64,000 bases of DNA. Origin: Deltaproteobacteria bacterium (lineage in GTDB: Bacteria; Desulfobacterota; Desulfobacteria; Desulfobacterales; C00003060). Positions 1 through 64,000 of the stretch are shown here, piece by piece; the first letter of the stretch is position 1; the number at the start of each line of letters is the position of its first letter. The notes beneath the pieces were generated by a model that ran no database searches, was not told the DNA's origin, and saw only the letters and a list, made by a program, of their open reading frames with translations. The position numbers were made by a program, and so were the translations under genes. The stretch spans positions 6,830 through 70,829 of the forward strand of contig QMMN01000007.1 in assembly GCA_003647275.1 (NCBI GenBank), in the 5' to 3' direction.

Positions 1-48
1 TAAACCCTTACCAAATAAGGGCTCGCATTTGCTATGTGACACTCAGTG

Positions 49-276
49 TCATAAATTTCGGTAGTTCTTCTCGATAAACTCATGAATATCTTTCATCTTG
101 AACCGGACAAGATTTCGACGTTTCTTTGTTCCCTCCCCAGGACATGGAATCCTCACGCAGGGTAAGCGCCCCTGATCTGCCAGCTTGTAAACCAGTGGGA
201 GGCTTACCTTGAGCATCCGCTTTACATCCTTGGCGTCCACCAAAGAGTCAATGTGGTTTTGTCCGGTCATGTCCAA
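49..276 (-). CDS. Excisionase/AlpA-family helix-turn-helix DNA-binding protein
   Basis: 75 aa. The segment VKRMLKVSLPLVYKLADQGRLPCVRI fits the excisionase-type HTH pattern. It is the last gene of the element module. A palindrome TGACAC-N3-GTGTCA (37-51) overlaps its stop codon. Confidence 0.55.
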   Translation of the reverse strand: MDMTGQNHIDSLVDAKDVKRMLKVSLPLVYKLADQGRLPCVRIPCPGEGTKKRRNLVRFKMKDIHEFIEKNYRNL

Positions 277-372
277 TAAAAATTAATTCAATGTGTGCGT
301 TACCAGAATCCCCATAAATTTACCCACCACCAACCCGCGCTCCGGCTGGGGCAAGAGCGCACACCAAAACTA

Positions 373-1110
373 TCAAAGGTCTGAAAGCTCATCCTTCCAG
401 GTTTTCAATTTACTTGTTTCCGTTGTTTGGTTCCTGATAATCCCGTAAAGATAGTCTTCGCGCTTGCCTTGAGAAGCATAGTCTTTGTCCAGGTAAATTT
501 TAATTCCCGCCTCCACCTGTCCAACAGGGTATCGGTCCCACTTCCGCAGTTGAGCAACCAAAACGCTGTCAGCCACCTTGCCACTCTTGCGGGTTGAACG
601 TATCGCATCAAAGGCTCGGTCTATTAGTTCCTGGTCATCATATCTTTTCCTTAAGGATGAAAAAACTTCGGGGGTTATTTCTTCTTGATTGTTCTTGTTT
701 GTGTTCATTTGATGTTCACCCTGTTGTTCACTTCGCTGTTCACTTCCTTGATATGTCGGCCAGTTACTCACGGTAATTATTGAAAATTTTGTACAAGTTT
801 TGATGTTCAAATTTTCTGTTTTTTCTAAAGTTTTTAACCATCGATATAGCGTTATCGCTGTAGGCTTGAGTTTGCGGCTATATTTGTTCTTGATGTGGCC
901 TTGGTGATACTCGTAATGCAGGGAATCACGACCTGTTATGAATTGACCTGGTTTCAAGTTCACAGGTTCTAATAATCCGGGGACTGACACCTCAATCTCT
1001 TTATGGGTTGCCTTTGTCATGCAAAGTACCCACAACTTTAAAAGTCCTGGATGACTAAAAACATGGGAATCAATAATCTTACGATGTAGCTTTATCCATC
1101 CTCGGTCCAC
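373..1110 (-). CDS. Hypothetical protein of the element replication module (possible replication organiser; function not established)
   Basis: 245-aa ORF immediately downstream of the helicase gene. The N-terminus WIKLHRKIIDSHVF...LLKLWVLCM resembles phage replication-associated wHTH proteins from memory only. Confidence 0.4.
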   Translation of the reverse strand: MDRGWIKLHRKIIDSHVFSHPGLLKLWVLCMTKATHKEIEVSVPGLLEPVNLKPGQFITGRDSLHYEYHQGHIKNKYSRKLKPTAITLYRWLKTLEKTENLNIKTCTKFSIITVSNWPTYQGSEQRSEQQGEHQMNTNKNNQEEITPEVFSSLRKRYDDQELIDRAFDAIRSTRKSGKVADSVLVAQLRKWDRYPVGQVEAGIKIYLDKDYASQGKREDYLYGIIRNQTTETSKLKTWKDELSDL

Positions 1111-1128
1111 GTTCCCCAGCCTTCATGT

Positions 1129-2076
1129 TTAATCTTCTTCAACAATCTTTGTGAAATTGTCTGTAAATCTCAGTTTCTTCTTACCTGTCGGTCCGTGTCT
1201 GTTCTTGCGAATAGCACAAAGAAGAAGCTCCTTATCTTTCTGGTCTCGTTCGAGCCAAAGCCCCAAGTCACAGGCTGCTGCAATTTCACCTGCCCCTTTA
1301 TAGCCGATCACTTTAGAATCGGACCGGGCAGCCTCGTTTGACACCTGGGACATGGCGATAACACAGGTGTTAAGGTCCTTAGCCATTTTCTGAAGTTGGA
1401 TCGGAATAACAGACATCCGGTCATAAATACTGCCTTCGCCCTGCATATTCTGAAGGAAGTCCACAAAGACCACATCAAGGCCTGAAACTAACTTAATCGC
1501 CTTGCACCTGTCATTGATGCCCTGAAAGGTATACACATCGTCATAAATCCAGATGTTTTTTGTGTAGAAGTAATCAAGGGCCTCATCCACCTTGTTTTGA
1601 ATCTCGGGGCTGAACTTACCCCTAAAAATGCTTAACGAAGGAACAACCGTTCTGTTGGACATTAAACGGAGCAAGATGCTCTCAGCGCTCATTTCAGTGC
1701 TGAATATTGCAATTGTGATATTTGGGTTGTGTTCAAGGGCATTCACAATCAATTGAATCATTAATGCAGTCTTTCCATGGGAAGTGTAGCCCCCCACAAT
1801 CCAAAAGTGGGTCTTCAGAAAGCCCTGAATCGTGCTGTCCAAAAAACTAAACCCGGTCCGCTCACCTATCTTTTCTTGTTTTTTGTTTAGGTTGATTCTA
1901 TCGCTCAGACGAAAGGCCACCTGTTTGATTGTGGCGTCCTCAAGCCCTATGCTTGGCCTCTTCTTTTCAAGCACATACTCAGTCAACTTATCTTGCTCTG
2001 CTTCAAGTGCCTGCCCTAGTTGATTGTTACACATACAACTCGCTTCTGAATAGTTGGAGTTTTGCTTGATCGTCAT
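1129..2076 (-). CDS. DnaB-like helicase C-terminal-domain (RecA-fold) ATPase
   Basis: Walker A GGYTSHGKTALM, Walker B-like DVVFVDFLQNM, and C-terminal RKNRHGPTG (arginine-finger region). The true start may be the internal Met at about 2034, because the ORF overlaps the upstream gene. Confidence 0.7.
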   Translation of the reverse strand: MTIKQNSNYSEASCMCNNQLGQALEAEQDKLTEYVLEKKRPSIGLEDATIKQVAFRLSDRINLNKKQEKIGERTGFSFLDSTIQGFLKTHFWIVGGYTSHGKTALMIQLIVNALEHNPNITIAIFSTEMSAESILLRLMSNRTVVPSLSIFRGKFSPEIQNKVDEALDYFYTKNIWIYDDVYTFQGINDRCKAIKLVSGLDVVFVDFLQNMQGEGSIYDRMSVIPIQLQKMAKDLNTCVIAMSQVSNEAARSDSKVIGYKGAGEIAAACDLGLWLERDQKDKELLLCAIRKNRHGPTGKKKLRFTDNFTKIVEED

Positions 2077-2566
2077 TTCCTGCCAGTATGTCTAGGTGGT
2101 GCTCATAAACGGCAAGATCGTGATAGCGTTCGCCATACGTCTCAAGGTCTTCTGGGCTATTGATCTCACCAAGGACTTTCCTGCAAGCTCGGCAAAAGGT
2201 TGCCACTTGGTCCGTTGCCTCGATTTCCCATCTCCTGAAGGCTTCAATCAATTTACGCCGGTGCTGCAATGTTTTGACCTTTTGGCATTGCTCACGGGTC
2301 AAGGGTCCTCGGTCAACGCCCAAAATTTTGAGAGCCTCTTTGAATGTGTAACCATGCAGTCTTTGAATGAAGTCTATGGCGTCCCCATGTTCGCCACATC
2401 CAAAGCAGTGAAAATGCCCATCAGGAAACACAGTGAAAGACGGAGTCTCATCGGCGTGAAAAGGACACAACCCCACGTGCCGGTTACCGGACCGTTTCAA
2501 CTCCACTCCTGCGGCTTCCGCGACGGAAACAAGGTCAACGGAATCTCTAATTACTGATACATCCAT
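2027..2566 (-). CDS. CHC2 zinc-finger (DnaG-type primase N-terminal finger) protein; no TOPRIM domain evident
   Basis: CPFHADETPSFTVFPDGHFHCFGCGEHGDAIDFI is the canonical CHC2 primase zinc-finger signature. At 179 aa the protein is too short for a full primase. Confidence 0.75.
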   Translation of the reverse strand: MDVSVIRDSVDLVSVAEAAGVELKRSGNRHVGLCPFHADETPSFTVFPDGHFHCFGCGEHGDAIDFIQRLHGYTFKEALKILGVDRGPLTREQCQKVKTLQHRRKLIEAFRRWEIEATDQVATFCRACRKVLGEINSPEDLETYGERYHDLAVYEHHLDILAGNDDQAKLQLFRSELYV

Positions 2567-2567
2567 T

Positions 2568-2783
2568 TCAGCCTACCACCCCTACCTCGTTGCCATTTTG
2601 AAAAGCGGGGAAAAAGTCTGCAGGATTCACCCTGAAAACCTCCGCGATTTTCTTGGCCTCCTCTATCTTAGGAGGAATTCCTCGTTCGATTAAACTAACC
2701 CGCCATTGTGGGATGCCGGTCTTTAAAAACAAATCGGTTTGACTCATGCCCCTTTTAATTCGTTCGAGTCGCATTTTAGTCAT
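2568..2783 (-). CDS. XRE-family helix-turn-helix transcriptional regulator
   Basis: 71 aa. MSQTDLFLKTGIPQWRVSLIERG fits the Cro/CI-type HTH. Its stop lies 1 nt from the primase-finger start. Confidence 0.7.
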   Translation of the reverse strand: MTKMRLERIKRGMSQTDLFLKTGIPQWRVSLIERGIPPKIEEAKKIAEVFRVNPADFFPAFQNGNEVGVVG

Positions 2784-3039
2784 TTCTAACCCTCCTCCTT
2801 TAAAATGATTGAACGCAAACCTTCCATCTGCTTTATTTATATTATCGGCATATTTAAGGCTAAGCCAAGCTAGCGCGTTGATAATTATGGAGAAATAATC
2901 TCCCTTAAACTTTCAGTTTTAAGCAGATTTTGTCCCTTTTTAGTGAAAACAAAATTATCGGGATAATAATCTGGATTTAATCACAGGGTGTTTTTTGATA
3001 GGGAAAGGTGGAAGGAATAGTCCTATAATGCAGAAAGGC

Positions 3040-3723
3040 CTACTTTGTGGAAATGTTGCGGGACCGTGCCAAACGCTTCTCGATAGTGGAAGCTTTAATG
3101 TTAAAACCAGTAAGAGAGTTTATAAGTTTTTCAATGTTCTTATAAATAGCTCTTTTTGAAAGGCCGTGGACATATTTTTGGAAGACATTAACCCAGCTAG
3201 GTATCAAATTTTTGTATAAGAGCGTCTCAAATAAAATACTACTCGGTCGGGCTTGTTTTCCCGGAAGTTGATAAATCTCCCTAGATATTAAAGGTCGAGT
3301 TTTTCCTTTTCGGGGCTTCATCAAAAAATCATAAACCTTCTTGTTACAGCGTTTCTCCCAGTCTAAGAAAAGCTTGTGGGTTTTTTGAAGCGCACTTTTA
3401 CGAACAACTTTATATATTATTAGAAAACTTTGCACCTCTTTATACGATCTTTTTAGTTCTTCAAATGCCTTTGCTTGCCTTCCTAGTAGCCCTGCTGGCG
3501 TTGTCACAAAACTATGAATAAAGGAATCTAACTCCATCACCAATTTCGTTATGAACCGATCAATATGTTGGCATGGTTTATAATCTGTCGCTGTTCTATA
3601 GGTTTTTATACCTAACGGATTCTTGTCCACATCGAATTTTATAATGCCGGAACTTATTATTATTTTCTTGCACTCTTCAACGGTAGATTCATCGAACAAT
3701 TTGCGTGATGGTGTGTTCCTCAT
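3040..3723 (-). CDS. Hypothetical protein (AT-rich orphan cargo gene)
   Basis: 227-aa ORF, Lys-rich and in very AT-rich DNA. I recognise no motif. Confidence 0.4.
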   Translation of the reverse strand: MRNTPSRKLFDESTVEECKKIIISSGIIKFDVDKNPLGIKTYRTATDYKPCQHIDRFITKLVMELDSFIHSFVTTPAGLLGRQAKAFEELKRSYKEVQSFLIIYKVVRKSALQKTHKLFLDWEKRCNKKVYDFLMKPRKGKTRPLISREIYQLPGKQARPSSILFETLLYKNLIPSWVNVFQKYVHGLSKRAIYKNIEKLINSLTGFNIKASTIEKRLARSRNISTK

Positions 3724-3928
3724 AGTGCCTCTCCAAAAGACAAAGATTCCACTTTAGGGTTTTTAGGGGGAAGGCCAGCAGTGGAGATACTGGCTTTTTG
3801 CCCGGCCCTGGCTATCCCCCACAACGAAAAATGTGACAAACTGTGACATGAATTACTTTTATTGCATTATTTGTTTCTATTGTATATAATCACAAAAATC
3901 AAGAAAGTTAAGAACTTGAGTAATTCTA

Positions 3929-4849
3929 GTGTCTTGCCAAATGCCTTCTAACCGGCCGTCATTTCAAGTGTATGGTCTGGGACAGTGTGCCCTGGACTAC
4001 ATTGGAAAAATAGACGCCTATCCCCCGCCTGATGTGAAGTGCGAGTTTTCTGACATGGTCATCCAGGGTGGCGGACCTGTGGCCACGGCCCTGGTGGCCC
4101 TTGCCAGATGGGGCCTGTCGTGTGTCTTTGCTGGCGTGCTTGGAGATGATCTGTTCAGTAGTATGATCAAGGCCTCTCTGGACGGGGAAGGAATCGATAC
4201 CAGCGGCGTGCTTGTCAGGAAGGGTTTTGACTCCCAGTTTGCCTTTATTGTGGCCGAACCGGGGGCGGGGAGGCGAACCATCTTTTGGCGAAGGCCCACG
4301 GGGCCGCCTCCAAGCCCTGATGAGATCAATTACAGCATCATCAGCCGAGCCAAGGTTGTTCTCACAGATGGGCTCTTTTTAGAGGCCGCCCTTGCCGCAT
4401 GCACGGCCGCCAGAAAAGCTGGGGGCCATGTGGTTGTGGATGCAGGTTCCCTTCGGGAAGGCATGCTTGATCTTGCCAGATTAAGCGATTATTTTATCGC
4501 ATCTGAAACCTTTGCCACAGCCCTTGTGGGAGACGACAAGCCGATGGAAGCTTGTAAGCGGCTCGCAGAACTTGGACCCCGGGTGGTGGGCGTCACACTG
4601 GGCCCAAGGGGTTATGTGGCCCTGGCTCAGGGAAAAGTCATTAAGAAATCCGCATACCCTGTCGAGGCCGTCGATACGACGGGCTGTGGCGATGTCTTTC
4701 ATGCCGGCTTCATCTATGGTCTGATCCAAGGGTGGGACATTGAGAAAAGCCTCGACTTTGCCGCCTGGGCGGCTGCCATGGTCAGCCGCAAACTGGGCGG
4801 GCGAGCCGGTATCCCCTCTCTTAAGGCGCTTTTGAAACATGGTTATTAA
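3929..4849 (+). CDS. PfkB-family carbohydrate (ribokinase-like) kinase
   Basis: C-terminal DTTGCGDVFHAGFIYG (PfkB signature 2) and N-terminal GLGQCALDYIG. The start may be GTG 3929 or ATG 3941. Confidence 0.8.
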   Translation: MSCQMPSNRPSFQVYGLGQCALDYIGKIDAYPPPDVKCEFSDMVIQGGGPVATALVALARWGLSCVFAGVLGDDLFSSMIKASLDGEGIDTSGVLVRKGFDSQFAFIVAEPGAGRRTIFWRRPTGPPPSPDEINYSIISRAKVVLTDGLFLEAALAACTAARKAGGHVVVDAGSLREGMLDLARLSDYFIASETFATALVGDDKPMEACKRLAELGPRVVGVTLGPRGYVALAQGKVIKKSAYPVEAVDTTGCGDVFHAGFIYGLIQGWDIEKSLDFAAWAAAMVSRKLGGRAGIPSLKALLKHGY

Positions 4850-4894
4850 ACCCGAATTTCGCAAGTATCGCAGGCTACTTATTACCACCAGGAG

Positions 4895-5008
4895 GTGAGG
4901 GAAACCGCTGAACGCAGGCCCACAGCCATTTCCACCCAGTACAACAGCACGCCAGGTAAAGGCATTGGGGGCTGGAGTGAAGTGGTTTCCCTCACCGTAA
5001 TGGTGAAT
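4895..5008. repeat. Copy A of a ~115-nt hairpin element (second copy at 18940-19056)
   Basis: The 16-bp terminal helix GGTGAGGGAAACCGCT / AGTGGTTTCCCTCACC encloses the conserved blocks GCCATTTCCACC, TAAAGGC and TTGGGGGC. The conserved tail is AATGGTGAA. Confidence 0.7.
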
Positions 5009-5086
5009 ACCGAAACCATTGTGTGAGGCCCCAGGGTAGGACCAGCACTGAATCCGTGCAAAATTCAGTTTAATAGGGACATCTTT

Positions 5087-5761
5087 ATGTATCGTAAGCA
5101 GCTTGTAAGAATCTTGGTTTTCTTTGTTTTTGTATCAGGCACGCTGGCCATGGCTGGCCTGGCAGGTAATGAGCCTGCGGCCGTAAGACAGGTTGAGGAT
5201 TTTTCCAGGTTCAAGATCGGCACATTTCCTGAAGGCTGGAAATCCCGCGGCGGGGACGCATCCCAGGTGTACAGGGTCAGGGCAAACCAGGAAAGCTATC
5301 TTGAAGCAAAGGCGATCAATTCAGCCGTTACAATTGCCAAGGAATTTGAGTACGATCTTAGAGCATATCCTTTCCTGACATGGCAGTGGCGTGTGATTCA
5401 ATGCCCGAAAGGCGGCGATGAGAGATACAAGAAAACAGGCGACAGTGCGGCCGCCATCTACGTTATCTTCCCGGCCCTTTTCAGACCGAACAACATCAAG
5501 TATGTATGGAGTGCTTCCCTGCCCATCGGCACAACGACTGAGAGCCCGTATAGCAGCAAGACCAAGATCATAGTGCTCCGGAACCAGTCTTCGCCCCTTG
5601 GGACCTGGGTGTCCGAGAAGGTCAACGTTTACGAAGATTACAAGAGACTGTTCGGCCATGAGCCCGAACAGGTGAAAGCTATTGGACTCATGTCCGATTC
5701 AGACAACACCAAATCCAGAAGTGAGGCTCATTACAAAAAGATAAGTATAAGCAGACAATAG
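5087..5761 (+). CDS. Secreted DUF3047-like protein
   Basis: N-terminal signal-like hydrophobic segment. The motifs PFLTWQWRV and GDSAAAIYVIF match my memory of the DUF3047 family. Not verified. Confidence 0.5.
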   Translation: MYRKQLVRILVFFVFVSGTLAMAGLAGNEPAAVRQVEDFSRFKIGTFPEGWKSRGGDASQVYRVRANQESYLEAKAINSAVTIAKEFEYDLRAYPFLTWQWRVIQCPKGGDERYKKTGDSAAAIYVIFPALFRPNNIKYVWSASLPIGTTTESPYSSKTKIIVLRNQSSPLGTWVSEKVNVYEDYKRLFGHEPEQVKAIGLMSDSDNTKSRSEAHYKKISISRQ

Positions 5762-5944
5762 TCATGCATTCTCGCTGCCCTACAATACAAAGCATGTCTC
5801 AGCGCCCGCTTGTGCAGTTCAATGGGGCTTGCTGCAAAGCATCTAATCGTTTACATCTAAACATCTGCCATCAAACATCTCTGCGTTATTTATTGCAAAC
5901 AATCGTTATGCCCTTCTTAGTAAATAAGCGACCTTTGCAAGAAA

Positions 5945-7864
5945 CTATCTGTCCACAAAGGTCCTGTGCCATAATTCCAAAATAAGAAGCGACCAGAGTC
6001 GATCTCCGTGGTCAACCCCCCCCGCCATGTGTTCACGCACAAGGGTCCTGATGGCATCTTTCTTAAAGTACCCGCGGGATAGGGCCTGCTGGCCCAACAA
6101 AAGGTCCGCGGCATACGACTTCAGCTCATTTCGAAACCAGTAGCCAAGGGGAACACCAAAGCCCATCTTGGGCCGCTTCACGATCTTATGAGGGAGAAAG
6201 GGTTTTGCGACCTTTTTCAGGATATATTTTTTGGTCCAATGCCTCAGTCTTAAATGGACCGGGATCCTGGCCACATACTCCATCAGGTGATGGTCCAAAA
6301 AGGGTGATCTGGCCTCCAAGGAATTGGCCATAGAGGCGATATCAGCCTTAACCAGCAAATCATTAGCCAAATAAGAACGCATGTCAAAATCAAGGATCTT
6401 TTCAACTGGGTCATGAGCCGTGCTTTGTTCAAAAAGCGTCAAGATGACCTGGTAGGCATCCTTGTCCGAGACCGTGGTCCTAAAACCATTTGTGTAAATG
6501 TCGGATTTCAACCTCTTGTCAAAATGGCACACCCACTTGATATAATCCTCACCACAGGGGTATGCCATCCCTTCCAGGAAACGCTTCACGCGCCTGACTC
6601 GGTTGTGGATATCCGGGGATTCAGGCCACATTGTCAGCAGTTTCAATAGAAACGGGTTTAAGAATTTTAAGCTTTTTCGGTAGTATCTTCCATACTTGTA
6701 GGCTACATATCGATCATACCCAAAGAAGTTCTCGTCTCCGCCATCCCCGTTCAATGCCACAGTCACGTAATCTCTGGTCAGTCTTGAGACGCAATAGGTG
6801 GGAATAATCGAGGCGTCAGCAAAGGGTTCGCCCAACTGAAACACCAGATCTGGGAGTATATCCAGTGCATTTGGCCTTACCTTAAATTCGTGATGTTCGG
6901 TGCAGTACTTCCCAGCCACGACACGGGCATATGGTAATTCATTGTACGAACTCTCCTCAAAGCCGATTGAAAAGGTCCTGATCGGTTCTGGATGAATATC
7001 GCTCATGAGCGCCACGATAAGGCTGGAGTCTATGCCTCCGCTCAAAAAGGCCCCGAGAGGAACATCGCTAATCATCCTTAATTCGATCGATTCTCGCAGC
7101 TTCTCAAGTAAAGCCTCTGCGATCTCGGCCTCGCCGAGGTCCTCTAACTTGTTGTTATAGTCAAGCGCCCAGTACCGTTTTACCAACAGATTCCCCTTTT
7201 CCCATACGAGGAAGTGGGCGGGTGGAAGCTTTTTAATCGCTTTGAATGCAGTCAAGGGGGCAGGCACATACTGGTAGGTCAAGTAGAGATCTATGGCTGT
7301 ATGATCAATATCTCTTGGAACCGATGTATCCGCCAGAAGGGCACAAAGACTCGAGGCAAAGCTGAGGCTGCCATCTTTTCCAAGCGAATAAAACAGAGGC
7401 TTTTGCCCCAAACGGTCTCTGGCCAAAAAGAGTCTGTTTTTCTCTTCATCCCAAATCGCAAAGGCAAACATACCCCTGAGTCTGCTTAGGAACTCGGTCG
7501 AAAATTCTTGATATGCATAAAGAACAATTTCAGTATCTGTTCTGCTCTTGAATCTATAGCCCCTTGCTATCAGTTCTCGTCTGAGATCTTCGAAATTATA
7601 TACCTCGCCATTATAAACAATCCAAATCTTCCCGTCGCTGTTGCACATGGGCTGGCGGCCTGCCCGTGATAAATCAATGATACTCAACCTTCGATGACCC
7701 AGACCGACTGACACGCCGCCGCCCCTTTTTGACGTTGAACCCTGTTTGATATAGAGCCCATCATCATCCGGCCCTCTGTGTCTCATGGTCTCCCGCATGG
7801 ATAAGAGGATTTCCGGGTCGATCGGCTTCCCCTCGGGGTTGATATGCCCACAAATGCCGCACAT
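5945..7864 (-). CDS. asnB: Asparagine synthase (glutamine-hydrolysing)
   Basis: N-terminal MCGICG (Ntn Cys), a HRGPDD block, and the PP-loop SGGIDSS. 639 aa. Confidence 0.9.
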   Translation of the reverse strand: MCGICGHINPEGKPIDPEILLSMRETMRHRGPDDDGLYIKQGSTSKRGGGVSVGLGHRRLSIIDLSRAGRQPMCNSDGKIWIVYNGEVYNFEDLRRELIARGYRFKSRTDTEIVLYAYQEFSTEFLSRLRGMFAFAIWDEEKNRLFLARDRLGQKPLFYSLGKDGSLSFASSLCALLADTSVPRDIDHTAIDLYLTYQYVPAPLTAFKAIKKLPPAHFLVWEKGNLLVKRYWALDYNNKLEDLGEAEIAEALLEKLRESIELRMISDVPLGAFLSGGIDSSLIVALMSDIHPEPIRTFSIGFEESSYNELPYARVVAGKYCTEHHEFKVRPNALDILPDLVFQLGEPFADASIIPTYCVSRLTRDYVTVALNGDGGDENFFGYDRYVAYKYGRYYRKSLKFLNPFLLKLLTMWPESPDIHNRVRRVKRFLEGMAYPCGEDYIKWVCHFDKRLKSDIYTNGFRTTVSDKDAYQVILTLFEQSTAHDPVEKILDFDMRSYLANDLLVKADIASMANSLEARSPFLDHHLMEYVARIPVHLRLRHWTKKYILKKVAKPFLPHKIVKRPKMGFGVPLGYWFRNELKSYAADLLLGQQALSRGYFKKDAIRTLVREHMAGGVDHGDRLWSLLILELWHRTFVDR

Positions 7865-8097
7865 AATGCTCTAACTATCCAAGGACTTCGATTCAGGCGT
7901 GACGTATGACATGAATATCAAGGCCGGACTTATCGTACTGTTCAGCCCTCCTCCAGCTCAGAGGGCGTGATGGCAAAGCTTTTTAGAATACCTAGGACAT
8001 CGGTAAACCAGAACGGGATAAAACTGACATTCTTTTGACCACACGCAAAATATCCTCTTCTGTGTTACAAATCATCTCTGCCTTTCCTGTATGGGAT

Positions 8098-9621
8098 TCA
8101 TCGGTATAGGCGATAGTCGACGCCATATTTTTTTGCCTTATAAGCAAATTTGCGCTCGGTTGTGTGAAGCATCTTTGCGGCCTTTGCCATATTGCCCCGC
8201 GTGCTTTTCAGCGCATCAATAATGATCTCCCGCTCCAGATTCGCCACAGCCTCCTCTAATGACCGCCCAGGCAAGGTACCCGACTCCTCTGCCGTCTGCA
8301 CTGTCGGAGGCAAATGGTAGCTGTGGATCACGCCCTCGTCACAAAGCAGCACGACCCGCTCTATGCAGTTCTCAAGTTCTCGCACGTTCCCAGGCCAGTG
8401 GTACTGCATCAGCATGTCAATAGCCGGCGTCGAAAAACGGCGGATGTCCTTTTGGTTCTCCTTGGCGTATCGCTCTAAAAAGTAGTCCGCTAACAGCAAA
8501 ATATCAGTCTTGCGCTCCCTTAACGGGGGCATGTAAATGGGAAAAACATTCAACCGGTAATACAGGTCGCCACGAAAGCTCCCTTCCGCCACGGCCCGCT
8601 CTAAGTTCTTGTTCGTGGCCGCTATAATGCGAACATCCGCCTTAATGGTCTCATACCCCCCTACCCGCTCAAACTCCTTCTCCTGAAGAACCCGCAAAAG
8701 CTTCACTTGAATCTCCATGTCAACGGAACCAATCTCATCCAAAAAAATCGTCCCTTTGTTCGCCAATTCAAATTTTCCACGCTTTTGCCGAATCGCACCA
8801 GTAAAGGCCCCTTTCTCATGACCGAAAAGCTCGCTTTCAATAAGATTGGCAGGTAGTGCTGCACAGTTCACTTTCACAAACGGGGCATTTGCCCTCAGGC
8901 TGTTATAGTGAATGGCATTGGCTGCCAACTCCTTGCCCGTGCCGCTCTCACCCCGTATCAACACCGTGGCATTGCTCTTGGATACCTGGGAAATCATTTG
9001 AAACACATCCCGCATCTTGTTGCTGTTGCCTATGATATTGGTAATGCGGTACTTATTGGAAAGCTCCTGGCGAAGCCGCCTGTTCTCTTCCCTGAGCCGC
9101 TCCCTTTCAAGGTGGATCGTTTCAAGATTAATCACATGCTGGGCAATCATCGTGGCAATAATGGAAAGCAGCCGCTCCCCGTCCTTTAAGGCGTAAGACG
9201 CCTCATAGGGCCGATCAACACTCAGGGCCCCCACAACCTGACTCCCTTTTTTCACAGGAACGCATATAAAGGAAATCTCCTGGTCCGATACAGCCCTCCT
9301 GGTGGCCGTGCGGTTCAAAAACAAAGGCTCTTCGCTGATCCTCGGCACAACAATAGGCTTGCCTGTCTGGATCACCCGCCCGGTGATCCCCTCACCCATC
9401 TTATACTTACCCCTTTGCATGGCAGCCCTTGAAAGACCGTGCGCAACCTCAATGCTGATCTCATCCCTGAGGGGATTAAGAATGGTGATCGTCCCTCGCA
9501 CCATGTCCGTTGAATCGGAAAGAATGTCCAGAACCTTGTAAAGTGACTTCCTCAGATCCAAACTCATATTGAGGGCTTCGCTGATCTCATAAAGCAAACG
9601 GACTTCTTCAATCTTTCTCAT
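8098..9621 (-). CDS. Sigma-54-dependent transcriptional activator, GAF-AAA+-HTH (NifA-like architecture)
   Basis: N-terminal GAF-like domain of about 170 aa, Walker A GESGTGKE, the GAFTGA loop (HEKGAFTGA), ESELFGHE, and a C-terminal Fis-type [23 protein letters not shown]. Confidence 0.85.
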
Positions 9622-9765
9622 CTGTCAACCCGAATCATGCGACGAAACATGAAATCCCTTCCTCACCCAAAAGGTAAAACGCAACACAAACAAAAGCAAC
9701 AACGTAAAAGGGGCGTCAGGCTTGTCTATTGGGGTACAATCTGGGACAAACGGATAGCGCAATTT

Positions 9766-11448
<1,683 letters not shown>

Positions 11449-11534
11449 TCACAATGTGTTGATGTATGATGCCCGATGCCTGATAACAAGTGAAATGTTT
11501 GTCGGACATCCGGCATCTGGGATCCGGCAACCGT

Positions 11535-14500
11535 CTATGAAGTACTCCCATTTTTCACACGATTGACAATGGACTCGGAAATCTTTTCGGCAGATATACC
11601 AAAGAGTTCTTCAATCTCAAGCAGATTTAGATATTCATCCTTCCAGGCAAGGCTTGTCTCTTCAACAAGATTTCGGATATGATGATATTTGCCCCCTAGA
11701 GCGCTGACCTTATCTTCAAGCTCTACCTGGGTTTTAAATCCAACATTGAATAGTAGGAGATAGTCAATATTGGTGCCGGCTGAGATGACCGGAACGGCAA
11801 GAATACTTCTGTTATCCGTTCTTCCTTTGCCAATAAATACATTCCCGTTCTTCACGATGATCCGCTTGGTACCCCGCAACCTATTATCAGTCTCAACCCG
11901 GGAGACAAGCTCTGCAGCGCTTCCTTCTTTTTTGATCACATGGATGGTCGAATCTTCAACAGGCTCCCCCAAATAGTTCAAACCCGCTATCCTGTAAAGT
12001 GTGGTCCCCTTTATTTCGCTAATGACCGCCTGTAATCGCTTCAACACTAAAACGTTGCTGGTGGTAAGCTGGTTTTGGTTAAACCCATGATTACCGAGTG
12101 CTTCAAAGAGGAGGCCTTCTACCTTTTCTGAGATCCTGCTTGTGCCAACCGTGACAGTTTTCGCCTGGTGTTTTATGGCATCCACAGGCCGGGCCATCTC
12201 ATTGATGACTTTGCCAATACACTCAAAAAAGGCTGTCAGTATATTGGGCGCGGTGCCCTTGATCCCAAAATCAAACTCAAAATCTGAGACAGGGAGTCTT
12301 CCTGCCAGGTATTTTAGCAAGAGCGTGAGATCCGATGCGGCCTGTATTGCCATGGCTGTGGTGTATCGGTTGTGGCTTATTCTCTCCTTGAAGGCCTTAT
12401 AAAACCGCGCTGCCTTTTCTTTAAATCCCTCATCCAGTATGATCTCGTACACATCCTGTCCCTTGTCCATAGAGGTGGCGACATGTTCATGGATCTGCTC
12501 CCGGAAATTGAACAGATATCGGGACTCTTCATTGATGGCCAAGGCTGCGTAGTATCCCCAAAGATGACCTGCCAGGGTGTTTAGTATGGGCGCAAAGTGC
12601 TCCTTTACCTCGGGCACGTAAATCACTGCATCGGCATACGGCTCAAACCGATGCTCGCCTTCTGTGGCCACCACAATCGGCACAGCTTGATGGGCTTTGA
12701 ATATAGCTGTGTCCTTCACAATGTCACCGACGACGTCATCACGGTTGCCTGCGGCACAAACAAAGATCAAGGGCTCCGAAGAAAGATCAATGTGCTTTTT
12801 GTCTTCAACCACGTCTGATGAGATCGTTTTATAGCAAAGTTCGCTCAGTTTTATTCTAATTTCATCAGCAGAGATCTTATTGGGGCCGCTTCCCACAACA
12901 GCCCAGTATTGTTTTGTAACCGCAAATTTCTCTGCTGATTGTCCGATCTCCCGCCGCTTTTCCAACACCTTCTCCATGCATGCAGGAAGCCTCCAAAGGT
13001 GTTCTATCTCCGCTATAATCAAATCGTCTGTTATGCTGCCGACCAATTGGGCCAGCCTCAGCCCCAGGATGCTCCCTCCTACAACCTGAGAATAGTACGC
13101 CTTGGTGGAGGCAACAGACATTTCAATATCTCTGCCGGTGCTCGTATAAAGCACGCCATCCACCTTAAATGTGATGTCAGAGTCCCTCCTGTTGACAATG
13201 GCTATGGTGTAGGCCCCTCGTCCTTTTGCCATATCAATGGCACGATTGGTATCTGTGGTCGTTCCAGACTGCGTGATGGCAACCACCAGGGTATCCTCCA
13301 ATGCGTCTGCAAGCATAAACCCGCTGAATTCAGAAGCCTTAAGGGCAGCCACACGGATATCGGTCTCTTTTAAATAGTACTTCAGCAGTTCCGCACACCC
13401 TGAAGCCGCCACCCCTGCTGTGCCCTGTCCCATAAAAAAAATCTTGCGGATCCTGTTTTGTCTCAAGGCCGATTCAAGGCGAGCCGGTATGACGGAAGCA
13501 TCCAGGAGGATCTGTGGACATCTTTTGCCGTTTTTTTCAACGATGGCCACCCGGCCTTCAATGGTCTGTTCCACCGAGCGTGGCGATTCTGAAATTTCCT
13601 TCAAAAAATAGTGGGGATAGTTCTGGCGGTCGATATCTCTTGAGGTAATTTCTGTCTCTTTAACGTCCTCTTCGGAGAGCTCAATAGGCATGCCATCATA
13701 ATACATGGCCTTGATACCTTCAATGCCTCCACTGGAATTCTGATCCAACACAAATATTTGACCCTGAGTTTTGCCGGATATGCCTTCAACCACCTTCTCC
13801 CCGTCCAGCTTAACATAACGGGGCGTTTCCTCAACAAACCCGTAGCTCTCAGAAGCCAACACATAGTGGTCTTCGGCCAACCCCACAAATATCGCTTGCC
13901 CGCTGCCCTTCTGTGCGAGAAAAATCTTTCCGGGTGCAAGGTCACTGTGCATGGCAATGGCATGAGACCCTTCAAAATCGCTGACTGCCAGGCGAAAGGC
14001 TGTTTCAAGCGTCTTGTCTTTCTTAAGGTACTTTTCTATCTGAAGTGGAATGATCTGAGTATCTGTGGTAATCTCCTTGGCAATAGCCCGCCCACTTTCC
14101 CTTTCATAGTCCCGTTTTAGGCTCTGGTAATTATCAATATCTCCATTCAAACAAACATGAATGATGCCGGTAAGATTTGGCTCGCAGACGCCAACGCCAT
14201 CTTTCTCATGAAAACCGTCTTGCGCCACGCCAAAATTATCAACAGGATGGCAGTTGGCTTCACTGATTTCGCCAACCGAAGCCCAGCGGGTATGGGCCAC
14301 TGCGCTGTGATCAATGTGGGGGAACCTAATGAGGTGCTGGAATATGGCATCCTCCCGAACCTGCTTTCTCAGATATTGAACATTGTCCCCAAGACTTCCG
14401 ATCTCAGCGGCTATCTTGTAAGTGAATGCCAATGAAACCGTGGGACTGTGCTTATTGATCCTGATGCCGCGATTTAATAAGACATAGCCAGCCTGTCTGG

Positions 14501-15272
14501 CCTCAAATTCATCAAGCAGGGATTTCTCTTGCAACGTTTTTTGAAACCGGGAAAAGTTGGCCTCATCAAGTACAAAAAGGAGGGAGATACCTGCAGAGTC
14601 TCTTCCCCTGACTTCAAGTCGATCCAGGTTGTTAAAGACAAGGTTAATCTCTTTGAGCCGCCTCACAGCAAGTGGGGTGTTGTCGTATTGGCCAAATGAG
14701 CCCAAGGCATTTATTTTGTCAATATTTTCAAGGATCTCGTACTTCAAGGACCACAGGATATCCCTCAACTGAATTATGCGGCGACTCATGGATTCATATT
14801 CTTCTGCTGCCAAACGCCCTTTTTTCTGGATCCGAACATTGTCTTCAGCCTCGATCAGGCTCTCTAACTTCGCACAAAGGTTGGAAAGTTGCTCCCTGTA
14901 GCCCCTGTTAGAAAAAACTTCATAAAACTCATCGTGAGCCTTAAATCTATTACAGAGGTGTTTGATCTCCTTCAAGAGATCTTTTCCACCAAGGTAACTG
15001 TCTATTCGTCCCGGCCTTTTTTTTTCGAGCCTCTCCCAGGTGTATTCAAAAAGGGTCTCTACCTTATGCTCTATCTTCTGAACGGGCAAATTTACGGTTT
15101 GGGCAGATCGTCTCTTGAAGGCCAGAACACCTGTTATCCCGCAGTTTAAAACGGCAGGATCATAAGGAAACAGAACTAATGAACCTTCTGCAACCGTTTT
15201 CAAACTCCTTCCAAAGTAAAAGCCGGTAATGCCTTTTGTCTTCAAAAATGCCTTTATTTTCTTGAGTATCAT
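11535..15272 (-). CDS. Giant GlmS-like protein: class-II glutamine amidotransferase plus two SIS domains, with large insertions and extensions
   Basis: NCGITG (Cys44), RGRDSAGIS, HTRWASVG, CHP and LNGDIDNY blocks form the GATase-2 part. SIS motifs are GQGTAG...ITQSGTTTDT and VVGSGPN. At 1245 aa it is about twice the size of a typical GlmS. Confidence 0.75.
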   Translation of the reverse strand: MILKKIKAFLKTKGITGFYFGRSLKTVAEGSLVLFPYDPAVLNCGITGVLAFKRRSAQTVNLPVQKIEHKVETLFEYTWERLEKKRPGRIDSYLGGKDLLKEIKHLCNRFKAHDEFYEVFSNRGYREQLSNLCAKLESLIEAEDNVRIQKKGRLAAEEYESMSRRIIQLRDILWSLKYEILENIDKINALGSFGQYDNTPLAVRRLKEINLVFNNLDRLEVRGRDSAGISLLFVLDEANFSRFQKTLQEKSLLDEFEARQAGYVLLNRGIRINKHSPTVSLAFTYKIAAEIGSLGDNVQYLRKQVREDAIFQHLIRFPHIDHSAVAHTRWASVGEISEANCHPVDNFGVAQDGFHEKDGVGVCEPNLTGIIHVCLNGDIDNYQSLKRDYERESGRAIAKEITTDTQIIPLQIEKYLKKDKTLETAFRLAVSDFEGSHAIAMHSDLAPGKIFLAQKGSGQAIFVGLAEDHYVLASESYGFVEETPRYVKLDGEKVVEGISGKTQGQIFVLDQNSSGGIEGIKAMYYDGMPIELSEEDVKETEITSRDIDRQNYPHYFLKEISESPRSVEQTIEGRVAIVEKNGKRCPQILLDASVIPARLESALRQNRIRKIFFMGQGTAGVAASGCAELLKYYLKETDIRVAALKASEFSGFMLADALEDTLVVAITQSGTTTDTNRAIDMAKGRGAYTIAIVNRRDSDITFKVDGVLYTSTGRDIEMSVASTKAYYSQVVGGSILGLRLAQLVGSITDDLIIAEIEHLWRLPACMEKVLEKRREIGQSAEKFAVTKQYWAVVGSGPNKISADEIRIKLSELCYKTISSDVVEDKKHIDLSSEPLIFVCAAGNRDDVVGDIVKDTAIFKAHQAVPIVVATEGEHRFEPYADAVIYVPEVKEHFAPILNTLAGHLWGYYAALAINEESRYLFNFREQIHEHVATSMDKGQDVYEIILDEGFKEKAARFYKAFKERISHNRYTTAMAIQAASDLTLLLKYLAGRLPVSDFEFDFGIKGTAPNILTAFFECIGKVINEMARPVDAIKHQAKTVTVGTSRISEKVEGLLFEALGNHGFNQNQLTTSNVLVLKRLQAVISEIKGTTLYRIAGLNYLGEPVEDSTIHVIKKEGSAAELVSRVETDNRLRGTKRIIVKNGNVFIGKGRTDNRSILAVPVISAGTNIDYLLLFNVGFKTQVELEDKVSALGGKYHHIRNLVEETSLAWKDEYLNLLEIEELFGISAEKISESIVNRVKNGSTS

Positions 15273-15441
15273 ACCCCTATCTTACAAAATTGTACGTTAA
15301 CAGGGAAAGCCTCCATCTTTCCCATTACTCCTGAGAGAAGGGGGGCGGCCCTAAAAAGTAGTAAATGAGCTTGAACAGATGCTTTAATCAAGCCCTACGT
15401 ATATGATTTTGGGACCTCATCCCTACTCATGCAAAAGGATT

Positions 15442-16188
15442 TTAACCCCTAAGGGCCATCTCAAGCTTTCCAATATCTGCTGGTGTGTCAACTTCCTTTG
15501 AATCATAGCGGGTCTCTACCACTTTAATCCGGTAGCCATGATCCATAGCCCGTAGCTGTTCAAGCTTCTCTATGGCTTCCAGCCTGCCCTGCGGAAGCGA
15601 GGCAAAGCAATCCAAAAAATGCTTCCGGTAAGCATAGATCCCCAGGTGTTTGAAGATATCGAATGACACGGCACCATCCCGGCTACAAGGGATGGTTGAT
15701 CGGGAGAAGTAAAGGGCAAAGTGGTCTTTGTCAAACACACATTTTACGTGATTCGGATCATTGATTTCAGCCGGATCACTTATCTTGTAAATCAGGGTGC
15801 TCATGACAAGGTGGGAATCCTCCAGGAGTGGAGATACAACCTCAGGAAGACACCGCGGATCAAAGGCTGGTTGATCGCCCTGGATGTTGATGACAATATC
15901 TTCGTCTTTTAGGCCAAGTGCTTGGGCGGCCTCTGCTGCCCGGTCTGATCCGGATCGATGGGTTGGCGCTGTCATTAATACCCGGCCACCAAACCCCTGA
16001 ACACACCTATAAATGCGCTCGTCATCTGTGGCAATCACCACGTCGGTCAGAATGGCGGCCTGTTTGGCCTTCTCATACACCCACTGGATCATAGGTTTGC
16101 CGAGAATCGCCATCAGGGGTTTGCCTTCAAATCTCTTGGAACCGTATCTGCAGGGAATGATAGCAACTATTTTCATGAGATCAAACAC
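15442..16188 (-). CDS. kdsB: 3-deoxy-manno-octulosonate cytidylyltransferase (CMP-Kdo synthetase family)
   Basis: VAIIPCRYGSKRFEGKPL N-terminus, the NIQGDQP block, and a typical length of 248 aa. Confidence 0.85.
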   Translation of the reverse strand: MFDLMKIVAIIPCRYGSKRFEGKPLMAILGKPMIQWVYEKAKQAAILTDVVIATDDERIYRCVQGFGGRVLMTAPTHRSGSDRAAEAAQALGLKDEDIVINIQGDQPAFDPRCLPEVVSPLLEDSHLVMSTLIYKISDPAEINDPNHVKCVFDKDHFALYFSRSTIPCSRDGAVSFDIFKHLGIYAYRKHFLDCFASLPQGRLEAIEKLEQLRAMDHGYRIKVVETRYDSKEVDTPADIGKLEMALRG

Positions 16189-16415
16189 ACATCATGGACT
16201 CGTAAAAAGTCATCAAATAGACGGCTCCAGATGCAAGACGCGCACCTCTTTTAAAGCCGTCAGGCGCAATCTTGAGAAATGAGGCGTACTTAAACGTACG
16301 TCGGAATGATTTACCCTGTTAAATCGGCTCCGCCGTCTCGCATAACAAGAATTTAACAGAGCGGGGATGAAGCGCAACGCAGTAGATGGACTTTTTACGA
16401 AGCTGTCACACACGA

Positions 16416-17621
16416 CTAAAGTACAACAGAGGCCGCCTTTTGGACAGCCGACACAATGGTTTCAAGGCGATCGTCGCTCATTTTCACTGAAATGGGATAG
16501 ACCAGAAGCCTGTCGAAAACCGCTTCTGACTTAGGGAGGTTATCTGGCATATATCTTAATGCCTCTCCTGCTTCGCTTCTTTTGAAAGGCCACCCGGTCC
16601 GACACAGGGTCAAGCCCTGGTGCAGGTGTTCCCATTTCGGATAAAAATGCCAGGTATTTTCTTTAAAGTAGATAGCACCCGCCTTTTCCTCAGACAATAC
16701 CTTTTTAAATTTCCTTGCCGTGCCCCCGTCCGGGAGAAAAAAGGCCAGAAAGGTGGCCGTGTCTCCTGCTGGATCCGGGATTGTTCGAAAAGTCACACCA
16801 TCCACATCTTCAAGAGCCGACCTGATGGCCGCCTTGTGTTTCCTCTGTGCAGCAATGATGTCATCCAGCTTGGCCAGTTGGGCCAGTCCAATCGCTCCTT
16901 GAAGCTCGGTCATCCTGTAATTGAACCCTATGAATCGGCGACCTTCCAAGCCTCGTTCCAGCTCCGGGTTATGGTCATGGCCGTGGTCGTGAAATTCTGA
17001 ACAATTGCGATAAAGGGCCGCATCATTGGTCACAATCATGCCGCCTTCACCTGTTGTGATGGCCTTTACCGGATCAAATGAGAAAATGCCCATGGTACCA
17101 AAGGTCCCTAGGTGGCGACCATTCAAGGTTCCACCGCAGGCCTGAGCTGTATCCTCTATAACGGGAATACCGTGCCTGTCCGCAATGGCTACGATCTCCT
17201 CTATGCGGGCCGGTGCCCCAAGCATATGGACCGGTATGATCGCCCTGGTGCGAGGCGTTATCTTTTGCTCCAAGTCTTCAGGGTCCATGGTCAGGGTTTC
17301 ATCCACCTCTGTAAAGACAGGCACCGCCCCGCTATCCAGAATGGCCTCCCACGTGGCCACAAAGGTAAACCCCTGCGTGATGACCTCGTCGCCAGGACTA
17401 ATACCGAGGGCTGCCATGGCCACACGAAGTGCAGCGGTTCCTGAGGATACTGCCTGTGCATAAGCGGCTCCGCAGTATTCGGCAAATCGTTTTTCAAATT
17501 CAGCTACTTTGTAAACGCCTTTTCGCTGTTCGGCAAACTCATAGCGAAACAGGACCCCGGTATCGAGCACCTCCAAGACCTCACGCTTTTCTTCTTCCCC
17601 AAAAACTTCAAAGCCAGGCAT
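16416..17621 (-). CDS. DegT/DnrJ/EryC1/StrS-family PLP-dependent sugar aminotransferase
   Basis: 401 aa with family-typical blocks AVSSGTAAL, DEVITQGFTFVAT and SFDPVKAITTGEGG (the Lys in the FxxxK context). Confidence 0.85.
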   Translation of the reverse strand: MPGFEVFGEEEKREVLEVLDTGVLFRYEFAEQRKGVYKVAEFEKRFAEYCGAAYAQAVSSGTAALRVAMAALGISPGDEVITQGFTFVATWEAILDSGAVPVFTEVDETLTMDPEDLEQKITPRTRAIIPVHMLGAPARIEEIVAIADRHGIPVIEDTAQACGGTLNGRHLGTFGTMGIFSFDPVKAITTGEGGMIVTNDAALYRNCSEFHDHGHDHNPELERGLEGRRFIGFNYRMTELQGAIGLAQLAKLDDIIAAQRKHKAAIRSALEDVDGVTFRTIPDPAGDTATFLAFFLPDGGTARKFKKVLSEEKAGAIYFKENTWHFYPKWEHLHQGLTLCRTGWPFKRSEAGEALRYMPDNLPKSEAVFDRLLVYPISVKMSDDRLETIVSAVQKAASVVL

Positions 17622-17635
17622 GGGTTTCCTCCTAT

Positions 17636-18793
17636 TTAAAAAGCTGATTGGTAAATCTTGATGGCTGCCTCTTTTGTCATTTTTCTCGGATTGTTTGCAA
17701 TGGGTCGGGCGACCGTCATGGCCATCTCAGCCATGTCCGCTATGGCCGACTCTGGTATGTTAAGATCTTTGAGCCGTTGCGGGATGCCGATATCCCTTGA
17801 GAGCCCTCTAACGACCTCCACACCTGCCTTTGCGGAGACCCCCCGGGAATGTCCTGTTGCCCCGGCTCCTATCAGCAATGCAACCTGTGCATATTTTTCT
17901 TCTGCATCCTCTAGGTTATATGCCATAATATACGGTAAAAGAACGGCATTGGCCAAGCCGTGCGGAATATCAAAAAAGGCGCCGAGTGGATACGCCAAGG
18001 CATGGCAGGCCCCCACACCGGCACTGGCCAGTGCAAGCCCCCCCATGAGGCTTCCCAGCAACATATCACGCCGAGCCTGCAGATCGTCTCCACGGTCAAC
18101 AGCCCGTCTCAAATTCGCCCCGATAAGGCTGATGGCTTCACGGGCCACCAGATCACTGATCGGGTTGGACTGCAATGAGGTAAAGGCCTCAATAGCGTGT
18201 GTTAGGGCATCCATGCCCGTGGTGGCAGTTGGATACGGGGGCAAACTCACGGTCAACTCTGGATCCAGGAGCGCCAGGTCGGGATACATGAAGCGGCTGT
18301 TAATGCCTCCCTTTACCTTTTTCTCTCTCATGGTAAAGACGGCTGTAAAGGTCACCTCACTCCCTGTGCCTGCAGTCGTAGGTATCATGATGGTAGGCAG
18401 GCCGGGCATTGGTACTGTTTCAAGCCCGATATAGTCAACAGCCTTTCCACCGTTTTTAGCCAACATAGCTGCCGCCTTGGCCACATCCAGACTACTGCCT
18501 CCACCCACGCCCACAATAAGGTCACAGCGTTCTTTTATGGCCAGCGCAGCCCCCTCATCTGCCAGAACGGGTTCTGGCTCCGAGGTAACCTTATCGTACA
18601 GAACATAAGAAACGCTATTGGCTTCCAGGGGATCCACGACCCGTTGAGCCACACCGACCTGCTCAAGGCCTTGATCCAGAACCAGCAGGACCTTTGTCCC
18701 GGAAAGTGCCTTAATCTCGTCTGATAGCTTTCTAATAGAACCCTGTCCGAATAAGATCTTCTTAGCACCTTGAAAGGTAAATTGGGATATCAT
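17636..18793 (-). CDS. Iron-containing (group III) alcohol dehydrogenase-family oxidoreductase
   Basis: GVGGGSSLDVAKA and histidine-rich metal-site blocks (THAIEAF, CHALAYPLG). The start is reset to ATG 18793 (MISQFTFQ), which has a GGAGAG RBS. The 40 upstream codons in the ORF track are translated repeat DNA. Confidence 0.85.
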   Translation of the reverse strand: MISQFTFQGAKKILFGQGSIRKLSDEIKALSGTKVLLVLDQGLEQVGVAQRVVDPLEANSVSYVLYDKVTSEPEPVLADEGAALAIKERCDLIVGVGGGSSLDVAKAAAMLAKNGGKAVDYIGLETVPMPGLPTIMIPTTAGTGSEVTFTAVFTMREKKVKGGINSRFMYPDLALLDPELTVSLPPYPTATTGMDALTHAIEAFTSLQSNPISDLVAREAISLIGANLRRAVDRGDDLQARRDMLLGSLMGGLALASAGVGACHALAYPLGAFFDIPHGLANAVLLPYIMAYNLEDAEEKYAQVALLIGAGATGHSRGVSAKAGVEVVRGLSRDIGIPQRLKDLNIPESAIADMAEMAMTVARPIANNPRKMTKEAAIKIYQSAF

Positions 18794-18842
18794 ATCAACT
18801 CTCCACAGGCTGTTGCCCAAATCACCGAAATGCAAATGTGAA

Positions 18843-18909
18843 GCCTCCCCGCCCTCCCGGGCAGGGATTCTGCCTGACGGCAGCGCTTCGCGTCCGGGGA
18901 GCAGGCCGG
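18843..18909. repeat. GC-rich multi-hairpin (cloverleaf-like) repeat, copy 1 (copy 2 at 47403-47470)
   Basis: The outer helix CTCCCCG/CGGGGAG encloses three hairpins: GCCC-tccc-GGGC, CTGCC-tgac-GGCAG and CGC-ttc-GCG. The 3' two-thirds is near-identical to the second copy. Confidence 0.7.
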
Positions 18910-18939
18910 TCAATATGTAAAATGCTCAAACAGTCTAAA

Positions 18940-19056
18940 GGGTAAGGAAATCCGCTAAGCATAGGTTTCCGGCCATTTCCACCGACAATAATCGCATACC
19001 GGCTAAAGGCGTTGGGGGCCGATGAGAAGCGGTTTTTCTTACCCTGAATGGTGAAC
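18940..19056. repeat. Copy B of the ~115-nt hairpin element (copy A at 4895-5008)
   Basis: The terminal helix GGGTAAGGAAATCCGCT / AGCGGTTTTTCTTACCC differs from copy A in a way that keeps base-pairing. The internal conserved blocks are the same. Confidence 0.7.
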
Positions 19057-19068
19057 TATTGCAAACTT

Positions 19069-20466
19069 TCAGTATTCAAGGCACAGCTTTGAAAAGCCTT
19101 CTTCTGGCGGTATGGGATACTTACCATTAAAACAGGCCAAACAAAAACCATCCTTTTCAAGTCCCGTAGCCTCAAGCATGCCAGGAAGGCTCAGATAGCA
19201 AAGGCTGTCCAGCCCGATAAAGTTTTTCACCTCTTCCACCGTGTGCTGGGAGGCAATCAGTTCCCCCTTGGTCGAAAAGTCAATACCGTAGTAACAAGGA
19301 TAACGGTGAGGCGGGCAACTTACCACCATGTGAATTTCCCTAGCCCCGGCTTCCCGCAAGGTCTTAATGCGCATCTTGCTCGTGGTACCCCGTATGATCG
19401 AGTCTTCGACAATCACGACACGTTTCCGTTTAAGAATTTCACGAACCGGGTTGAGTTTAACCTTCACCCCGAAGTCCCGCATGGATTGGGCAGGCTCAAT
19501 AAAGGTCCTCCCCACGTAATGGTTCCGGATGACCCCCATCTCCAAGGGTATGCCTGATCCATGACAGAAACCAATGGCGGCATAGTTTCCAGAATCTGGG
19601 AAGGGCATGGCAAAGTCGGCCTCAAGGGGATATTCCTCGGCCAATTTTTTCCCAAGCCTCTTTCGCACAGTATAAACATTCTGGCCAAAGATATTGCTGT
19701 CGGGCCTGGCAAAATAGATAAATTCGAAGATGCAAAATGTACTCCTGCGTTCGGCAAAAGGCCTGATTGACCTTAACCCATCTTGACCAATGATCAATAT
19801 CTCGCCTGGATCAATATCTCTGATATACTGAGCATCTATCAGATCGAGGGCGCATGTCTCAGAGGCGACAATATAGCTCCCGTTGAGCGCTCCAAGACAC
19901 ATGGGACGGAACCCATTGGGGTCCCTGAAAGCCATAAGCTTATCTTCAGTCATCAAGACGCAACAATAAGCCCCTTGAATCTCAGAAACTGCCTTGACCA
20001 CGGCCTCTTCCACCCCATCTTGTATGTTGCGGGCCAGCAGGTGGACGATGATCTCGCTGTCCATGGTGGTCTGAAAAATAGAACCTCTCTTTTCAAGATC
20101 TCCCCTCAGCTTTTTGGCATTGGTGAGATTCCCGTTGTGGGCAATGGCCAGGGTCTTTCCCGCATGGGAAACGACAAACGGTTGGGCGTTTTTGGCAATA
20201 GAAGACCCGGTCGTGGAATATCTAACATGCCCAATGCCTATGTGGCCGCGTAGCGTATTCAAGATCGGTTCATTGAAGACCTCATGGACAAGCCCCATCC
20301 CCTTGTGTTCTTGAATTGACTTACCCGTAGAGGTCACGATACCAGCACTTTCCTGTCCCCGGTGCTGAAGAGCATAGAGCCCAAAATAGGTTAACTTTGA
20401 GGCATCATCGTGTCCGAATACACCAAAGACGCCACATGACTCTTTTGGCCCATGACAAAGTTTCAT
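19069..20466 (-). CDS. purF: Amidophosphoribosyltransferase
   Basis: A short propeptide followed by CGVFGVFGH (Ntn Cys), plus a PRTase domain with VVIVEDSIIRGTT. Confidence 0.95.
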   Translation of the reverse strand: MKLCHGPKESCGVFGVFGHDDASKLTYFGLYALQHRGQESAGIVTSTGKSIQEHKGMGLVHEVFNEPILNTLRGHIGIGHVRYSTTGSSIAKNAQPFVVSHAGKTLAIAHNGNLTNAKKLRGDLEKRGSIFQTTMDSEIIVHLLARNIQDGVEEAVVKAVSEIQGAYCCVLMTEDKLMAFRDPNGFRPMCLGALNGSYIVASETCALDLIDAQYIRDIDPGEILIIGQDGLRSIRPFAERRSTFCIFEFIYFARPDSNIFGQNVYTVRKRLGKKLAEEYPLEADFAMPFPDSGNYAAIGFCHGSGIPLEMGVIRNHYVGRTFIEPAQSMRDFGVKVKLNPVREILKRKRVVIVEDSIIRGTTSKMRIKTLREAGAREIHMVVSCPPHRYPCYYGIDFSTKGELIASQHTVEEVKNFIGLDSLCYLSLPGMLEATGLEKDGFCLACFNGKYPIPPEEGFSKLCLEY

Positions 20467-20482
20467 CCTTTACCCCACCTTT

Positions 20483-23400
20483 TTAGGCGACCTCTTTTCC
20501 TCTCAGTGGCTCCTCTGAGGACTTGTTGCTCCAGTGGTCACAGTCTTTGTGGAAGTTTTGAAGCGATCGAACGGTCATCTTCCTCTTTTTCATCGCTTCA
20601 ATCCCCGAAGCCATGGCACAGGCACCAGCAAGCGTGGTGGCGTATGGCAGACCATATCTTAGGACTGTGCGACGAATGATGCGGGAACCTTTTGCACTTT
20701 CTTTGCCTGAAGGCGTGTTAATCACCAACTGGATATCCCCGTTCTTAATGTAATCAATCACGTTGGGCCGCCCTTCACCGATCTTCTTCACAGGTTGGTT
20801 TATCACGCCGGCTTTTTTTAAGCACTGTGAGGTCCCTCGGGTCGTTAGGATATCAAAGCCCATTTCATACAAGTGCCTTGCCACCGGATAGACCGCCTCC
20901 TTGTCTGCATCCTTGACACTGATAAAGACGGTTCCTTGCGTCGGCAGATATTGTCCTGCACCCAGTTGAGACCGCGCAAATGCCCTGCCAAAGTCAACAT
21001 CGATGCCCATCACCTCACCGGTGGATTTCATCTCAGGGCCCAGAAGAACGTCCACGCCTGGGAAACGATCAAAGGGGAAAACAGCTTCCTTCACTGAAAT
21101 ATGATTGGGTTTTGCTTCTCGAGTCAATCCCAAGTCTTTTAAGGTCCGGCCCAGCATCACCTTGGTAGCCAGCTTGGCCAAGGGAATCCCCGTCGCCTTG
21201 CTGACAAAAGGAATGGTTCGTGAGGCCCTGGGATTGACTTCCAGCACAAAGACTTCTTCGTCCTTGACGGCAAATTGAATGTTGATCAAACCAACCACCT
21301 GGAGTTCACTCGCGAGAGCCCGAGTATTCTCTCTGATCTGTTCCACGAGATCGGGCGGCAGGTCCTGCGGGGGGAGGACACAGGCGCTATCACCTGAATG
21401 GACACCCGCTGCTTCAATGTGCTGCATGATCCCACCGATAATCGTGGTCTGTCCGTCGGAAATCGCATCCACATCAATCTCGATAGCATCTTCAAGGAAT
21501 TTGTCAATCAGGATCGGGTGCTCTGACGCAGCCAGGAGGGCCTCACGCGTAAAGGCCTCCAAAGATAGGCGGTCATAGACAATCTGCATGGCGCGCCCTC
21601 CAAGAACGTAGGAAGGCCGTACAATGACAGGATAGCCGATGGCATCTGCCACAGTTGATGCTTCCTGTACACTGGTCGCGGTCCCGTTATTCGGCTGCTT
21701 CATACCCAGTTTCTTGAGAACATCTTTGAAAAGCTCCCGGTCCTCAGCAAGGGCAATGCTTCTCGGTGACGTCCCAAGGATGGGGACCCCTGCTTCGGCA
21801 AGGGCCGCTGAAAGATTGAGCGGCGTTTGTCCCCCAAATTGCACAATAACCCCTAAGGGTCTTTCGGTCTCCACGATGTTCAAAACATCCTCTTTTGTAA
21901 GAGGCTCAAAATAGAGCTTGTCAGATGTATCATAGTCCGTGCTCACCGTCTCGGGGTTGCTATTGACCATAATGCTCTCGAGGCCTTCTTCCTTCAGGGC
22001 AAAGGAAGCCTGTACACAGCAATAATCAAATTCTATCCCTTGCCCAATCCGATTCGGCCCGCCACCCAGGATCATGACCGTGGGTCTGGTAGAAACCCGT
22101 GCCTCGTTCTCGTTTTCATACGTGGAATAGTAATAGGGGGTTCGAGCTTCAAACTCTGCCGCACAGGTATCTACCAGTTTGTAAACCGGTTGTACGCCAA
22201 GCCGCTTCCGCAAGGCGCGGATCTCATTCTCATCCATTTTCAGGAGGTGAGCCAACTGAACATCAGAAAATCCAAAGCGCTTGCTCTTCCTCATGAGATC
22301 CGCGGGCAAGGGATGACCGGCTGTCAAGATCTCCTGCTCAACACGGACGATCTGGGCAATCTGGTATAGAAACCATGCGTCTATTCCCGTAAGCCTGTGG
22401 ATGGTGTCCACATCCATCCCAGCCTTAATACCGTGCCTAATGTAGAAAAGGCGTTGAGAATTGGGATTAACGAGCTTCTCCCGAATCTCCTCCAGCGAAG
22501 GGACGATCCCTCCCTGCTCTAGTTGATCCCTGCCGTCTGCCCCAAGGCCAAATCGCCCGATCTCCAAAGAACGCAGGCCCTTTTGGAGGGCCTCCTTGAA
22601 TGTCCGGCCGATGGCCATGGTCTCGCCCACTGACTTCATAGCCGTCGTCAGATAATCTTCACTGTCCGGAAATTTCTCAAAGGTCCACCGAGGGATCTTA
22701 ACTACACAGTAGTCAATGGTCGGTTCAAAGGAAGCAACGGTTTCCCCGGTGATGTCGTTTGGAAGCTCGTCCAAGGTATAACCCACAGCCAGCTTGGCGG
22801 CAATCTTGGCAATGGGGAAACCAGTAGCCTTGGAGGCAAGCGCGGAACTCCTTGAGACCCTGGGATTCATCTCGATGACAACCATTTCTCCATCCTCTGG
22901 ATTGACGGCAAACTGGATGTTGGAGCCCCCTGTCTCCACACCAATTTCACGGATCACAGCGATCGCGGCATCACGCATCATCTGATATTCCCTATCGCTC
23001 AAAGTCTGAGCCGGGGCCACGGTAATGCTGTCTCCGGTATGGATGCCCATGGGATCCAAATTTTCGATGGAGCAAATGATCACCACATTGTCTTTTACGT
23101 CCCGCATGACTTCAAGTTCAAATTCTTTCCAGCCGATCACCGATTCCTCGAGCATGATTTCATGAATCAAGCTGGCATCCAACCCCCAGGCAGCCAACCT
23201 CTCAAGGTCTTCCCGGTTGTAGGCCACACCACCACCTGTCCCGCCCAGCGTAAAGCTAGGTCGGACAATAATCGGATAGCCGATGCGGTCTGCAATCTCT
23301 CGAGCCCTCTCCATATCCCGGGCAATGCCGCTTTTGGGCACCCGCAGTCCTATGCGTTCCATGGCCGCCCGAAACAGGTTCCGGTCCTCGGCCTTCTTAA

Positions 23401-23767
23401 TGACATCGACTGAGGCCCCGATCATTTCCACCTTAAATTTTTCCAGCACCCCCATGTTAGCGACTTGCACAGCCGTGTTCAGACCTGTTTGCCCGCCAAG
23501 GGTCGGTAGAATGGCCTGCGGTCTTTCTTGTTCGATAATCATGGCAACCATCTCAGGTGTGACCGGCTCGATATAAGTATGGTCGGCCATCTCAGGATCG
23601 GTCATGATGGTTGCGGGGTTGCTGTTCACAAGCACAATCTCATAGCCTTCCTCTTTTAAGGCCTTGCACGCTTGAGTCCCCGAGTAGTCAAATTCGCAGG
23701 CCTGGCTGATAATAATCGGCCCGGATCCGATGATCATGATCTTTGATATGTCTGTCCTCTTGGGCAT
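20483..23767 (-). CDS. carB: Carbamoyl-phosphate synthase large subunit
   Basis: 1094 aa. Duplicated ATP-grasp halves and an N-terminus [25 protein letters not shown]. Confidence 0.95.
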
Positions 23768-23875
23768 GTGTGTGTTACTCGTTATTCGAAAATCGTTATT
23801 CGCGGCTCGTTACGTTTCACGTATGACGGTAACCGAAACGAGCTGCGTAACCGATAAACGACAAACGATTCTCGA

Positions 23876-25405
23876 TCATTCCCACTCAATGGTACTCGGT
23901 GGTTTGGAGCTAATGTCATATACCACGCGGTTGACGCCTCTGACCTCATTGATAATCCGGTTGGAGATCCTTCCAAGTAGGGAATGGGGAAGCTTGGCCC
24001 AATCAGCGGTCATGGCATCAGTGCTGGTCACCGCCCGAATGGCCACAATGTATTCATACGTTCTCTGGTCCCCCATGATCCCAACGCTTTTCAGGGGAAG
24101 GAGCACCGCAAAAGACTGCCATAACTTTTTATAAAGGTTGCTTGCCCTTATTTCCTCAAGGAGAACGGCATCTACCTTCCGTAAGATGGAAAGCCTTCTA
24201 CGTGTGACGTCACCGATGATTCGAATGGCTAAACCCGGGCCCGGGAAGGGTTGCCTCCAGATAAGATCCTCGGGGAGTCCAAGTGCTTTTCCAAGCAAAC
24301 GGACTTCATCCTTGAAAAGGTGCTTGAGGGGTTCAATGAGTTTCAGCCTCATCTTCTTGGGAAGCCCTCCAACATTATGGTGCGATTTGATCACAGCGCT
24401 GGGGCCCCCAAAAGCCGACCTGGACTCGATGACATCAGGATAGAGGGTCCCTTGGGCCAGAAACTCGACCCCCTTTATCTTGCGGGCCTCGTTTTCAAAG
24501 GCTCGTATAAATGTGCGACCAATAATCTTTCGCTTCTTTTCAGGGTCCACAACCCCCTTTAACCCCTCCAGAAACGGCCTCCTGGCATTGACAAATCTCA
24601 AATTCACCTTAAAGTGTCCCTTAAAAAGTGCCCTGACCTGTTCTGCCTCTGACTGCCTTAAAAGGCCATTATCCAAAAAGATGCACGTCAATTGATTCCC
24701 AATGGCCCGATGCAGGAGCAAGGCGGCAACCGATGAATCCACACCACCGCTTAGTCCCAGGATCACCTTTTTGTCTCCAACCTGAGACCTGATGTCCTGG
24801 ACGGACTCTCTGATGAAAGATTTCATCGTCCAGGTCTTCTTGCACCCACAGATTCGGAAAAGAAAGTTTTTCAGCATCTTCTTTCCCTTAGGTGTATGGA
24901 TGACTTCAGGGTGAAATTGCAGCCCATAAAAGTTTTTTGTGGAATTTTCAGTAGCTGCCACCCTGGTGTTGGGCGTCCATGCCGTGATCCTGAAACCGCT
25001 GGGCAACTTTTCAATGGTGTCTCCATGGCTCATCCAGCATCTTGTCTTTTTTTCGATGCCATAGAAAATGCCTCTTCCATCTTTTATGTGCAGCTCGGCA
25101 AACCCGTATTCTCTTTTTTCAGCCTTTCTTACCTCACCTCCCAAGGCATCCATCATGTACTGCATCCCGTAGCAGATACCAAGAATAGGAATACCTAAAT
25201 CAAAGATGCCCGGATCCACCCTTGGACTGCTCTTTTCATAGATGCTTGCCGGGCCTCCAGACAGGATGATCCCTTCTGGAGAAAGGGCCTTGATCTGTGC
25301 GGTATCTATCCCGTGAGGTTCGATCTGACAATAGACGTGATGTTCCCGGACGCGCCGGGCGATAAGCTGGTTGTATTGGGAGCCAAAATCAATGATCAAG
25401 ATCAC
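23876..25405 (-). CDS. guaA: GMP synthase (glutamine-hydrolysing)
   Basis: N-terminal type-1 GATase, the PP-loop SGGVDSS, and a canonical C-terminus PPSTIEWE. Confidence 0.95.
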
Positions 25406-26499
25406 GCCTGTGCCCTCCCCTTCCTGCCCATAAAGCCAATAAACTGATCAAACAGGTAGCTCGCGTCATGAGGACCGGGGGAAGCCTCAGGATGATACTG
25501 CACCGAAAGGATGGGAAGACTTCGATGCCTCATGCCTTCAAGGGTCTGGTCGTTCAGGTTGATATGGGTTATCTCAATCTCCGGATCTTTGATCGAATCA
25601 ATGTCAACACAAAAACCGTGGTTCTGGGCTGTGATTTCCACCTTGCCTGTCAGGAGATTCTTGACCGGATGGTTTGCACCCCGGTGACCAAATTTCAATT
25701 TAAAGGTCTTACCACCAAAGGCAAGACCCAAAAGTTGATGGCCCAAGCAGATACCAAACATGGGATAATCCCCGATCAGGCGCTTGATGGTATCAACGAC
25801 ATAGTGGATGGGCTCAGGGTCTCCCGGGCCATTGGAAATGACGATGCCATCAGGGTTCATGGCCTTGATCTCCTCAGCAGCAGTAGAAGCCGGCACAATC
25901 GTCACATTGCACCCTCTCCGGGCTAAGCATCGAGCGATGTTGAACTTCATGCCGCAATCGAGCACAACGATGTTAAGGTGAGCCTCTTTGTCTTGTGATG
26001 TCCAATAGGGCTTAAGACAGGTAACCTCTTTGACCAAATCACGACCAACAAGTCCTTGAGAAGCCTTAGCCTTTTTAATCAAAGAAGCAGGATCGAGGTC
26101 CGTGGTTGAGATGACACCCTTCATCGCGCCTTCCAGTCTGATATGTCGCGTCAGCGCGCGGGTATCCACGCCCTCAATGCCAATAATTCCTTGCCGGCTC
26201 AGATAATCGGCTAGGGTCTCTTGAGATCGCCAATTGCTCGGTATGGGTTCATACTCTTTTACGACAAACCCCTCAACCTGAATCCTGCTTGATTCAACGT
26301 CTTGGGAGTTGATGCCGTAATTACCAATGAGGGGATAGGTCATGGTGACAATTTGCCCCTTGTAAGAGGGGTCTGTCAGAATTTCCTGGTAACCTGTCAT
26401 GCTTGTGTTAAAAACGACCTCGCCCGAGACCTCTCCCTCCCCGGCAAAGGTGTTCCCATAAAACACGGTTCCGTCTTCTAAGGCCAATAATGCTTTCAT
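25402..26499 (-). CDS. carA: Carbamoyl-phosphate synthase small (glutaminase) subunit
   Basis: [16 protein letters not shown]-terminus and GICLGHQ. The start is reset to ATG 26499, one nt after the hisF stop. The longer ORF-track start overlaps hisF. Confidence 0.9.
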
Positions 26500-26500
26500 C

Positions 26501-27280
26501 CTACCAGCGCATCCGCACCTTGACGTCGCGAGCGTGCAGCGTTTCCTTAATCTGCCTGATCGTGTAAGTCCCATAGTGGACGATAGAGGCCACAAGGGCG
26601 GCATCGGCCTTGCCCTTGGTTAGGACGTCATGGATATGATTGATGTTCCCGGCACCACCCGAAGCGATGACCGGAATATTTACATTCTCAGATATGAGAG
26701 GCGTTAACGTCATTTCATAACCCTGCTGGGTGCCGTCCGCATCAATAGAATTCAGGCATATCTCGCCTGCCCCCAAGCCTTCCGCCTCCTTGGCCCAAGC
26801 AAGGGCGTCTATTCCCGTATAAGTCCTGCCGCCGTGAATAACGATCTCATAACCTGACGGGATCTTATGAGAGGCTTCCACCTTTTTGACGTCCATCCCG
26901 AGGACAATGCACTGGCTCCCAAAGGCCCTGGCCCCATCTGAGATGATCTTAGGACTCTGGACTGCCGCCGTGTTCACACTGACCTTTTCCGCCCCGGCCA
27001 AAAGCACTCGGCGCATATCGTCGAGGGTCCTAATCCCTCCACCCACGGAGAAGGGGATAAAGATCTCCCCGGCCACGCGGCGGACCACATCGATCATAAT
27101 ATCACGGTGGTCGCTCGAAGCCGTGATGTCGTAAAAGACGATCTCGTCGGCCCCCTGCTCATAATAGAACCTGGCCATCTCCACAGGGTCGCCGATGTCC
27201 ACATTCCCTTTGAACTTTATCCCCTTGGTTGTCTTCCCGTCTCTCACATCAAGACAGGGTATAATCCTTTTACTCAGCAT
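26501..27280 (-). CDS. hisF: Imidazole glycerol phosphate synthase, cyclase subunit
   Basis: [21 protein letters not shown]-terminus. 259 aa. Confidence 0.95.
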
Positions 27281-27911
27281 GGCGACCGTTCCAGGTGCAA
27301 AAATTCTTCAGGATCCTTAACCCGGCCGGGCCGCTCTTTTCCGGGTGAAACTGCACGGCGATCAGGTTCTTATAACCAATGATGGACGGAAACTCTATAC
27401 CGTAGCAGGTGGTCCCAAACACATATTCATCCGAGGCAGGCCGGGGATAATAAGCATGAACGAAATAGAACTCATCGTCTGGCGTGATCCCTTCCAGAAC
27501 CGGGTGTCTCTTGAGAAAATGCACGCCGTTCCACCCCATATGGGGTATCTTAAGTCGTTCGCTTTCCTCAGAAAAAAGAGGGTTAGGAAAGAGCTTAACA
27601 TCTCCTTTGATCAACCCTAAACACTGGGCATCATTCTCTTCGCTCTTTTCCAGGATAATCTGGGCCCCCAAACAAATCCCCAGGATCGGTTTATGGGCCT
27701 CAAACGCTTGCTTCAATACCTTATCTAACCCAAGTTGCCTGAGATCAGCCATGGCCTTTCCGGCCGCCCCTACCCCCGGGAAAATGATCCTTTCACAGTT
27801 TAAGATCTCTTCCTTGCTTTGAGTGATTCGACAAGAAAAGTCCAATTTCTTCAGGGCACGCTCCACACTGCTCAGGTTGCCAGCCTTATAATCAATGATC
27901 GCAATCATCAA
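27270..27911 (-). CDS. hisH: Imidazole glycerol phosphate synthase, glutaminase subunit
   Basis: [25 protein letters not shown], and an 11-nt overlap with hisF. Confidence 0.9.
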
Positions 27912-28287
27912 TTTGTCCTTGTATCACTATAAAAGAAAATCCTGCAACCAAAATCTTGATGCATCCGACTGCCTAACAGAGACCGATGCTGCGAACGATT
28001 TCGGCATTGATGGCGATGGCAGTGCTTCAAAACTTTTTTAAATGATTACAAAAAACGAACAGGCCAAGGCATGAAGCGGACAGGCATCAAGGACCACTTA
28101 TGAGGCCCTCTCCGCCTTTGTTGAAAGTGGCTGGCCGGAGGAAAGGCAGGTTTTGTCTCAAGCCTCAAGGGCCTTAAAACCTTGATCAACCAAAGCGTCG
28201 TCCATTTGCTTTGGTATTTTCGTCTGCTTGTGTTTTTCTGATCGGTTTTTCTCGTATTTGATTTGGAAAGTAGAGCTGCAACCGACA

Positions 28288-30618
28288 CTACACAAGTGGT
28301 TCATTTTCCACAAGGCTCCAGATCCCGCAAGGGCAAGCCCCTGCGCAGAACCCGCATCCGATGCATCTATCGGGATCCACGACCATCTCAAAGTCTCCAT
28401 TACCCGCTTCCTGTTTGGAAATCGCCCCCTGAGGACAAATGGTCACGCAGATGCCACAGTCCCGACAAACCCCACAAGAGGAACACTGTTCGGCACATGC
28501 TTGGATGTCATCAAACTGCATCAGCCGGGGATCGAAGTATTCCAGCTTGATGCGGGAATAATCGATCATCCGGCGTGTGTCGCTCTGCGGGCGCTTGCCC
28601 GCCAGGATATCCGTGATCGCCTGGGCTGCCTTTCGACCGGCCCCTATGGCATCGGTCAGAAGACCCAATTTCACGACATCTCCAATGGCAAAAATCTGCG
28701 GATCCGTGGTCTGATAAATATCATTCACCACGATGAACCCCCGCTCCGTGGCGACCGTCTCCGGGAGAAAGTCCAGATCAGGCTGATCTCCGATCGATAT
28801 GATCACTGTATCTGCCGGAATCACTTCACCCGTAGTCAGCTCCAAACCTTCCTTGGTGACGGCTTTGGTAAAGCAAGGCCAACGGAACTTGGCCCCGATA
28901 CGCTCAGCTTCTTCTCTCTCTTTGCCAAATGACGCAGGTTGCTGAACATCAATCAGCGTAATCTCCTCGGCGCCAAGGCGGTGTGCTTCGGTCGCCACGT
29001 CACAGCCCACATTCCCCGCGCCAATGATCACCACACGCTTTCCCACTTGGGCTTGGTCTTGCTTGCTTTGCCTGAGAAAATCAAGGGCGGGGATCATTCT
29101 TTCCTTCCCTGGAACAGGCAGGATTCGAGGTTTTTGTGCCCCCACAGCAATAACCACAAAATCGTAGTCCACCTTCAACTGTTCGAGATCCTCGCGAGTG
29201 GGGTGCTGCTGGAGATGGATATGGGGCAGGGCCTTGCGAACTCGCTCCAGTTCCGCGCTCACGACCTCTTTTGGAATGCGGGTCTCGGGGATGACAGATG
29301 TAATCTTGCCTCCCAAAGTCTTGTCCATGTCAAAAATAACCGCCTCATGGCCTTCCTGGCGAAGCTGCCAAGCTACGGAGATGCCGGCAGGACCGCCCCC
29401 GATCACAGCGATGCGTTTGCCTGTCAAAGCTGGCAGCTCCGGCAATTTTGCATTAAGACTCGCCTTACCCAGCTCCTTCACATCTACCGGCACCATATTG
29501 GCAGTTTGCCGGGTACAGCCCTGCATACACAGGTTGGGACACAGATAACCACACACAGTGGCAGGGAAAGGCGTGTACGCCAAAGCTAAATCCACAGCTT
29601 CATCCATGCGGCCTTCACGGATCAGCTGCCAACGCTCATGCACCGGCATGCCGGTGGGACAATTGGCCTCACAGGGGGGGACATATTTTCGGTTCTCCCA
29701 AACCGGTACAAAGCGGCGCAGGTCACCGGTCGTAATGACCGGAATGGGACTTCGGTCAAGGTCGCTCAAATCTCCAATCAATCCGCCTGTGCCCAATTCC
29801 TTTTCCCAAACTTCCTGGCGGAAGGTGCCCACGGACCGTCTCGGCTTTGTGGCTTTCTCGTGAGGACTACGTGCCACCAAAAGTTGCCATTGCCCTCGGT
29901 TGGAAAGCTGCTCGAAGATATGGGAACGATGAATTTTTTCGAGAAAGACTTGCAGGTTTTTGACCAGCCACGCCCAATCTTCATCACTCATGGGTACCAG
30001 CTTGGCATCCACCTGGCTGAATCCCTTGTGAGGGCCCCGAAAAAAAATCCTCCCTCCCACCATCCCCACACACGGACGGTAACCCAAGACGTTGTCTGGA
30101 TCTTGCGCTTCGTGACCGCAGACAACGGCAATCCCCCCTGCCATGAACTCAGCAAAATAGTCCCCCACAGATCCCAAGACCCAGAGTTCGGGGGGATCAA
30201 AACGAGGGTTGTACTTCGTCATGGTCATGGCGCGGGCGCCGACGTTTCCCGCAACATAGATCTTTCCCTGGGCCATGGCATTGGCCACCCCATTGGTGGT
30301 ATGCCCATGGACGATGATCTCGGCACCTGCATTGAGCCAACCCACATCGTCGGAAGCCGGTCCCATAATTTCAATCTGTGTGTTGGGAAAGCCCATGGAT
30401 CCCACACGCTGTCCGGGGGAGCCGTTGATCTTCATATAAACCGGCACATCCCCTGCCCGCCACAATCGGCCCCCAATCCCGTGTTGGCCGTAGGCTTCCA
30501 CTTCCAGGCATCGATGGCCCTCAGCCACTGCTTTCTGGATTCGCTCTTCCAAAACTCGTGATTCCAGGCGACGGCCGTTTTCCATTCCGGAGATCGAATA
30601 TGATTGTACGTGTTCCAT
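28288..30618 (-). CDS. Glutamate synthase component: a fusion of a GXGXG (GltB C-terminal) domain, a GltD-like FAD/NAD(P)H oxidoreductase and 2x[4Fe-4S] ferredoxin
   Basis: N-terminal repeated G-x-G blocks (INGSPGQRVGSMG, VHGHTTNGVANAMAQGKIYVAGNVGARA). GltD-like CPTG...CPNLCMQGCTR, the dinucleotide folds VIGGGPAG and IIGAGNVG, and C-terminal CSSCGVCRDCGICVTICP and CIGCGFCAGACPCG. Confidence 0.8.
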   Translation of the reverse strand: MEHVQSYSISGMENGRRLESRVLEERIQKAVAEGHRCLEVEAYGQHGIGGRLWRAGDVPVYMKINGSPGQRVGSMGFPNTQIEIMGPASDDVGWLNAGAEIIVHGHTTNGVANAMAQGKIYVAGNVGARAMTMTKYNPRFDPPELWVLGSVGDYFAEFMAGGIAVVCGHEAQDPDNVLGYRPCVGMVGGRIFFRGPHKGFSQVDAKLVPMSDEDWAWLVKNLQVFLEKIHRSHIFEQLSNRGQWQLLVARSPHEKATKPRRSVGTFRQEVWEKELGTGGLIGDLSDLDRSPIPVITTGDLRRFVPVWENRKYVPPCEANCPTGMPVHERWQLIREGRMDEAVDLALAYTPFPATVCGYLCPNLCMQGCTRQTANMVPVDVKELGKASLNAKLPELPALTGKRIAVIGGGPAGISVAWQLRQEGHEAVIFDMDKTLGGKITSVIPETRIPKEVVSAELERVRKALPHIHLQQHPTREDLEQLKVDYDFVVIAVGAQKPRILPVPGKERMIPALDFLRQSKQDQAQVGKRVVIIGAGNVGCDVATEAHRLGAEEITLIDVQQPASFGKEREEAERIGAKFRWPCFTKAVTKEGLELTTGEVIPADTVIISIGDQPDLDFLPETVATERGFIVVNDIYQTTDPQIFAIGDVVKLGLLTDAIGAGRKAAQAITDILAGKRPQSDTRRMIDYSRIKLEYFDPRLMQFDDIQACAEQCSSCGVCRDCGICVTICPQGAISKQEAGNGDFEMVVDPDRCIGCGFCAGACPCGIWSLVENEPLV

Positions 30619-30741
30619 ATCTATCTAGCTTAACTCAAAGCTCAAGGGTGAAAGGTAAAAGAAAGACAAACCAAAACTCACAAAGCTCAAAGGCTGGAAG
30701 GTCATTCTCGCTTTGTGCCTCCAGCTTTGAGCTTTGATCGA

Positions 30742-32376
30742 TCATACCACATATCTGATTTGAAGCCGTTCGGCCGCAGCCTGATCGTTGATCCCGATTG
30801 CATCAGACATGCCGATGGGAAGCGAGGTGGAACGGCCAAGGGGCGCCATGATTTTTTTGAGCTCAGTGTCAAAGGAAAGAAAAACATCCACGACGCGCTC
30901 TGCCACCTGCTCCGGGTCCAGGCGCCGGTCAAGGCGGGGATCCTGGGACGTGATCCCCTTGGGGCAAAGCCCGATATTACAGATGTTGCACCGATCCGAC
31001 TCCGAGCCGACACATCCGGCCGCTGCTTGCATGATGTACTTGCCTATTTGCACACCGCTTGCTCCTAACATGATCAGAGCGGCTGCGTTTGCTGCCAGGT
31101 TGCCACTCTTACCCACACCGCCACCGGCAAAGAGGGGAATTTCGTTCTGCATGCCCAGCTTAACCAGATTGAGATAGCAGTCGCGGATATTGCTGGCTAT
31201 GGGGTGCCCCATGTGATTCATGGACACGTTGTACGCAGCGCCTGTGCCGCCGTCTTCTCCGTCAATAGCCAAGGCGGCCGCGTACGGGTTTCGGGTCAGG
31301 TTATTGAGGACCGCCAGGGCCGTGGTGGTCCCAGAAATCTTGGGATAAACGGGCACCCGAAAACCCCAGGCCATATACATGGACTGGATCATTTTTGCCA
31401 CAGATTCTTCAATAGAATACTTGGTCTGGTGCGTGGGCGGACTGGGAAGGCTCACCCCCGGGGGAACTCCCCGAATCGCCGCAATGAGTTTATTCACTTT
31501 GTACCACATGAGCAACCCGCCGTCCCCGGGCTTGGCCCCTTGCCCGTACTTGATTTCAATGGCGCAGGGATCTTCCTTCATTTCGGGTATGGCGCGGATG
31601 ATTTCGTCCCAGCCAAAGTAGCCGCTAGCGATCTGTAAAATAACGTACTTCAAAAACCGTGATCGCAAAAGCCGCGGCGGACAGCCTCCTTCTCCGGTGC
31701 AGATACAAACCGGCATACCGAGCTCTTCGTTAAGGTAGGCCACACCCATTTGGAGCCCTTCCCACATGTTTGGGGAAAGCGCCCCAAAGGACATCGCTCC
31801 AATCATTAAGGGGTAAATTTCCCGCACAGGGGGGATCCAACCCTCCTCATGGAGGAGCTTCATGTTTTCCTCAGGAGGCAGAACTCGGCCCAGTAAGGTG
31901 CGAAGCTCAAATTCGTGCCGTCCGGCATCCAAGGCAGGGTCGGTCAACATGGATATACGGATGAATTTGATTTGATCCAGAACGCCACCAGGGACATTTC
32001 TGCGTCCTCCACGCCGGCGGGGCTGGCCGCCTCGATTGATGTGATATCTCAGCTTATCCGCCTCATCACTCCGATAAGGGATAATGCAATCGTTGGGACA
32101 GACCAGAGTACACATGGCACATCCCACACAGGCGTATGAGGGGTCGGTTCTTTGCCGGATGCCGTAATACACCCGATACACATTGGACGGGGCCTCGGTC
32201 AGCCCGACCGGGGTTTCAACCAATCGCTGACGGTGCACACCCAATTCAATGGCATGAACCGGACAAACAGCCGTGCAGCGTCCACACAGGGAGCATCGAT
32301 CTTTATCCCAATGAATCTGCCAGGGCAGATCCTTGACGCTTAGTGTGGAAGGGGCAATTCTTCCGTTTGACGACAT
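30742..32376 (-). CDS. Glutamate synthase FMN/central-domain subunit with an N-terminal 2x[4Fe-4S] ferredoxin domain
   Basis: CSLCGRCTAVCP and CVGCAMCTLVCP, followed by FMN-domain blocks (EIKYGQGAKPGDGG, IPLFAGGGV). Confidence 0.85.
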   Translation of the reverse strand: MSSNGRIAPSTLSVKDLPWQIHWDKDRCSLCGRCTAVCPVHAIELGVHRQRLVETPVGLTEAPSNVYRVYYGIRQRTDPSYACVGCAMCTLVCPNDCIIPYRSDEADKLRYHINRGGQPRRRGGRRNVPGGVLDQIKFIRISMLTDPALDAGRHEFELRTLLGRVLPPEENMKLLHEEGWIPPVREIYPLMIGAMSFGALSPNMWEGLQMGVAYLNEELGMPVCICTGEGGCPPRLLRSRFLKYVILQIASGYFGWDEIIRAIPEMKEDPCAIEIKYGQGAKPGDGGLLMWYKVNKLIAAIRGVPPGVSLPSPPTHQTKYSIEESVAKMIQSMYMAWGFRVPVYPKISGTTTALAVLNNLTRNPYAAALAIDGEDGGTGAAYNVSMNHMGHPIASNIRDCYLNLVKLGMQNEIPLFAGGGVGKSGNLAANAAALIMLGASGVQIGKYIMQAAAGCVGSESDRCNICNIGLCPKGITSQDPRLDRRLDPEQVAERVVDVFLSFDTELKKIMAPLGRSTSLPIGMSDAIGINDQAAAERLQIRYVV

Positions 32377-33470
32377 ATCTTTACCTCCTGACGGTCGGGG
32401 CGTATGAATGCAGTGTCCAGGTACATAGGTTGAAAATCCTTGCTCTTATCCCGATCAGGAATGGCTGCATCTAACCCACACATTTCCGATGAAATCGCAT
32501 AAAGGCCGGGTTTGCCTCCCACCACACCGGGTCGAAGCTTTTTTCGATCTTGCACCAGGAAAAGGGTCTTGTCGGGCAGACAGCCGATCACACAATTCGG
32601 CCCATCAATGATGAGTCTCCGACAGGTATGCTTCAGATGTTTTAGGAAGCGACCGTTGGGGTGGTGATCCAAATCCTCGTCTTGCAAGGGTGTGATCACA
32701 TGCTTGTAAGTCTGGATTCCCAGTCCGAGCCGAGTCAGCGTGAAATGAAGGATATGGGTAAAGACCTCTGAATCGGACTGGTAGCCGACATATCCCGGAA
32801 AGCCGCGAGACATAAGAAATTCCCAAATGGGAACGAAGGCCGTATTTTCTCCATTGGTCATCGTAGCCACCCCCTGTATAAAAAACGGATGGCAGGCGTA
32901 GAGATTGATCGCGTAGTTGGTATTTTGCCGGCCCTGGGCCATAATCACCCTAGCCTGGAGTTCGGGACGATCGAGCTGGAGATATTCTGCGACGGTCAGG
33001 GGATCGCCAATCTCCTTGATCATGATCACATCCGGCCAGAAGCTGAAGACAATCATATCCTCCTTTTCCTCTCCCATGTGTCGAAGCTGAAGCCGGATGA
33101 GCATCAGGCGATGCTGAATCTCGCTTTCGCTCAACTCCTCCCAGGTCTCTGGATATTCATAAGCTCGAATCAGGTAGATATCTCGCTTGAATACCCCTGG
33201 CGGCGGGATTTTGGGAACTTTGATGGCCATTTTATATTTTGTCATAAACCCCACGTCTTTCATGAATTGATCAAGACGTTTCAGCCCCGCATTGGTAAAA
33301 ATCCCCGACAAGATGGGGACACCTTTCAACTCTTGAAAGGGACCTGTTAGATCACTCAAGAAAAGCCCCACACCGGAACCGTCGTGTCCTTCCTGCATCA
33401 CATCTAGGGCACGCATGGCGATCATGGGCGACTGGGGGGTATCACTGCTTACTGCAATCAGACGGCACAT
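32340..33470 (-). CDS. Class-II glutamine amidotransferase subunit of a split (archaeal-type) glutamate synthase
   Basis: Starts MCRLIAV (Ntn Cys at position 2). It is the first gene of the three-gene set and overlaps the next gene by 37 nt. Confidence 0.75.
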   Translation of the reverse strand: MCRLIAVSSDTPQSPMIAMRALDVMQEGHDGSGVGLFLSDLTGPFQELKGVPILSGIFTNAGLKRLDQFMKDVGFMTKYKMAIKVPKIPPPGVFKRDIYLIRAYEYPETWEELSESEIQHRLMLIRLQLRHMGEEKEDMIVFSFWPDVIMIKEIGDPLTVAEYLQLDRPELQARVIMAQGRQNTNYAINLYACHPFFIQGVATMTNGENTAFVPIWEFLMSRGFPGYVGYQSDSEVFTHILHFTLTRLGLGIQTYKHVITPLQDEDLDHHPNGRFLKHLKHTCRRLIIDGPNCVIGCLPDKTLFLVQDRKKLRPGVVGGKPGLYAISSEMCGLDAAIPDRDKSKDFQPMYLDTAFIRPDRQEVKICRQTEELPLPH

Positions 33471-33531
33471 CTTGTTCCTCTCTCCTTCTTTTGCCAGGAC
33501 ATCTCGCCCTCATTATCTTAGGGCATTTGCG

Positions 33532-33546
33532 GCAAGACTTATGCCA
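33532..33546 (-). promoter_or_regulatory. Sigma-54 (-24/-12) promoter of the glutamate synthase operon
   Basis: The minus strand reads TGGCATAAGTCTTGC (GG-N10-GC spacing, TGGCAT...TTGC). It lies about 62 nt upstream of the ATG at 33470, and a GGAGAGAGG RBS follows. Confidence 0.6.
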
Positions 33547-33757
33547 ATTGAATATATACTACAATGTCAGTATGTTGCTCAACAGAAACCGTTTGCGCAC
33601 CTTGAAAAATAAACGCTTTTGTAGGATTTTTTATGGATAAACAACATTTTTGTATACTAACAGTCCGTCAAAGCTGAATGATGATTATAGAAAGCCATCG
33701 TGGGCTGCAACAGAACCCAATCTATAAGAAAGTGGCCGATGAATGAAAACACGGGGG

Positions 33758-35404
33758 TCACTCGAATGAGGGTAGGTACCTTTGGGCGATGGGATACCTT
33801 CTTCCATAGCCGAAAGATTTTGTGGTGACCTTCAATCCCGGGGGGGCCTGATGTCGCTTGTATTCGTTGCGATCAACCCGGCAGATGGTTTCCCTCACAG
33901 TTTGAGGGTCAAACCCCATGGCAACGATCTCCTCTGCCCCCTTATTGTCTTCAATGTATGCCTTCAATATCCCATCCAGGATCTCGTAAGGCGGCAAATC
34001 GTCCTGGTCTACCTGATCGGGTTTGAGCTCGGCCGATGGGGGTTTTTCAAAAATCCTCGCAGGAATCACCTCTTCTTTCTTGTTGACAAAACGGGCAAGC
34101 TCATAAACCATTGTCTTTGGAACGTCCGAAATCATGGCTAAACCGCCGCTCATATCACCGTAAAGCGTGCAATAGCCCACAGCCAGTTCTGATTTGTTCC
34201 CTGTAGAAAGCAGGAGGCAACCCAACTTGTTGGAAAGCGCCATGAGCAGGGTGCCCCGAATGCGTGCCTGGATATTTTGTCCTGTAATTTCCGTGGCAAT
34301 GTCTTTGAAGACCAAAGACAATTCCTCAAGAAACTTCTCGAATATGCCTGCAATGGGCAGTTGAATAAGCTGAATACCCAAATTGGATGCAAGGGCTTTG
34401 GTATCTTCAAAGTTTTCCGTAGACGTATATTGAGAAGGCATGAAAACACCCTTGACATTTTCCCTTCCAAGGGCCTGTACGGCGATGGCGGCCGTAAGGG
34501 CTGAGTCAATGCCGCCGCTCAATCCTACCACGACCTTGTCAAACCCACACTTTCGGACATAATCCCTGGTCCCCATAATCAGCGCATTGCACATAGATTC
34601 CGTGTCGGTTTCAGCAATGGGGTGCAGGTCTCCCTTTTGGGTTTGGGTATCAAAGACGATCATATCCTCTTCAAAGTCACGCGCCCGGGCCGTCATCTGA
34701 CCTGTTGAATCAAAGGCCACGCTAAGCCCATCGAATAGAACACTGTCATTTCCACCCACCTGATTGACGTACACGAGAGGAACCTGATATTTTTTGGCAA
34801 TATTGCCGAGCATGTCCCACTTAAATGCTCTTTTTCCGACATAATAAGGAGAAGCCGAAATGTTGATGATGAGATTGGCGCCATTCTTGATGATACGGGC
34901 TACGGGGTCAACAGAGTAAAGCCGCCTGGGGAAAAAATCCTTGTCATTCCAGATATCCTCACAAATGGTCAGCCCTATTTCCCAACCCTTATAAAAAAAA
35001 GAGCTGTATTCGGTGCCGGGTTCAAAATACCGCCTCTCGTCAAAAACGTCATAAACAGGGAGCAATCTCTTGTGTACTTGATGGAGAATCCTGCCTTCAT
35101 CAAAAAGTGCTGCCGAGCTGTAAAGCGGGTTGCCCTCCTGCTTCTGATTTTTATCTACAAATCCACAGATAACGCCGATCCCTTTGACGGAATCAACCAG
35201 CCTGTAAAAATGATCCAGGTTGGCGGTCACAAAGGCTTGCTTTTCCAGGAGGTCCCGGGGTGGATAGCCACAGATGACCAGTTCGGAAAACACGATAAGG
35301 TCACACGCAAGGTCTTTGGCCTTTTCTATGTAGGCCATGATCTTATCCATGTTGTGTTTGAAATCGCCGATCGTGGGATTGATTTGCGCAAGAGCGATCT
35401 TCAT
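33758..35404 (-). CDS. nadE: Glutamine-dependent NAD+ synthetase (nitrilase-like glutaminase plus synthetase domains)
   Basis: MKIALAQINPTIGDF CN-hydrolase N-terminus and the PP-loop GLSGGIDSAL. 548 aa. Confidence 0.9.
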   Translation of the reverse strand: MKIALAQINPTIGDFKHNMDKIMAYIEKAKDLACDLIVFSELVICGYPPRDLLEKQAFVTANLDHFYRLVDSVKGIGVICGFVDKNQKQEGNPLYSSAALFDEGRILHQVHKRLLPVYDVFDERRYFEPGTEYSSFFYKGWEIGLTICEDIWNDKDFFPRRLYSVDPVARIIKNGANLIINISASPYYVGKRAFKWDMLGNIAKKYQVPLVYVNQVGGNDSVLFDGLSVAFDSTGQMTARARDFEEDMIVFDTQTQKGDLHPIAETDTESMCNALIMGTRDYVRKCGFDKVVVGLSGGIDSALTAAIAVQALGRENVKGVFMPSQYTSTENFEDTKALASNLGIQLIQLPIAGIFEKFLEELSLVFKDIATEITGQNIQARIRGTLLMALSNKLGCLLLSTGNKSELAVGYCTLYGDMSGGLAMISDVPKTMVYELARFVNKKEEVIPARIFEKPPSAELKPDQVDQDDLPPYEILDGILKAYIEDNKGAEEIVAMGFDPQTVRETICRVDRNEYKRHQAPPGLKVTTKSFGYGRRYPIAQRYLPSFE

Positions 35405-35905
35405 AACCGTCTCGTAAATCTTGCAACTTGCTGAAGTAATTTTGCCCTATTGCTTATTGTATCACAAAATGATGCTGGATGCTCGATGTCCCGGATCCAC
35501 CGAGATTATTCCGGTAAAAGTCGGAATAGATTAAAATACAAACTGAATATATGTAGCCAGTATCAAGCATCCAGGCCGCCGCATCCATCTCGTGGATATC
35601 TTCCGCCACCGACTCAGGAAGCGGGTTATTCTCTTCGACGCTTCTTCGTGTCGTCGATTTCTTCTTGTCCGTAAAGCAAGAATCGATCTGTAAGAACATA
35701 TGAAGGGAGAGCCGAACCGCGCCTCTTCCTTTATCTGGGGAATGCCCTGTTTGGGGGCCACGTTATCATGAAGCCCTATAACTATAGGAGGCTCTTGCCT
35801 GTACGGGAATTTCTAATTTCATGCATTTTCCCTCAACCCCGCAGATAAGCAGGGCTAATCAGTGGCAAGTCGGTCAGGGAAAATCAGCGATTAAGCATAC
35901 TCACC

Positions 35906-35932
35906 ATTATACTATGGTAGAATGTTTGTCAA
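35906..35932 (-). promoter_or_regulatory. Candidate sigma-70 promoter (TTGACA-N15-TATAAT) firing towards nadE
   Basis: Both hexamers are perfect consensus on the minus strand, but the spacer is only 15 nt. It sits about 500 nt upstream of nadE. Confidence 0.3.
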
Positions 35933-36362
35933 TTTTCACACCTTCTGAGCGACAACACCCTTTCGCCATCCAGATCCTGAAGCCGACCCGTAAATCCCGC
36001 TCAACCAAGACAATGGTCGTGCCAATCCAAGATGACGACAGGTTGTTGCCCAAACAGCCATGCACCCGGCATGAGGAGGGCCATCAAGGGTGATTTCTTT
36101 TTGAAGTCAGGTCACTGGGAATAAGTCTCCTTATTACCTTTGGCTATTCGCTAAATGAAAAAACTTTTTTCGACATACCGGTTTATCCCATTTACAATGG
36201 GCGCCTGAGGTTGTAAACTGCATTTATATGTGCCCTTCAGGGCCAGCGGCTGGTTCGAGTGACGCGATGCATTCTGCCCCTGACAAGCAGAATAAGATTT
36301 GATCTTCCTCAAAAAGAGATGCCCCTTGGCAGTTTGCAAACGCCAAAAGAGGGGGCTGGGAC

Positions 36363-36415
36363 TTGAACATGCACAGCAAACGCATTCCCCACAGCTTGCT
36401 GCAGACCGCTTCAAT
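36363..36415 (+). repeat. 53-nt interspersed repeat, copy 1 of 3
   Basis: TTGAACATGCACAGCAAACGCATTCCCCACAGCTTGCTGCAGACCGCTTCAAT aligns along its full length with 44431-44483 and with the reverse complement of 38506-38558. Confidence 0.7.
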
Positions 36416-36725
36416 TATCGTGATTTAGGCAACCGCCTGACAACGGGCTGTTGCCCAGATAAAAATTCCTTTGAGCGGTCATTAAAATGTTTTTTGTCAA
36501 CAAATCTTGGCGAAGCGGAAGATCAGCGACTTCAACTGTTTGAGTCCGAAGGGCGAGTTTTGAAGTCGCCTGGAGCAAGCCTTAGATTTGTCAAAAAACG
36601 TTTTAGACCAAGCGAGAAGGGATTTGGGCAACAGTCTGACAATACCTGACCTATGGCCACAGCTGGCAAGAATTGTTGGGAAGAACTACCATTTTGTATG
36701 ATTGGCCGATAGAATCCTGCAAAAT

Positions 36726-36741
36726 TGTGTGTTTGGAGACA
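36726..36741 (+). promoter_or_regulatory. TGT-N10-ACA motif (NifA-type UAS consensus) upstream of the glnA promoter
   Basis: TGTGTGTTTGGAGACA lies about 80-95 nt upstream of the -24 element and is followed by a tandem GGAGACAATA x2. The motif has low information content, so a chance match is plausible. Confidence 0.3.
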
Positions 36742-36820
36742 ATAGGAGACAATAATTGATATCCGGAGGTAATCTGTAACTTGTTGATCTATAAGGCATT
36801 CTTTAACCGATCTTTCGACA

Positions 36821-36835
36821 TGGCATGACATTTGC
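36821..36835 (+). promoter_or_regulatory. Sigma-54 (-24/-12) promoter of glnA
   Basis: TGGCATGACATTTGC with correct GG-N10-GC spacing, 60 nt upstream of the glnA ATG (36895). Confidence 0.65.
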
Positions 36836-36894
36836 CCTTTAGGAAGGGCCAAAATTTAATCCAAAAACAACCAGATCAAGGAGGAAATGGACAG

Positions 36895-38319
36895 ATGAGC
36901 AAACCAAAAACCCCTGTGGAAGTATTAGATCTCATTGCAAAAGAAAAGATTGAAGTTATAGATTTGCGATTCATGGACTTTCCGGGACTCTGGCAGCATT
37001 TTTCTGTTCCGGCCAGAGAACTTGATGAAGCTGCCTTTGAGAGCGGCGTTGGTTTTGATGGGTCCAGTATCCGGGGATGGCAGGCGATCAACGAATCCGA
37101 CATGCTTGTGAAGCCCGTGGCAGAGTCTGCTTTTATTGACCCGTTTTTTACTGCAAATACCCTTGTCCTGATCTGCAACATCTGTGATCCGGTCACCGGC
37201 GAAGACTATACGCGGGATCCCCGGAACATCGCGCGCAAGGCAGCAAACTATCTGAAGAGTTCGGGCATCGCTGATGTAGGGTATTTCGGTCCTGAGGCCG
37301 AGTTCTTCATCTTTGATGACATTCGGTTTGATCAAAACGAACATGAAGGGTATTACCATATCGATTCCGCGGAGGGTCGATGGAATACGGGCCGCGTTGA
37401 AAACCCCAACTTAGGCTACAAACCCCGTTATAAAGAGGGGTACTTCCCGGTTCCGCCCACAGACAGCCTGCAAGACATCCGCAGCGAGATGATGTTGACA
37501 TTGGAGAAAATCGGGGTTCTTATCGAAGCACAGCATCACGAAGTGGCCACAGGCGGACAGGCCGAAATCGACATGCGCTTTGCACCATTGGTGGAGATGG
37601 CGGATAACGTATTGAAGTACAAGTATGTTATTAAGAATACCGCCCGTAAATATAATAAGACCGTAACATTTATGCCAAAGCCGCTATTCAATGACAATGG
37701 TACGGGCATGCATACCCACATATCATTGTGGAAGGGAGATCAGAATCTATTCGCTGGCGATGGCTATGCAGGTTTGTCCGAAATGGCACTATATGCTATC
37801 GGGGGCATTTTGAAGCATACGCCGTCCCTGCTGGCCTTCACGAGCCCCACCACGAACAGCTATAAGCGTCTGGTGCCGGGTTTCGAAGCTCCGGTGAACC
37901 TGGCCTATTCCAGCCGAAACCGCAGTGCAGCGGTTCGTATTCCCATGTACTCTCCTTCTGCTAAGGCTAAGCGCATTGAGTTCCGCTGTCCAGACCCGAG
38001 TTGCAATCCTTATCTGGCCTTCTCGGCCCTATTAATGGCAGTGATCGATGGCATTCAGAACAAGATCGATCCCGGGGAGCCGCTGGACAAGGATATTTAC
38101 GATCTGCCTCCAGAAGAACTGGCAAAGGTTCCCCATACGCCGGGCTCTCTTCGCGAGGCTCTTGAGGCCCTCGATGCAGATCACGATTACCTGCTAAAAG
38201 GAGATGTCTTCACATCGGACGTGATCGAAACGTGGATCTCGTACAAGATGGAGTGCGAGGTGCAGGCCATTGACCTTCGTCCCCATCCATGGGAATTCGC
38301 CCTGTACTACGATATCTAG
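36895..38319 (+). CDS. glnA: Glutamine synthetase type I, with the adenylylation-site motif
   Basis: 474 aa from ATG 36895 (GGAGG RBS 10 nt upstream). Family blocks are [16 protein letters not shown] and [13 protein letters not shown]. The adenylylation loop [10 protein letters not shown] is present. Confidence 0.95.
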
Positions 38320-38360
38320 GCTTTTTAAGACCTTTTGTTTACTCTCAACAGATGCCCTGG

Positions 38361-38384
38361 AAAAAGGGCGTCCCTTTTTGTTTT
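38361..38384 (+). terminator. Weak intrinsic terminator candidate after glnA
   Basis: AAAAAGGG-cgt-CCCTTTTT hairpin followed by GTTTT. The stem is A/T-rich with only three GC pairs. Confidence 0.35.
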
Positions 38385-38505
38385 CTTCATCCCTAAAGAT
38401 CATCAAAAATATATGGTAGCCCCACCTCATAAATACAATAAATACAAATAAGGTTTGCGGCTTTTTCCCCGGCATTGTAAAATGGCGGGAAAGTACGATC
38501 TCTTT

Positions 38506-38558
38506 ATTGAAGCTCCCTGGAGTAAGCTTCGGGGAATGCGCTCACGGTGCATTTTCAA
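38506..38558 (-). repeat. 53-nt interspersed repeat, copy 2 of 3 (inverted)
   Basis: The reverse complement TTGAAAATGCACCGTGAGCGCATTCCCCGAAGCTTACTCCAGGGAGCTTCAAT aligns with the other two copies. Confidence 0.7.
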
Positions 38559-38669
38559 CTCATATGATGCCCCGGTGCACCGCTAACCAATGTACCTCCG
38601 TGGAGCAGGCCCTGATCATTGGGGGCACATAAACGGCCAGGCCAGTACAGCCAAGGGATAAACCGCCTT

Positions 38670-41600
38670 ATGAAGCCCACGCTTGATATGCTTAAGGCCG
38701 CATGTCCAGAAGTCGATCAAAGGCTTTTGAATGCCCACCTTTCCCGGCTAAGCAACCGATATTTTGACAGGTTCGCTACGCACCAGGTTTGCGAACATAT
38801 GAAAGGACTTTCACGGATCTCAACCGAACATCCCGTGGAAGTGCTGCTGGATGCAAAAGGCGATGGGAATGTGAATTGTACGGTGCTGGCCTTTGATTAC
38901 CCTTACCTGTTTTCTCTGATCACCGGCGTGTTGGCAGGCATGGGCTTCAATATTGTGTCTGGCGATGTGTTTACATACGAACGGGCCCTCGACAAACCGC
39001 TGATAGATGTCTGCCGAAGAAAACTTACTTCCCGCAGGACAGTACAAGATCCTCTGAAAAGACGGCGTATCATAGACTTTTTTTCCGGTCAGCTGGAAAC
39101 ATCTCGCGCACCTGAAACCTGGTCGGATGATCTCAAAAAAAATATGGAAGATGTCATTTCCCTTTTGGAGCGCGGTGATAGCGAATCAGTGACTGATGCA
39201 AAACATCGAGTGAACGAAATGGTCGTCAAACGGCTGGCCGATCTGCATATGGATTCGCATCCGGTCCTGTTTCCGGTGCAAATAGAATTCGATAATGAGA
39301 GCGGTCCGTACACACGGTTGAAGATCGTGTCCGAAGATACGCCGGCCTTTCTTTACACCCTGACCAATGCCCTCTCCCTCCAAGGAATTTCGATTGAGCA
39401 CGTCAGCATACGCACCATTCACGGACGAGTTGAAGATGAAATAGAGGTTGTTGATGTTCGTGGCAAAAAGATTGAGGATCCCAATGTCTTAAGTCGCGTC
39501 AAGCTTTCGGTTCTTCTTACGAAACAGTTCACTTATTTCCTCGGGAAGGCGCCCGATCCTTATGTCGCCCTGCACCGTTTTGAACAGCTTGTCGGAGACG
39601 TCTTGCGACTGCCCGAGCGAGGCCAATGGATGGACTTGCTCTCCAACCCGCACGCCCTGCAGGATCTGGCACGGTTGCTCGGGACAAGTGATTTTTTGTG
39701 GGAAGATTTTATCCGTCTCCAGTACGAGACACTCCTGCCAATGCTTAAGCCCTTTTTGGAGGGGCACCGGTTCAGCGAGCCCGTAGACCAGCTCTCCCAA
39801 AGGCTCCGAAACGCCATAAAAGGGATCAACAAGCTGGAAGAGCAACGACGAAGGCTCAATGAATTCAAGGACCGGGAGATCTTTCTTATTGACCTGGATC
39901 ATATCCTGAATCCTGAAACGGATTTCAGGGTGCTCGCTAGAAGACTGACGGTCCTGGCGGAAAATGTTGTGAACATGGCGGCAGAACTCGCTTACGCACA
40001 CCTGGTCAAACGATTTGGAAGGCCTAGAACAGCGGCCGACCTTGAGGCCACTTTTGCCATTTTGGGGTTGGGTAAAATGGGGGGAGCCGCATTAGGCTAT
40101 GCTTCTGATATTGAACTCCTTTTTGTTTACAGCGATAACGGTTCGACGGACGGTGAAGAATCTATTGAAAATGCCGAGTTTTTTGACCGCCTGGTAAGAA
40201 ATACAACGCAATTCATACAAGCCAAGAGAGAAGGCATATTTAATGTTGATCTCAGGCTTCGCCCTTATGGAAACAATGGTCCATTGGCCTGCAGCCTGGA
40301 GAATTTTTGCCGATATTACGGACCAGAAGGATCAGCTCATTCCTATGAGCGTCTTGCTCTCGTGCGTCTGCGTGCCATAGGGGGCGATAAGAATTTGGCC
40401 GCTCGGGTGGAAAGAATTCGGGATCAAATGATTTATGCCTCTAGAAACATCAACCTCAAGGAACTGCGTGAACTGAGAAACAAGCAATTTAAGGAGAAAA
40501 CAGAAGCTGGCAAGCTTAATGCCAAGTTTAGCCCTGGCGGACTCGTGGACCTCGAATATGCCGTACAGGTTCTTCAGGTCATGTATGGCAAGGATGTGCC
40601 TCAGCTTAGGACACCTCGCATACACGAGGCCCTGACTGCCTTGACCGTTGCAGGCGTTTTATCACCAGTTGAAACAGAACAACTCACGGCTGCTTACGGT
40701 TTTCTTCGCCGCCTGATTAACGGTATGCGCATGCTCCGGGGTTCAGCAAAGGATCTTTTTCTTCCCCCCATTGATTCGGATGAATTTGCTCACCTTGCCA
40801 GGCGCATGGAATACAAAGGAGGAGGCGCACTGGATCCCACGGGGCAACTCCACATGGATGTCGAAACCCACATGGCTACCGTGCGGGCCTTTGTTGAGCG
40901 GCATTTTGGGCGCGATTCATTACCGGGGTCTGCAACCGGCACCGTAGCCGACCTGGTCCTATCCGATCGTGTGCCCCATGACCTCCGGCATCAGATTCTG
41001 TCTGGTGCTGGCTTCAAAAATCCTGCACGAGCCTATGTGAACCTCCGGGCTTTGGCAGGAGACGAATCACGCCGGCAGACATTTGCCAGGCTCGCCCTGC
41101 TGGCCTTTGACATTCTTTTGAGAACTCCAGACCCCGATATGGCCCTTAACAACTGGGAGCGGTACATCCGCGCCCTGCCGAGCCCTGAATTCCACTATAA
41201 CATACTTCTTTCTCAGCCCATGCGGCTCGAAATCCTGTTGAGCGTTTTATCTGGAAGCCAGTTTCTGGCCGATACCTTGGTGAGAAACCCGGGATTTTTG
41301 GACTGGGTCACCATCCCGAAGAACTTACACCAAATCCAAGGCAGAAAGAATCTTGAGGATGAATTAAGAATGGCTTCTGAGGGCTGCAACAGCCATAAGG
41401 TATGGCTTAATAAGCTCCGTCGATTCAGAAGACGAGAGATGCTTCGGATCGGTACACGCGATATATACCTCGGGGTGTCAACCGAGGATGTCATGCTGGA
41501 ACTCTCTACTCTTGCTGAAGCCCTTACCCAGGTAGTCCTTGAGAGGGTCTGGGCAACGCTCAAGGAGGAGCAGGAGACCGCGCAGGAGGTGGAAGCGATA

Positions 41601-42476
41601 GCAAATCACTTTTGTATCCTGGCGTTCGGTAAGCTTGGAGGCTCTGAACTCAATTACAGTTCAGATATTGACCTCCTGGGAATTTATGATGCCCCTGCCA
41701 CGTCTCTGGGGTCCAATGCTCACACCTTTTTGCAAAAGCGCTTCGCCCGGGTCATGGAAAGCGTACGAGCAGACCTTTCGATGCATACAGACGAGGGGTA
41801 TGCATATCGCGTGGACCTGCGACTCAGGCCATATGGTGGAGCGGGCGAACTCGTCCCCTCTGTTTCAGCACTCATAGATTATTATCGAAACGTGGCATCC
41901 CTCTGGGAAATTCAGGCAGCCCTTAAGATTCGGCCGGTGGCAGGCCACCTACAAATAGGTGACCATTTCCTTGAGAAGATCCGCCCTGTTCTTTTGCAAC
42001 GTCGCAAACGCGAGGCCATTGTCCATGCCATTGAAAAAATGCGCAAAGCGGCCATCAAAACCTGTTCTCGTCGCAATAGGCCCATCAGGGATGTGAAAAG
42101 CGGCATGGGTGGTTTGCGCGACGTGGAATTCCTGGTTCAAGGGCTGCAGCTCATCCATGGACCAGACCATCCCGGGTTGCTGGAGAGAAATACCCTGAAC
42201 GCCCTGGAGGGACTCCAAAAGACAGACATTCTACCTGAACCAGTGGCAGCGCAACTCAGGGAAGACTACGTGTTCTTGCGACGAGTCGAACACTATCTTC
42301 AAATTCTAGAAGATCGTCAAATACATGCCCTGCCAAAAGACCCTGATGAGCTGACCGCACTGGCCAAAAGGGTCCTTGGCGCTGAAGGGAATGCAAGCCA
42401 TTTCATGGAACAACTGGAGGGATGTCTGAAGCGCATACGGGCCGCCTATATCTCGTACCTGGTGGAAAGCAAGTGA
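38670..42476 (+). CDS. glnE: Glutamine synthetase adenylyltransferase/adenylyl-removing enzyme with an N-terminal tandem ACT-like extension
   Basis: Two nucleotidyltransferase halves (GKMGGAALGYASDIELLFVY and GKLGGSELNYSSDIDLLGIY). The first ~330 aa hold two ACT-like segments (NCTVLAFDYPYLFSLITGVLAGMGFNIVSGDVFTY and YTRLKIVSEDTPAFLYTLTNALSLQGISIEHVSIRTIHGRVEDEIEV). The start is uncertain: TTG 38619 or ATG 38670. Confidence 0.85.
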   Translation: MKPTLDMLKAACPEVDQRLLNAHLSRLSNRYFDRFATHQVCEHMKGLSRISTEHPVEVLLDAKGDGNVNCTVLAFDYPYLFSLITGVLAGMGFNIVSGDVFTYERALDKPLIDVCRRKLTSRRTVQDPLKRRRIIDFFSGQLETSRAPETWSDDLKKNMEDVISLLERGDSESVTDAKHRVNEMVVKRLADLHMDSHPVLFPVQIEFDNESGPYTRLKIVSEDTPAFLYTLTNALSLQGISIEHVSIRTIHGRVEDEIEVVDVRGKKIEDPNVLSRVKLSVLLTKQFTYFLGKAPDPYVALHRFEQLVGDVLRLPERGQWMDLLSNPHALQDLARLLGTSDFLWEDFIRLQYETLLPMLKPFLEGHRFSEPVDQLSQRLRNAIKGINKLEEQRRRLNEFKDREIFLIDLDHILNPETDFRVLARRLTVLAENVVNMAAELAYAHLVKRFGRPRTAADLEATFAILGLGKMGGAALGYASDIELLFVYSDNGSTDGEESIENAEFFDRLVRNTTQFIQAKREGIFNVDLRLRPYGNNGPLACSLENFCRYYGPEGSAHSYERLALVRLRAIGGDKNLAARVERIRDQMIYASRNINLKELRELRNKQFKEKTEAGKLNAKFSPGGLVDLEYAVQVLQVMYGKDVPQLRTPRIHEALTALTVAGVLSPVETEQLTAAYGFLRRLINGMRMLRGSAKDLFLPPIDSDEFAHLARRMEYKGGGALDPTGQLHMDVETHMATVRAFVERHFGRDSLPGSATGTVADLVLSDRVPHDLRHQILSGAGFKNPARAYVNLRALAGDESRRQTFARLALLAFDILLRTPDPDMALNNWERYIRALPSPEFHYNILLSQPMRLEILLSVLSGSQFLADTLVRNPGFLDWVTIPKNLHQIQGRKNLEDELRMASEGCNSHKVWLNKLRRFRRREMLRIGTRDIYLGVSTEDVMLELSTLAEALTQVVLERVWATLKEEQETAQEVEAIANHFCILAFGKLGGSELNYSSDIDLLGIYDAPATSLGSNAHTFLQKRFARVMESVRADLSMHTDEGYAYRVDLRLRPYGGAGELVPSVSALIDYYRNVASLWEIQAALKIRPVAGHLQIGDHFLEKIRPVLLQRRKREAIVHAIEKMRKAAIKTCSRRNRPIRDVKSGMGGLRDVEFLVQGLQLIHGPDHPGLLERNTLNALEGLQKTDILPEPVAAQLREDYVFLRRVEHYLQILEDRQIHALPKDPDELTALAKRVLGAEGNASHFMEQLEGCLKRIRAAYISYLVESK

Positions 42477-42513
42477 TCTCCCTTCAGGGCAGGAGAGGAT
42501 TCACACTTCTTCT

Positions 42514-44265
42514 TTACTGTAAAGGGAGACGCAGGATAAAAGTTGTGCCTTTTCTTAATTCGCTCTGGCATTCAATAGTCCCGCGATGAGCCTCTACAAT
42601 GGTCTTGACGATCGACAACCCGAGGCCAGTACCCTTTTTGCCTTTGGTTGTAAAGAACGGGTCGAATATCTGTTCTAAGATATCCGGCCCGATCCCAGGT
42701 CCTGTATCTTCTATCCTGACCACAAGGTGCTCTCCCTCAATCCTTCCTTCAATACTGATGTTTCCTGAATCAGTCATCGCCTCCAGGCTGTTTTTGACCA
42801 AGTTATTCAAGACCTGGTACATAAGGCGGGGGTCTACATTGACGGGGGGCAAGTCAGCGGGCCAGTTGAGTTCAAGGTGGATTCCTCTTTTTTCAGTATC
42901 AGGCTGATGGATCAATAAGACCTCTCGAATCATTGCATCGATTGATCTCCTTTCTAAGCGCAGTTCCGGTTTTTTGGCAAATTGCAAGAAATTGTGGATA
43001 AACTCCCTGACCCGCGCTGATTCCTTTTCCAGTATCTTCAGTGCATTTTTCCCCGTCGGGCTGAGAGCTTCGCCCTTCAGAGTAGCCTGGATCATTCCTA
43101 CATTGTTGAGAAGGTTGCCCACCTCATGGGTTACCTTGCTGGAGGTCGTGCCAAGGACGGCTAAGTTCTTGGCGTGGGCAAGTTCCCTGGCTGTCTCTAC
43201 TTCCCGCCTTATAAATTTCTTAAGCGAAGCTGTCATCTCATTAAAGGCCAGACCTAGATCGCCAATCTCGTCCTGCGAGTCAACAGACACCTTCTGATCT
43301 AAGTCGCCCTGGCCTATTCGTTGAACCTGGCGATGCAGGTTGTGAATCGGAGTTAAGAAGCGTTTTACCCAATTCCACCCGAGGAGGATAGCTGCAAGGC
43401 AGATTAAACAGGTTATAAAGGCTGCCCGATAAATATTCTGGTATAGATATGCATAGATCTCCGGATAGGTCTGACTCAAGACAATAACCCAATCAAAGCC
43501 CGGGATATAGTAGCCCAAACAGTAGAACTTGGTTTCGTCCCTTTCTTCGATCCATTCGATCGGCGTATCTGATTCTCGGAGTTCTTTGAGTATGTCCGGT
43601 TTTTTTGCCGGAGGGGTTGTTACGACCCGGTCAATCTTCCGGTGTGCGATAAATCGTCCCGATAGATCCATGATATACACCTGACCCGTGTGACCTATAG
43701 CAATTCCCTCCAGTACATCCCAGACAGACTTGAGGTTTAATTCGCCCCAGAGGACCTCTTTTACCTCGCCTAAGCGTAATACAGGGACGGCTATATGAAT
43801 GTAAGGGATATTCTCTTTGGTCAGCATGACACCAGAAATGGCGTTTTGGCCCATAAGGACTTTCTTAAAGATCTCGCTTTGACTAAAGGTAATGTCATCC
43901 CCTTCCCGACCGGTAGATACGATCTCGTTTCCTTCTATGGAAATCAAAGAAACAGACATAAATTCAACAGCCATATGATTGAAAGCTGTCAGGGCCATCT
44001 CTTTTTGCCACCGATCCAGTTTGGTGGCAGCCATCACCAAGGCAAGGCCTTCCAAACCCTTTTGGGCATGTTCCATGTAAAGGCGAATCTCGCCGGCCGA
44101 GCTTTTGATGATATTTCTGTAATCCTGGTTTATCGTTTTCAGGAAATAATTATAGCTTGTCCAGGAAAGGATCACGCTGGTAATGATTATAGATAGGATC
44201 AGGAGGGGGAGGATAAAAAGGAGGAACTTATAGATTAATTTTGTCTTTTTGATTCTATTCATCAA
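42514..44265 (-). CDS. Sensor histidine kinase (TM, large extracytoplasmic sensor domain, TM, HAMP, HisKA, HATPase)
   Basis: Two hydrophobic segments flank about 240 aa (a Cache-like position, not verified). HAMP-like LHRQVQRIGQGDLDQKV, H-box VTHEVGNLLNN, N-box NLVKNSLEAM, G-boxes EDTGPGI and GTGLGLSIV. Confidence 0.85.
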   Translation of the reverse strand: MMNRIKKTKLIYKFLLFILPLLILSIIITSVILSWTSYNYFLKTINQDYRNIIKSSAGEIRLYMEHAQKGLEGLALVMAATKLDRWQKEMALTAFNHMAVEFMSVSLISIEGNEIVSTGREGDDITFSQSEIFKKVLMGQNAISGVMLTKENIPYIHIAVPVLRLGEVKEVLWGELNLKSVWDVLEGIAIGHTGQVYIMDLSGRFIAHRKIDRVVTTPPAKKPDILKELRESDTPIEWIEERDETKFYCLGYYIPGFDWVIVLSQTYPEIYAYLYQNIYRAAFITCLICLAAILLGWNWVKRFLTPIHNLHRQVQRIGQGDLDQKVSVDSQDEIGDLGLAFNEMTASLKKFIRREVETARELAHAKNLAVLGTTSSKVTHEVGNLLNNVGMIQATLKGEALSPTGKNALKILEKESARVREFIHNFLQFAKKPELRLERRSIDAMIREVLLIHQPDTEKRGIHLELNWPADLPPVNVDPRLMYQVLNNLVKNSLEAMTDSGNISIEGRIEGEHLVVRIEDTGPGIGPDILEQIFDPFFTTKGKKGTGLGLSIVKTIVEAHRGTIECQSELRKGTTFILRLPLQ

Positions 44266-44430
44266 CGACCGAACCTGGACAAGCTGGAATTAAACAAGCG
44301 AAGGGACTCATCACGCCCCCCCTCAAGGCGGACGCCATAAAACACGAAAGAAACAGGAATGGCGAGGCTACTGGCAGGTACGTATAAAAGATCCTTTACT
44401 CATTGTAAAGAATATTTAAAGGGGTAAGAT

Positions 44431-44483
44431 ATGAACTGCAACAGCGAGCGCATTCCCCGCAGCTTGCTCCAGGGGGCTTCAAT
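44431..44483 (+). repeat. 53-nt interspersed repeat, copy 3 of 3
   Basis: ATGAACTGCAACAGCGAGCGCATTCCCCGCAGCTTGCTCCAGGGGGCTTCAAT lies in the MFS-to-kinase spacer. Confidence 0.7.
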
Positions 44484-44489
44484 GAATAA

Positions 44490-45668
44490 TTATCTCTTTG
44501 CCAGAAGGGATGCCGAAACCATAATAAAAGAGCCGGTCAATAGAAGGGATTGGGGGCCCCATATCTTTAATACGAGGGCGCTGCTTAATATGGTCCCTAA
44601 ATAACATGCGCCTCTGTAAGTTGATAACAATGATATGGTTTTCCCTATATGGGTCCTCGGGCTGTTTTGCTGGATGAGGCTTTCCAAAAAGATATGTATT
44701 AAGGTAAAGCCGCAACCAAACAGGATCATCAGCAAGGCAACCTGGATGTAGGTCGTGAGTTGACCAAGGATGGCCATGGCGCCCCCGAGGATCAAAAAGG
44801 TGAAGGAGAGGATGGTTTGCTGCCTGAAGGTTGATGAACATCTGGGCAACAGGAAGGTAGCCAGGCAGGAACCAGCCTGAAATCCAGACATGATCAATCC
44901 CCAATCAGCAATATTCCTCCCAAAATGTATCTTAAAAAAAATGGGAAGACCAAGATTTAACACCCCGCCTCCCAGGAGGACAAACCCGAAGATCATAAAA
45001 TAGGCCTTGAGGTCATGATTGTCTGTAAATGGCTCTCTGTACTTAAAAAGCAAAGGCCTTAGACCTTTACCTCGCCTCAGACAATGGGTCGATTGTTCAG
45101 CGATCTGACCAAATTTCGGAAGTCCGTAAATGGCGCACACCGAGAGTGTGAAAAGAAGCCCGGCCAGCCCTAAAGCGACCCCCTGACCTGTTTTCAGGAC
45201 AATCCATCCGATGAGCCATGGACCGAATATCCGCCCTACAAGAGATACCCTTTCATTAAGTGAGTTAAAAGAGATAAGCTCATCTTTGGGTATCAACATG
45301 GGGGTCAGGGAAAGTCGCCCGATATGGAAAAAGAGAGAACCAATCATAAAGCAAAGATAGGCAGGAAAGATGACCCAGAGGGATGCTTTAAAGACAAGGA
45401 TCCCGACCAAAAGGCATTTGCTTAGATTGACGATGATGAGCCACCTTCTTCCCCCGACCCGATCAATCCAGAAGCCCGCAAAAGGGCTCAGGAAGATAGA
45501 AGGTGCCTGCTCAATGACGCACATCACCAGGAGATTGGATAAGGCACGCTCACCCTTAAAAATCAGCAAGTCGAGCAGGGTTAATTGGACGAACTGGTTT
45601 CCCAGATCTGACAGAAGATCAGCCGATATGATCAGGTACTTGGGGTGAATCCGGTCAATCCCTTTCAC
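44490..45668 (-). CDS. MFS transporter (putative exporter of the adjacent peptide locus)
   Basis: 392 aa, hydrophobic throughout with about 11-12 predicted helices. Its GTG start overlaps the corrected rSAM stop as GTGA. Confidence 0.75.
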   Translation of the reverse strand: MKGIDRIHPKYLIISADLLSDLGNQFVQLTLLDLLIFKGERALSNLLVMCVIEQAPSIFLSPFAGFWIDRVGGRRWLIIVNLSKCLLVGILVFKASLWVIFPAYLCFMIGSLFFHIGRLSLTPMLIPKDELISFNSLNERVSLVGRIFGPWLIGWIVLKTGQGVALGLAGLLFTLSVCAIYGLPKFGQIAEQSTHCLRRGKGLRPLLFKYREPFTDNHDLKAYFMIFGFVLLGGGVLNLGLPIFFKIHFGRNIADWGLIMSGFQAGSCLATFLLPRCSSTFRQQTILSFTFLILGGAMAILGQLTTYIQVALLMILFGCGFTLIHIFLESLIQQNSPRTHIGKTISLLSTYRGACYLGTILSSALVLKIWGPQSLLLTGSFIMVSASLLAKR

Positions 45669-46980
45669 GCTGCTTTTTTCAGGCGGATATTCTCTCCCTG
45701 AGACAAAACCGCAGAGGCCCTCTGTCTGATGTAATCTTCAAGAAAAAAACGATAGGTATTGTAATGACAATCGACCCCGTTAAAATCCTTCTCATGAACC
45801 AGGGCCTGCATGCGGCACCCCCCATGCAGATGGGCAGAATGGGGCATTTGTTGAGACATCTGTCCGGTAATCTTCGCTTCAGTAGTTGGGATTCTGAGAC
45901 AAAGTCGATCCCTTTGGTGACGTGTCCATAGGCCATTTCCCCACCTTGAAGGGATGGGCATGGGATAATCGAGCCATCTGTGTCAAAGACAAACCGGGCT
46001 CGAAAATCAGCCATACAGGTGTTGGAGGGGGCCTCACGATCCTGCAGATAGCCCCGTTTTTCAGCCTCCTGCATCAGGTATTGAAGTATTTTAGGATCGC
46101 CCATCCCGGAATCATAGGGGCTTTCTCCTCTTCTGGCCAGGATGGGGGTGAAGGTGATGTTTTCAATAGCAATATGGCGCTCGCCCATATCATCCAGCAT
46201 CTCTGGAATGCTCAGAAAATCAAGTGCCCCGCTGTCGTATTGACATTCAATGTTGATGGGAATCAGACCGGAAACAGCCTGTAGATTCTCCATGATCAGG
46301 TCATAGGTCTTCCCATTATTCTTGGAGGGCCGCAAAAAATCGTGAACAGGGGCCGGCCCGGCCAGGCTGACCCGAATGCCTGTGAGTCCTACCTCTTTCA
46401 TGCCCGAGATCATGGATGGCCTGAGGAGCGTGCCGTTGGTGGTAATGGTAAAGCCATATTCGATCCCCCTGCCCAGGCAGTAATAAAACCGCCTGGCAGC
46501 ACTTTCTAAGATGATCTCAGAATTAAGGAGCGGCTCACCCCCAAGGTAGTCGTCTTCAACCCTCTGAGGGTTCTTTTCCTGGATGATCTCAATGTAGAAC
46601 CGGTCCATGGCCCGGGCTGTGTCAGGGGACATCTCCCTGGCTTCAGGGTCCAGGATGCAGTAGCGACATCGATTATTACATTTCCGGGTGACCAGGACCT
46701 TGGATCTTAATGTGCTGAAGTCATGGACGTATTGTTGCTTCCAGTTCTCAAACACAATGGTTTCGTCCACGCCCTCCTTGACCAGGAATCCCTGGTCACA
46801 GAGCATATCGATGGCAGCCGGATCGGCTGGTGCGACGGGATCGCTCAGGATATAAGACCAGGTCTTTTCAGGGATCAGGATAAAGGCCCCTGTCATGGTC
46901 TGATAGAGGGCGATGAGCGCTTCTCGGCTGTTTTCAACAGCAATATCCACCGTGAATCTGGATTTCTTAAAAAAAGCCAT
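45665..46980 (-). CDS. Radical SAM/SPASM peptide-maturase-like enzyme, interrupted by an apparent 1-nt frameshift in a G6 run (ORF-track pieces 45679-46980 and 45665-45961)
   Basis: CNNRCRYC (CxxxCxxC) at aa 101-108, after a ~100-aa N-terminal extension (RRE-like position). CX13GX4C (CMADFRARFVFDTDGSIIPC). After a frame shift at the C-run 45818-45823, the C-terminus reads CLNKCPILPICMGGCRMQALVHEKDFNGVDCHYNTYRFFLEDY, which completes the SPASM cysteine pattern. Confidence 0.8.
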
Positions 46981-46995
46981 GATGTGATCTCCTTT

Positions 46996-47035
46996 AAAAA
47001 CGGCCCCCCGGGCAAACCAGGTCTGCCCGGGGGCC
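46996..47035 (-). terminator. Intrinsic terminator/attenuator hairpin between the precursor peptide and the rSAM gene
   Basis: The minus strand reads GGCCCCCGGGCA-gacctggtt-TGCCCGGGGGGCC (12 bp, one bulged G), followed by GTTTTT and then the rSAM RBS AAAGGAG. Confidence 0.55.
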
Positions 47036-47051
47036 TAAAATAGTCGTCGGG

Positions 47052-47141
47052 TTAGTTGCGGGAGCTTGGAGCATTTCCACAGCACATGAGTCCTGACTTT
47101 TTGACCCTGTATGTGCCCTTGTTGATCACAATCAGTTTCAT
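47052..47141 (-). CDS. Putative RiPP precursor peptide, 29 aa: MKLIVINKGTYRVKKSGLMCCGNAPSSRN
   Basis: Absent from the ORF track because it is below the size cutoff. ATG at 47141 is preceded by AAGGAGG with a 9-nt spacer, and TAA is at 47052-47054. It lies 71 nt upstream of, and co-oriented with, the rSAM/SPASM gene. The C-terminal half contains a Cys-Cys pair. Confidence 0.6.
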   Translation of the reverse strand: MKLIVINKGTYRVKKSGLMCCGNAPSSRN

Positions 47142-47402
47142 GATCGCACCCCTCCTTTCTTGAGTGATTTCAGTCATAACATTAGCCAATGCGCGCCTGG
47201 CTGGTGTTTTTTCATTATCAGGATGTGTGCCATGATTTGAGATCTGTGAGGGGATTGTCTATCTCATTGTTATTGTAAGGAAAGAGGATATGGATCAAGG
47301 GATGAAGAGGGCTTTTGAAAGAGTAAGGGTTTGAACTTTTTGAGGGTGAGTTTGAACAGCGTGGATATAAGTGTTAACTTGGCGCGTCCTTGAAACTGTG
47401 AG

Positions 47403-47470
47403 GCCTCCCCGTGCTTCCGCACGGAGGGTTCTGCCTGACGGCAGCGCTTCGCGTCCGGGGAGCAAGCCGG
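47403..47470. repeat. GC-rich multi-hairpin (cloverleaf-like) repeat, copy 2
   Basis: It has the same outer helix CTCCCCG/CGGGGAG and the identical segment TTCTGCCTGACGGCAGCGCTTCGCGTCCGGGGAGCA. The first hairpin is GTGC-ttcc-GCAC instead of GCCC-tccc-GGGC. Confidence 0.7.
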
Positions 47471-47526
47471 GTCAAACCAATCCTCAAGCAAACCGGTCCT
47501 CAAGCCCGCCAAAGGCGGACGCGCCT

Positions 47527-49101
47527 CTAACCCGATTTAAGCGAGGCATATCTGAGGCGGTAGATCCCTTCGTGGGTGAGAGAAAACGGGAAAGGCAATT
47601 TAAACCGTTTGGACATCACATCAATGGCTGTTTTATGAAACAAAAACGTGCCAGGCTGAAGCGCTTGGATCCGGGCATCGATCTTATAAAAAAGCGCTTT
47701 TTGCTTGAATGGGTCTTTTTCATCAAGGGCCTGACAGATCAGGCGGGTCACCTCAGGATCTTCAAATGAACCAGCCTCAGACCTTTTGGGGCGATCAAAA
47801 GACCATGACTGTTTCAAGAATTCAGGATCCCGGTAAACGCCTCTCAACTCTGTTAGCACGGCCTGAAACTGATTGTTTCTATAGTATCTTCTTTTAAGCT
47901 CCTCAAAAGGAACGGATTGCAGGCGCACCTTGATCCCGAGATCATTCAGGCAAATCTGCAGGTATTGGGCGACCTTTTTTTCAATCTGGCTCTCTTTAAA
48001 GACAAGGATAGTAAATTCAAACCCCTTTCCACCCTTTTCAAGATAGCGGCCCTCATGATCATAAGACCAGCCTGCTTGTTTCAGGAGCGCCAGTCCCTTT
48101 TTGGGGTTGTATGGTATGGGTTGGACCTCGGGGTTGTGATAAGGGGAGTCCACCCCCATGGGGCCGACTGCAATCCTCCCAAAGCCCCTTAAGATCTTCT
48201 TTACGATGTATGCCCTGTCAATGGCATAAGAAAAGGCGAGTCGAACCCTTGGATCAGAAAAAAGGGGATCGGTTGTATTGTAGAGGAGGATCGTGTACCA
48301 ACGCAGAGGGTAGAGATCAAAATAGTATCTTTTTCCATACTGCTTCATCATCTCATAGTTTTTGGGGGAAATCTCCTGTGCAATATCTGTCTCCCCTGAA
48401 AGGACCCTTGTCCATGACTTTTCTTTGTCCGGCTGAAAATAGAAGACAACTCGATCTATGGAAGGGCGGCCATGAAAATAATCTTTATTCGCCTCAAGGC
48501 AGACTTCCTTTTCTCCTTTTCTGTATTTGAATCTAAACGGGCCAGAGCCAATGGGGTGATTGTAATAATCGATCTTATCTTCATGGGGTTGAGGAAGAAT
48601 CTCCATGTCCCAGATCTTTTGAAGAAATTCAGGATCGTTTCTCTTAAGACCAATACAAATAACCGTATCTGACAAAGGAAAGATCCGGTCTATTAGAGAA
48701 AACAAAGCAGGGCGATTGTTCTTTAGCACCCCCTCCAATGCATACTGGACATCCCTTGAAGTCACAGGGTGTTTGTTGTGGAACAGGGCGTCTTTTCTGA
48801 GATGGATCGTCCAGGTAAAACTCTCGGAATCATAGGTCCATTTGAGGGCCAGATCCGGTTCGAGTTCTCCGTTGGCATTTGGGACAAAAAGATAACTGTA
48901 CAACAAAGGGAAGATATGGTTTGAACCGGAGGCATAAACATATGTGGGATTCAAAGAGGTAAAAGGGGCGCTCACATCATAGCGAAGGACATTTTCATTT
49001 TTGTTTTTTTCCCTGGCAGGAGGGGTGCCAGGTTGTTCACAGGAAAGAATAAAACCGGTAAAGAAAATAAATACTAGGATTGAACTCAGATATCGAAGCA
49101 T
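47527..49101 (-). CDS. ABC-type family-5 (peptide/nickel/opine, OppA/DppA-like) substrate-binding lipoprotein, with no adjacent permease or ATPase
   Basis: 524 aa. Signal peptide with a possible lipobox (FILSC) and family-5-like blocks (LRYDVSAPFTSLNP, GSGPFRFK). No cognate membrane components lie nearby. Confidence 0.8.
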   Translation of the reverse strand: MLRYLSSILVFIFFTGFILSCEQPGTPPAREKNKNENVLRYDVSAPFTSLNPTYVYASGSNHIFPLLYSYLFVPNANGELEPDLALKWTYDSESFTWTIHLRKDALFHNKHPVTSRDVQYALEGVLKNNRPALFSLIDRIFPLSDTVICIGLKRNDPEFLQKIWDMEILPQPHEDKIDYYNHPIGSGPFRFKYRKGEKEVCLEANKDYFHGRPSIDRVVFYFQPDKEKSWTRVLSGETDIAQEISPKNYEMMKQYGKRYYFDLYPLRWYTILLYNTTDPLFSDPRVRLAFSYAIDRAYIVKKILRGFGRIAVGPMGVDSPYHNPEVQPIPYNPKKGLALLKQAGWSYDHEGRYLEKGGKGFEFTILVFKESQIEKKVAQYLQICLNDLGIKVRLQSVPFEELKRRYYRNNQFQAVLTELRGVYRDPEFLKQSWSFDRPKRSEAGSFEDPEVTRLICQALDEKDPFKQKALFYKIDARIQALQPGTFLFHKTAIDVMSKRFKLPFPFSLTHEGIYRLRYASLKSG

Positions 49102-49104
49102 TTA

Positions 49105-50241
49105 TTATGATAGAAAAACCTCAGAGAGTCTGTATCTGGACTGATTTGCCTTTTTTTTATTATGCACACAGATATGGTTCTTTTTCAATATAGAAAGATA
49201 TTTGCCTGCTGTTCCGTATTTATTCCTGTCGGATTTGGCCTTGTCACTCAGGAACCTTGCAAACTCGAGCCGGGAAAATGGTCTTTGGCTGGTCTTTAAA
49301 AGAAATTCATGGATGGTCTCTATGGTGGTACACTTCAAGGTGCGATGCCATTGTTTTGCTGCCCCGCCATTATCAGATATGGTCGCTCCCTTTAGCACCG
49401 CTAAGAGCTCGTCACTCTTAACGCTGGCGTAAGCCTCATATTCTCTCCCTGACCCGTTTGATATTTCTTCGGGAAGGTCTTGAATGGTTATCTCCCTTTG
49501 TTTGGTTAGGATAACCGCCCGTTCGATGATGTTTTCCAATTCCCTGATATTTCCGGGAAATGAATAGTTCATCAGGACCTCAAGGGCCTTGTTTGATATC
49601 CCCAGAATATCTTTTTTGTTTTCACAGGCATATTTTGCCACAAAATGATCAACCAGGGGCGGGATATCCTCTTTATGGTCTCTCAAAGGGGGAAGCTGAA
49701 TCTGGATAACATTCAGACGATAAAACAGATCCTCCCTGAACCAACCTTCCTGAACGCCTTCCTTCAGGTCTTTATTGGCGGCCGCGATGAAGCGTACATC
49801 CACCTTGATGGTCCTGGTGCCTCCGACCCGTTCAAATGCCATCTCCTGGAGTACCCTCAGTAATTTGACCTGAAGGGATAGAGACATCACAGAAACCTCA
49901 TCCAGGAAGAGGGTGCCCTTATCCGCCAGCTCGAATCGGCCTTTTTTCATGGCAATAGCCCCGGTAAAAGCCCCTTTTTCGTGTCCAAACATCTCGCTTT
50001 CACACAGGTTATCAGCCATGGCCGAGCAGTTGACCGCAATAAAGGGTTTGTCTCTCCGTGGGCTATGATCATGAATGGCCCTGGCAATCAACTCTTTTCC
50101 TGTTCCACTTTCCCCGACAATCAGTACCGTGGCCCTGGTGGGGGCAACCATTTCGATGAGTTCATAGATCTTTAACATGGGTCCGCTTTTCCCCACCATA
50201 TTATGAAAGTGGGGTTGTTGGATAGCTTCTTGCGGTAACAT
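49105..50241 (-). CDS. Sigma-54-dependent activator consisting of an AAA+ domain with an atypical C-terminus (no receiver or sensor domain)
   Basis: Starts about 15 aa before the AAA+ core. [14 protein letters not shown] (HEKGAFTGA), and FPGNIRELEN. The last ~120 aa lack the usual AA-LG-SR-TLYRK Fis-type HTH signature. Confidence 0.8.
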   Translation of the reverse strand: MLPQEAIQQPHFHNMVGKSGPMLKIYELIEMVAPTRATVLIVGESGTGKELIARAIHDHSPRRDKPFIAVNCSAMADNLCESEMFGHEKGAFTGAIAMKKGRFELADKGTLFLDEVSVMSLSLQVKLLRVLQEMAFERVGGTRTIKVDVRFIAAANKDLKEGVQEGWFREDLFYRLNVIQIQLPPLRDHKEDIPPLVDHFVAKYACENKKDILGISNKALEVLMNYSFPGNIRELENIIERAVILTKQREITIQDLPEEISNGSGREYEAYASVKSDELLAVLKGATISDNGGAAKQWHRTLKCTTIETIHEFLLKTSQRPFSRLEFARFLSDKAKSDRNKYGTAGKYLSILKKNHICVHNKKKANQSRYRLSEVFLS

Positions 50242-50336
50242 ATGCGCCTCCTTCCTTGCTCGGTCGTATCCGATCGGTCACACAAAGGGTTTATAAAAAA
50301 CACTATAGGTGAACTAGGGCTAAGGGAGGAGTCATC

Positions 50337-52211
50337 TTAAAACTCAAAGTTTACCCCGCCCTCAATCCAGCGATCAGGTTGAGGAAAGACGTGGCGGTAG
50401 ATGTAGGTAGAGTTGGTAAGATTGTGTACAGCACCAAAGAGAGTTAGGTCGCCGTATCGGTCCGGAAAAGGGGGTTTGACCTGAAGGAGATAGTCAAAGA
50501 TAAAGACGCGATCTCGGGTCTCGGGGTAGCTGGAATAGTTATAGACATATTTTCCGACAATGGAATGGGTCATCCATTGATGTGTGTAGGAGGCCGAGAC
50601 ATTATAAAGGGTCCTGGGGATATCCTGGATCACCTTGTCGGTCTCTTCATCTCTCACATCCATAAAGCTCCCGCCGAATGAGAGGGTCAACCCAAAGCCA
50701 AAGGTGGCCCGGATGTTGCCTTCTACGCCCTGCCGGGTGACCTTATCGATATTTTCATACTTTTTGGTGTCCGGGTTATAGCGGATGAGGTCCTTGATGT
50801 CCGCCCGAAAAAGGTTCAGTTCGAGCCTCAGGAACCTGAAGGGTCGCACCTCGCCGCCAAGCTGATAGTTTATCCCGGCCTCTGGTTTCAGGTCCTTGTT
50901 GCCATACTGGGGATCGTTTACCCAGGCACCGGGTGGGGCTGAAAAGCCTTTAGCGACCTGGGCTCGGATAAGGGCATCCACGCCTGAAATACGATAGACC
51001 ATTCCGCCCGAAGGGCTGACCTCAGAGCCAAAATCATGGTTATCATCATAGCGAGCCCCGGCATTAAAAGAGAACGCTTCCAGGTTGAAGGTATCATTGG
51101 CATAAATGGCCCAGTTTCTGGAGTTATACTCTTTGGCATAAGAGCTGAAATCGTATCGGCCCCAATCCCCGTCAAACCCCAGATTAAACCTGTTTAAATC
51201 ATTGGTGTAGTAACTCAGCCGGGCACTGCCCCCCCAGGTCTCCTCTAAGTAATGGAAATAGTTTTCCCTGTGATCAGGATAAACATCGTCAATCCAGTTA
51301 AAGAATCGATGATGCCGTCCCTCAAGAGTCAGATCAAGATTTTCAACAGGCGAGGTCTCAAAGAGAAGGCGTTGGTAGGTGCGTCTGCGATAGAGGTCAT
51401 CCCAGAAATCCGGATAATTAAGAACGGGATCTGCATTGCGGCCCACATCATAGCTGTAGGCAAAGTTAAGGCGACTTGTCTCACCCAGTTCATGGTTGAT
51501 TTTGGCATATACGGCCTCCTGTTCGTACCCGGTATGCTCGATGAACCCGTTGCTCTCCTCATGGGTAAGGGAGAGTAGGAACCCAAAACGATCCTTCGTA
51601 CCGCTGAAGGTTCCGCGGTTCTTTAAGGTTTTAAACTCTCCATAAGAGGTGCGGAGATCGGCCACAAACGGCTTTTTGGGGTCGGGTTCTTTGGTGATGA
51701 TGTTGATCAAACCACCCAGGGAAGAACCCCAGGCCGAGGAGGCCGCCCCCTTGTAGATCTCGATCCGCTCGATCGTATCAATGGGAATATAAGAAAGGTC
51801 AGCCATGGGATTGGCCAGTTGGTTGAGGGGGATCCCATCCTGATAGATGGCCACATGCCGGACGTCAGAACCCTGGATGGTAGCCGTGGACTGGCTCCCC
51901 AATCCACCGTTAAACTCCACGTAGATACCTGGTACATACTGGAGCACCTCGGCCGCATTGGAGGCCGGCATCTTTTCTATATCATCCCTGGTAATAACCG
52001 TGATGTTTGCAGCGACCTCCTGTCTGGGGGTCTCCAGGCGGGTGGCAGTCACCACGATTTCTTCCAATTTATATTCATGGACTTCGGGTCCGGAAGGCAT
52101 ATCTGCTGCCCAAGCTTTCAAAAAGAACATAACCCAAAGAACAGAGCTAACAATAAGAACTACCTCAGTTTTCGGTTGTTTCATCCAACTCGTAATTCTT
52201 AATTTTTTCAA
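50337..52211 (-). CDS. TonB-dependent outer-membrane receptor (small, BtuB/CirA-sized)
   Basis: Signal peptide ending AWA, TonB-box/plug EEIVVTATR, and a plug domain. The C-terminal beta-barrel ends in GGVNFEF (terminal aromatic). The likely start is the internal Met at 52184. Confidence 0.85.
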   Translation of the reverse strand: MKKLRITSWMKQPKTEVVLIVSSVLWVMFFLKAWAADMPSGPEVHEYKLEEIVVTATRLETPRQEVAANITVITRDDIEKMPASNAAEVLQYVPGIYVEFNGGLGSQSTATIQGSDVRHVAIYQDGIPLNQLANPMADLSYIPIDTIERIEIYKGAASSAWGSSLGGLINIITKEPDPKKPFVADLRTSYGEFKTLKNRGTFSGTKDRFGFLLSLTHEESNGFIEHTGYEQEAVYAKINHELGETSRLNFAYSYDVGRNADPVLNYPDFWDDLYRRRTYQRLLFETSPVENLDLTLEGRHHRFFNWIDDVYPDHRENYFHYLEETWGGSARLSYYTNDLNRFNLGFDGDWGRYDFSSYAKEYNSRNWAIYANDTFNLEAFSFNAGARYDDNHDFGSEVSPSGGMVYRISGVDALIRAQVAKGFSAPPGAWVNDPQYGNKDLKPEAGINYQLGGEVRPFRFLRLELNLFRADIKDLIRYNPDTKKYENIDKVTRQGVEGNIRATFGFGLTLSFGGSFMDVRDEETDKVIQDIPRTLYNVSASYTHQWMTHSIVGKYVYNYSSYPETRDRVFIFDYLLQVKPPFPDRYGDLTLFGAVHNLTNSTYIYRHVFPQPDRWIEGGVNFEF

Positions 52212-53520
52212 TAAGGGTTTTGCGGCTTATACCCAATAAATCAGCCGCTTTGGTCTTATTGTTTTTTGTACGTCTCAAGGCCAGACCGATAAAAAACCTC
52301 TCCACATCCCTCAAGTCCAGATCAGATATTTTCTCATACTCTCCTTTCCCAAATGGAAGGTGTTTGGTGGTGATCATATTATCCTGGCAGGTTATCACGG
52401 CCCTCTCTATGACGTTTATCAGTTCCCGGACATTGCCCGGCCAATCATACTCCCTGAGGGATAACATGGCATTCGTAGAAATACCGGTTATTGGTCGACG
52501 ATACGCCTCACTGAACCTTTTAAGATAGAACTCGGCTATAAGAGGGATGTCCTCCTTTCTATCCCTCAAGGGTAGGATTTCAATCGTATAGATGTTTAAA
52601 CGGTAAAAAAGATCCTGACGAAAGCGACCACAGGCAACCTCTGCTTCCAGGTTGCGGTTGGTGGCCACGAGGAGGCGAAAGTCCGAATATATGGGGTAGA
52701 TTCCTCCCACGCGCATGAAGGTCTTGGTCTCCACGATCCTGAGGAGTTTAGACTGAAAAAAGGGCGGAGCCTCGCTGATCTCATCCAGAAAAAGAATCCC
52801 CTTGTGAGCCACCTCGAAAAGACCTATCTTTCGATCTATCGCACCAGTAAAGGCCCCTTTTTCATGGCCGAACAACTCACTTTCCAAAACCCCGAGGGCA
52901 AATTCATTGCAACTTACTGCAAAAAACGGCTTATCGCGCCTGTCGCTTAGATTATGGATGGCCCGGGCAACCAGCTCCTTCCCTGTACCGGTCTCCCCGC
53001 AGATAAGGACAGTCACAGGAAGATCAGCGACCTCCTCTATGGATCTAGCGACCTTCTTGATTCCCTCTGATTGTCCTATGATGGTCACCGGCGTTTTTAT
53101 CTGGAGGGACCTTTCTCTACGAAGCGAGGCGAGCTCTTTCAATATCTCCCTCTTGGCCAAGGCCTCCCGAACGGTTATCCAAAATAGATCTAATTTGTCG
53201 TTGATCGGCTTTTCAAAATAATGGAAGGCCCCGCGCTTGACCGCCTGGATAGCCCCTTCTGTAGAGCCGAAGGCCGTAATCAGGATAACGGGGATATCAG
53301 GATACAGGTCCTGAACCCTGCTAAAAAGCTCGGTCCCGCTCATCTCAGGCATCTGCACATCTGAGATAATCAGGTCTACAGGCTCCTTGTTCAGGACCTC
53401 GAGCGCCTTTTTGGCCGATGTGAGAGGAACGATATCAAAGCCCTGTGCCCCTTCTAAAGAGAGGAAAAGTTCCAGGAAGGCTTCATTATCGTCTATCAAC
53501 AGAATCTTGGGCTTGCTCAT
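52165..53520 (-). CDS. NtrC-family sigma-54-dependent response regulator (REC-AAA+-Fis HTH)
   Basis: REC (ILLIDDN...DLIISDVQMPEMSG), GETGTGKE, GAFTGA, and C-terminal KAADLLGISRKTLIEKIK. Confidence 0.9.
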   Translation of the reverse strand: MSKPKILLIDDNEAFLELFLSLEGAQGFDIVPLTSAKKALEVLNKEPVDLIISDVQMPEMSGTELFSRVQDLYPDIPVILITAFGSTEGAIQAVKRGAFHYFEKPINDKLDLFWITVREALAKREILKELASLRRERSLQIKTPVTIIGQSEGIKKVARSIEEVADLPVTVLICGETGTGKELVARAIHNLSDRRDKPFFAVSCNEFALGVLESELFGHEKGAFTGAIDRKIGLFEVAHKGILFLDEISEAPPFFQSKLLRIVETKTFMRVGGIYPIYSDFRLLVATNRNLEAEVACGRFRQDLFYRLNIYTIEILPLRDRKEDIPLIAEFYLKRFSEAYRRPITGISTNAMLSLREYDWPGNVRELINVIERAVITCQDNMITTKHLPFGKGEYEKISDLDLRDVERFFIGLALRRTKNNKTKAADLLGISRKTLIEKIKNYELDETTEN

Positions 53521-53747
53521 AATAAGGTGTTTGCTGACAAGTACCTATGAAATTCATTCGAAAATGTCCATATTTTTTATCAAAGAAAGTCTCTTCCCGC
53601 CCTTCTGTGTAGAATCGTAACACTGAATTAACGCAACAAATCGCAATATTGTAACCTTTTGTAACAGTAAAACGCCTGGCTCATTTCTGCCCCGAGAATT
53701 AAACTCGGATTACAGATGGTTAAGGTCCATTTGGAGAATTGTTTTTT

Positions 53748-53762
53748 TGGCATCATGATTGC
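53748..53762 (+). promoter_or_regulatory. Sigma-54 (-24/-12) promoter of the stand-alone receiver gene
   Basis: TGGCATCATGATTGC with correct spacing, 47 nt upstream of the first ATG (53809). Confidence 0.65.
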
Positions 53763-53808
53763 TAAAATTTTTATTAAAATGCTAACCTAATATTTTGCAA
53801 TAGCAGAG

Positions 53809-54300
53809 ATGCCCCGATGTATGAGGCATCCTGATGATAGGAGATGGATAACCCTGAACGCCCAAATGCTTGGTAAACCTGTTCAGATTTTGTTGGTGGA
53901 AGACAATCCTGGGGATGTGCGCCTGACGCAGGAAGCCCTCAAGGACAGCAGGATGCTTGACAACCTGCATATAGCCAAGGATGGCCTGGAGGCCATGGCC
54001 TTCCTGCACCGAGAAGGCCGGTATACTGACGCGCCTCGTCCAGACTTGGTCCTGCTCGACCTGAACCTGCCAAAGAAAGCCGGTCGTGAGGTGCTCGCAG
54101 AGATAAGGGCCGACGAAAGCCTGAGACGAATCCCTGTGGTGGTCTTGACCACGTCCCAGGATGAAGAAGACATCATCAAGGCCTACAATCTCAACGCGAA
54201 CTGCTATATTACCAAACCGGTTGAGTTGGAACAGTTCTTCAAAGTGGTGAAGTCGATCGTAGAGTTTTGGTTTACCGTTGTGAAACTGCCAGGTGAGTGA
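53809..54300 (+). CDS. Single-domain response regulator (receiver only)
   Basis: ILLVEDNPGDVRL, DLVLLDLNLPKKAG, PVVVLTTS and YITKP. The start could instead be Met20 (53866). Confidence 0.85.
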   Translation: MPRCMRHPDDRRWITLNAQMLGKPVQILLVEDNPGDVRLTQEALKDSRMLDNLHIAKDGLEAMAFLHREGRYTDAPRPDLVLLDLNLPKKAGREVLAEIRADESLRRIPVVVLTTSQDEEDIIKAYNLNANCYITKPVELEQFFKVVKSIVEFWFTVVKLPGE

Positions 54301-54317
54301 AAAAATAGACGGATATC

Positions 54318-54473
54318 TTGCCTGAACCGGTGGCAGCGCAACTCAGGAAATCCGACGTGTTTTTTTGCGGCGGATCGAACACGATCTTCAAATTCTTGAA
54401 GTTCGTCAAATAAAATACATGCCCCGCCAAAAGACCCCCATGAACCAACCGCACTGGCCAAAAGGCTCTTGGT
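54318..54473 (+). pseudogene. Decayed fragment duplicating the 3' region of glnE (cf. 42231-42379)
   Basis: CCTGAACCGGTGGCAGCGCAACTCAGG...TCGAACACGATCTTCAAATTCTTGAAG...CGCACTGGCCAAAAGG aligns with the glnE codons for LPEPVAAQLREDYVFLRRVEHYLQILEDRQ...TALAKRVLG. By eye about four-fifths of positions are identical. Indels break the frame, so it translates as LPEPVAAQLRKSDVFFCGGSNTIFKFLKFVK then stop. Confidence 0.75.
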
Positions 54474-54802
54474 CTAGATAAACCCTTCACAGGCTATTTC
54501 CAAACCACGACAATCCAGGTTTCAGCCATCTTTTGGTGTTTGTCAGCCTCATGCCAGGTGTACGGCTGTTTGGCTCAACATCCTGTAAGGAGGGCTGGCC
54601 AGCAGCAACGTGGCCACTCATTATTGTGAATGAATCATAGAAATCTTCAATAACTAATAGGCAAAAAAATCAATATTACCTATTTGACAGGTGTATGAAA
54701 GCAAGAGACAATTCTATTTTTTGGAGAAAGGGCGTCAGTCGGCCTGATGCCGACAAGGACCGCTGACAGCAGCTCAATTCATCCGATAAAGGGGGAGGTC
54801 AT

Positions 54803-55399
54803 ATGGAAACATTGAATTGCCGGGGGCTTGCCTGTCCACAGCCTGTACTCAGGACCAAGCACTTTGTGGAATCCAATCCCCAGGTCCCGGAATTCACCAT
54901 CATCGTCGATAATGCTGCCTCAGCCCAAAATGTGGTCCGGTTTGTGGAGAGCCAGGGTTTTAGTGCCTCTCTGCAACAAAAGGGCACTGACTTTGAAATC
55001 AAGGCTATAAAGTCTGAGGAAATCGGTGCCGAAGCCGCTGGGAGGGGAGAGGTTAAGTCGAGCGAGAAGATCCTGGTGATGATCACCAAAAATACCATGG
55101 GTTCTGGAGATGATGTGCTGGGGGAAGGGCTCATGTTAAATTTTTTAAACACCCTTAACGAGATGGGCGAAGCCCTTTGGAGATTGGTTTTCCTCAACAG
55201 CGGGGTAAAGCTGACGATTGCGGGGGCCAAGACCTTGCCTGCCATACAACAACTGGAGGCACAGGGTATTAGCGTCCTGGTATGCGGTACCTGCCTGAAT
55301 CATTTCAATCTGCTGGACCAAAAGCGGGTGGGTGAGACCACGAACATGCTTGACATTGTGACAAGCCTACAGCTTGCCGACAAAGTGATCGGTGTGTGA
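54803..55399 (+). CDS. yedF: YedF-like protein (TusA/SirA-like N-domain with a CPxP motif plus a DsrE-like C-domain); sulfur/selenium carrier family
   Basis: LNCRGLACPQPVLRTK (TusA-type Cys-Pro-x-Pro). The C-terminal half ILVMITKNTMGSGDDVLGEGLM...VLVCGTCLNHF matches my memory of YedF. 198 aa. Confidence 0.65.
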   Translation: METLNCRGLACPQPVLRTKHFVESNPQVPEFTIIVDNAASAQNVVRFVESQGFSASLQQKGTDFEIKAIKSEEIGAEAAGRGEVKSSEKILVMITKNTMGSGDDVLGEGLMLNFLNTLNEMGEALWRLVFLNSGVKLTIAGAKTLPAIQQLEAQGISVLVCGTCLNHFNLLDQKRVGETTNMLDIVTSLQLADKVIGV

Positions 55400-56688
55400 T
55401 GACGGAGAAGGGCATGAATGAAAAGTATGAAAAAATGTGGGAGGACTTGGGCCTTGATATCAGTGCCCATGACGGACTCCTCAAAGTTCTGGGGCAATTT
55501 TACGGCGATATCTATCTCAGCCAGGACAAACGTCTAAAGGGGATGGAATATCTGGATTTCGTGCTGTCAGAGGTTCATGGCCTGCGGATCAAAGAACTCC
55601 AGGATGCCAGGGCGGCCGGGAAGAAAATTATTGGAACATTCTGCATGTTTGTGCCGGAAGAGCTGATCTGTGCTGCCAACAGCACGGCGGTTGGCCTCTG
55701 CGCAGGAGCAGAGATCGGCAAGGAGGCAGCTGAAAAGATCTTACCCCGCAACACCTGTGCTTTGATCAAATCCTTTGTGGGCTTTAAGCTGGCCAAGCTG
55801 TGTCCATACGTCGAATCCTGCGATTTGGTTATAGGTGAAACCACCTGCGATGGCAAAAAGAAGGCCTACGAGATCTTCCAGGAATACGTGCCCATGCATA
55901 TCATGGAGCTTCCCCAGATGAAAGGGGCTTGCGATCGGGATCTCTATATGACTGAGGTGTTGAAGTTCAAGGCAAAGATAGAAGAGGTCAGCGGCCACGA
56001 TATTACGGCAGATAATTTAAAGGAGGCCATCAAGCTCATCAATAACCGGCGGAAGGCTTTGCAGCGACTCAATCAGCTTCGCAAGGCGATCCCCACGCCG
56101 ATTTCCGGAAGGGACGTTTTGCTCATCAATCAGATATCATTCTACGATGACCCTTGGCGGTTTACCGCCAAGATTAATGAACTCTGTGATGAGCTTGAAA
56201 AGCGTGTCCAGGCAGGCGAGGGTATCGTGGAAAACGACATCCCGCGCCTCATGATGTCGGGCTGTCCCATGGCCGTGCCCAACTGGAAGCTTCCCTATGT
56301 GGTGGAGTCCTCAGGGGCAGTCATTGTGGGAGAAGAATCGTGCATCGGGACACGAAACACACGGGACTTGGTAGACGAAACCGGTGAGACAATGGAAAAG
56401 ATGATCAATGCCCTCGTGGATCGTTATATGCGTATTGACTGTGCCTGCTTTACCCCGAACCCTGAGCGCCTGGAACACATTGTAGAGATGGCCAAAGACC
56501 TCAAGGTCAATGGCGTGATCCATTACGCCCTCCAATTCTGTCATCCTTATACTATTGAAGCTTATAAAGTGGAAAAAGCCCTGGAGCAGGAGAATATTCC
56601 CCTGCTCAGGATAGAGACCGATTACAGTATGGAGGATATTGAACAGCTCAAGACCCGGGTGGAAGCGTTTGTGGAAATGGTCAAATAA
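55396..56688 (+). CDS. 2-hydroxyacyl-CoA dehydratase / benzoyl-CoA reductase BcrB-BcrC family (HGD-D) subunit, paralog 1
   Basis: IIGTFCMFVPEELI, CALIKS, IGETTCDGKKKAYE, and a C-terminal YALQFCHPY...ETDYS. The start overlaps the yedF stop. Confidence 0.8.
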   Translation: MMTEKGMNEKYEKMWEDLGLDISAHDGLLKVLGQFYGDIYLSQDKRLKGMEYLDFVLSEVHGLRIKELQDARAAGKKIIGTFCMFVPEELICAANSTAVGLCAGAEIGKEAAEKILPRNTCALIKSFVGFKLAKLCPYVESCDLVIGETTCDGKKKAYEIFQEYVPMHIMELPQMKGACDRDLYMTEVLKFKAKIEEVSGHDITADNLKEAIKLINNRRKALQRLNQLRKAIPTPISGRDVLLINQISFYDDPWRFTAKINELCDELEKRVQAGEGIVENDIPRLMMSGCPMAVPNWKLPYVVESSGAVIVGEESCIGTRNTRDLVDETGETMEKMINALVDRYMRIDCACFTPNPERLEHIVEMAKDLKVNGVIHYALQFCHPYTIEAYKVEKALEQENIPLLRIETDYSMEDIEQLKTRVEAFVEMVK

Positions 56689-56700
56689 GGAAGCAGCGCA

Positions 56701-57846
56701 TTGAGACCAGAAAGCATGTCCTTGTTTGATCGTTTGAGTGAGAAGAGTCAGCTTGAAATAGAAACGGCAAAGGAGGTCGGCACAAAGGTAGTAGGCTTGT
56801 ACTGTACCTTTGCCCCAAAAGAGCTGGTACGCGCGGTCGGTGCCATTCCTGTTGGCCTCTGCGGAAAAGATCAAACACCCATTCGTGATGCAGAAACTAT
56901 CTTACCTGCAAACCTTTGCCCCCTGATCAAGTCAAGCTACGGCTATGCCATCACAAACACGTGTCCCTATTTCTATCTTTCAGATTTTCTCATTGGGGAG
57001 ACGACCTGTGACGGCAAGAAGAAGATGTTTGAGCTCCTGGGACAACTGAAACCCTTATTTCTCATGCATCTGCCGCCCTGTTGTGATGAAAATCGGTCTT
57101 TGAATTATTGGGTCGGAGAGGTGATAAGGCTCAAAGACTTCTTAGAGAGACAGACTGGTACGAAAATAGGTGAAGAGGAATTAAGTCGCCAGATTAAGAT
57201 TCATAATAAAAAAAGGGTGTTATTAAAGGAGATTGTTGGCTACTGCGCAAATTATCCTGTACCCATTTCCGGCACGGATATGATGGTGGTGATGGAGTCC
57301 AGGAACTTTTTGGTTGATATCGAAGGCTACATAAACAATCTGCAGCGACTTGCCCGCGAGCTTCAGGCCATAAAAAGGGAGGGGAGATCGGTCTGCAGCC
57401 CCGATGCCCCGAGGATACTTCTGACAGGATGCCCGGTGGGTAAGGGTTCGGAAAAGGTTCTGCGAATAATCGAGGAATGCGGGGGTGTTGTCGTCTGTCA
57501 GGAGCATTGTACCGGCATCAAGAGTTTTAACCTGCTGGTGGACGAAGATGATGCCCCTTACAAAGCCATCGCACACCGCTATTTAAAAACCCCCTGTTCC
57601 TGCATGACACCCAACCAAGGCCGAATCGAACTCCTGTGCCAGCTCATCGAGGATTTCAAAATTCAGGGCGTGGTCGATCTAACCTGGCAGTGTTGTCATA
57701 CTTACAATGTTGAGTCCTACCTCATCAAGACGTTCTTGGAAAAAAGATACCAGATACCGCTTCTCCACCTTGAAACAGATTATTCTGAATCGGATACAGG
57801 GCAATTGAAGACCAGGATTGAGGCTCTTCTGGAGATGTTCCATTGA
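56701..57846 (+). CDS. HGD-D family subunit, paralog 2
   Basis: VVGLYCTFAPKELV, CPLIKSS, IGETTCDGKKKMFE, and TWQCCHTY...ETDYS. The start is TTG 56701 or ATG 56716. Confidence 0.8.
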   Translation: MRPESMSLFDRLSEKSQLEIETAKEVGTKVVGLYCTFAPKELVRAVGAIPVGLCGKDQTPIRDAETILPANLCPLIKSSYGYAITNTCPYFYLSDFLIGETTCDGKKKMFELLGQLKPLFLMHLPPCCDENRSLNYWVGEVIRLKDFLERQTGTKIGEEELSRQIKIHNKKRVLLKEIVGYCANYPVPISGTDMMVVMESRNFLVDIEGYINNLQRLARELQAIKREGRSVCSPDAPRILLTGCPVGKGSEKVLRIIEECGGVVVCQEHCTGIKSFNLLVDEDDAPYKAIAHRYLKTPCSCMTPNQGRIELLCQLIEDFKIQGVVDLTWQCCHTYNVESYLIKTFLEKRYQIPLLHLETDYSESDTGQLKTRIEALLEMFH

Positions 57847-57884
57847 TTGAAAATGAAATTACCAAAACCAAGGAGGATACGGAA

Positions 57885-59072
57885 ATGACCAAGACAAAAA
57901 GAGATTTAACCAGGCGGGATTTTTTGAAAAAGGCCGGTAAGGTGGCTGCCGGAACTGCACTCGTCGGACTGGCTCCAGGCATTATCACGGCGAGAAAAGT
58001 GTACGCCAAAGTACCCAATATAAATTTTGCCTACATATTATCCGACCACCACGCGCCATTAATGGTTCTGGCCAAGGAGTGGGAGCTTTTCCAGGAAAGA
58101 TACAAGATTTACATTAAACCAGTAACCGAGCACAAACTTTATGATTTCTTTTACGACGGCTCAAAGATAGCCAAGGTAAAACTAATCCCTACGAAAAAGG
58201 GACCGGACCTTGAAAAACTGGTGGCTCAGGGGAGTGTCGATATGGGGATCAGCGGCACCCAGGCTATTATCATGTCGATCGATAAGGGAGTAAAGACGAA
58301 AATCATTTCCCCACTTCAAACCGCGGGCAATGTTTTCGTACTGAAAAAAGGGCTCCCCATGAACAACTGGAACGAATTCGTCAAGGAGATAAAGGGGAGC
58401 AAGAGTCAATTCAAGATAGGAATGCCCGGTCCTCATTGTGTGGCAACCATTGTATTCAGGTCAGCCCTCGATCATGAAGGCGTTTCCTATACAGAAGATG
58501 TTACGAATCGAAAGGCCGATATCCTTTTTATTAATATGAAAGGCCACGGAAATCTTATTTCTGCATTAGCAAACAGGATAACAGAAGGCATTATCGGGGC
58601 TCAGCCATTCCCGTCGGTTACCATAAATAGGGGCCTGGGCAAGTTGATTCTTAATCTCCAGGACGTTCCTCCCAATAAAAGATGGTATGGACATGCCTGC
58701 TGCTCGGTTGAGGCAACCGAAAAGTTTATGGAAAGGGACAGAGACCTTTTGCTCAAGATGATGGAGTTGATTGTGCTCGGGGTAAATGCGGCCAATGGGA
58801 ATAAAGCGATGACTGCAAGGGCATGCTCATCCTGGCTGGGTGTTGAAGAGGCGGTTGAGAAAGTCGCAATGCCGACCCTCAATTATACGACCATCCCTTC
58901 ATCCCAGTGGACAGATAGTGTTTACACCTATGTAAAAATAATGGATGAGATGAACATGGTCACCCAAAAATTACGAGGGAAACGGGGTAAGGAGCTGGAG
59001 CCCCTTGTCTTCGATTTTCAGTATACCGAAACAGCAAAAGACAACTTGAGACTGAAAAAATTCATCGTGTAG
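57885..59072 (+). CDS. ABC substrate-binding protein, NitT/TauT (NMT1/SsuA-like) family, with a twin-arginine signal
   Basis: TRRDFLKKAGKVAAGTALVG Tat-type signal. The start is reset to ATG 57885, behind an AAGGAGG RBS. The family call rests on the partner permease/ATPase type and overall look. Confidence 0.7.
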   Translation: MTKTKRDLTRRDFLKKAGKVAAGTALVGLAPGIITARKVYAKVPNINFAYILSDHHAPLMVLAKEWELFQERYKIYIKPVTEHKLYDFFYDGSKIAKVKLIPTKKGPDLEKLVAQGSVDMGISGTQAIIMSIDKGVKTKIISPLQTAGNVFVLKKGLPMNNWNEFVKEIKGSKSQFKIGMPGPHCVATIVFRSALDHEGVSYTEDVTNRKADILFINMKGHGNLISALANRITEGIIGAQPFPSVTINRGLGKLILNLQDVPPNKRWYGHACCSVEATEKFMERDRDLLLKMMELIVLGVNAANGNKAMTARACSSWLGVEEAVEKVAMPTLNYTTIPSSQWTDSVYTYVKIMDEMNMVTQKLRGKRGKELEPLVFDFQYTETAKDNLRLKKFIV

Positions 59073-59080
59073 ATCCTCCA

Positions 59081-59917
59081 TTGGAGACAAGAAGCGTTTC
59101 AGAGAGAATATTTTTCCGCCTCTTACTCCCTGTTCTATTGGCTGTGGTCTGGCAGGTGCTGGCCATCTATTTTGATAAGCCAATGGTCCTTCCCAGGTTG
59201 GAGGCGGTGGGAAAAGTTCTGGCACATCCAAACACAAAGATTCTGATTACCGGGAGCCTTATCGAAAATATGGGCATAAGCCTCGGGAGGGTGATGTGTG
59301 GCTTTTTTCTGGCTGCTGCCATGGCCATTCCTCTGGGAATATTGATGGGCTATTATAGATTGGCCGAAAGGGTTCTTGAGTCAACAGTTGAATCCTTAAG
59401 ACCGATCCCCCCACTGGCCTGGGTCCCTCTGATTCTCTCCTGGTTCGGAATAAAAAGCCTTGCTGACTGGTTTCCGGAACTAAGTAGCAGTGTGATCTTT
59501 GGGGGCGTTCAATTTTCCATGATCATCATTATCTTGATCGGTGCCTTTTTCCCGATTTTGCTCAATACCATCCACGGGGTCAAAGGTATCCCGGTAATCT
59601 TTATTGAATCTGCCAGAACCCTCGGTTCCAGGGGCTTTTCGCTCCTTTTCAAGGTAATTGTCCCGGCCAGTCTTCCTACAATAATGACAGGTCTGCGGAT
59701 CGGGTTGGGGATAGGATGGATGTGTCTTGTAGCAGCGGAAATGATGCCGGGAAGTAATGCCGGCATGGGCTATCTTATCTGGTATGCCTATGAATTGCTT
59801 CGGACGGAGATAATCGTTGCCGGTATGATTGTCATTGGTCTTATTGGATTTGTTATGGATCGGGGTTTCAGGTATGTTGAAAAGAAACAGTTTGCCTGGG
59901 TCAGCAGAATGAAATAG
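59081..59917 (+). CDS. ABC permease, NitT/TauT (SsuC/TauC-like) family
   Basis: Six or more hydrophobic segments and the EAA-type loop ESARTLGSRGFSLLFKVIVPASLP. Apparent TTG start. Confidence 0.85.
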   Translation: METRSVSERIFFRLLLPVLLAVVWQVLAIYFDKPMVLPRLEAVGKVLAHPNTKILITGSLIENMGISLGRVMCGFFLAAAMAIPLGILMGYYRLAERVLESTVESLRPIPPLAWVPLILSWFGIKSLADWFPELSSSVIFGGVQFSMIIIILIGAFFPILLNTIHGVKGIPVIFIESARTLGSRGFSLLFKVIVPASLPTIMTGLRIGLGIGWMCLVAAEMMPGSNAGMGYLIWYAYELLRTEIIVAGMIVIGLIGFVMDRGFRYVEKKQFAWVSRMK

Positions 59918-59920
59918 GCC

Positions 59921-60682
59921 ATGTTAAAGATAATCGACGTCACGAAAACATTTAAAAAAACAGACGGCAAAAGAGTCTTAGCCATAAGCAATATGAACTT
60001 ACAGATAGAGGAAAAGGAATTTGTTTGTATTGTAGGGGCATCTGGATGCGGTAAGACCACGACCTTAAGGCTATTGTCCGGTTTAGACATCCCTACAAAA
60101 GGGAAGATTCTCGTGGATGGAAGTCCAATCAATGGCCCCAGCCCTGAACGTGGCATCGTTTTTCAGGAATATACCCTTTTCCCCTGGAGAACCGTACTGG
60201 AAAATGTGACCTTTGGCCTTGAGATGAAAAGAATCGGAAAAAAGGAGAGAAGGCGAACGGCAAGGCACTATCTCGAATTGGTAGGGCTTGAGGATTACGC
60301 TGAGGCATATCCCTATGAACTCTCCGGCGGCATGCAGCAGAGGGTGGCCATCATAAGGGCGTTGGCTGCAAATCCAAAAGTTCTGTTGATGGACGAGCCT
60401 TTTGGCGCCCTGGATGCCCGAACCAGAGATTTTTTGCAAAATGAATTGATCAGGATATGGACAAGCGAGCAAAAGACGATTTTATTTGTTACTCATAGTA
60501 TTAACGAAGCGATTTTTTTGGCTGATCGGGTAGTCGTTATGAAAAGCAGGCCTGGTAGAATTCACGACATTATTGAAATTGATCTGCCGAGACCGAGATA
60601 TAAGACAGGTGAGGTATTTAAAGATTACTACACACGAATCCATGATATGTTAGAGAACGATTTAGATAAAGAGCAGCCTTAA
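59921..60682 (+). CDS. ABC ATP-binding protein, NitT/TauT (SsuB/TauB-like) family
   Basis: Walker A GASGCGKTT, signature LSGGMQQRVAI, and Walker B VLLMDEPFGALD. Confidence 0.9.
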   Translation: MLKIIDVTKTFKKTDGKRVLAISNMNLQIEEKEFVCIVGASGCGKTTTLRLLSGLDIPTKGKILVDGSPINGPSPERGIVFQEYTLFPWRTVLENVTFGLEMKRIGKKERRRTARHYLELVGLEDYAEAYPYELSGGMQQRVAIIRALAANPKVLLMDEPFGALDARTRDFLQNELIRIWTSEQKTILFVTHSINEAIFLADRVVVMKSRPGRIHDIIEIDLPRPRYKTGEVFKDYYTRIHDMLENDLDKEQP

Positions 60683-60686
60683 TCAA

Positions 60687-62288
60687 ATGGAAATTATGCA
60701 TCATCTTGTTTTCCCCATAAATGCCCTTCCTTCTTCTCAAATGGTCGAAGAGGGGATTGATGAAATCCTCTGGAAAGCGGACGTAAAGTTCGAAGCCTTA
60801 AGGAGGTATTATGAACAGATAGAAGCCGACGTTCTGTTTTATTTCAGTGACGTTGTTATCCAGGCAGAGGCCATGGGGGCAAAGGCAAAATATTCCAGAA
60901 AAATGATGCCTGCAGTTGAGGCCACAGCCCGGGTCATGTCGCTCCCCGACCCTGCCCAGGTTCCCAGAATGGCCGTAAACGCCAACGTGTTAAGGAGGAT
61001 GGCGGGAGAGTTTCCTTATAAACTGAGAGCAGCTTTGGTCTACGGACCTTTTACTGTGGCGGGTCTGCTTGCGGGGGAGGAGGCAATATTAAGAAAACTC
61101 ATAGATGATCCCAAAGAAGTCCTGAGCCTTCTTGAAAAAACCTTTGAGTGCGCAAGAAGATACGCCCTGTATCTTGTAGAATCCGGGGCAAATTTGTTGT
61201 GGATTTCTGATCCGCTTGCCGGCCTGATTCCTCCTGATCAGTTTTGGGACTTTGCCGGTAATTTTTTGAGAAGGATTTTTGAACTGTTTGCTTCTATCCC
61301 GACCATACTTCATATTTGCGGTGATACCTATCAGATTATTCAAGCGATGGTCGGGACAGGCGTACGCGGGATCAGTTTTGATAATTGTATGGATCTCTTA
61401 GCTGTGGAGGATGAAATACCCAAAGATGTCTATATTATCGGAAATATTGATCCGGTTGAGGTCATTGAACTGGGCTCGCCGGAGGAGATTATTTCCCGGA
61501 CAACAGATCTGGTATCCATGATGGCTTTAAAGAATAATTTTGTTTTGAGCACCGGCTGTGCTGTTCCTCCCTCTGCACCCATTGAAAATGTCAGGCTCTT
61601 CCTGGAAACCGGCAGAAAATCTTTTGCTGATCTTCGACCTCATATCCCCCTGCTTTCGGAAATCAGCCGGAATGTCTATACCGGTAACGGTGAGGAAACC
61701 AAGCAGGGGGTGGCAGCGGCCCTTGAGGATGGCGTCGAGCCGCTAACCATTATTAGCAGTGGCCTGACGCGGGCCATCCGGAAGGGGAGCACTATGTATG
61801 AAGCTAAGTCGTGCTTCCTCCCAGCTATTCTTCTCATGGTCGATGCCTTTTATAAGGGATTTCAGGCTCTGGAGAACACGCTTGAACTTGGGGGGTCGAA
61901 AAAGTCATCCATCGTCCTCGGCACGGTCAAGGGCGATATCCACGAAATAGGGAAAAACCTGGTGAAAATATTTTTGGAAACTTACGGTCACAGAGTGGTT
62001 GATCTGGGAGTAGATGTGGATGAAGATGCGTTTATAAGAGCTTATCAGAAATATCACCCTACAATTATAGGCCTATCTGCCTTTACCACGGAATCCAGGA
62101 AGGAGATGGGAAAAATCATTAGTGCCTTTCATAGAGAAGGGATAAGAGAAGTGCTTTTTGTTGTTGGAGGTGCTGCCGTAAATCATGAAGTCTCTCGTTC
62201 TCTTGGTGCTGATGGATATGCCCGTGATGCGGTAAGAGCGGTGGGTATGATTGAAAAGCTGCTTCAACAATCAGAAGTCGGTGTCTAA
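60687..62288 (+). CDS. Fused URO-D-family (MtaA/CmuA-like) methyltransferase and cobalamin-binding domain protein
   Basis: The N-terminal ~340 aa look URO-D/MtaA-like. The C-terminus has a B12 cap plus the DxHxxG motif (KGDIHEIGKN), followed by GLSAFTT and VGGAAV. Confidence 0.75.
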   Translation: MEIMHHLVFPINALPSSQMVEEGIDEILWKADVKFEALRRYYEQIEADVLFYFSDVVIQAEAMGAKAKYSRKMMPAVEATARVMSLPDPAQVPRMAVNANVLRRMAGEFPYKLRAALVYGPFTVAGLLAGEEAILRKLIDDPKEVLSLLEKTFECARRYALYLVESGANLLWISDPLAGLIPPDQFWDFAGNFLRRIFELFASIPTILHICGDTYQIIQAMVGTGVRGISFDNCMDLLAVEDEIPKDVYIIGNIDPVEVIELGSPEEIISRTTDLVSMMALKNNFVLSTGCAVPPSAPIENVRLFLETGRKSFADLRPHIPLLSEISRNVYTGNGEETKQGVAAALEDGVEPLTIISSGLTRAIRKGSTMYEAKSCFLPAILLMVDAFYKGFQALENTLELGGSKKSSIVLGTVKGDIHEIGKNLVKIFLETYGHRVVDLGVDVDEDAFIRAYQKYHPTIIGLSAFTTESRKEMGKIISAFHREGIREVLFVVGGAAVNHEVSRSLGADGYARDAVRAVGMIEKLLQQSEVGV

Positions 62289-62292
62289 GCGT

Positions 62293-62871
62293 ATGACAAA
62301 AGGTGTCATTAGAGTTACTTCCAGGATGCTCAAGTACCTCAGGGTACCCCAGGACGACCAGACTATGGAGATCATATCTTCGGTACTGGAAGAAACAGTC
62401 GGTCTTATTGATATTAAAAAGTGGAGCAAGTGTGTGCTTGTTGATGATTTTTATGAGCTCTTTCACCCTTATGCCCGATCAAGCAAATCGATTTCCAAGT
62501 TGCTGGGCAGGGCAGAACACGTCTATCTGATAGTAGTAACCCTGGGTGAAGACTTAGGGAACAGAGCCAAAGAATATTTTGGAAAAAAAGAGGTCTTTAA
62601 GGGGTACATACTGGATCGATTGGGGAGCTTTTTGGTGGAAGAAGAAGTAAAAAAGATAGACCTGGAGATCACCCGACAATGCAAGGAAGATGGTCACGCC
62701 ACCACCCACCGATATAGCCCGGGGTATGGCGATTTTTCGATCAAGGCACAGCGTACATTCTTCGATTTGGCAAAGGATACTATTCCCGGATTGACAATCA
62801 GTCATGGTTGCCTTCTGTCTTCTGAGAAGACGGTGTCTGCCATAAAGGGTGTGATCAAATCAGGATATTAG
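62293..62871 (+). CDS. Stand-alone methionine-synthase-activation-domain-like protein (corrinoid reactivation?)
   Basis: About 192 aa from ATG 62293. HRYSPGYGDFSIKAQ and LLSSEKTVSAIKG resemble the Met_synt_B12-type stand-alone proteins found next to corrinoid methyltransferases. Called from memory, not verified. Confidence 0.5.
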   Translation: MTKGVIRVTSRMLKYLRVPQDDQTMEIISSVLEETVGLIDIKKWSKCVLVDDFYELFHPYARSSKSISKLLGRAEHVYLIVVTLGEDLGNRAKEYFGKKEVFKGYILDRLGSFLVEEEVKKIDLEITRQCKEDGHATTHRYSPGYGDFSIKAQRTFFDLAKDTIPGLTISHGCLLSSEKTVSAIKGVIKSGY

Positions 62872-62926
62872 AGGAAGGTGATACAAATGATCAAGACAGC
62901 CTTTGAGCATAAAGGAGAATTTTTGA

Positions 62927-63673
62927 ATGAGACTTGCCGGCATTGACATCGGTTCCCGAACAATCGAGCTGGTGGTATTGAACGAACGAGGAATAATTGA
63001 CAGCAGGCAGGTGGATTCTGGCTTTGATCCTATGGCACGCGCTAAAGCACTCCTTGAAGGGGTTGAGTATGACCGGATCATGGCCACGGGCTATGGCCGC
63101 CACCTCTTTGAGCTTTCCTTTGATGCCCCTACAGTCACGGAAATCAAGGCCTATGCGGTTGGCGCAAGGGCTTTGTTCCCTGGAGTTCGTACAATCCTTG
63201 ATATCGGAGGGCAGGACTCCAAGGCCATTGCAGTTAATGAGGCAGGCAAAGTGACCAAGTTCGAGATGAATGACCTCTGTGCCGCAGGGACGGGAAAATT
63301 TCTCGAAATCATGGCGCATGCTTTAGGCTATGATCTGGACGAGTTTGGCCTTGAGGCCCTCAAGGCCAAAAAGGATATCCAGATAAGCAACATGTGCACC
63401 GTTTTTGCGGAATCAGAGGTGACTTCTCTTCTTGCCAAAGGGGAAGACCGTCAAGACATTGCTTTGGGTTTGCACTGGTCTGTTGCGCGCCGATCGGCCA
63501 GCATGCTGAAAAGGGTCTCAGTGGAAGGCCCGATTGTATTTGCCGGAGGTGTTGCGCGCAATGTGTGCATGCAGCGGTTGTTGGAGGAAGCACTCGAAAA
63601 AGAGATTATGGTCCCAGAAGATCCCCAAATGGTGGGAGCCTATGGGGCGGCGCTCTTGGCAGGAAACACTTAA
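62927..63673 (+). CDS. HgdC/BcrAD-BadFG-family ATPase (activase of 2-hydroxyacyl-CoA-dehydratase-type enzymes)
   Basis: MRLAGIDIGSRTIELV, ATGYGR, DIGGQDSKAI, the cluster-ligand contexts NDLCAAGTGKFLE and NMCTVFAESEV, and FAGGVARN. Confidence 0.85.
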   Translation: MRLAGIDIGSRTIELVVLNERGIIDSRQVDSGFDPMARAKALLEGVEYDRIMATGYGRHLFELSFDAPTVTEIKAYAVGARALFPGVRTILDIGGQDSKAIAVNEAGKVTKFEMNDLCAAGTGKFLEIMAHALGYDLDEFGLEALKAKKDIQISNMCTVFAESEVTSLLAKGEDRQDIALGLHWSVARRSASMLKRVSVEGPIVFAGGVARNVCMQRLLEEALEKEIMVPEDPQMVGAYGAALLAGNT

Positions 63674-63874
63674 ATGAAGCTTGTTTTTGTTTGTCCTGAG
63701 AAGCATCAGGCATTTGAAACTGATGCTTATCAGATCATTGAAGACAAGGGGATCAAGATTGGCAAAACCGGAAATAAGGTCTGGGATGCAAAGGTTGAGC
63801 TCACCTTAGCCTGCCCTTTTTGTGGCAAAAGACACATTTTTCGTGCCAGTGAACTGCCGTGCCCTTTTTCTTGA
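63674..63874 (+). CDS. Small zinc-ribbon-like protein
   Basis: 66 aa with CPEKH...CPFCGKRH...CP. Its ATG directly abuts the activase stop (TAAATG). Confidence 0.4.
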   Translation: MKLVFVCPEKHQAFETDAYQIIEDKGIKIGKTGNKVWDAKVELTLACPFCGKRHIFRASELPCPFS

Positions 63875-64000
63875 TTGATGGCGTGATCTCAAATATAGAA
63901 AAAGCCATCCTGGCAAAACTATATTCTCTTTTGAGAAAGACAAGGGGTTTTGGGCCGGTAGGATTTAATCCGTAATACCTTTATTAAGGCTAAAGACTGT

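Follow-up and report, generated by a model that had tools for sequence, protein, structure and literature searches.

A conserved radical-SAM peptide cluster of sulfate-reducing bacteria with a gene content suggestive of siderophore-style export and recapture

Organization of the locus

The stretch of DNA analysed here (the window, 64,000 nt) carries on its minus strand a set of genes and regulatory features around a very small open reading frame with two adjacent cysteines. In the direction of transcription these are:

52165–53520, minus strand: NtrC-type sigma-54 response regulator (Pfam Response_reg (REC), Sigma54_activat (AAA+ with GAFTGA) and HTH_8 (Fis-type HTH))
50337–52211, minus strand: TonB-dependent outer-membrane receptor (Pfam Plug and TonB_dep_Rec_b-barrel)
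49105–50241, minus strand: AAA+-only sigma-54 activator (Pfam Sigma54_activat at 15–182 and AAA_lid_14 at 187–266 only; GAFTGA present)
47527–49101, minus strand: family-5 (cluster C) solute-binding lipoprotein (Pfam SBP_bac_5, E = 3e-70; lipoprotein-type signal ...FILSC)
47329–47380, minus strand: candidate enhancer (upstream activator) sites, with TTCAAAC repeats at 47329–47335 and 47350–47356, about 21 nt apart, and AAGTTAACACTT at 47369–47380
47217–47232, minus strand: sigma-54 (-24/-12) promoter, TGGCACACATCCTGAT, its GG 90 nt upstream of the peptide ATG
47052–47141, minus strand: precursor peptide gene, 29 aa, MKLIVINKGTYRVKKSGLMCCGNAPSSRN, with a ribosome-binding site and conserved homologous ORFs
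46996–47035, minus strand: GC-rich 13-bp hairpin with a T-run, terminator-like, between the peptide and radical-SAM (rSAM) genes
45665–46980, minus strand: rSAM/SPASM peptide maturase with an N-terminal RRE-like domain (Radical_SAM; SPASM TIGR04085 after frame correction)
44490–45668, minus strand: MFS exporter of the EntS / 'transmembrane secretion effector' type (Pfam MFS_1 and MFS_3)
42514–44265, minus strand: sensor histidine kinase (Pfam dCache_1 (periplasmic), HAMP and HATPase_c)

A first-pass annotation had named these elements, and a gene-by-gene check against Pfam and NCBIfam found each of them where it had been placed. The peptide gene is preceded by a strong ribosome-binding site (AAAGGAGG), and the MFS gene begins at a GTG that overlaps the TGA stop of the rSAM gene (GTGA), an arrangement by which the two are predicted to be translationally coupled. 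In the AAA+-only activator, Pfam finds the sigma-54 AAA+ domain and lid but no receiver domain and no HTH_8 or other recognisable HTH, and the C-terminal tail of about 110 aa matches no family. The binding lipoprotein had been described as lacking a permease or ATPase, and indeed no Opp/Nik-type ABC permease or ATPase occurs among the scanned long ORFs of the window or recurs in related loci; the sole ABC system found in the window scan has its own NMT1-type binding protein.

The receptor gene probably starts at the ATG at 52184, in which case it begins within the 3' end of the regulator gene; in the public annotation of a 99%-identical contig the receptor has 615 aa. It carries a TonB box (EEIVVTATR), is of BtuB/CirA size and has no N-terminal signalling extension or domain in Pfam. 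Its best NCBIfam and PDB matches are to BtuB, although far under the cut-off (185 versus 600 bits), and the PqqU structure 9C4O is among its PDB matches. The dCache kinase is the presumed partner of the NtrC-type regulator.

Conservation of the cluster, the precursor and its maturase

Twenty-six orthologous loci were found in Desulfobacterales and Syntrophobacteraceae, down to 49% rSAM identity, and over this range the rSAM homologues keep the company that the first-pass annotation had expected of them, namely the Cys-Cys peptide, the family-5 binding protein, the MFS protein and the TonB receptor, together with the kinase and regulator genes. Only six protein families recur: the rSAM enzyme, the binding protein (in 22 related loci, always directly upstream of the peptide), the kinase (20), the TonB receptor (18), sigma-54 activators (17) and the MFS protein (17, directly 3' of the rSAM gene). 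Full-length orthologues of the AAA+-only activator are present in about nine loci (L001, L011, L013, L019–L021, L023, L026 and L077). The six-family set stays together through rearrangements while the flanking genes differ. The regulator orthologue adjoins the receptor gene in related loci, and in rearranged loci the kinase gene adjoins either the receptor or the binding-protein gene, following the receptor gene in L023 and L024. Sister clades with 31–37% rSAM identity retain the binding protein, Cys-Cys peptide, rSAM enzyme and MFS protein. With synteny, peptide, promoter and hairpin all recurring across the 26 loci, the cluster is not a chance assembly.

ORFs of 27–37 aa homologous to the peptide are found in the upstream regions of 25 of the 26 loci, with Cys-Cys, Pro and the penultimate Arg invariant, and the third-codon-position entropy (1.42 versus 0.84 and 0.88) indicates a coding-type substitution pattern. 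The peptide gene always directly follows the binding-protein gene, even when it lies 6 kb from the rSAM gene (L021 and L077). Neither the peptide nor its homologues match any curated family or peptide model in Pfam or NCBIfam. The basic N-terminal part, likely a beta-strand, is presumed to be the leader, and the core is presumed to be CC-x2-3-[GAS]-P-x2-R-x.

The sigma-54 promoter motif has a single match in the window, and in 22 of the 26 loci GGCA[CT]-N5-NTG[CA] precedes the peptide start by 72–105 nt, compared with an expectation of 0.02 per locus. The candidate enhancer block is conserved in an alignment of the closest loci; the TTCAAAC repeats are limited to the window locus, L001–L003, L013 and L027, and the window shows no enrichment of the single motif. 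We infer from these patterns that the block may provide activator-binding sites. A half-site of Fur-like sequence at the -12 region lacks conservation. The hairpin has a folding energy of -31.6 kcal/mol (z = -2.8), and the equivalent 60 nt out-fold 98% of the same-locus 60-nt windows in 18 of the 26 loci, the stem sequences varying between loci while the structure is conserved. Its role is probably to set the ratio of peptide to enzyme, either as a leaky terminator or by stabilising a 3' end.

The rSAM reading frame is broken in the window within a run of six G (45818–45823), as the first-pass annotation had recognised in calling for a frame-corrected enzyme. One added G yields a 438-aa protein with a SPASM domain ending in CX3CX5CX3C and scoring 42 bits against TIGR04085 (cut-off 27). 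Three independent metagenome contigs, 99% identical in DNA, have seven G and encode an intact 438-aa protein (P0001, 99% identical to the frame-corrected enzyme), and the frame was most likely lost through an error of sequencing or assembly. Twelve Cys are invariant in the enzyme, including CX3CX2C, and the best full-length fold match of its AF2 model is CteB (5WHY/5WGG, E = 1e-17), N-terminal RRE included. Against NCBIfam it scores 204 bits for the geopeptide maturase, 109 for CefB, 108 for TIGR04463, 100 for Clo7bot and 90 for PapB; it stays under every curated family cut-off, and every one of its nearest HMMs describes a maturase of Cys-rich peptides. An identity as anaerobic sulfatase maturase, which the first-pass annotation had named as an outcome contrary to its model, was rejected given an anSME score of only 53 bits and the CteB fold. 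By both sequence and predicted structure, the enzyme groups with RRE-bearing, leader-dependent peptide maturases.

Possible roles of the modified peptide

We consider it likely that the locus specifies a RiPP with export and recapture, as the first-pass annotation had modelled it from the parts list, and synteny and enzyme class both argue for this. The best explanation of the locus as a whole, to which we assign a probability of roughly 0.45, is a new family of RiPPs that are exported and recaptured in siderophore-like fashion, favoured as a trace-metal carrier; the metal-carrier role taken by itself is put forward tentatively.

In the proposed scheme, the sigma-54 promoter would be fed by the kinase–regulator pair and, where present, by the second, AAA+-only activator, and would drive a small operon of peptide, hairpin, rSAM and MFS genes, the hairpin 3' of the peptide gene keeping precursor transcript in excess over that of the enzyme. 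The basic leader of the 29-aa precursor (KLIVxxKGTYRV) would be held by the N-terminal RRE of the CteB-like enzyme, which would modify the short C-terminal core around the invariant Cys-Cys...Pro..Arg, most likely by installing one or two sulfur-to-carbon (thioether) cross-links. The EntS-like MFS pump would export the product, of roughly 1–3 kDa, which would be recaptured outside the cell by the dedicated TonB-dependent receptor and bound in the periplasm by the lipoprotein. It may then be handed to an unlinked permease or unloaded, and/or be sensed by the kinase in a positive loop. Its favoured role would be to carry a trace metal (Ni, Co, Cu or Zn) whose supply is limited by sulfide, in habitats that are anoxic and sulfidic.

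A RiPP is supported by the conservation of six families as a unit with a core that survives in the sister clades, by the invariant residues and coding pattern of the peptide, by the fixed distance of the promoter and the conserved hairpin structure, and by the combination of rSAM core, full SPASM and RRE-like N-terminus with CteB as best fold. Siderophore-style trafficking is supported by the EntS / MFS_3 type of the MFS protein (NCBIfam matches to 2A0121 and EntS being under cut-off) and by methanobactin operons, which follow the same logic of parts (PMC3621798). It also gains support from the TonB receptor as a marker of siderophore clusters: among characterised Gram-negative clusters, such receptors occur in about 80% of transporter-bearing siderophore clusters and in none with other activities (PMC7849407). 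A metal carrier is further supported by the leaning of the binding protein to NikA-type models (NikA/Opp5A, 157 and 147 bits, all under cut-off) over OppA/DppA models (47–66 bits); its nearest PDB sequences are AppA, NikA and HbpA.

The explanation as a whole is weakened because no inner-membrane importer, TonB–ExbBD or leader peptidase is conserved in the cluster across related loci, because the likeness of the binding protein to NikA and of the receptor to BtuB lies far below family cut-offs, and because of the frameshift in the window. The metal role is weakened in particular since thioether formation at both Cys, as in the nearest relatives, would consume soft thiolate ligands, since we found no metal-responsive regulator, riboswitch or metal box, since two-component and sigma-54 control is more typical of signalling, and since linkage to hypA and cobW is confined to Desulfosarcina.

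Two of these points, the lack of a metal-sensing element and the predicted loss of thiols, also favour the possibility, which we regard as rather unlikely, that the modified peptide acts as a signal, to other cells or to the producer itself, and not as a metal carrier. Exported by the MFS protein, it would return to the periplasm through the TonB receptor, being too large for porins, and the orphan binding protein would present it to the dCache kinase in LuxP/LuxQ style, unless the kinase senses it directly; the phosphorylated regulator would then fire the promoter upstream of the peptide gene, giving diderm bacteria a counterpart to agr-type or Opp-dependent quorum sensing by peptides. A two-component system with a sigma-54 promoter at the peptide fits such a loop about as well as it fits a metallophore, and the first-pass annotation, which spoke of a 'metallophore or signal', had allowed for either. 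The conserved unit brings together precursor, maturase, exporter, kinase and regulator, as autoinducing-peptide circuits such as agrBDCA do; the promoter lies directly 5' of the peptide in those 22 loci, with two sigma-54 activators alongside; regulator and receptor genes overlap, with the kinase gene after that of the receptor in two loci; and a binding protein without permease recalls co-sensor binding proteins. However, two-component systems that sense a returning ligand also control siderophore receptors, as PfeRS–PfeA does in Pseudomonas, and the regulation hence does not discriminate between the readings. Import via TonB is expensive in energy and is known chiefly for nutrients in short supply, the receptor lacks an N-terminal signalling domain, and the invariant Cys-Cys and NikA-leaning binding protein are more easily explained by metal chemistry. 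Moreover, TonB receptors are specific to siderophores in the characterised clusters (PMC7849407).

We regard it as improbable that the cell exports the peptide as an antimicrobial or as some other outward-acting, ranthipeptide-like RiPP, with the MFS protein for export or immunity and with receptor, binding protein and regulators as a nutrient-uptake unit that is merely a frequent neighbour. Many rSAM/SPASM Cys-peptides have been reported as bacteriocin-like, genome-mining surveys class some Desulfobacterota clusters as ranthipeptide, and two Syntrophobacteraceae loci (L015 and L022) hold the rSAM gene without transport genes within 10 kb. Yet the six families co-travel in more than 20 genomes through several rearrangements with changing flanks, the peptide gene is always attached to the binding-protein gene, the core is conserved and not hypervariable, a dedicated importer for the producer's own toxin is unlikely, and no immunity gene or ABC/peptidase exporter is present.

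It is similarly doubtful that the locus is decaying in this genome through a real frameshift, leaving at most the uptake and sensing genes of a 'cheater': the lost G does cut the SPASM before its last two invariant Cys, and the window differs by about 1% of bases from the three contigs, pointing to a separate strain or assembly, but single-base homopolymer loss is the commonest sequencing or assembly error, only one other indel, intergenic, occurs in 11.2 kb, and the other cluster genes are all intact, with the downstream frame open to its normal stop and the GTGA overlap preserved. If the frameshift is real, this strain cannot make the product.

Comparison with known systems

Our literature searches found no publication describing this cluster. 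Like this cluster, methanobactin operons combine a ribosomally made precursor whose Cys are essential with its own maturase and a secondary transporter for export; they also have a TonB-dependent transporter, a periplasmic binding protein that lacks its permease, and regulation, encoded at the locus, that may detect the ligand on its return (PMC3621798). The comparison drawn in the first-pass annotation is a fair one as regards the inventory of parts (precursor, maturase, exporter, TonB receptor, orphan cluster-C binding protein), without being a statement of homology: no gene is homologous beyond generic transporter folds, and MbnE is not found among the binding protein's 60 best sequence matches in the PDB. 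The maturase here is radical-SAM/SPASM, whereas methanobactin uses MbnB (MNIO/DUF692) with MbnC; the exporter is MFS and not MATE; control is by two-component system and sigma-54 instead of an ECF sigma / anti-sigma pair; and the hosts, unlike methanotrophs, are strict anaerobes.

On the side of the enzyme, CteB/thermocellin, PapB and other ranthipeptide (SCIFF-type) maturases resemble it in the rSAM core, in a complete SPASM domain carrying two auxiliary-cluster Cys sets and in an N-terminal RRE, and their short, Cys-containing precursors are likewise encoded immediately 5' of the enzyme gene. They share only about 20% sequence identity with it, however, scores fall far short of cut-offs (PapB 90 versus 340 bits, SCIFF maturase 55 versus 425), and the precursors are unrelated, with two adjacent Cys here and not six Cys or CX3D repeats. 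We know of no characterised ranthipeptide locus with a TonB receptor and binding protein, and literature searches found none. The nearest curated model, at 204 bits over the full length and also for nine of ten sister-clade representatives scanned, is the bioinformatics-only TIGR04280 'geopeptide radical SAM maturase'; the score is half of the 400-bit cut-off, none of the ten representatives reaches it, and the peptides match no curated peptide model.

PfeS/PfeR–PfeA and PirS/PirR–PirA of Pseudomonas aeruginosa likewise encode a kinase and response regulator beside a TonB-dependent receptor and respond to a periplasmic ligand. They serve a foreign siderophore through OmpR-type regulators and sigma-70 promoters, whereas this cluster encodes an NtrC-type regulator and the promoter that was mapped belongs to the precursor gene. 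PQQ, a small product that the radical-SAM/SPASM enzyme PqqE, together with PqqD as RRE protein, derives from a ribosomal peptide, enters cells via the dedicated TonB-dependent PqqU, but PqqU lies outside the pqq operon, the product is a redox cofactor, and enzyme and peptide are unrelated to those described here. In agrBDCA and in Rgg/SHP with Opp import (the circuit that controls the streptide rSAM operon), one unit again holds precursor, maturase/exporter, kinase and regulator, and in Opp-dependent systems a family-5 binding protein takes part in peptide re-import; these are Gram-positive systems with no outer membrane or TonB receptor, and no protein is homologous beyond generic kinase, regulator and binding-protein folds. 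Set beside these systems, the cluster appears to equip sulfate-reducing bacteria with a tiny, enzyme-modified Cys-Cys peptide that is apparently exported and taken up again, a methanobactin-type build with a different chemistry.

Cluster layout, transport genes and the radical-SAM enzyme

The first-pass annotation had described eight genes running in the same direction on the minus strand between 42514 and 53520, and Pfam and NCBIfam scans matched this layout, which is listed here together with the control elements that it contains.

52165-53520, minus strand: NtrC-type response regulator with receiver, sigma-54 AAA+ domain and Fis-type HTH (Pfam/NCBIfam)
50337-52211, minus strand: TonB-dependent receptor with plug, barrel and TonB box EEIVVTATR
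49105-50241, minus strand: AAA+-only sigma-54 activator with AAA+ module, lid and GAFTGA loop
47527-49101, minus strand: family-5 solute-binding protein with lipoprotein signal
47217-47232, minus strand: sigma-54 promoter TGGCACACATCCTGAT; a relaxed sigma-54 pattern matches nowhere else in the window
47052-47141, minus strand: precursor ORF of 29 codons, MKLIVINKGTYRVKKSGLMCCGNAPSSRN, with ribosome-binding site AAAGGAGG
47002-47035, minus strand: GC-rich hairpin of 13 bp with a T-run down to 46996 (-31.6 kcal/mol, z = -2.8; terminator-like in a consensus scan)
45665-46980, minus strand: radical-SAM/SPASM gene, its stop overlapping the GTG start of the MFS gene (GTGA)
44490-45668, minus strand: MFS transporter, also matched by MFS_3 (EntS-type family)
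42514-44265, minus strand: dCache-HAMP histidine kinase (Pfam/NCBIfam scans)

The likely start of the receptor is the ATG at 52184, in agreement with the public annotation of a near-identical contig, and neither a receiver nor a recognisable HTH was found in the AAA+-only activator by the Pfam and NCBIfam scans. Similarities of the two uptake proteins to curated families serve as leads only. The receptor best matches BtuB, at 185 bits about one third of the TIGR01779 cut-off of 600; BtuB cobalamin receptors usually come with an upstream cobalamin riboswitch, and neither this nor any other riboswitch was detected between 42000 and 55000 at E ≤ 1 (Rfam scan). For the binding protein, NikA-type NCBIfam models score best (157 and 147 bits), followed by Opp4A (108), CntA (94), GsiB (71), DppA (66) and OppA (47), each of them under its cut-off; in the PDB its closest sequences are those of an unnamed family-5 protein, AppA, NikA and HbpA. 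The NikA-type resemblance is a lead and not a membership, the scores of 147, 157 and 94 bits with TIGR02294, NF045468 and NF047575 each lying under the respective cut-off of 393, 600 and 800 bits. No partner permease was seen among the scanned long ORFs of the window.

The radical-SAM frame is broken within a run of six G (45818-45823), and in the uncorrected sequence the last two SPASM cysteines are out of frame. Insertion of one G gives a 438-AA protein whose SPASM domain ends CLNKCPILPICMGGC...C, and an intact database protein of 438 AA (P0001) is 99% identical to it. Over the 11.2 kb compared, three metagenome contigs share 99% DNA identity with the window, and all three have seven G; the only other indel relative to these contigs is a single intergenic base at 47469, upstream of the peptide promoter. 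We treat the break as probably a homopolymer error; a genuine strain-specific loss is the less likely reading.

The assignment of a radical-SAM core and a SPASM domain holds. PF04055 matches with 52 bits (cut-off 29.5), the CX3CX2C motif is present, the 20 orthologues compared all retain C101, C105 and C108, and TIGR04085 gives 42.4 bits (cut-off 27) once one G is restored. The cysteines expected to hold two auxiliary Fe-S clusters (C322, C341, C375, C379, C385, C389 and C405) are likewise invariant in the orthologues. The further idea that the enzyme carries an RRE is upheld by its predicted structure and finds no counterpart among the sequence models, none of which matches. In the AlphaFold2 model (pLDDT 76.5 overall), the N-terminal domain is composed of three strands (10-15, 22-27, 33-37) and then three helices (38-46, 54-62, 73-85), with a pLDDT of 73-87 for residues 10-85. 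The best Foldseek match, over the full length (E 1e-17), is CteB, the thermocellin thioether synthase, which has an RRE; SuiB, anSME, TigE and ChlB follow in that order. Both the fold and the CteB alignment thus predict an N-terminal RRE.

The best curated matches of the enzyme are all maturases of Cys-containing peptides, namely TIGR04280 geopeptide maturase (203.6 bits), CefB (109), TIGR04463 (108), Clo7bot (100), PapB (90) and CcpM (88). As 203.6 bits is far from the TIGR04280 cut-off of 400, and given its scores with the other families, we regard the enzyme as a relative of the curated families and a member of none. It does not group with anaerobic sulfatase maturases: TIGR03942 gives 52.7 bits against a cut-off of 349, in the fold search anSME comes after CteB and SuiB and leaves the N-terminal domain unaligned (377-388 columns vs 441-466), and Pfam and ORF scans found no sulfatase gene in the locus. 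By its core, its SPASM domain, its predicted RRE and its linked precursor, the enzyme appears to fit the RRE-dependent radical-SAM/SPASM RiPP maturases of the sacti- or ranthipeptide type, a class whose products would be expected to carry a Cys-to-carbon thioether or another cross-link. An exhaustive search of 1.8 billion cluster representatives returned about a dozen clusters above 40% identity and then a tail of relatives at 30-37%, with 92 representatives at E ≤ 1e-30 and 3,986 at E ≤ 1e-10.

Elsewhere in the window, ORF scans revealed an extended stretch of genes linked to glutamine and nitrogen (5945-42476): asparagine synthase, a GAF-sigma-54 activator, CTP synthase, a 1245-AA GATase+SIS protein and another GATase, then carbamoyl-phosphate synthase large chain, GMP synthase, glutamate-synthase-like subunits, a glutamine-dependent NAD synthase, GlnA and GlnE. 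This looks like a clustered glutamine-amidotransferase gene set.

Conservation of the gene set and of the Cys-Cys peptide

Genomes were scanned with a profile built from 20 orthologues, which recovered 27 loci in Desulfobacterales, other Thermodesulfobacteriota and Syntrophobacteraceae, with radical-SAM identities of 49-84%; 26 are informative upstream of the radical-SAM gene. Two agreeing methods, tblastn with the window proteins and all-against-all clustering of ORFs of at least 90 AA, substantiate the synteny anticipated by the first-pass annotation: six protein families alone recur, the radical-SAM enzyme in 25 loci, the binding protein in 22, the kinase in 20, the TonB receptor in 18, and the sigma-54 activators and the MFS transporter in 17 each. 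Most absences sit at contig ends. No permease, ATPase, TonB-ExbBD or protease is recurrent across the related loci, and the flanking genes vary by genome. The common order is regulator, receptor, (AAA+-only activator), binding protein, peptide, radical-SAM enzyme, (MFS), kinase; in six loci (L004, L021, L023, L024, L027 and L077) the set is rearranged yet together, and two loci of Syntrophobacteraceae (L015, L022) have the radical-SAM gene without nearby transport genes.

Homologues of the peptide, 27-37 codons long, occur in 25 of the 26 loci with a usable region upstream of the radical-SAM gene. In 24 loci the ORF has a ribosome-binding site and is separated from that downstream gene by about 70 nt, while in two Desulfosarcina loci (L021 and L077) it directly follows the binding-protein gene, some 5-6 kb away from the radical-SAM gene. 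The alignment reads M-K-x-I-V-V-K-K-G-T-Y-[KR]-V-[RK]-K-S-G-M-x-C-C-x2-3-[GAS]-P-x2-R-x-stop, in which no copy departs from Cys-Cys, Pro and the penultimate Arg. Variability is highest at third codon positions (entropy of 1.42 bits vs 0.84 and 0.88), as expected of a translated gene, and a six-frame regular-expression scan of 1.3 Mb returned 26 true copies and nine chance matches. The peptides matched no Pfam model, and ten of them had no NCBIfam match at E ≤ 10. Public annotation has mostly missed the gene: it is uncalled in the records of the near-identical contigs L078, L079 and L080 (JGI metagenomes 3300033150, 3300033141 and 3300033148), and the D. ovata record has it as a hypothetical protein of 55 AA whose N-terminus is too long.

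Several loci contain additional features. In the two Desulfosarcina loci (L021, 3536-6979; L077, D. ovata AP021876, 4807-7282), the peptide is followed by a membrane protein of about 700 AA with weak M48/M56 peptidase matches, and the radical-SAM, MFS and kinase genes lie several kb beyond the peptide. The membrane protein could be a lineage-specific leader peptidase or a sensor; as a dedicated leader peptidase of the family it was discarded, being found after the peptide in Desulfosarcina only, with no protease conserved family-wide. Upstream of the radical-SAM gene, L021 has repeated translated motifs (GRVERxETxxP...) at about 9300-10000, which suggest inserted repetitive elements at the site that the peptide occupies in other genomes. 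Unannotated HELxHxLxGH (zinc-protease-like) proteins lie inside the clusters of L021 (3695-4885) and L020 (11232-12665); they share the HExxH motif alone (E 0.005 in a two-sequence comparison) and have no Pfam match. Two loci have a pair of paralogous genes for the family-5 binding protein (L008, 1431-4554; L023, 1423-2970 and 8053-9600). A few kb past the kinase gene, L077 (15278-16435) and L021 (19894-21026) encode a cobW-family GTPase and the nickel chaperone hypA; as these neighbours are limited to two Desulfosarcina genomes, we did not accept them as general evidence of a nickel link.

More distant relatives of the enzyme, at 31-37% identity, keep a module of the same kind:

L084, 8712-8798: Cys-Cys peptide MLLIDKALWTVDENALLCCRPGPDAYYM, tail CCRPGPDAYYM; order sigma-54 activator, binding protein, peptide, radical-SAM enzyme, MFS, TonB receptor
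L085, 1362-1472: Cys-Cys peptide MKKQTPKKLVIIKKGAYGVRLDGRWCCYAAQYVRGG, tail CCYAAQYVRGG; order binding protein, peptide, radical-SAM enzyme, MFS
L088, 6450-6587: Cys-Cys peptide ...KNTSCCPSIAPTMEA, tail CCPSIAPTMEA; order kinase, MFS, binding protein, peptide, radical-SAM enzyme, with a TonB receptor 5 kb off

The adjacent Cys-Cys is the single feature common to all sister-clade peptides. None of ten sister-clade enzyme representatives (143-345 bits) reaches the TIGR04280 cut-off of 400. Since these relatives retain the module, it is older than the orthologous group, and their own CC-peptides with differing tails suggest a wider superfamily of CC-peptide systems.

Promoter and hairpin at the peptide gene

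Of the 26 loci, 22 have a -24/-12 element, GGCA[CT]-N5-NTG[CA], at a distance of 72-105 nt ahead of the peptide start codon, against a background expectation of 0.02 per locus. Because this promoter is conserved and two sigma-54 activators are encoded in the cluster, we consider the peptide operon to be sigma-54 dependent; which of the two acts on it is a matter of inference. No sigma-54 promoter was found ahead of the other cluster genes, the minus strand offering only that of the peptide and one inside the binding-protein gene. On the plus strand, a good -24/-12 match (TGGCATCATGATTGC, 53748-53762) lies about 50 nt before a divergent gene for a single-domain CheY-like regulator (53809-54300), a neighbour that is not conserved in related loci. 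Upstream of the peptide promoter, TTCAAAC repeats spaced about 21 nt apart (47329-47356) are a candidate enhancer; as a general enhancer the motif was rejected, as it is confined to the closest clade and not enriched in the window. A Fur box considered at the -12 element (TGATAATGA) was also abandoned, only its first half fitting the Fur consensus and the match not being conserved in other clades.

The hairpin between the peptide and radical-SAM genes has equivalents elsewhere. Folding of the 60 nt after the peptide stop surpasses that of 98% of the remaining 60-nt windows of the locus in 18 of 26 loci; at 94%, the count rises to 23 of 26. Structure is kept while sequence changes, and the T-run is present in some copies only. 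An Rfam scan of 42000-55000 found no element, its sole match, between the hairpin and a frameshift element, being due to chance. The hairpin probably acts as a leaky terminator or 3'-end stabiliser giving surplus precursor; arrangements that yield excess precursor in this way are common in RiPP operons.

Possible roles and comparison with known systems

As the parts are present and inherited as a unit, we propose that a leader-bearing precursor would be made under sigma-54 control, its Cys-Cys core modified by the RRE-dependent radical-SAM/SPASM enzyme, and the product exported by the coupled MFS transporter and recaptured through the TonB receptor and then the periplasmic binding protein, with the kinase and regulator presumably controlling the system. 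We favour a metal carrier as the product, at a probability of roughly 0.4, by analogy with a survey of TonB receptors (PMC7849407) and with the parts of methanobactin operons (PMC3621798); such a role would suit the sulfidic habitat, the two invariant cysteines and a binding protein that leans towards NikA. The main rival reading, to which we give a somewhat lower probability, makes the peptide a signal. An autoinducing circuit, in which the peptide would activate its own promoter through the linked kinase and regulator, is built from such parts (precursor, maturase, exporter, kinase and regulator), the sigma-54 promoter lies directly upstream of the peptide, the Rfam scan of 42000-55000 found no metal-sensing element, and thioether chemistry would use up the thiols. 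An outward-acting antimicrobial that merely neighbours an unrelated uptake unit is unlikely because of the synteny.

The metal-carrier reading can be extended, tentatively, to a fuller proposal. Sulfide renders nickel, cobalt, copper and zinc nearly insoluble, anaerobes of sulfidic sediments lean heavily on Ni- and Co-enzymes, and how they are supplied with these four metals is poorly understood. Possibly this is the first ribosomal peptide metallophore made by a radical-SAM enzyme: a Cys-Cys peptide that strictly anaerobic sulfate reducers would secrete to retrieve sulfide-locked Ni, Co, Cu or Zn. Uptake would use a dedicated TonB receptor together with the NikA-like binding protein, a two-component/sigma-54 loop would sense the returning complex, and the whole would be an independently evolved anaerobic counterpart of methanobactin. 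A metallophore would constitute a second, independent route, with radical-SAM chemistry and dedicated import, beside the MNIO metallophores, and a new enzyme-substrate pair with two neighbouring cysteines as its target; a signal would be a rare case of diderm peptide signalling with a TonB receptor as entry gate. Whichever holds, the family is well defined, with about a dozen enzyme clusters at 50% identity plus the sister clades, and it is directly testable, since the cultured Desulfosarcina ovata subsp. sediminis, with a complete genome, carries the system.

To our knowledge, the ribosomal metallophores described so far (methanobactins, bufferins and relatives) all involve MNIO enzymes. Among characterised Gram-negative clusters, TonB receptors occur in about 80% of transporter-carrying siderophore clusters and in none with other activities (Crits-Christoph et al., 2021; PMC7849407). 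The present cluster shares with this siderophore rule the TonB-dependent receptor, whereas FecCD permease and Peripla_BP_2 are both absent and the binding protein is of the SBP_bac_5 type. Methanobactin operons are assembled from logically equivalent parts (PMC3621798), and a TonB-dependent transporter, a periplasmic binding protein and an exporter are all present and conserved here; however, the exporter is MFS instead of MATE, and MbnB (MNIO/DUF692) and MbnC domains occur in no gene of the locus and in no recurrent family of the related loci. Full-text literature on radical-SAM enzymes, RiPPs or ranthipeptides with TonB, metallophores, sigma-54 or sulfate reducers returned generic surveys and no description of this cluster, 'geopeptide' led to gageopeptides only, and metagenome surveys came no closer than clusters classed as 'ranthipeptide' in Desulfobacterota. 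The enzyme fold, the transporter types and the logic of export and recapture are already known, whereas the peptide family is new, as is the combination in which a radical-SAM enzyme acting on a Cys-Cys mini-peptide is joined by a dedicated TonB receptor, an orphan family-5 binding protein and sigma-54/two-component control.

Follow-up and report, generated by a model that had tools for sequence, protein, structure and literature searches.

Gene content and organization of the locus

The window, the whole stretch of 64,000 nucleotides that was analyzed, carries on its minus strand a radical SAM/SPASM peptide maturase gene which encodes 438 amino acids when read with a run of seven G (45665-46980). 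In minus-strand order, this gene is preceded by genes for a TonB-dependent receptor (50337-52211), a sigma-54 activator consisting of an AAA+ core without a receiver domain (49105-50241) and a family-5 solute-binding protein (47527-49101), then by a sigma-54-like element, a peptide gene and a hairpin. It is followed by genes for an MFS transporter resembling the EntS/H+ antiporter (44490-45668) and, downstream of the latter, a dCache-HAMP histidine kinase (42514-44265). The solute-binding protein is distantly NikA/CntA-like: NikA and CntA were its best matches, with scores far under the cut-off. The activator, the solute-binding protein and the kinase are conserved neighbors and the TonB-dependent receptor is retained in many orthologous loci. 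Synteny of the cassette is maintained in approximately 30 loci from metagenomes, at identities as low as about 45-50%.

The candidate precursor peptide has 29 residues (MKLIVINKGTYRVKKSGLMCCGNAPSSRN; 47052-47141, minus strand) and its gene has a strong Shine-Dalgarno sequence, AAGGAGG, at 47151-47157. It is kept upstream of the radical SAM gene in the orthologous loci. In a motif scan, a peptide ORF was present upstream of the maturase gene in 34 of 37 loci; its length is about 27 to 34 codons and varies with the choice of start codon. The distance between the two is 54-90 nt in most loci and 138-212 nt in a few, and most of the peptide ORFs have a strong Shine-Dalgarno sequence. Alignment of 25 orthologous peptides revealed that G9, C20 and C21 are invariant and that P25 is nearly so. 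The locus thus has what is expected of a RiPP cassette, namely a conserved short precursor ORF with its own ribosome-binding site beside a maturase gene. Nine precursor-like peptides did not match any NCBIfam model at E values up to 10, in a search whose sensitivity is limited by the HMMER filters and the shortness of the peptides; a Pfam scan of these very short sequences did not assign them to any family either.

Two further elements flank the peptide gene. A GC-rich hairpin followed by a run of T lies between the peptide and radical SAM genes (46996-47035, minus strand), and nearly all orthologues have a hairpin in the same position, with stems that differ in sequence. Upstream of the peptide gene, a sigma-54-like -24/-12 element, TGGCACACATCCTGAT, is present at 47217-47232 on the minus strand and is preceded by direct repeats (GTTCAAAC). 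Its -24 part, TGGCAC, is shared by most orthologues in the alignment, and its -12 part deviates from TTGC.

A single-nucleotide frameshift within the last SPASM cysteine motif

The original prediction held that the radical SAM/SPASM gene is split by a one-nucleotide frameshift in a run of six G that falls within the last SPASM cysteine motif, and we reproduced all coordinates and sequence statements on which it was based. The coding (minus) strand reads CTGCCCATCTGCATGGGGGGTGCCGCATGCAGG at this site, with the run in the codons ATG GGG GGT GCC. The G6 homopolymer (C6 on the plus strand) occupies 45818-45823 and is one G shorter than in other assemblies of the same strain and of a sister strain. 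As deposited, the frame-A ORF (45679-46980, minus strand) specifies the 433-residue protein RLB83128.1, of which residues 1-388 are native and the last 45 are out of frame; it ends in ...CPILPICMGGAACRPWFMRR... / ...CPILPICMGGAACRPWFMRRILTG... The overlapping frame-B ORF (45665-45961, minus strand) reads ...HLHGGCRMQALVHEKDFNGVDCHYNTYRFFLEDYIRQ... / ...HLHGGCRMQALVHEKDFNGVDCHYNTYRFFLEDYIRQRASAVLSQGENIRLKKAA.

Lengthening the run from G6 to G7 in silico fused the two ORFs into a single one of 438 codons that reads ...CLNKCPILPICMGGCRMQ...DCHY...KKAA*, as had been anticipated from one extra G, and G7 is indeed found in the DNA of identical and near-identical genotypes. The TGA of the restored ORF overlaps the GTG start codon of the MFS gene in the tetranucleotide GTGA (45665-45668), in agreement with the predicted overlap. 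The frameshift is located between the third and fourth cysteines of the clustered C-x3-C-x5-C-x3-C SPASM motif. It replaces 50 native C-terminal residues by 45 aberrant ones, and the invariant residues C389 and C405 are lost.

The restored protein as a radical SAM/SPASM maturase

The protein belongs to the radical SAM superfamily according to its score of 52.3 bits with PF04055 (gathering cut-off 29.5). A database search yielded 313 homologues. The best 120 of these are mostly full-length, most of them with 437-441 residues, and stem from Desulfobacterales/Thermodesulfobacteriota MAGs and sediment metagenomes; more than 100 homologues of 424-471 residues span the restored protein nearly entirely. 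When 24 homologues with identities down to 54% were aligned, the radical SAM cysteines C101-x3-C105-x2-C108 (CxxxCxxC) proved invariant, and so did C322, G336, C341, C375, C379, C385, G387, G388, C389, R390, F400, G402, C405 and Y407. Since its cysteines and glycines are invariant in all 24 proteins, the SPASM pattern can be written as C-x13-G-x4-C ... C-x3-C-x5-C-x3-C ... C. The restored G7 protein contains the full set of seven SPASM cysteines (C322, C341, C375, C379, C385, C389 and C405), and the deposited G6 protein is devoid of C389 and C405.

Profile scores rose upon restoration. With TIGR04085 (SPASM; cut-off 27), the score increased from 31.0 bits for the deposited to 42.4 bits for the restored protein, and with TIGR04280 it increased from 174.0 bits (profile positions 9-400) to 203.6 bits (positions 9-424 of 428). 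These gains, together with the invariance of tail residues in the 24 homologues, bear out the proposal that frame B encodes the end of a SPASM domain. None of the orthologues ends in the frame-A sequence, the case in which the resemblance of the frame-B tail to SPASM ends was to be taken as coincidental. As judged from alignment and profiles, frame B supplies the native C-terminus. By analogy with anSME and CteB, we take C389 and C405 to be ligands of two auxiliary [4Fe-4S] clusters, and since both are lost in the G6 product, the latter is almost certainly inactive if the analogy holds.

Among curated families, TIGR04280, the geopeptide maturase family, gave the highest score. With the frame restored, the match spans the profile from end to end, and the likeness extends to the combination of radical SAM and SPASM domains and to a short peptide gene adjoining the maturase gene. 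However, even the restored protein reached only about half of the curated cut-off of 400 bits and the adjoining peptide had no NCBIfam match. Because of this score, the enzyme is regarded as a relative of the geopeptide maturases that belongs to a distinct family. A literature search on geopeptide and TIGR04280 returned nothing relevant. The nearest solved structure is that of CteB (5WGG; E = 2.8e-10), a radical SAM/SPASM maturase that forms thioethers in SCIFF. The radical SAM cores align, and CSGGC in CteB matches CMGGC in our protein, both conforming to the CxGGC of the SPASM motif. In contrast to these parallels, the similarity to CteB is low and limited to the radical SAM core, and a single invariant Cys-Cys pair is present in the candidate precursor, whereas the SCIFF substrate has six cysteines.

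Seven G in further assemblies of this genotype and of a sister strain

We found G7 and the exact restored protein in three further assemblies of the same genotype, an ENA MEGAHIT assembly, an ENA SPAdes assembly and the Logan assembly of SRR6823441. Contig ERZ27227320:k141_508232 was reached through an exact match to the window's MFS protein; comparison over 7,179 bp gave 0 mismatches and one gap, the extra G, and over positions 23758-50980 of the window it is identical apart from G7 instead of G6 (0 mismatches, 1 gap). Logan contigs of SRR6823441 exhibit 100% identity to the window at 18886-26909, 27955-36527 and 56499-62472, and over 41665-47455 the extra G is the sole difference. The exact restored 438-residue protein is also encoded on a SPAdes contig of 187,898 nt (ERZ1742239), which has a single SNP relative to the window over 13.3 kb. 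We infer the kinship of the window, SRR6823441 and the ERZ assemblies from this 100% identity. Together, the assemblies of this genotype cover positions 18886-64000 of the window (45,115 bp), in which the differences amount to one indel, i.e. the tract itself, and one SNP. The covered part contains 88 homopolymers of at least six nucleotides, 16 of them G/C, and the other 87 agree.

A sister strain with approximately 99% identity encodes an intact, 99%-identical protein on four JGI contigs with the gene order kept, and all four of these assemblies have G7 (ATG GGG GGG TGC). Most other indels that distinguish the window from this strain lie between genes or have lengths divisible by three; the one exception, of 1 nt, is at 38650, where the glnE ORF has its 5' end. 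Hence, the window contig is sound on the whole, since the remaining indels resemble real divergence between strains.

The G6 product is recorded once, as RLB83128.1 on the 73,634-nt NCBI/JGI contig from which the window itself was taken. This record can be equated with the source of the window because the IMG-style MFS product of its contig is the same as the MFS protein of the window except for V at the GTG start. Look-ups of the exact 433-residue G6 protein and of the IMG version of the MFS protein in the position index returned no further contig. A pattern scan of JGI metagenome contigs for a tract of any length between exact flanks had no match in a collection that evidently does not include the samples of the JGI contigs known to carry this sequence, and it adds nothing to the allele count. 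Counted by assembly, G7 is represented seven times and G6 a single time, and neither G5 nor G8 was seen.

The tract in orthologous loci

In all 39 related loci the gene is in frame and encoded as a single-frame gene, and a two-frame organization occurs in none of them. The two glycine codons that make up the tract drift synonymously among these loci (GGA GGG, GGC GGC, GGT GGA, GGG GGA etc.), and a G run longer than three is absent at these codons in 24 of the 39. Judging from these codons, the G run is an accident of the synonymous glycine codon choice of this lineage. Nor is the tract exceptional within the window, because the latter has 23 runs of G or C of at least six nucleotides, among them G7/C7 tracts at 29674, 33840, 44316 and 51229. 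In an accompanying control, one base was inserted or deleted at each of 400 homopolymers of at least five nucleotides and merged ORFs were sought. This procedure is insensitive to C-terminal lesions and picked up only natural gene junctions; it was left out of the evidence.

These data bear on the proposal that slippage in the tract causes phase variation, for which a comparison of orthologues for G7 and G6 had been suggested. An evolved switch would require that the poly-G run is kept so that the maturase can toggle at high frequency between ON (G7) and OFF (G6 or G8). It would be compatible with the occurrence of both G6 and G7 in otherwise identical DNA and with the intragenic position of a tract in which a change by one nucleotide in either direction inactivates the enzyme. 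In these latter respects the tract resembles the poly-G contingency loci of Campylobacter, Neisseria and Haemophilus, intragenic G runs in which such changes shift the frame. The runs in those loci, however, are longer and conserved as tracts, and a G7 run is at the short end of the range for known contingency loci. Here, the tract is not conserved among orthologues, the variation at its codons is purely synonymous, the assemblies compared provide no G8 or G5 allele, and runs of similar length are plentiful in the window. The lack of conservation in particular makes an evolved switch unlikely, and we consider this part of the original prediction very improbable.

Programmed recoding would be another way to reconcile a G6 run with a functional gene, if -1 ribosomal frameshifting or transcriptional slippage produced the full-length enzyme from it. 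In the frame-A register, G_GGG_GGU is a formal match to the slippery heptamer X_XXY_YYZ, and a -1 shift would yield exactly the native sequence M-G-G-C. This reading is opposed by the single-frame organization of the gene in all 39 related loci, identical genotypes included, from which it follows that no lineage depends on recoding. A stimulatory RNA structure was not detected in the 78 nt downstream of the tract, the minimum free energy of which is -14.7 kcal/mol compared with a mean of -15.7 kcal/mol for shuffled sequences (z = +0.37), and to our knowledge heptamers consisting solely of G do not act as efficient shift sites in bacteria. Programmed frameshifting was rejected as there is neither conservation of a two-frame gene nor a downstream structure, and we regard recoding as the least probable of all the explanations.

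Origin of the six-G run

The original prediction had left open whether the frameshift arose by a homopolymer sequencing or assembly error, by a recent inactivating mutation or by phase variation. These causes can now be ranked, with an error or minority allele placed first, a recent mutation second and an evolved switch last.

In our judgment, G6 is probably an artefact of assembly or sequencing, or else a minority allele. The organism's gene would then be intact, with the native sequence ATG GGG GGG TGC (Met-Gly-Gly-Cys) and a G7 run, and the deposited contig, which belongs to a MAG binned from a metagenome assembled with MEGAHIT, would have lost one G at the homopolymer, either through an Illumina or assembler homopolymer error or because the assembler took a minority read path. 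The result would be RLB83128.1 with its out-of-frame tail of 45 residues. The correct reading would be a 438-residue radical SAM/SPASM maturase which is translationally coupled via GTGA to the MFS exporter and encoded downstream of a 29-residue Cys-Cys precursor. An artefact or minority path is favored because G6 appears in a single assembly event and G7 was recovered from three others on identical sequence. Moreover, the truncation removes residues that do not vary within the family, so that its fixation would be strongly deleterious. On these grounds we infer that sequencing or assembly, and not the cells, gave rise to G6.

G7 runs are prone to slippage both in vivo and in vitro, and if the window belongs to the Guaymas Basin MAG set (see below), one indel per 45 kb would be within the range expected of metagenome assemblers. 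The discrepancy resembles homopolymer errors in short-read MAGs in that it is a one-base change in a run of at least six nucleotides, occurs in one assembly only and results in an apparently split gene with an out-of-frame tail. Platform-type homopolymer errors, on the other hand, usually come several together, whereas this is the sole indel discrepancy in 45 kb. There is no systematic homopolymer error profile to invoke, because the other 87 covered homopolymers agree, and since the tract is the only such discrepancy, some probability remains with a real minority allele. The accession series suggests that the window comes from the Guaymas Basin MAG set. Those data consist of HiSeq 2x125 reads that were assembled at the JGI with MEGAHIT v1.0.6 and k values up to 123 (PMC6258724).

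The deposited sequence itself reads G6 in a contig that is otherwise accurate and agrees with the other assemblies over the rest of the window. This would also be expected if a real and very recent slippage from G7 to G6 had occurred in the sampled clonal population or in part of it. The maturase would then be truncated with the loss of one ligand per auxiliary Fe-S cluster, and the peptide would be unmodified or absent. Such a loss of function would represent ordinary mutational decay or standing heterogeneity and not an evolved switch. It is in line with the general knowledge that G7 tracts are mutational hot spots and with the position of the frame-A stop codon just 10 nt before the MFS start, by virtue of which the truncation would lack a strong polar effect on the downstream gene. 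Moreover, should the other assemblies derive from different samples, G6 could be the allele that truly predominates in the window's sample. Evidence to the contrary comes from the G7 run in seven assemblies, three of this genotype and four of the sister strain, from the restriction of G6 to one assembly event, from the strong purifying selection on the lost residues across the family and from the pristine state of the maturase gene, the peptide gene and their neighbors, none of which bears a second lesion. A genuine recent loss-of-function allele therefore appears rather unlikely to us. It is a good deal less likely still that G6 is not only real but segregates in an otherwise clonal Desulfobacterales population as a non-producer of an undescribed, sigma-54-controlled Cys-Cys RiPP. 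If this were true, sulfidic sediments would harbor a naturally occurring 'cheater' genotype at this locus, with a peptide of a new class as the public good, and the conserved partner proteins, namely the MFS exporter, the TonB-dependent receptor, the NikA/CntA-like binding protein and the sensor kinase, would suggest that the peptide is secreted, re-imported and possibly metal-binding.

Implications

An artefact or minority allele remains the explanation we prefer, and most likely the frameshift is not a feature of the organism. RLB83128.1, which lacks two Fe-S ligands, is best read as the intact 438-residue protein, the same product as in the ENA and Logan assemblies. More generally, when a pseudogene or 'phase variation' is called at a homopolymer from a single MAG contig, reads or sister assemblies should be consulted to check the call.

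In practical terms, the analysis provides a corrected gene model, and the RiPP cassette is a more interesting object than the frameshift. From its sequence and surroundings, the gene appears to be an intact member of a widespread and uncharacterized Desulfobacterota RiPP cassette, putatively of a CC-peptide type. A literature search combining radical SAM RiPPs, TonB and metallophores returned nothing relevant. Methanobactin is an example of a peptide that is secreted and recaptured, and the set of an exporter, an outer-membrane receptor and a binding protein in the cassette recalls systems for such peptides, so that, by analogy, the Cys-Cys peptide may be of this kind.

Relatedness of the window to other assemblies

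When the window was compared with the JGI contigs L008 and L009, the differences were strongly clustered at 10.5-14 kb (10580-14020), and almost none were found at 14-31 kb, where identity was 99.9% as opposed to approximately 99.0% in the 35-55 kb region. This suggests that co-occurring strains have recombined or that their relatedness is mosaic.

Further differences lie in the glnE region. In the window, the glnE open reading frame lacks one nucleotide at its 5' end (position 38650) relative to the 99% identical sister strain, and because of this difference the called glnE products vary in length (1285, 1268, 1295 and 1297 amino acids). In the glnA-glnE intergenic region (38437-38445), the window carries a 9-bp tandem duplication, TTGTATTTA, relative to the sister strain. 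In two of the JGI contigs of that strain, L005 and L006, glnE is called in two pieces (145 plus 251 or 243 amino acids). Their alignment to the window is interrupted at the split (L005 9386-9420 and L006 5018-5028, equivalent to window positions around 41960-42005) by a gap of about 44 nucleotides, and identity falls to 97.4%. These two assemblies may contain a chimeric join at this point, or a genuine deletion.

A conserved cassette around the radical SAM gene

Directly upstream of the radical SAM (rSAM) gene, we found a conserved gene for a precursor-like peptide (47052-47141, minus strand). Loci L001 and L017-L050 likewise encode such a peptide just 5' of the rSAM gene. Across loci it comprises roughly 27-34 amino acids and follows the consensus MKLIVINKGTYxV[RK]xSG[ML]xCCx2-4P[ST]SRN, in which the glycine and the Cys-Cys pair are invariant and the proline is near-invariant. 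It has no match among NCBIfam or Pfam models and appears to be uncharacterised.

Between the peptide and maturase genes lies a GC-rich hairpin (46996-47035, minus strand), which in the window has a T run on its 3' side. A hairpin is present at the equivalent position in nearly all orthologues (approximately 30 loci). The stem sequences differ between orthologues, yet pairing is kept, which suggests that the hairpin is a conserved element setting the peptide:enzyme ratio, either as an attenuator or by stabilising the mRNA.

A sigma-54-like promoter, TGGCAC-N5-CTGAT (47217-47232, minus strand), precedes the start of the peptide by 76 nt and reads TGGCAC-N5-TTGC in distant orthologues. Two direct repeats, GTTCAAAC, lie further upstream (47329-47357, minus strand), spaced 21 nt start to start. 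This arrangement is consistent with regulation by the sigma-54 activator encoded in the neighbourhood, a protein devoid of a receiver domain and of a recognised HTH_8 domain.

The neighbourhood (42514-52211, minus strand) is kept in about 30 loci in the order TonB-dependent receptor, sigma-54 activator, NikA/CntA-like family-5 binding protein, peptide, rSAM protein, EntS-like MFS protein and dCache histidine kinase. No ABC permease or ATPase genes adjoin the binding protein gene. The architecture of the cassette hints that the peptide may be secreted and re-imported, and that it possibly binds metal.

Follow-up and report, generated by a model that had tools for sequence, protein, structure and literature searches.

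The DNA analysed here is a 64,000-nt stretch from a Deltaproteobacteria bacterium (the window). Its minus strand carries genes in the order sigma-54 response regulator, TonB-dependent receptor, sigma-54 enhancer-binding protein, family-5 binding protein, short peptide ORF, radical SAM (rSAM) enzyme, MFS transporter, and dCache kinase. These genes and the elements that accompany the peptide ORF are as follows.

53520..52165, minus strand: NtrC-type sigma-54-dependent response regulator (receiver-AAA+-HTH_8; domain matches)
52211..50337, minus strand: TonB-dependent outer-membrane receptor of BtuB size (domain matches)
50241..49105, minus strand: sigma-54 enhancer-binding AAA+ protein without a receiver domain, 378 aa (domain matches)
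49101..47527, minus strand: periplasmic family-5 solute-binding protein, NikA/AppA/Opp-like (domain and structure matches)
47232..47217, minus strand: sigma-54-type −24/−12 element, TGGCAC-ACATC-CTGAT, 91 nt upstream of the peptide ATG
47157..47151, minus strand: Shine-Dalgarno sequence AAGGAGG, 9 nt 5' of the peptide ATG
47141..47052, minus strand: putative precursor peptide gene, 29 sense codons plus TAA (47054..47052), ATG at 47141, product MKLIVINKGTYRVKKSGLMCCGNAPSSRN
47033..47005, minus strand: GC-rich hairpin with a 13 bp stem, dG about −29 kcal/mol, between the peptide stop codon and the rSAM ribosome-binding site
46980..45665, minus strand: putative rSAM/SPASM peptide maturase with an N-terminal RRE-like domain (Radical_SAM and SPASM matches, alignment, predicted model)
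45668..44490, minus strand: MFS transporter (EntS/Mef-like), putative exporter, whose start overlaps the in-frame end of the rSAM gene
44265..42514, minus strand: sensor histidine kinase (dCache-HAMP-HisKA-HATPase; domain matches)

Direct reading of the minus strand bore out, in every detail, the preliminary description of an AAGGAGG-N9-ATG start that opens a 29-codon ORF ending in TAA, and the coordinates agree with its placement 71 nt upstream of the rSAM/SPASM gene on the same strand (last base of the peptide stop codon at 47052, rSAM ATG at 46980). The product MKLIVINKGTYRVKKSGLMCCGNAPSSRN joins a leader-like beta-strand, KLIVINKGTY, to a core, CC-GNA-P-SS-R-N; no second copy of the peptide was found within the 64,000-nt window. 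Chance alone could supply 29 codons behind a Shine-Dalgarno sequence; it is the conservation across loci that lifts this ORF above chance.

The rSAM protein has hundreds of near relatives in Desulfobacterales/Thermodesulfobacteriota MAGs, and we took 28 orthologous genome loci with rSAM identities of 40–81%. A short in-frame ORF of 26–37 codons lies ahead of the orthologous rSAM gene in 27 of the 28, two of these ORFs starting with GTG, and a purine-rich GGAGG/GGGGG box occupies the equivalent position in 28/28. Scanning metagenomes, we found a short ORF ahead of the orthologous rSAM gene in 30 of 31 loci, and the sole locus without one has just 56 nt of upstream sequence; a comparable ORF was present at none of the 19 unrelated rSAM loci (22–27% identity) in the same scan. 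Over genome and metagenome loci, the peptide ORF stands beside the orthologous rSAM gene, on the same strand, in 57/59. The homologous loci that the preliminary description had proposed to check thus do contain a conserved short ORF at this position. It had also named the pattern expected of a regulatory RNA, namely conserved DNA without a conserved frame, and the opposite was seen: frame, length, and key residues are kept across 58 loci while the DNA diverges and peptide identity to the window copy falls to about 28%. In the alignment of the 28 genome-derived peptides, G9, C20, C21, and P25 never vary and R28 hardly does, and two blocks are conserved, an N-terminal hydrophobic strand with a Gly-aromatic pair and a C-terminal CC-x2-3-P-x-x-R. 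The mean pN is 0.36 and the mean pS 0.71, with pN below pS in 99.5% of 378 pairs, and the invariant Gly, Cys, Cys, and Pro are written with 4, 2, 2, and 4 codons, respectively, that is, with every synonymous codon. Taken together, these sequence comparisons indicate that the 29 codons encode a protein and are under purifying selection.

Individual loci show variation within the core. On three contigs that are 98.5% identical to the window (L082–L084; the peptide is at 5840–5929 of L082), the peptides carry CCNGAP where the window has CCGNAP (...CCNGAPSSRN vs. ...CCGNAPSSRN), a non-synonymous swap with the remainder of the peptide identical; since GN and NG are exchanged between such close strains, the residues between CC and P appear free to vary. 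Rare core variants occur in the metagenomes: CCGFAAFSRQ, with Ala in place of the otherwise invariant Pro (L107/L108), and CCAKWCPSSRN, with a third Cys adjoining the Pro (L094).

The region upstream of the peptide gene contains a sigma-54-type element whose −24 half is perfect and whose −12 half is non-canonical (TGA, not TGC). A strict canonical sigma-54 promoter (GG...GC) was not found in the window, only this variant with TGA at −12, which is co-linear with the canonical sites of its relatives. The pattern GGCA[CT]-N5-[CT]TG[CA] lies 72–105 nt upstream of the ATG in 17/28 loci, compared to 0.09 loci expected from shuffles, and relaxed rules add three more (17–20 of 28); the canonical form TGGCAT-N5-TTGCA occurs in L010, L011, L014–L017, L019, and L023. 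Other elements were noted nearby. A GCGCGC core with CCAG/TGG half-sites (47191–47196, minus strand, in CCAGCCAGGCGCGCATTGGC at about 47203..47184) sits just downstream of the sigma-54 element and could be an operator or a 5'-UTR hairpin; it recurs 42–63 nt upstream of the peptide ATG in 8/28 loci, against 0.16 expected from shuffles. About 40 nt upstream of the −24 box is a (G)CAATAACAA-type element, ccttacaataacaatgagatagac (about 47257–47280, minus strand), which recurs in L001, L012, L021, L027, and L028 and may be an enhancer-binding-protein or IHF site. A candidate Fur box, TGATAATGA, at the −12 region was rejected because the best matches to the 19-bp consensus reach 11.4 of 19 positions, against 10.9 in shuffles.

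Downstream of the peptide stop codon, the GC-rich hairpin is followed by a T-run to about 46995 (GCCGTTTTTA, within 47033..46995), and it was flagged by a terminator scan. A hairpin with a dG of −17 kcal/mol or lower follows the peptide stop codon in 27/28 loci (mean −24.5 vs. −11.1 in shuffles). The T-run is present in some loci only and missing from many. The stem sequences differ from locus to locus, so what is maintained is the structure. The hairpin probably serves as a partial terminator or an mRNA stabiliser, and either function would raise the ratio of peptide to enzyme.

The gene set of the window recurs as a cassette across the orthologous loci, with local rearrangements only. Among 29 genome loci (L001–L029), the family-5 binding protein is found upstream of the peptide in 25, the MFS transporter downstream of the rSAM gene in 19, and the histidine kinase in 26. 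The binding protein is nearest to NikA and to Opp/App-type binders of peptides and metal-chelate complexes. The cassette genes include no ABC permease, ATPase, peptidase (a dedicated leader peptidase included), or conserved metal enzyme. The TonB receptor ORF in its longest form (TTG at 52211) begins inside the 3' end of the response-regulator gene (overlap 52165–52211); its true start is probably an ATG near 52184, because the orthologues are called at 615 aa. The 378-aa sigma-54 activator has an AAA+ core and lid, no recognisable HTH_8, and a C-terminal region of ~110 residues without a Pfam match. The system is also carried by a cultured host, Desulfosarcina ovata subsp. sediminis (AP021876.1, L088), in which the peptide gene (887–974, product MKKIIVEKGTFQVRIKGMSCCSGGPNMRA) stays beside the family-5 binding-protein gene, 5 kb from the rSAM gene (6001–7296). 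The insertion between them holds a peptidase M56/M48-like gene and others, and the rSAM gene is still preceded by a sigma-54 element and a hairpin remnant. The metallochaperone genes cobW and hypA lie just downstream of the kinase gene in this strain.

We then examined the rSAM enzyme. Its SPASM match (TIGR04085) scores 31 bits against a cut-off of 27, and its ten top-scoring NCBIfam families are all peptide maturases. The best of them is TIGR04280, the geopeptide radical SAM maturase, at 174 bits vs. a cut-off of 400; the nearest models also include TIGR04463, CefB, Clo7bot, CcpM, PapB, and QhpD. None of the thioether-synthase equivalogs was reached (PapB 83 bits vs. a cut-off of 340, SCIFF 54 vs. 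425, QhpD 66 vs. 453, and RumMC 42 vs. 720). The alignment of homologues contains CxxxCxxC and seven further invariant or near-invariant Cys, including the SPASM Cys. An AlphaFold (AF2) model of an intact orthologue (pLDDT 80.7) consists of N-terminal strands and helices (residues 4–85), a barrel, and SPASM, and over its full length it best matches, within the PDB, the thioether synthase CteB (E about 1e-17), followed by anSME, TigE, SuiB, ChlB, and SkfB. CteB is also the top sequence match among solved structures, at an identity of only about 20%. The N-terminal strand/helix domain aligns full-length to CteB in the predicted fold and has no match to the Pfam PqqD/RRE models; we infer from the model that it is an RRE-like domain.

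The window copy of this gene lacks 1 nt in a C-run near 45823 (about 45816–45832, plus strand CACCCCCCATG) relative to the three 98.5%-identical contigs. The deletion shifts the frame after ...ICMGG, so that the last two conserved SPASM cysteines are lost; the frameshifted ORF stops at 45679, and the remaining C-terminus is readable in an ORF at 45961..45665 (minus strand). Either the assembly is wrong in this homopolymer, or the gene is truly inactivated (a pseudogene), in which case the system may be inactive in the strain of the window.

An exhaustive search of 1.84 billion representatives gave 92 clusters at E<1e-30; cluster P0152, which is 29% identical to the window enzyme, scores 420 bits on TIGR04280, above the cut-off of 400. 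Our set of six geopeptide-type loci includes the locus beside P0152 (L081) and four loci beside proteins that NCBI names geopeptide maturase; the peptides of L079 and L080 match the precursor model TIGR04229 weakly. A small ORF lies directly upstream of the maturase gene in 6/6 geopeptide-type loci, and the peptides (MQEQIIVLDQGMDEAKVAIMGTCCVGKPSTPATAAPTK, MQERRVEILKKGVSPSQVAADASCCKSGPSPLRPPSPSPSR, MEELGIAVLEEGRDAQQVAEMAACCTQGPAALRPQPDE, ..KKIIVLAKPVTLKKIAAAAACCKTGPARMTTTDGK, MKVVRKGKSVKQVAALSDCCLGKPAGVK, and MKTQKIVVLTKAKKPEQLANSMACCKVGPGPASSA) each combine a hydrophobic strand with CC-x-x-[G/K]-P across a spacer of much the same length. In 5/6, a TonB receptor gene immediately precedes the peptide gene, and the window cassette has a TonB receptor as well. 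Three geopeptide-type peptides from outside Geobacter fare poorly on TIGR04229 (cut-off 30), two scoring 12–14 bits and one giving no match, and none of our 28 orthologous peptides matches this 22-position model at E≤10.

The two systems agree in a short precursor directly 5' of an rSAM/SPASM enzyme of the same architecture; in a peptide made up of a hydrophobic strand, about 10–12 residues, and CC-x-x-[G/A/K/S]-P, with an identical spacing from CC to P (here CC-G-N-A-P); and in an adjoining TonB-dependent receptor with kinase and binding-protein genes nearby. They differ in several respects. At 174 bits, the window enzyme falls short of the 400-bit cut-off, and it shares about 29% identity with a true member; the leader of the window family is basic, whereas that of geopeptides is acidic or neutral; the window family ends in P-x-x-R-x, whereas geopeptides carry a longer Pro/Ala/Ser tail; and the window family additionally conserves the family-5 binding protein, MFS exporter, dCache kinase, and sigma-54 regulators. 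The sequences thus point to a window system that operates like the geopeptide system and is evidently its homologue, and since both peptide and enzyme fail the family cut-offs, it is best described as a divergent sister branch, or distinct clade, of a class that TIGR04229 and TIGR04280 define in silico only ('hypoth_equivalog'). The preliminary description had stated that the CC core matches no class that can be named. That statement gives way in that CC-x-x-[G/K]-P peptides occur beside TIGR04280 maturases, and it stands in that the peptide and the enzyme fall below the cut-offs of that family. Judged by sequence, the kind of system, a geopeptide-like rSAM RiPP, is already known in silico, and what is new is a distinct clade in sulfate-reducing bacteria. 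The motif CC-x-x-G/A-P and the TonB receptor companion link the geopeptide class to a much broader set of systems.

These comparisons suggest, with a probability of about 0.8, that the ORF encodes a true, ribosomally made precursor peptide belonging to a geopeptide-like class of rSAM RiPPs, and the Cys-Cys peptide is most likely modified by the neighbouring rSAM enzyme. The proposal of an rSAM-dependent RiPP precursor in the preliminary description is supported by the adjacency of the two genes in orthologous loci, by the 0/19 result at unrelated rSAM loci, and by purifying selection, and the leader-like and core-like halves that it distinguished fit the two conserved blocks and the RRE-like domain of the enzyme. 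We envisage the following sequence of events. The sigma-54 promoter would drive transcription upon activation by the enhancer-binding proteins of the cassette, as suggested by the conserved element and the co-conserved regulators. The strong ribosome-binding site would give high translation of the 29-aa peptide, and the anatomy of the locus suggests that the hairpin 3' of the stop codon terminates or stabilises most transcripts, leaving more peptide than enzyme. The N-terminal strand, K-L-I-V-I-x-K-G-T-Y, might dock onto the RRE-like domain, given its predicted CteB-like fold. The enzyme would then modify the CC-x2-3-P-x-x-R segment, the likeliest products being one or two Cys thioether (sacti/ranthi-type) cross-links, a chemistry read across only from the nearest characterised relatives (CteB/PapB/QhpD). 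Judging from gene co-conservation, the MFS transporter would export the product, the TonB-dependent receptor and the family-5 binding protein would recapture it, and the binding protein, dCache kinase, and sigma-54 regulator would feed back on expression.

Two observations count against thioether cross-linking: the peptide has only two Cys (sactipeptides and ranthipeptides are multi-Cys), and the equivalog scores lie far below their cut-offs. The enzyme resembles CteB (SCIFF/thermocellin), PapB, QhpD, and SkfB in its RRE-like N-terminal domain, rSAM barrel, and SPASM domain with auxiliary clusters, and the peptides resemble theirs in a Cys-containing core. However, the window core has two adjacent Cys, whereas theirs have several spaced Cys with defined acceptors, and unlike theirs, the window system belongs to a Gram-negative host and includes a TonB receptor in its cassette. 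The action of an rSAM/SPASM enzyme on a vicinal Cys-Cys pair could be new chemistry.

As for the role of the product, the genes of the cassette suggest that it is likely a secreted and re-imported rSAM-modified peptide. From this context, we prefer to read it as a thiol/thioether peptide metallophore that would serve the capture of thiophilic trace metals where sulfide abounds. We favour this reading because of a methanobactin-like operon logic, the vicinal Cys, which as a pair bind soft metals well, and a binding protein whose nearest relatives are NikA and Opp/App binders. The methanobactin (Mbn) operons of methanotrophs encode the precursor MbnA, MbnB and MbnC, the TonB transporter MbnT, the family-5 binding protein MbnE, and the exporter MbnM. 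The likeness of the window system to these operons is confined to operon logic: both have a tiny Cys precursor, an importer of the TonB type, a family-5 binding protein standing alone, an efflux pump, and their own regulators. The window system departs from them in three ways: its maturase is an rSAM/SPASM enzyme, whereas Mbn relies on MbnBC (DUF692/MNIO), domains that occur in no cassette gene; its exporter is of the MFS type, whereas that of Mbn is MATE; and it is regulated through sigma-54 and a two-component system, whereas Mbn uses an ECF sigma factor. No methanobactin-named solved structure was among the matches of the family-5 binding protein (SBP5) at E≤1e-10. Nor did we find metal-specific signs: no Fur box stands above chance, and no metal enzyme is conserved in the cassette.

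Taken further, the window family and the geopeptides might together constitute one class of peptide metallophores, built by rSAM enzymes around a vicinal dithiol(ate) or thioether, an anaerobic counterpart of methanobactin; we offer this grouping as a tentative idea, with the odds somewhat against it. If it is true, sulfate reducers and Geobacter-type bacteria would capture Ni, Co, Cu, Zn, or Mo/W in sulfidic sediments, take the product up again via a dedicated TonB receptor, and auto-induce the system via the binding protein, kinase, and sigma-54 regulator. The export, uptake, and sensing genes in any case yield a testable idea, metallophore or signal, for anaerobes about whose acquisition of trace metals in sulfidic habitats little is understood.

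The main alternative, which we regard as rather doubtful, is that the same precursor and maturase produce a secreted signalling peptide (autoinducer) that would enter via the TonB receptor, be bound by the binding protein, and act on the dCache kinase and sigma-54 regulator in a positive feedback loop. The joint conservation of the kinase, sigma-54 response regulator, and sigma-54 promoter in the cassette speaks for it, and a lone binding protein without an ABC permease or ATPase partner fits sensing as well as uptake. Moreover, in geopeptide loci a kinase accompanies a binding protein that is not homologous to this one (PF04392), suggesting a binding-protein/kinase sensing module. However, TonB-dependent uptake and an EntS-like exporter typify metallophore or scarce-nutrient systems and, to our knowledge, are not hallmarks of known quorum-sensing systems. 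Variation is free between CC and P, and just the potential ligand atoms (CC) are fixed, a pattern that argues against a signal; siderophore systems, too, normally show feedback via their cognate receptor.

It is a good deal less probable that the peptide is the precursor of an intracellular cofactor, PQQ- or mycofactocin-like, with the rSAM enzyme cross-linking two core residues, the unit being excised, and the TonB receptor acting in salvage. PqqA/PqqE and MftA/MftC each pair a tiny-core precursor with an adjoining rSAM/SPASM enzyme that uses an RRE, and the window system shows the same pattern of a very short precursor, a very small conserved core, and an rSAM/SPASM enzyme with an RRE-like domain next to it; the PQQ TonB receptor PqqU is also among the weak NCBIfam matches. 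But the cassette conserves no dehydrogenase that depends on a cofactor, no peptidase for excision, and no other tailoring enzyme, and it lacks PqqB/C/F and Mft partner genes. The core is CC..P, whereas theirs are E..Y or a C-terminal VY, and a dedicated MFS exporter is conserved in the window family, as is an outer-membrane importer.

Two further readings deny the peptide a function. In the first, the ORF would encode an attenuation leader peptide, with ribosomes stalling at the tandem Cys codons to sense Cys-tRNA and thereby controlling read-through of the hairpin into the rSAM gene. In its favour is the classic attenuator arrangement of a short ORF with tandem identical codons and a GC-rich hairpin with a T-run before the operon. 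Yet purifying selection extends beyond Cys to G9, P25, R28, and the hydrophobic strand, and no antiterminator was found, as the 5' hairpin arm pairs with upstream sequence at a mean of −11.9 vs. −13.6 in shuffles and −25.1 for the hairpin itself. The T-run missing from many loci and the distance of the D. ovata peptide gene from its rSAM gene also count against attenuation, and we consider it very improbable. In the second, a chance ORF in a non-coding regulatory region (5' UTR or small RNA) would account for a frame of under 30 codons that gene callers skip, but this is scarcely credible given the retention of frame, length, and key residues in 58 loci amid synonymous codon turnover.

The peptide gene is effectively unannotated and almost never called. 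No gene is called at its position on the three 98.5%-identical public contigs, an exact look-up of 10 peptides in a collection of 15 billion proteins found one, without a name, and none of the 28 peptides matches a Pfam or NCBIfam model, even at E≤10. A full-text literature search found no publications on 'geopeptide' or TIGR04280, so the geopeptide class appears to be experimentally uncharacterised, and it found nothing relevant on related rSAM/RiPP/TonB/metallophore combinations. A peptide family conserved in many Desulfobacterales and other Thermodesulfobacteriota has thus been overlooked by gene callers and by Pfam and NCBIfam, and annotation pipelines and models could be widened to include it. 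A different short ORF with a repeated Cys-Cys motif (…GQCCINAGNCCINPT), 5' of a distant rSAM gene (25% identity; L130, about 1170–1301), may represent another unannotated CC-type precursor family.

Follow-up and report, generated by a model that had tools for sequence, protein, structure and literature searches.

A frame-broken internal fragment of glnE at the far side of an accessory gene cassette: a likely rearrangement relic in a deltaproteobacterial genome

The window, that is, the whole 64-kb stretch of DNA that was analysed, carries on its + strand an intact glnE gene and, 12 kb further on, at the other side of a block of accessory genes, a second and broken piece of the same gene. The open reading frame of glnE spans 38619-42476 (1285 codons), and since all relatives begin to align at the ATG at 38670 we take this codon to be the true start, which gives a long form of GlnE of 1268 amino acids (38670-42476) made up of two GlnE/GlnD_UR_UTase modules and an N-terminal extension of ~330 amino acids with an ACT-like stretch (Pfam). 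The match of this extension (38670-39660) to the ACT domain is below threshold. GlnE is ~1270 amino acids long in the window and in all 80 relatives, and enterobacterial GlnE, of ~950 amino acids, is without the ~330-amino-acid N-terminal extension. Adjoining glnA-glnE, the region 5945-38319 is crowded with genes for enzymes that use glutamine, among them asparagine synthase, CTP synthase, a GlmS-like protein, a class-II amidotransferase, carA, carB, GMP synthase, hisF, glutamate-synthase-like genes and NAD synthase; it also includes a gene for a GAF-sigma-54 activator (8098-9621), and parts of this series are syntenic in strain NaphS2 (L022). The window opens with a low-GC stretch (1-3723; GC 0.39-0.45) with a DnaB-C-terminal-like helicase gene and several ORFs without a Pfam match, which may be what is left of a mobile element and lies 40 kb away from the glnE repeat.

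The block between the two copies is an accessory cassette whose genes were assigned by Pfam and lie, with one exception, on the - strand. Its left end is a dCache-HAMP histidine kinase gene (42514-44265), which converges on glnE across a 37-nt spacer and has orthologues of 74-80% identity in two metagenomic loci, L086 and L090. Next come the genes for an MFS transporter (44490-45668; 84% identical to its L086 orthologue) and a radical-SAM enzyme (45679-46980), and, just upstream of the latter, a 29-amino-acid Cys-Cys peptide ORF with a strong ribosome-binding site (47052-47141, - strand; MKLIVINKGTYRVKKSGLMCCGNAPSSRN). The peptide is conserved in L086 and L089 with its Cys-Cys pair retained, and is probably a precursor modified by the radical-SAM enzyme. 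At 45818 the window has a C-run one C shorter than that of the ENA, Logan and JGI assemblies, which shifts the 3' end of the radical-SAM gene (an ORF of 433 amino acids, against 438 elsewhere); this may be a sequencing error or homopolymer variation. The cassette continues with genes for a family-5 solute-binding protein (47527-49101), relatives of which were found in a metagenome scan, a sigma-54 activator without a receiver domain (49105-50241), a TonB-dependent receptor (50337-52211) and an NtrC-type sigma-54 response regulator with REC, AAA+ and HTH_8 domains (52165-53520), which forms the right end of the cassette in a third metagenomic locus, L087. The spacer between the binding-protein gene and the peptide and radical-SAM genes contains one copy (47393-47475) of an 84-nt GC-rich repeat; the other, 86% identical and on the same strand, lies in a spacer upstream of an Fe-alcohol-dehydrogenase gene (18834-18913), and the repeat has no Rfam match.

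The only + strand gene of the interval encodes an Rcp1-type single-domain receiver (163-amino-acid ORF at 53809-54300, probable start at 53866; Pfam). Upstream of it lies a perfect match to the sigma-54 promoter consensus (TGGCATCATGATTGCT; 53748-53763, + strand), a pattern match in a window where the total of such matches is not above chance; another, with one mismatch, is found upstream of glnA (36821-36836). The receiver gene is intact, as its C-terminus, KLPGE followed by the stop codon, is the usual ending of the family, and the idea that the rearrangement had re-made this C-terminus was rejected because that ending is typical of Rcp1-type proteins. The family is ubiquitous (best non-self match 77% identical), and no orthologous context was found among the receiver homologues.

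To the right of the glnE fragment, the first gene of the flank is a yedF-like TusA-DsrE gene (54803-55399, + strand), followed by two HGD-D genes and ABC transporter genes. The spacer in front of it holds a second short copied piece (54547-54586, - strand), which is identical at 34 of 40 positions to the reverse complement of 36038-36076 and scores 39.7 bits against a maximum of 32.6 bits in 100 shuffles. Its source lies within a 1.2-kb non-coding region upstream of glnA, and the copy is inverted and lies 75 nt past the fragment. The window also contains a dispersed element, GCATTCCCCGCAGCTTGCTCCAG, with a GCAGC-TT-GCTGC hairpin, at 36382-36404 (+ strand) upstream of glnA, at 38517-38539 (- strand) in the glnA-glnE gap and at 44450-44472 (+ strand) in the gap between the cassette kinase and MFS genes. 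The same element occurs in L006 (7144-7166) and L095 (1710-1732), in the glnA-glnE gap of a relative of 72% identity and in an unrelated genome.

We compared the 3' part of glnE (42100-42520) to the region past the receiver gene (54250-54700) by blastn and obtained a single alignment, which pairs 42234-42380 with 54321-54472 at 82% identity (126/153) and has 8 gap positions and an E value of 1e-33. A previous reading of the letters alone (hereafter the sequence-only reading) had seen about 155 nt at some four-fifths identity to glnE, which this alignment bears out, and the three exact runs that it quoted are all present in both copies. Global alignment stretched the match to 42217 and 54303, giving a fragment of ~170 nt (54303-54472, + strand) whose source in the intact gene (42217-42380, + strand) comprises codons 1183-1237 of 1268, within the C-terminal GlnD_UR_UTase domain (PF08335). 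The copies are in direct orientation, 12 kb apart and 82% identical over 153-170 nt, and in a self-blast of the whole 64-kb window they were the top non-self match (E 3e-29), with two copies only. Against shuffled controls, the comparison that the sequence-only reading had itself proposed, the core of the repeat reached a Smith-Waterman score of 99.5, as opposed to 9.2 +/- 1.4 in 500 shuffles, statistics that rule out chance similarity as its origin.

Both edges of the fragment are sharp. In flanks of 240-330 nt per side, similarity to the left of 54303 was at the level of 500 shuffles (Smith-Waterman), and to the right (42381-42620 against 54473-54802) the score was 10.0, compared to 10.2 +/- 1.4 for shuffles, that is, a chance value, so the weaker similarity previously thought to extend to about 54560 falls away. 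The left edge lies 2-5 nt past the stop codon of the intact receiver gene, and close to this 5' edge is the best-conserved run of the repeat (26 of 27 nt identical). The right edge corresponds to a position 96 nt (31 codons and the stop) before the glnE stop codon, and what had been described as a copy of the 3' end of glnE is therefore an internal piece, though a direct copy does stand at both sides of 42.4-54.3 kb, bracketing the interval as proposed.

The fragment is a decayed copy of its source, a pseudogene fragment. Indels of +2, +5 and -1 nt break its frame, as the sequence-only reading had recognized, and split it over three frames, the pieces of which match GlnE residues 1202-1253 (numbered by the 1285-codon ORF). 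In the global alignment the copies differ by 24 substitutions, distributed as 8, 4 and 12 over codon positions 1, 2 and 3, about ten of them causing amino-acid replacements. These replacements make the fragment aberrant at positions of GlnE that are conserved among 60 relatives (DY to SD, EHY to EHD, LED to LEV and, twice, L to P), at which the intact glnE retains the consensus. Taken together with the frame breaks, such replacements at conserved residues are the mark of a copy that is dead. Its identity is 82% to the glnE of its own genome and at most 69% to the glnE of any relative, which indicates that its source was the same lineage or a very close one.

The dN/dS ratio between the copies is 0.20 on a tiny sample (13 synonymous and 10 non-synonymous differences), whereas a model of one neutral and one constrained branch predicts ~0.5-0.6 (one-sided P 0.03-0.06, or ~0.15 by a rough estimate, not computed by a tool, that allows for a 2:1 transition bias). 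The ratio is lower than expected for a copy that was neutral from the start and hints that some of the divergence may have arisen at a time when both copies still functioned, in two separate lineages, as an inter-lineage origin would have it. As a means of telling an intragenomic from an inter-lineage origin it is marginal only.

The same structure is found in at least five independent assemblies of the species (98-99.5% nucleotide identity). Searching through 90%-identity clusters of the window's proteins, we obtained L107, L108/L109, L110 and L111, which are 98.3-99.5% identical to the window and match its arrangement all the way from glnA to yedF, the fragment included; Logan and ENA contigs likewise agree with the gene order of the window. 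The junction of glnE and the kinase gene is present in Logan, ENA and three JGI/NCBI assemblies. As for the fragment, it is 100% identical in ENA contig ERZ27227320 k141_508232 and is present with 1-2 differences in the JGI contigs L107 and L108. Since the fragment occurs in independent assemblies, and k141_508232 differs from the window elsewhere, the repeat is not an assembly artefact; the window is itself an independent assembly, given its 1-nt homopolymer change at 45818 relative to the others. The 1-nt deletion in the fragment is confined to the window strain and absent from L107 and L108, the latter of which has one extra substitution, and at glnE position 42350 it is the window strain alone that has changed, the other strains having the base found in the fragment. 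Thus both copies still drift independently, at about the background rate. Presence or absence of the fragment was not polymorphic among the assemblies that cover it, and as the structure is common to every assembly of the species, it is old by comparison with the 1-2% by which the strains have diverged. We found no genomes between 99% and ~80% identity.

Two further features set the strains apart. Directly to the right of the fragment (54473-54512) the window differs from L107/L108 at 10 of ~40 positions, against an average of ~1.2%, and other clusters of strain differences lie at 47.0-48.6 kb, 53.6-53.8 kb and 55.2-55.4 kb. In addition, L110 and L111 have frameshifting deletions in glnE of 44 and 68 nt (window-equivalent 41961-42005 and 41961-42028), which have their first base in common, ~200 nt before the duplicated segment; the two contigs also begin at the same coordinate, and the deletions are either real glnE-inactivating variants or assembly artefacts.

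We then turned to more distant relatives. Scanning GTDB (one genome per species) with the GlnE C-terminus yielded 80 loci, the best of them 70-72% identical and from Desulfatiglandales-like MAGs; another search for homologues of the GlnE C-terminus returned only fragments of at most 65% identity and, as the query itself was absent from its matches, was uninformative. The glnA-glnE pair is conserved in the relatives, and synteny stops at the glnE stop codon. The 64 loci with downstream sequence hold ~200 different gene clusters in the first 6 kb past glnE, and even among the five closest relatives no fewer than four different neighbours are seen there. Rearrangements at the 3' flank of glnE are thus common, the stop codon being a clade-wide synteny breakpoint. 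Four relatives have, immediately past glnE, the orthologue of the GAF-sigma-54 activator that the window encodes at 8098-9621, which demonstrates a reshuffling of nitrogen genes around glnE. A gene of the cassette or of the yedF cluster was found downstream of glnE in none of these 64 relatives (GlnE identity at most 72%), and none of the 80 loci has a second copy of the glnE 3' part.

Using the binding protein as query, we recovered the cassette itself from metagenomes, in three further settings and with 64-84% identity at the protein level. In L086 the order is TonB receptor, activator, binding protein, radical-SAM enzyme, MFS transporter and kinase, followed by YegS/diacylglycerol-kinase, GHMP-kinase and adenylate-kinase genes. 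L087 has the regulator, the TonB receptor and two binding-protein genes, with PAS proteins past the regulator, and contains neither the receiver gene nor yedF. In L090 the binding-protein gene is directly followed by the kinase gene and then by an unrelated convergent gene. The cassette is thus modular and occupies different places. In L086 and L090, where the kinase end is visible, glnE-like DNA beside the kinase gene is absent. Orthologues of the window YedF (76-88% identical) were most commonly encoded between deoC-DHQS and ksgA-DUF2062-tsaD, and glnE adjoined yedF in none of the nine contexts inspected. In L102, L104 and L106, from other Thermodesulfobacteriota, yedF orthologues of 76-81% identity stand alone between deoC-DHQS and ksgA-DUF2062-tsaD, unlike the window yedF, which heads an operon of HGD-D and ABC-transporter genes.

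These data bear on the proposal of the sequence-only reading that the repeat is the classic scar of an island and marks 42.4-54.3 kb as inserted or rearranged DNA. An accessory, relocatable cassette does lie there: it occupies three other contexts and is absent after glnE in 64 relatives, so the variable position expected of an island is observed. We also agree that the interval has no integrase. No integrase, transposase or recombinase gene was found in 42.5-54.8 kb, where all ORFs of at least 150 amino acids have non-mobility Pfam domains and the spacers (224, 546, 288 and 502 nt) leave no room for a further gene, and the 64-kb window has no tRNA genes. The displaced copy ends at 42380/54472 and does not continue through the original stop codon into an ancestral flank, and a replacement 3' end is not carried along in L086 and L090. 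An empty site, with glnE directly followed by yedF, which that reading had looked to relatives for, appeared neither in the 64 relatives nor in the nine YedF contexts, where the orthologues are found in other surroundings, and all closer genomes are of the same species and bear the insert. Nor did composition, a comparison that the same reading had suggested, single out the block: its tetranucleotide profile comes 4th among 53 windows of matched size, close to that of the core region at 20-33 kb, and it has a small hairpin repeat in common with the glnA region. The block is not a clear compositional outlier. With several of its defining features failing, the classic island scar is not demonstrated.

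What we observe, then, is a repeat with sharp edges, its decay and an accessory cassette, and from these the order and type of events have to be reconstructed. That the fragment is a non-functional relic, the dead rearrangement scar of glnE codons 1183-1237, we consider very likely. For the route by which it arose we tentatively favour, as the leading candidate, two steps: a direct duplication of 42217-54302 and a later trimming. In the first step a unit reaching from within glnE (42217) to just past the receiver stop codon (54302) would have been duplicated in direct orientation, either as a spontaneous tandem duplication or, equivalently, by RecA-dependent single-crossover (Campbell-type) insertion of a circular copy of the unit, which would stem from the same or a closely related genome. 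By either route a second 3' part of glnE would come to lie head-to-tail directly after the receiver gene. In the second step nearly all of the redundant second copy would have been deleted, the first 170 nt being kept and left to neutral drift. Such a sequence of events would explain the orientation of the repeat, its left edge at the end of the receiver gene, the position of its right edge inside glnE and the absence of mobility genes; it is supported by a direct copy whose left edge abuts the proposed unit end and whose edges are both sharp. The geometry also fits, as 54302 is joined to 42217 with an A-run common at the joint, although the unit is defined from the repeat itself and is not independent of it. 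On the other hand, this route needs two events, the dN/dS of 0.20 between the copies speaks, marginally, against it, and neither self-blast nor Smith-Waterman searches revealed further remnants of the second copy in the window. An intermediate state was likewise not encountered, the assemblies of the species (at least five) all being in the same trimmed state, and the 40-nt piece from upstream of glnA is left unexplained.

Other origins have to be weighed against duplication and trimming. The fragment could be a short patch, ~170 nt of glnE that a single copying event placed in the spacer past the receiver gene, for instance as filler or templated DNA during break repair or by a template switch in replication, in which case the repeat would say nothing on how the 12-kb cassette arrived. 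A single event would then account for both sharp edges and for the internal position within glnE, and the significant inverted 40-nt piece from upstream of glnA, 75 nt further on, makes the spacer look like a mosaic of the gln locus. Yet that piece could belong to a dispersed repeat family, like other small repeats of the window, the left edge lies within 5 nt of the end of the last gene on the cassette side, and templated filler of ~170 nt copied from 12 kb away is, to our knowledge, not a commonly documented event in bacteria; we regard a patch as rather unlikely, if quite conceivable. More doubtful still is a site-specific element that entered glnE with a replacement 3' end (42217-42476) and the cassette, displacing the native 3' end to 54.3 kb, and later lost its integrase and the distal 96 nt. 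The precedent is e14, a cryptic prophage of E. coli K-12 flanked by icd and a displaced C-terminal pseudogene, icdC (Hill, Gray and Brody 1989, as described in PMC13626634). Here too a direct repeat of the 3' portion of a housekeeping gene flanks an accessory block, of 12 kb, the cassette sits at different sites in relatives, the dN/dS of 0.20 would agree with two orthologous ends that were both functional at one time, and the 26/27-nt run is close to the 5' edge, the expected place of a crossover core. An element of this type predicts a native 3' end running through its stop, an adjacent recombinase, a replacement end carried everywhere and empty sites. At the glnE locus, by contrast, a recombinase gene is absent and the spacers leave no place for it, and the far copy reaches neither the stop codon nor any old flank, whereas a displaced native end would run through the one into the other. 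The L086 and L090 cassettes have no glnE-like DNA beside the kinase gene, no empty site appeared in 64 relatives or nine YedF contexts, composition is unremarkable, and the cargo consists of genes for regulated uptake and peptide modification, without mobility genes.

The fragment might instead be a functional non-coding element derived from glnE, for example an RNA that forms the 3' UTR of the receiver transcript or is read from the other strand. It is present in all strains, and its transcription by read-through is plausible given the perfect sigma-54 promoter match upstream of the receiver gene and the lack, in a promoter/terminator scan, of a terminator-like site after it. Against this, no Rfam family matched at gathering thresholds (a CRISPR-DR match, of E 4.7, is a chance one), the folding energy is at shuffle level on both strands (z -0.69 and -0.67), the strains differ, including the fresh 1-nt deletion, at about the background rate, and the substitution pattern fits decay of a coding sequence; we hold such an element to be exceedingly improbable. 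It would similarly be a great surprise if the fragment were not dead and a sigma-54-driven 3' UTR or antisense transcript acted on glnE expression or on a factor binding the glnE 3' region, which would couple the uptake and peptide cassette to the control of glutamine synthetase adenylylation. In a less exotic variant, glnE may have been the homology anchor for an integrase-free capture of the cassette. What likelihood is left falls to a complex rearrangement of some other type. In all, the repeat can be explained with no integrating island, either by tandem or Campbell-type duplication with trimming or by a short copied patch.

Among known systems, the e14 prophage encodes its own site-specific recombinase, excises and has left an icdC that is a C-terminal fragment of the gene and only slightly diverged (PMC13626634). 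The glnE locus resembles e14/icd, as portrayed there, in having an intact housekeeping gene and a direct pseudogene of its 3' portion at the far end of an insert of 12-15 kb, and differs from it in lacking a recombinase, in a far copy that is frame-broken, 82% identical and without the last 31 codons and stop, in a cargo that is not phage-like and in that no empty site is known. The block also lies directly after the 3' end of a core gene and is bounded by a direct repeat, features reminiscent of integrative elements. Elements of this kind that target and restore the 3' ends of protein-coding genes include ICESt1/ICESt3 in fda, whose repeats are short exact att cores with an integrase and excisionase adjacent; the glnE locus has neither. 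Homology-facilitated illegitimate recombination, which uses one homologous anchor and one illegitimate joint, would allow an integrase-free import by way of a glnE anchor and fits two slightly diverged glnE ends, although it normally deletes rather than duplicates recipient DNA, and the right edge of the fragment would still need a later deletion. Partial gene duplicates are left by tandem or Campbell-type duplications once these collapse, and the glnE fragment matches such remnants in the lack of mobility genes and its character as a neutral relic, and would match them in its head-to-tail joint (54302 to 42217), given the unit defined from the repeat itself. Duplications usually collapse precisely, by homologous recombination, whereas the glnE locus needs an imprecise deletion that spared 170 nt, and no intermediate was observed.

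To summarize, the fragment is an ordinary genomic relic of an already known type, of which it is a new example. It has little import beyond annotation, where 54303-54472 should be entered as a glnE pseudogene fragment and not as a gene or attachment site. Beyond this, the 3' flank of glnE emerges as a rearrangement hot spot in the Desulfatiglandales-like lineage, and if intermediate genomes are found the locus could show how integrase-free cassettes move, a modest question. The repeat also helps to delimit a portable sigma-54-controlled cassette, with its Cys-Cys peptide, radical-SAM enzyme, MFS transporter, binding protein and TonB receptor, which may deserve study in its own right.
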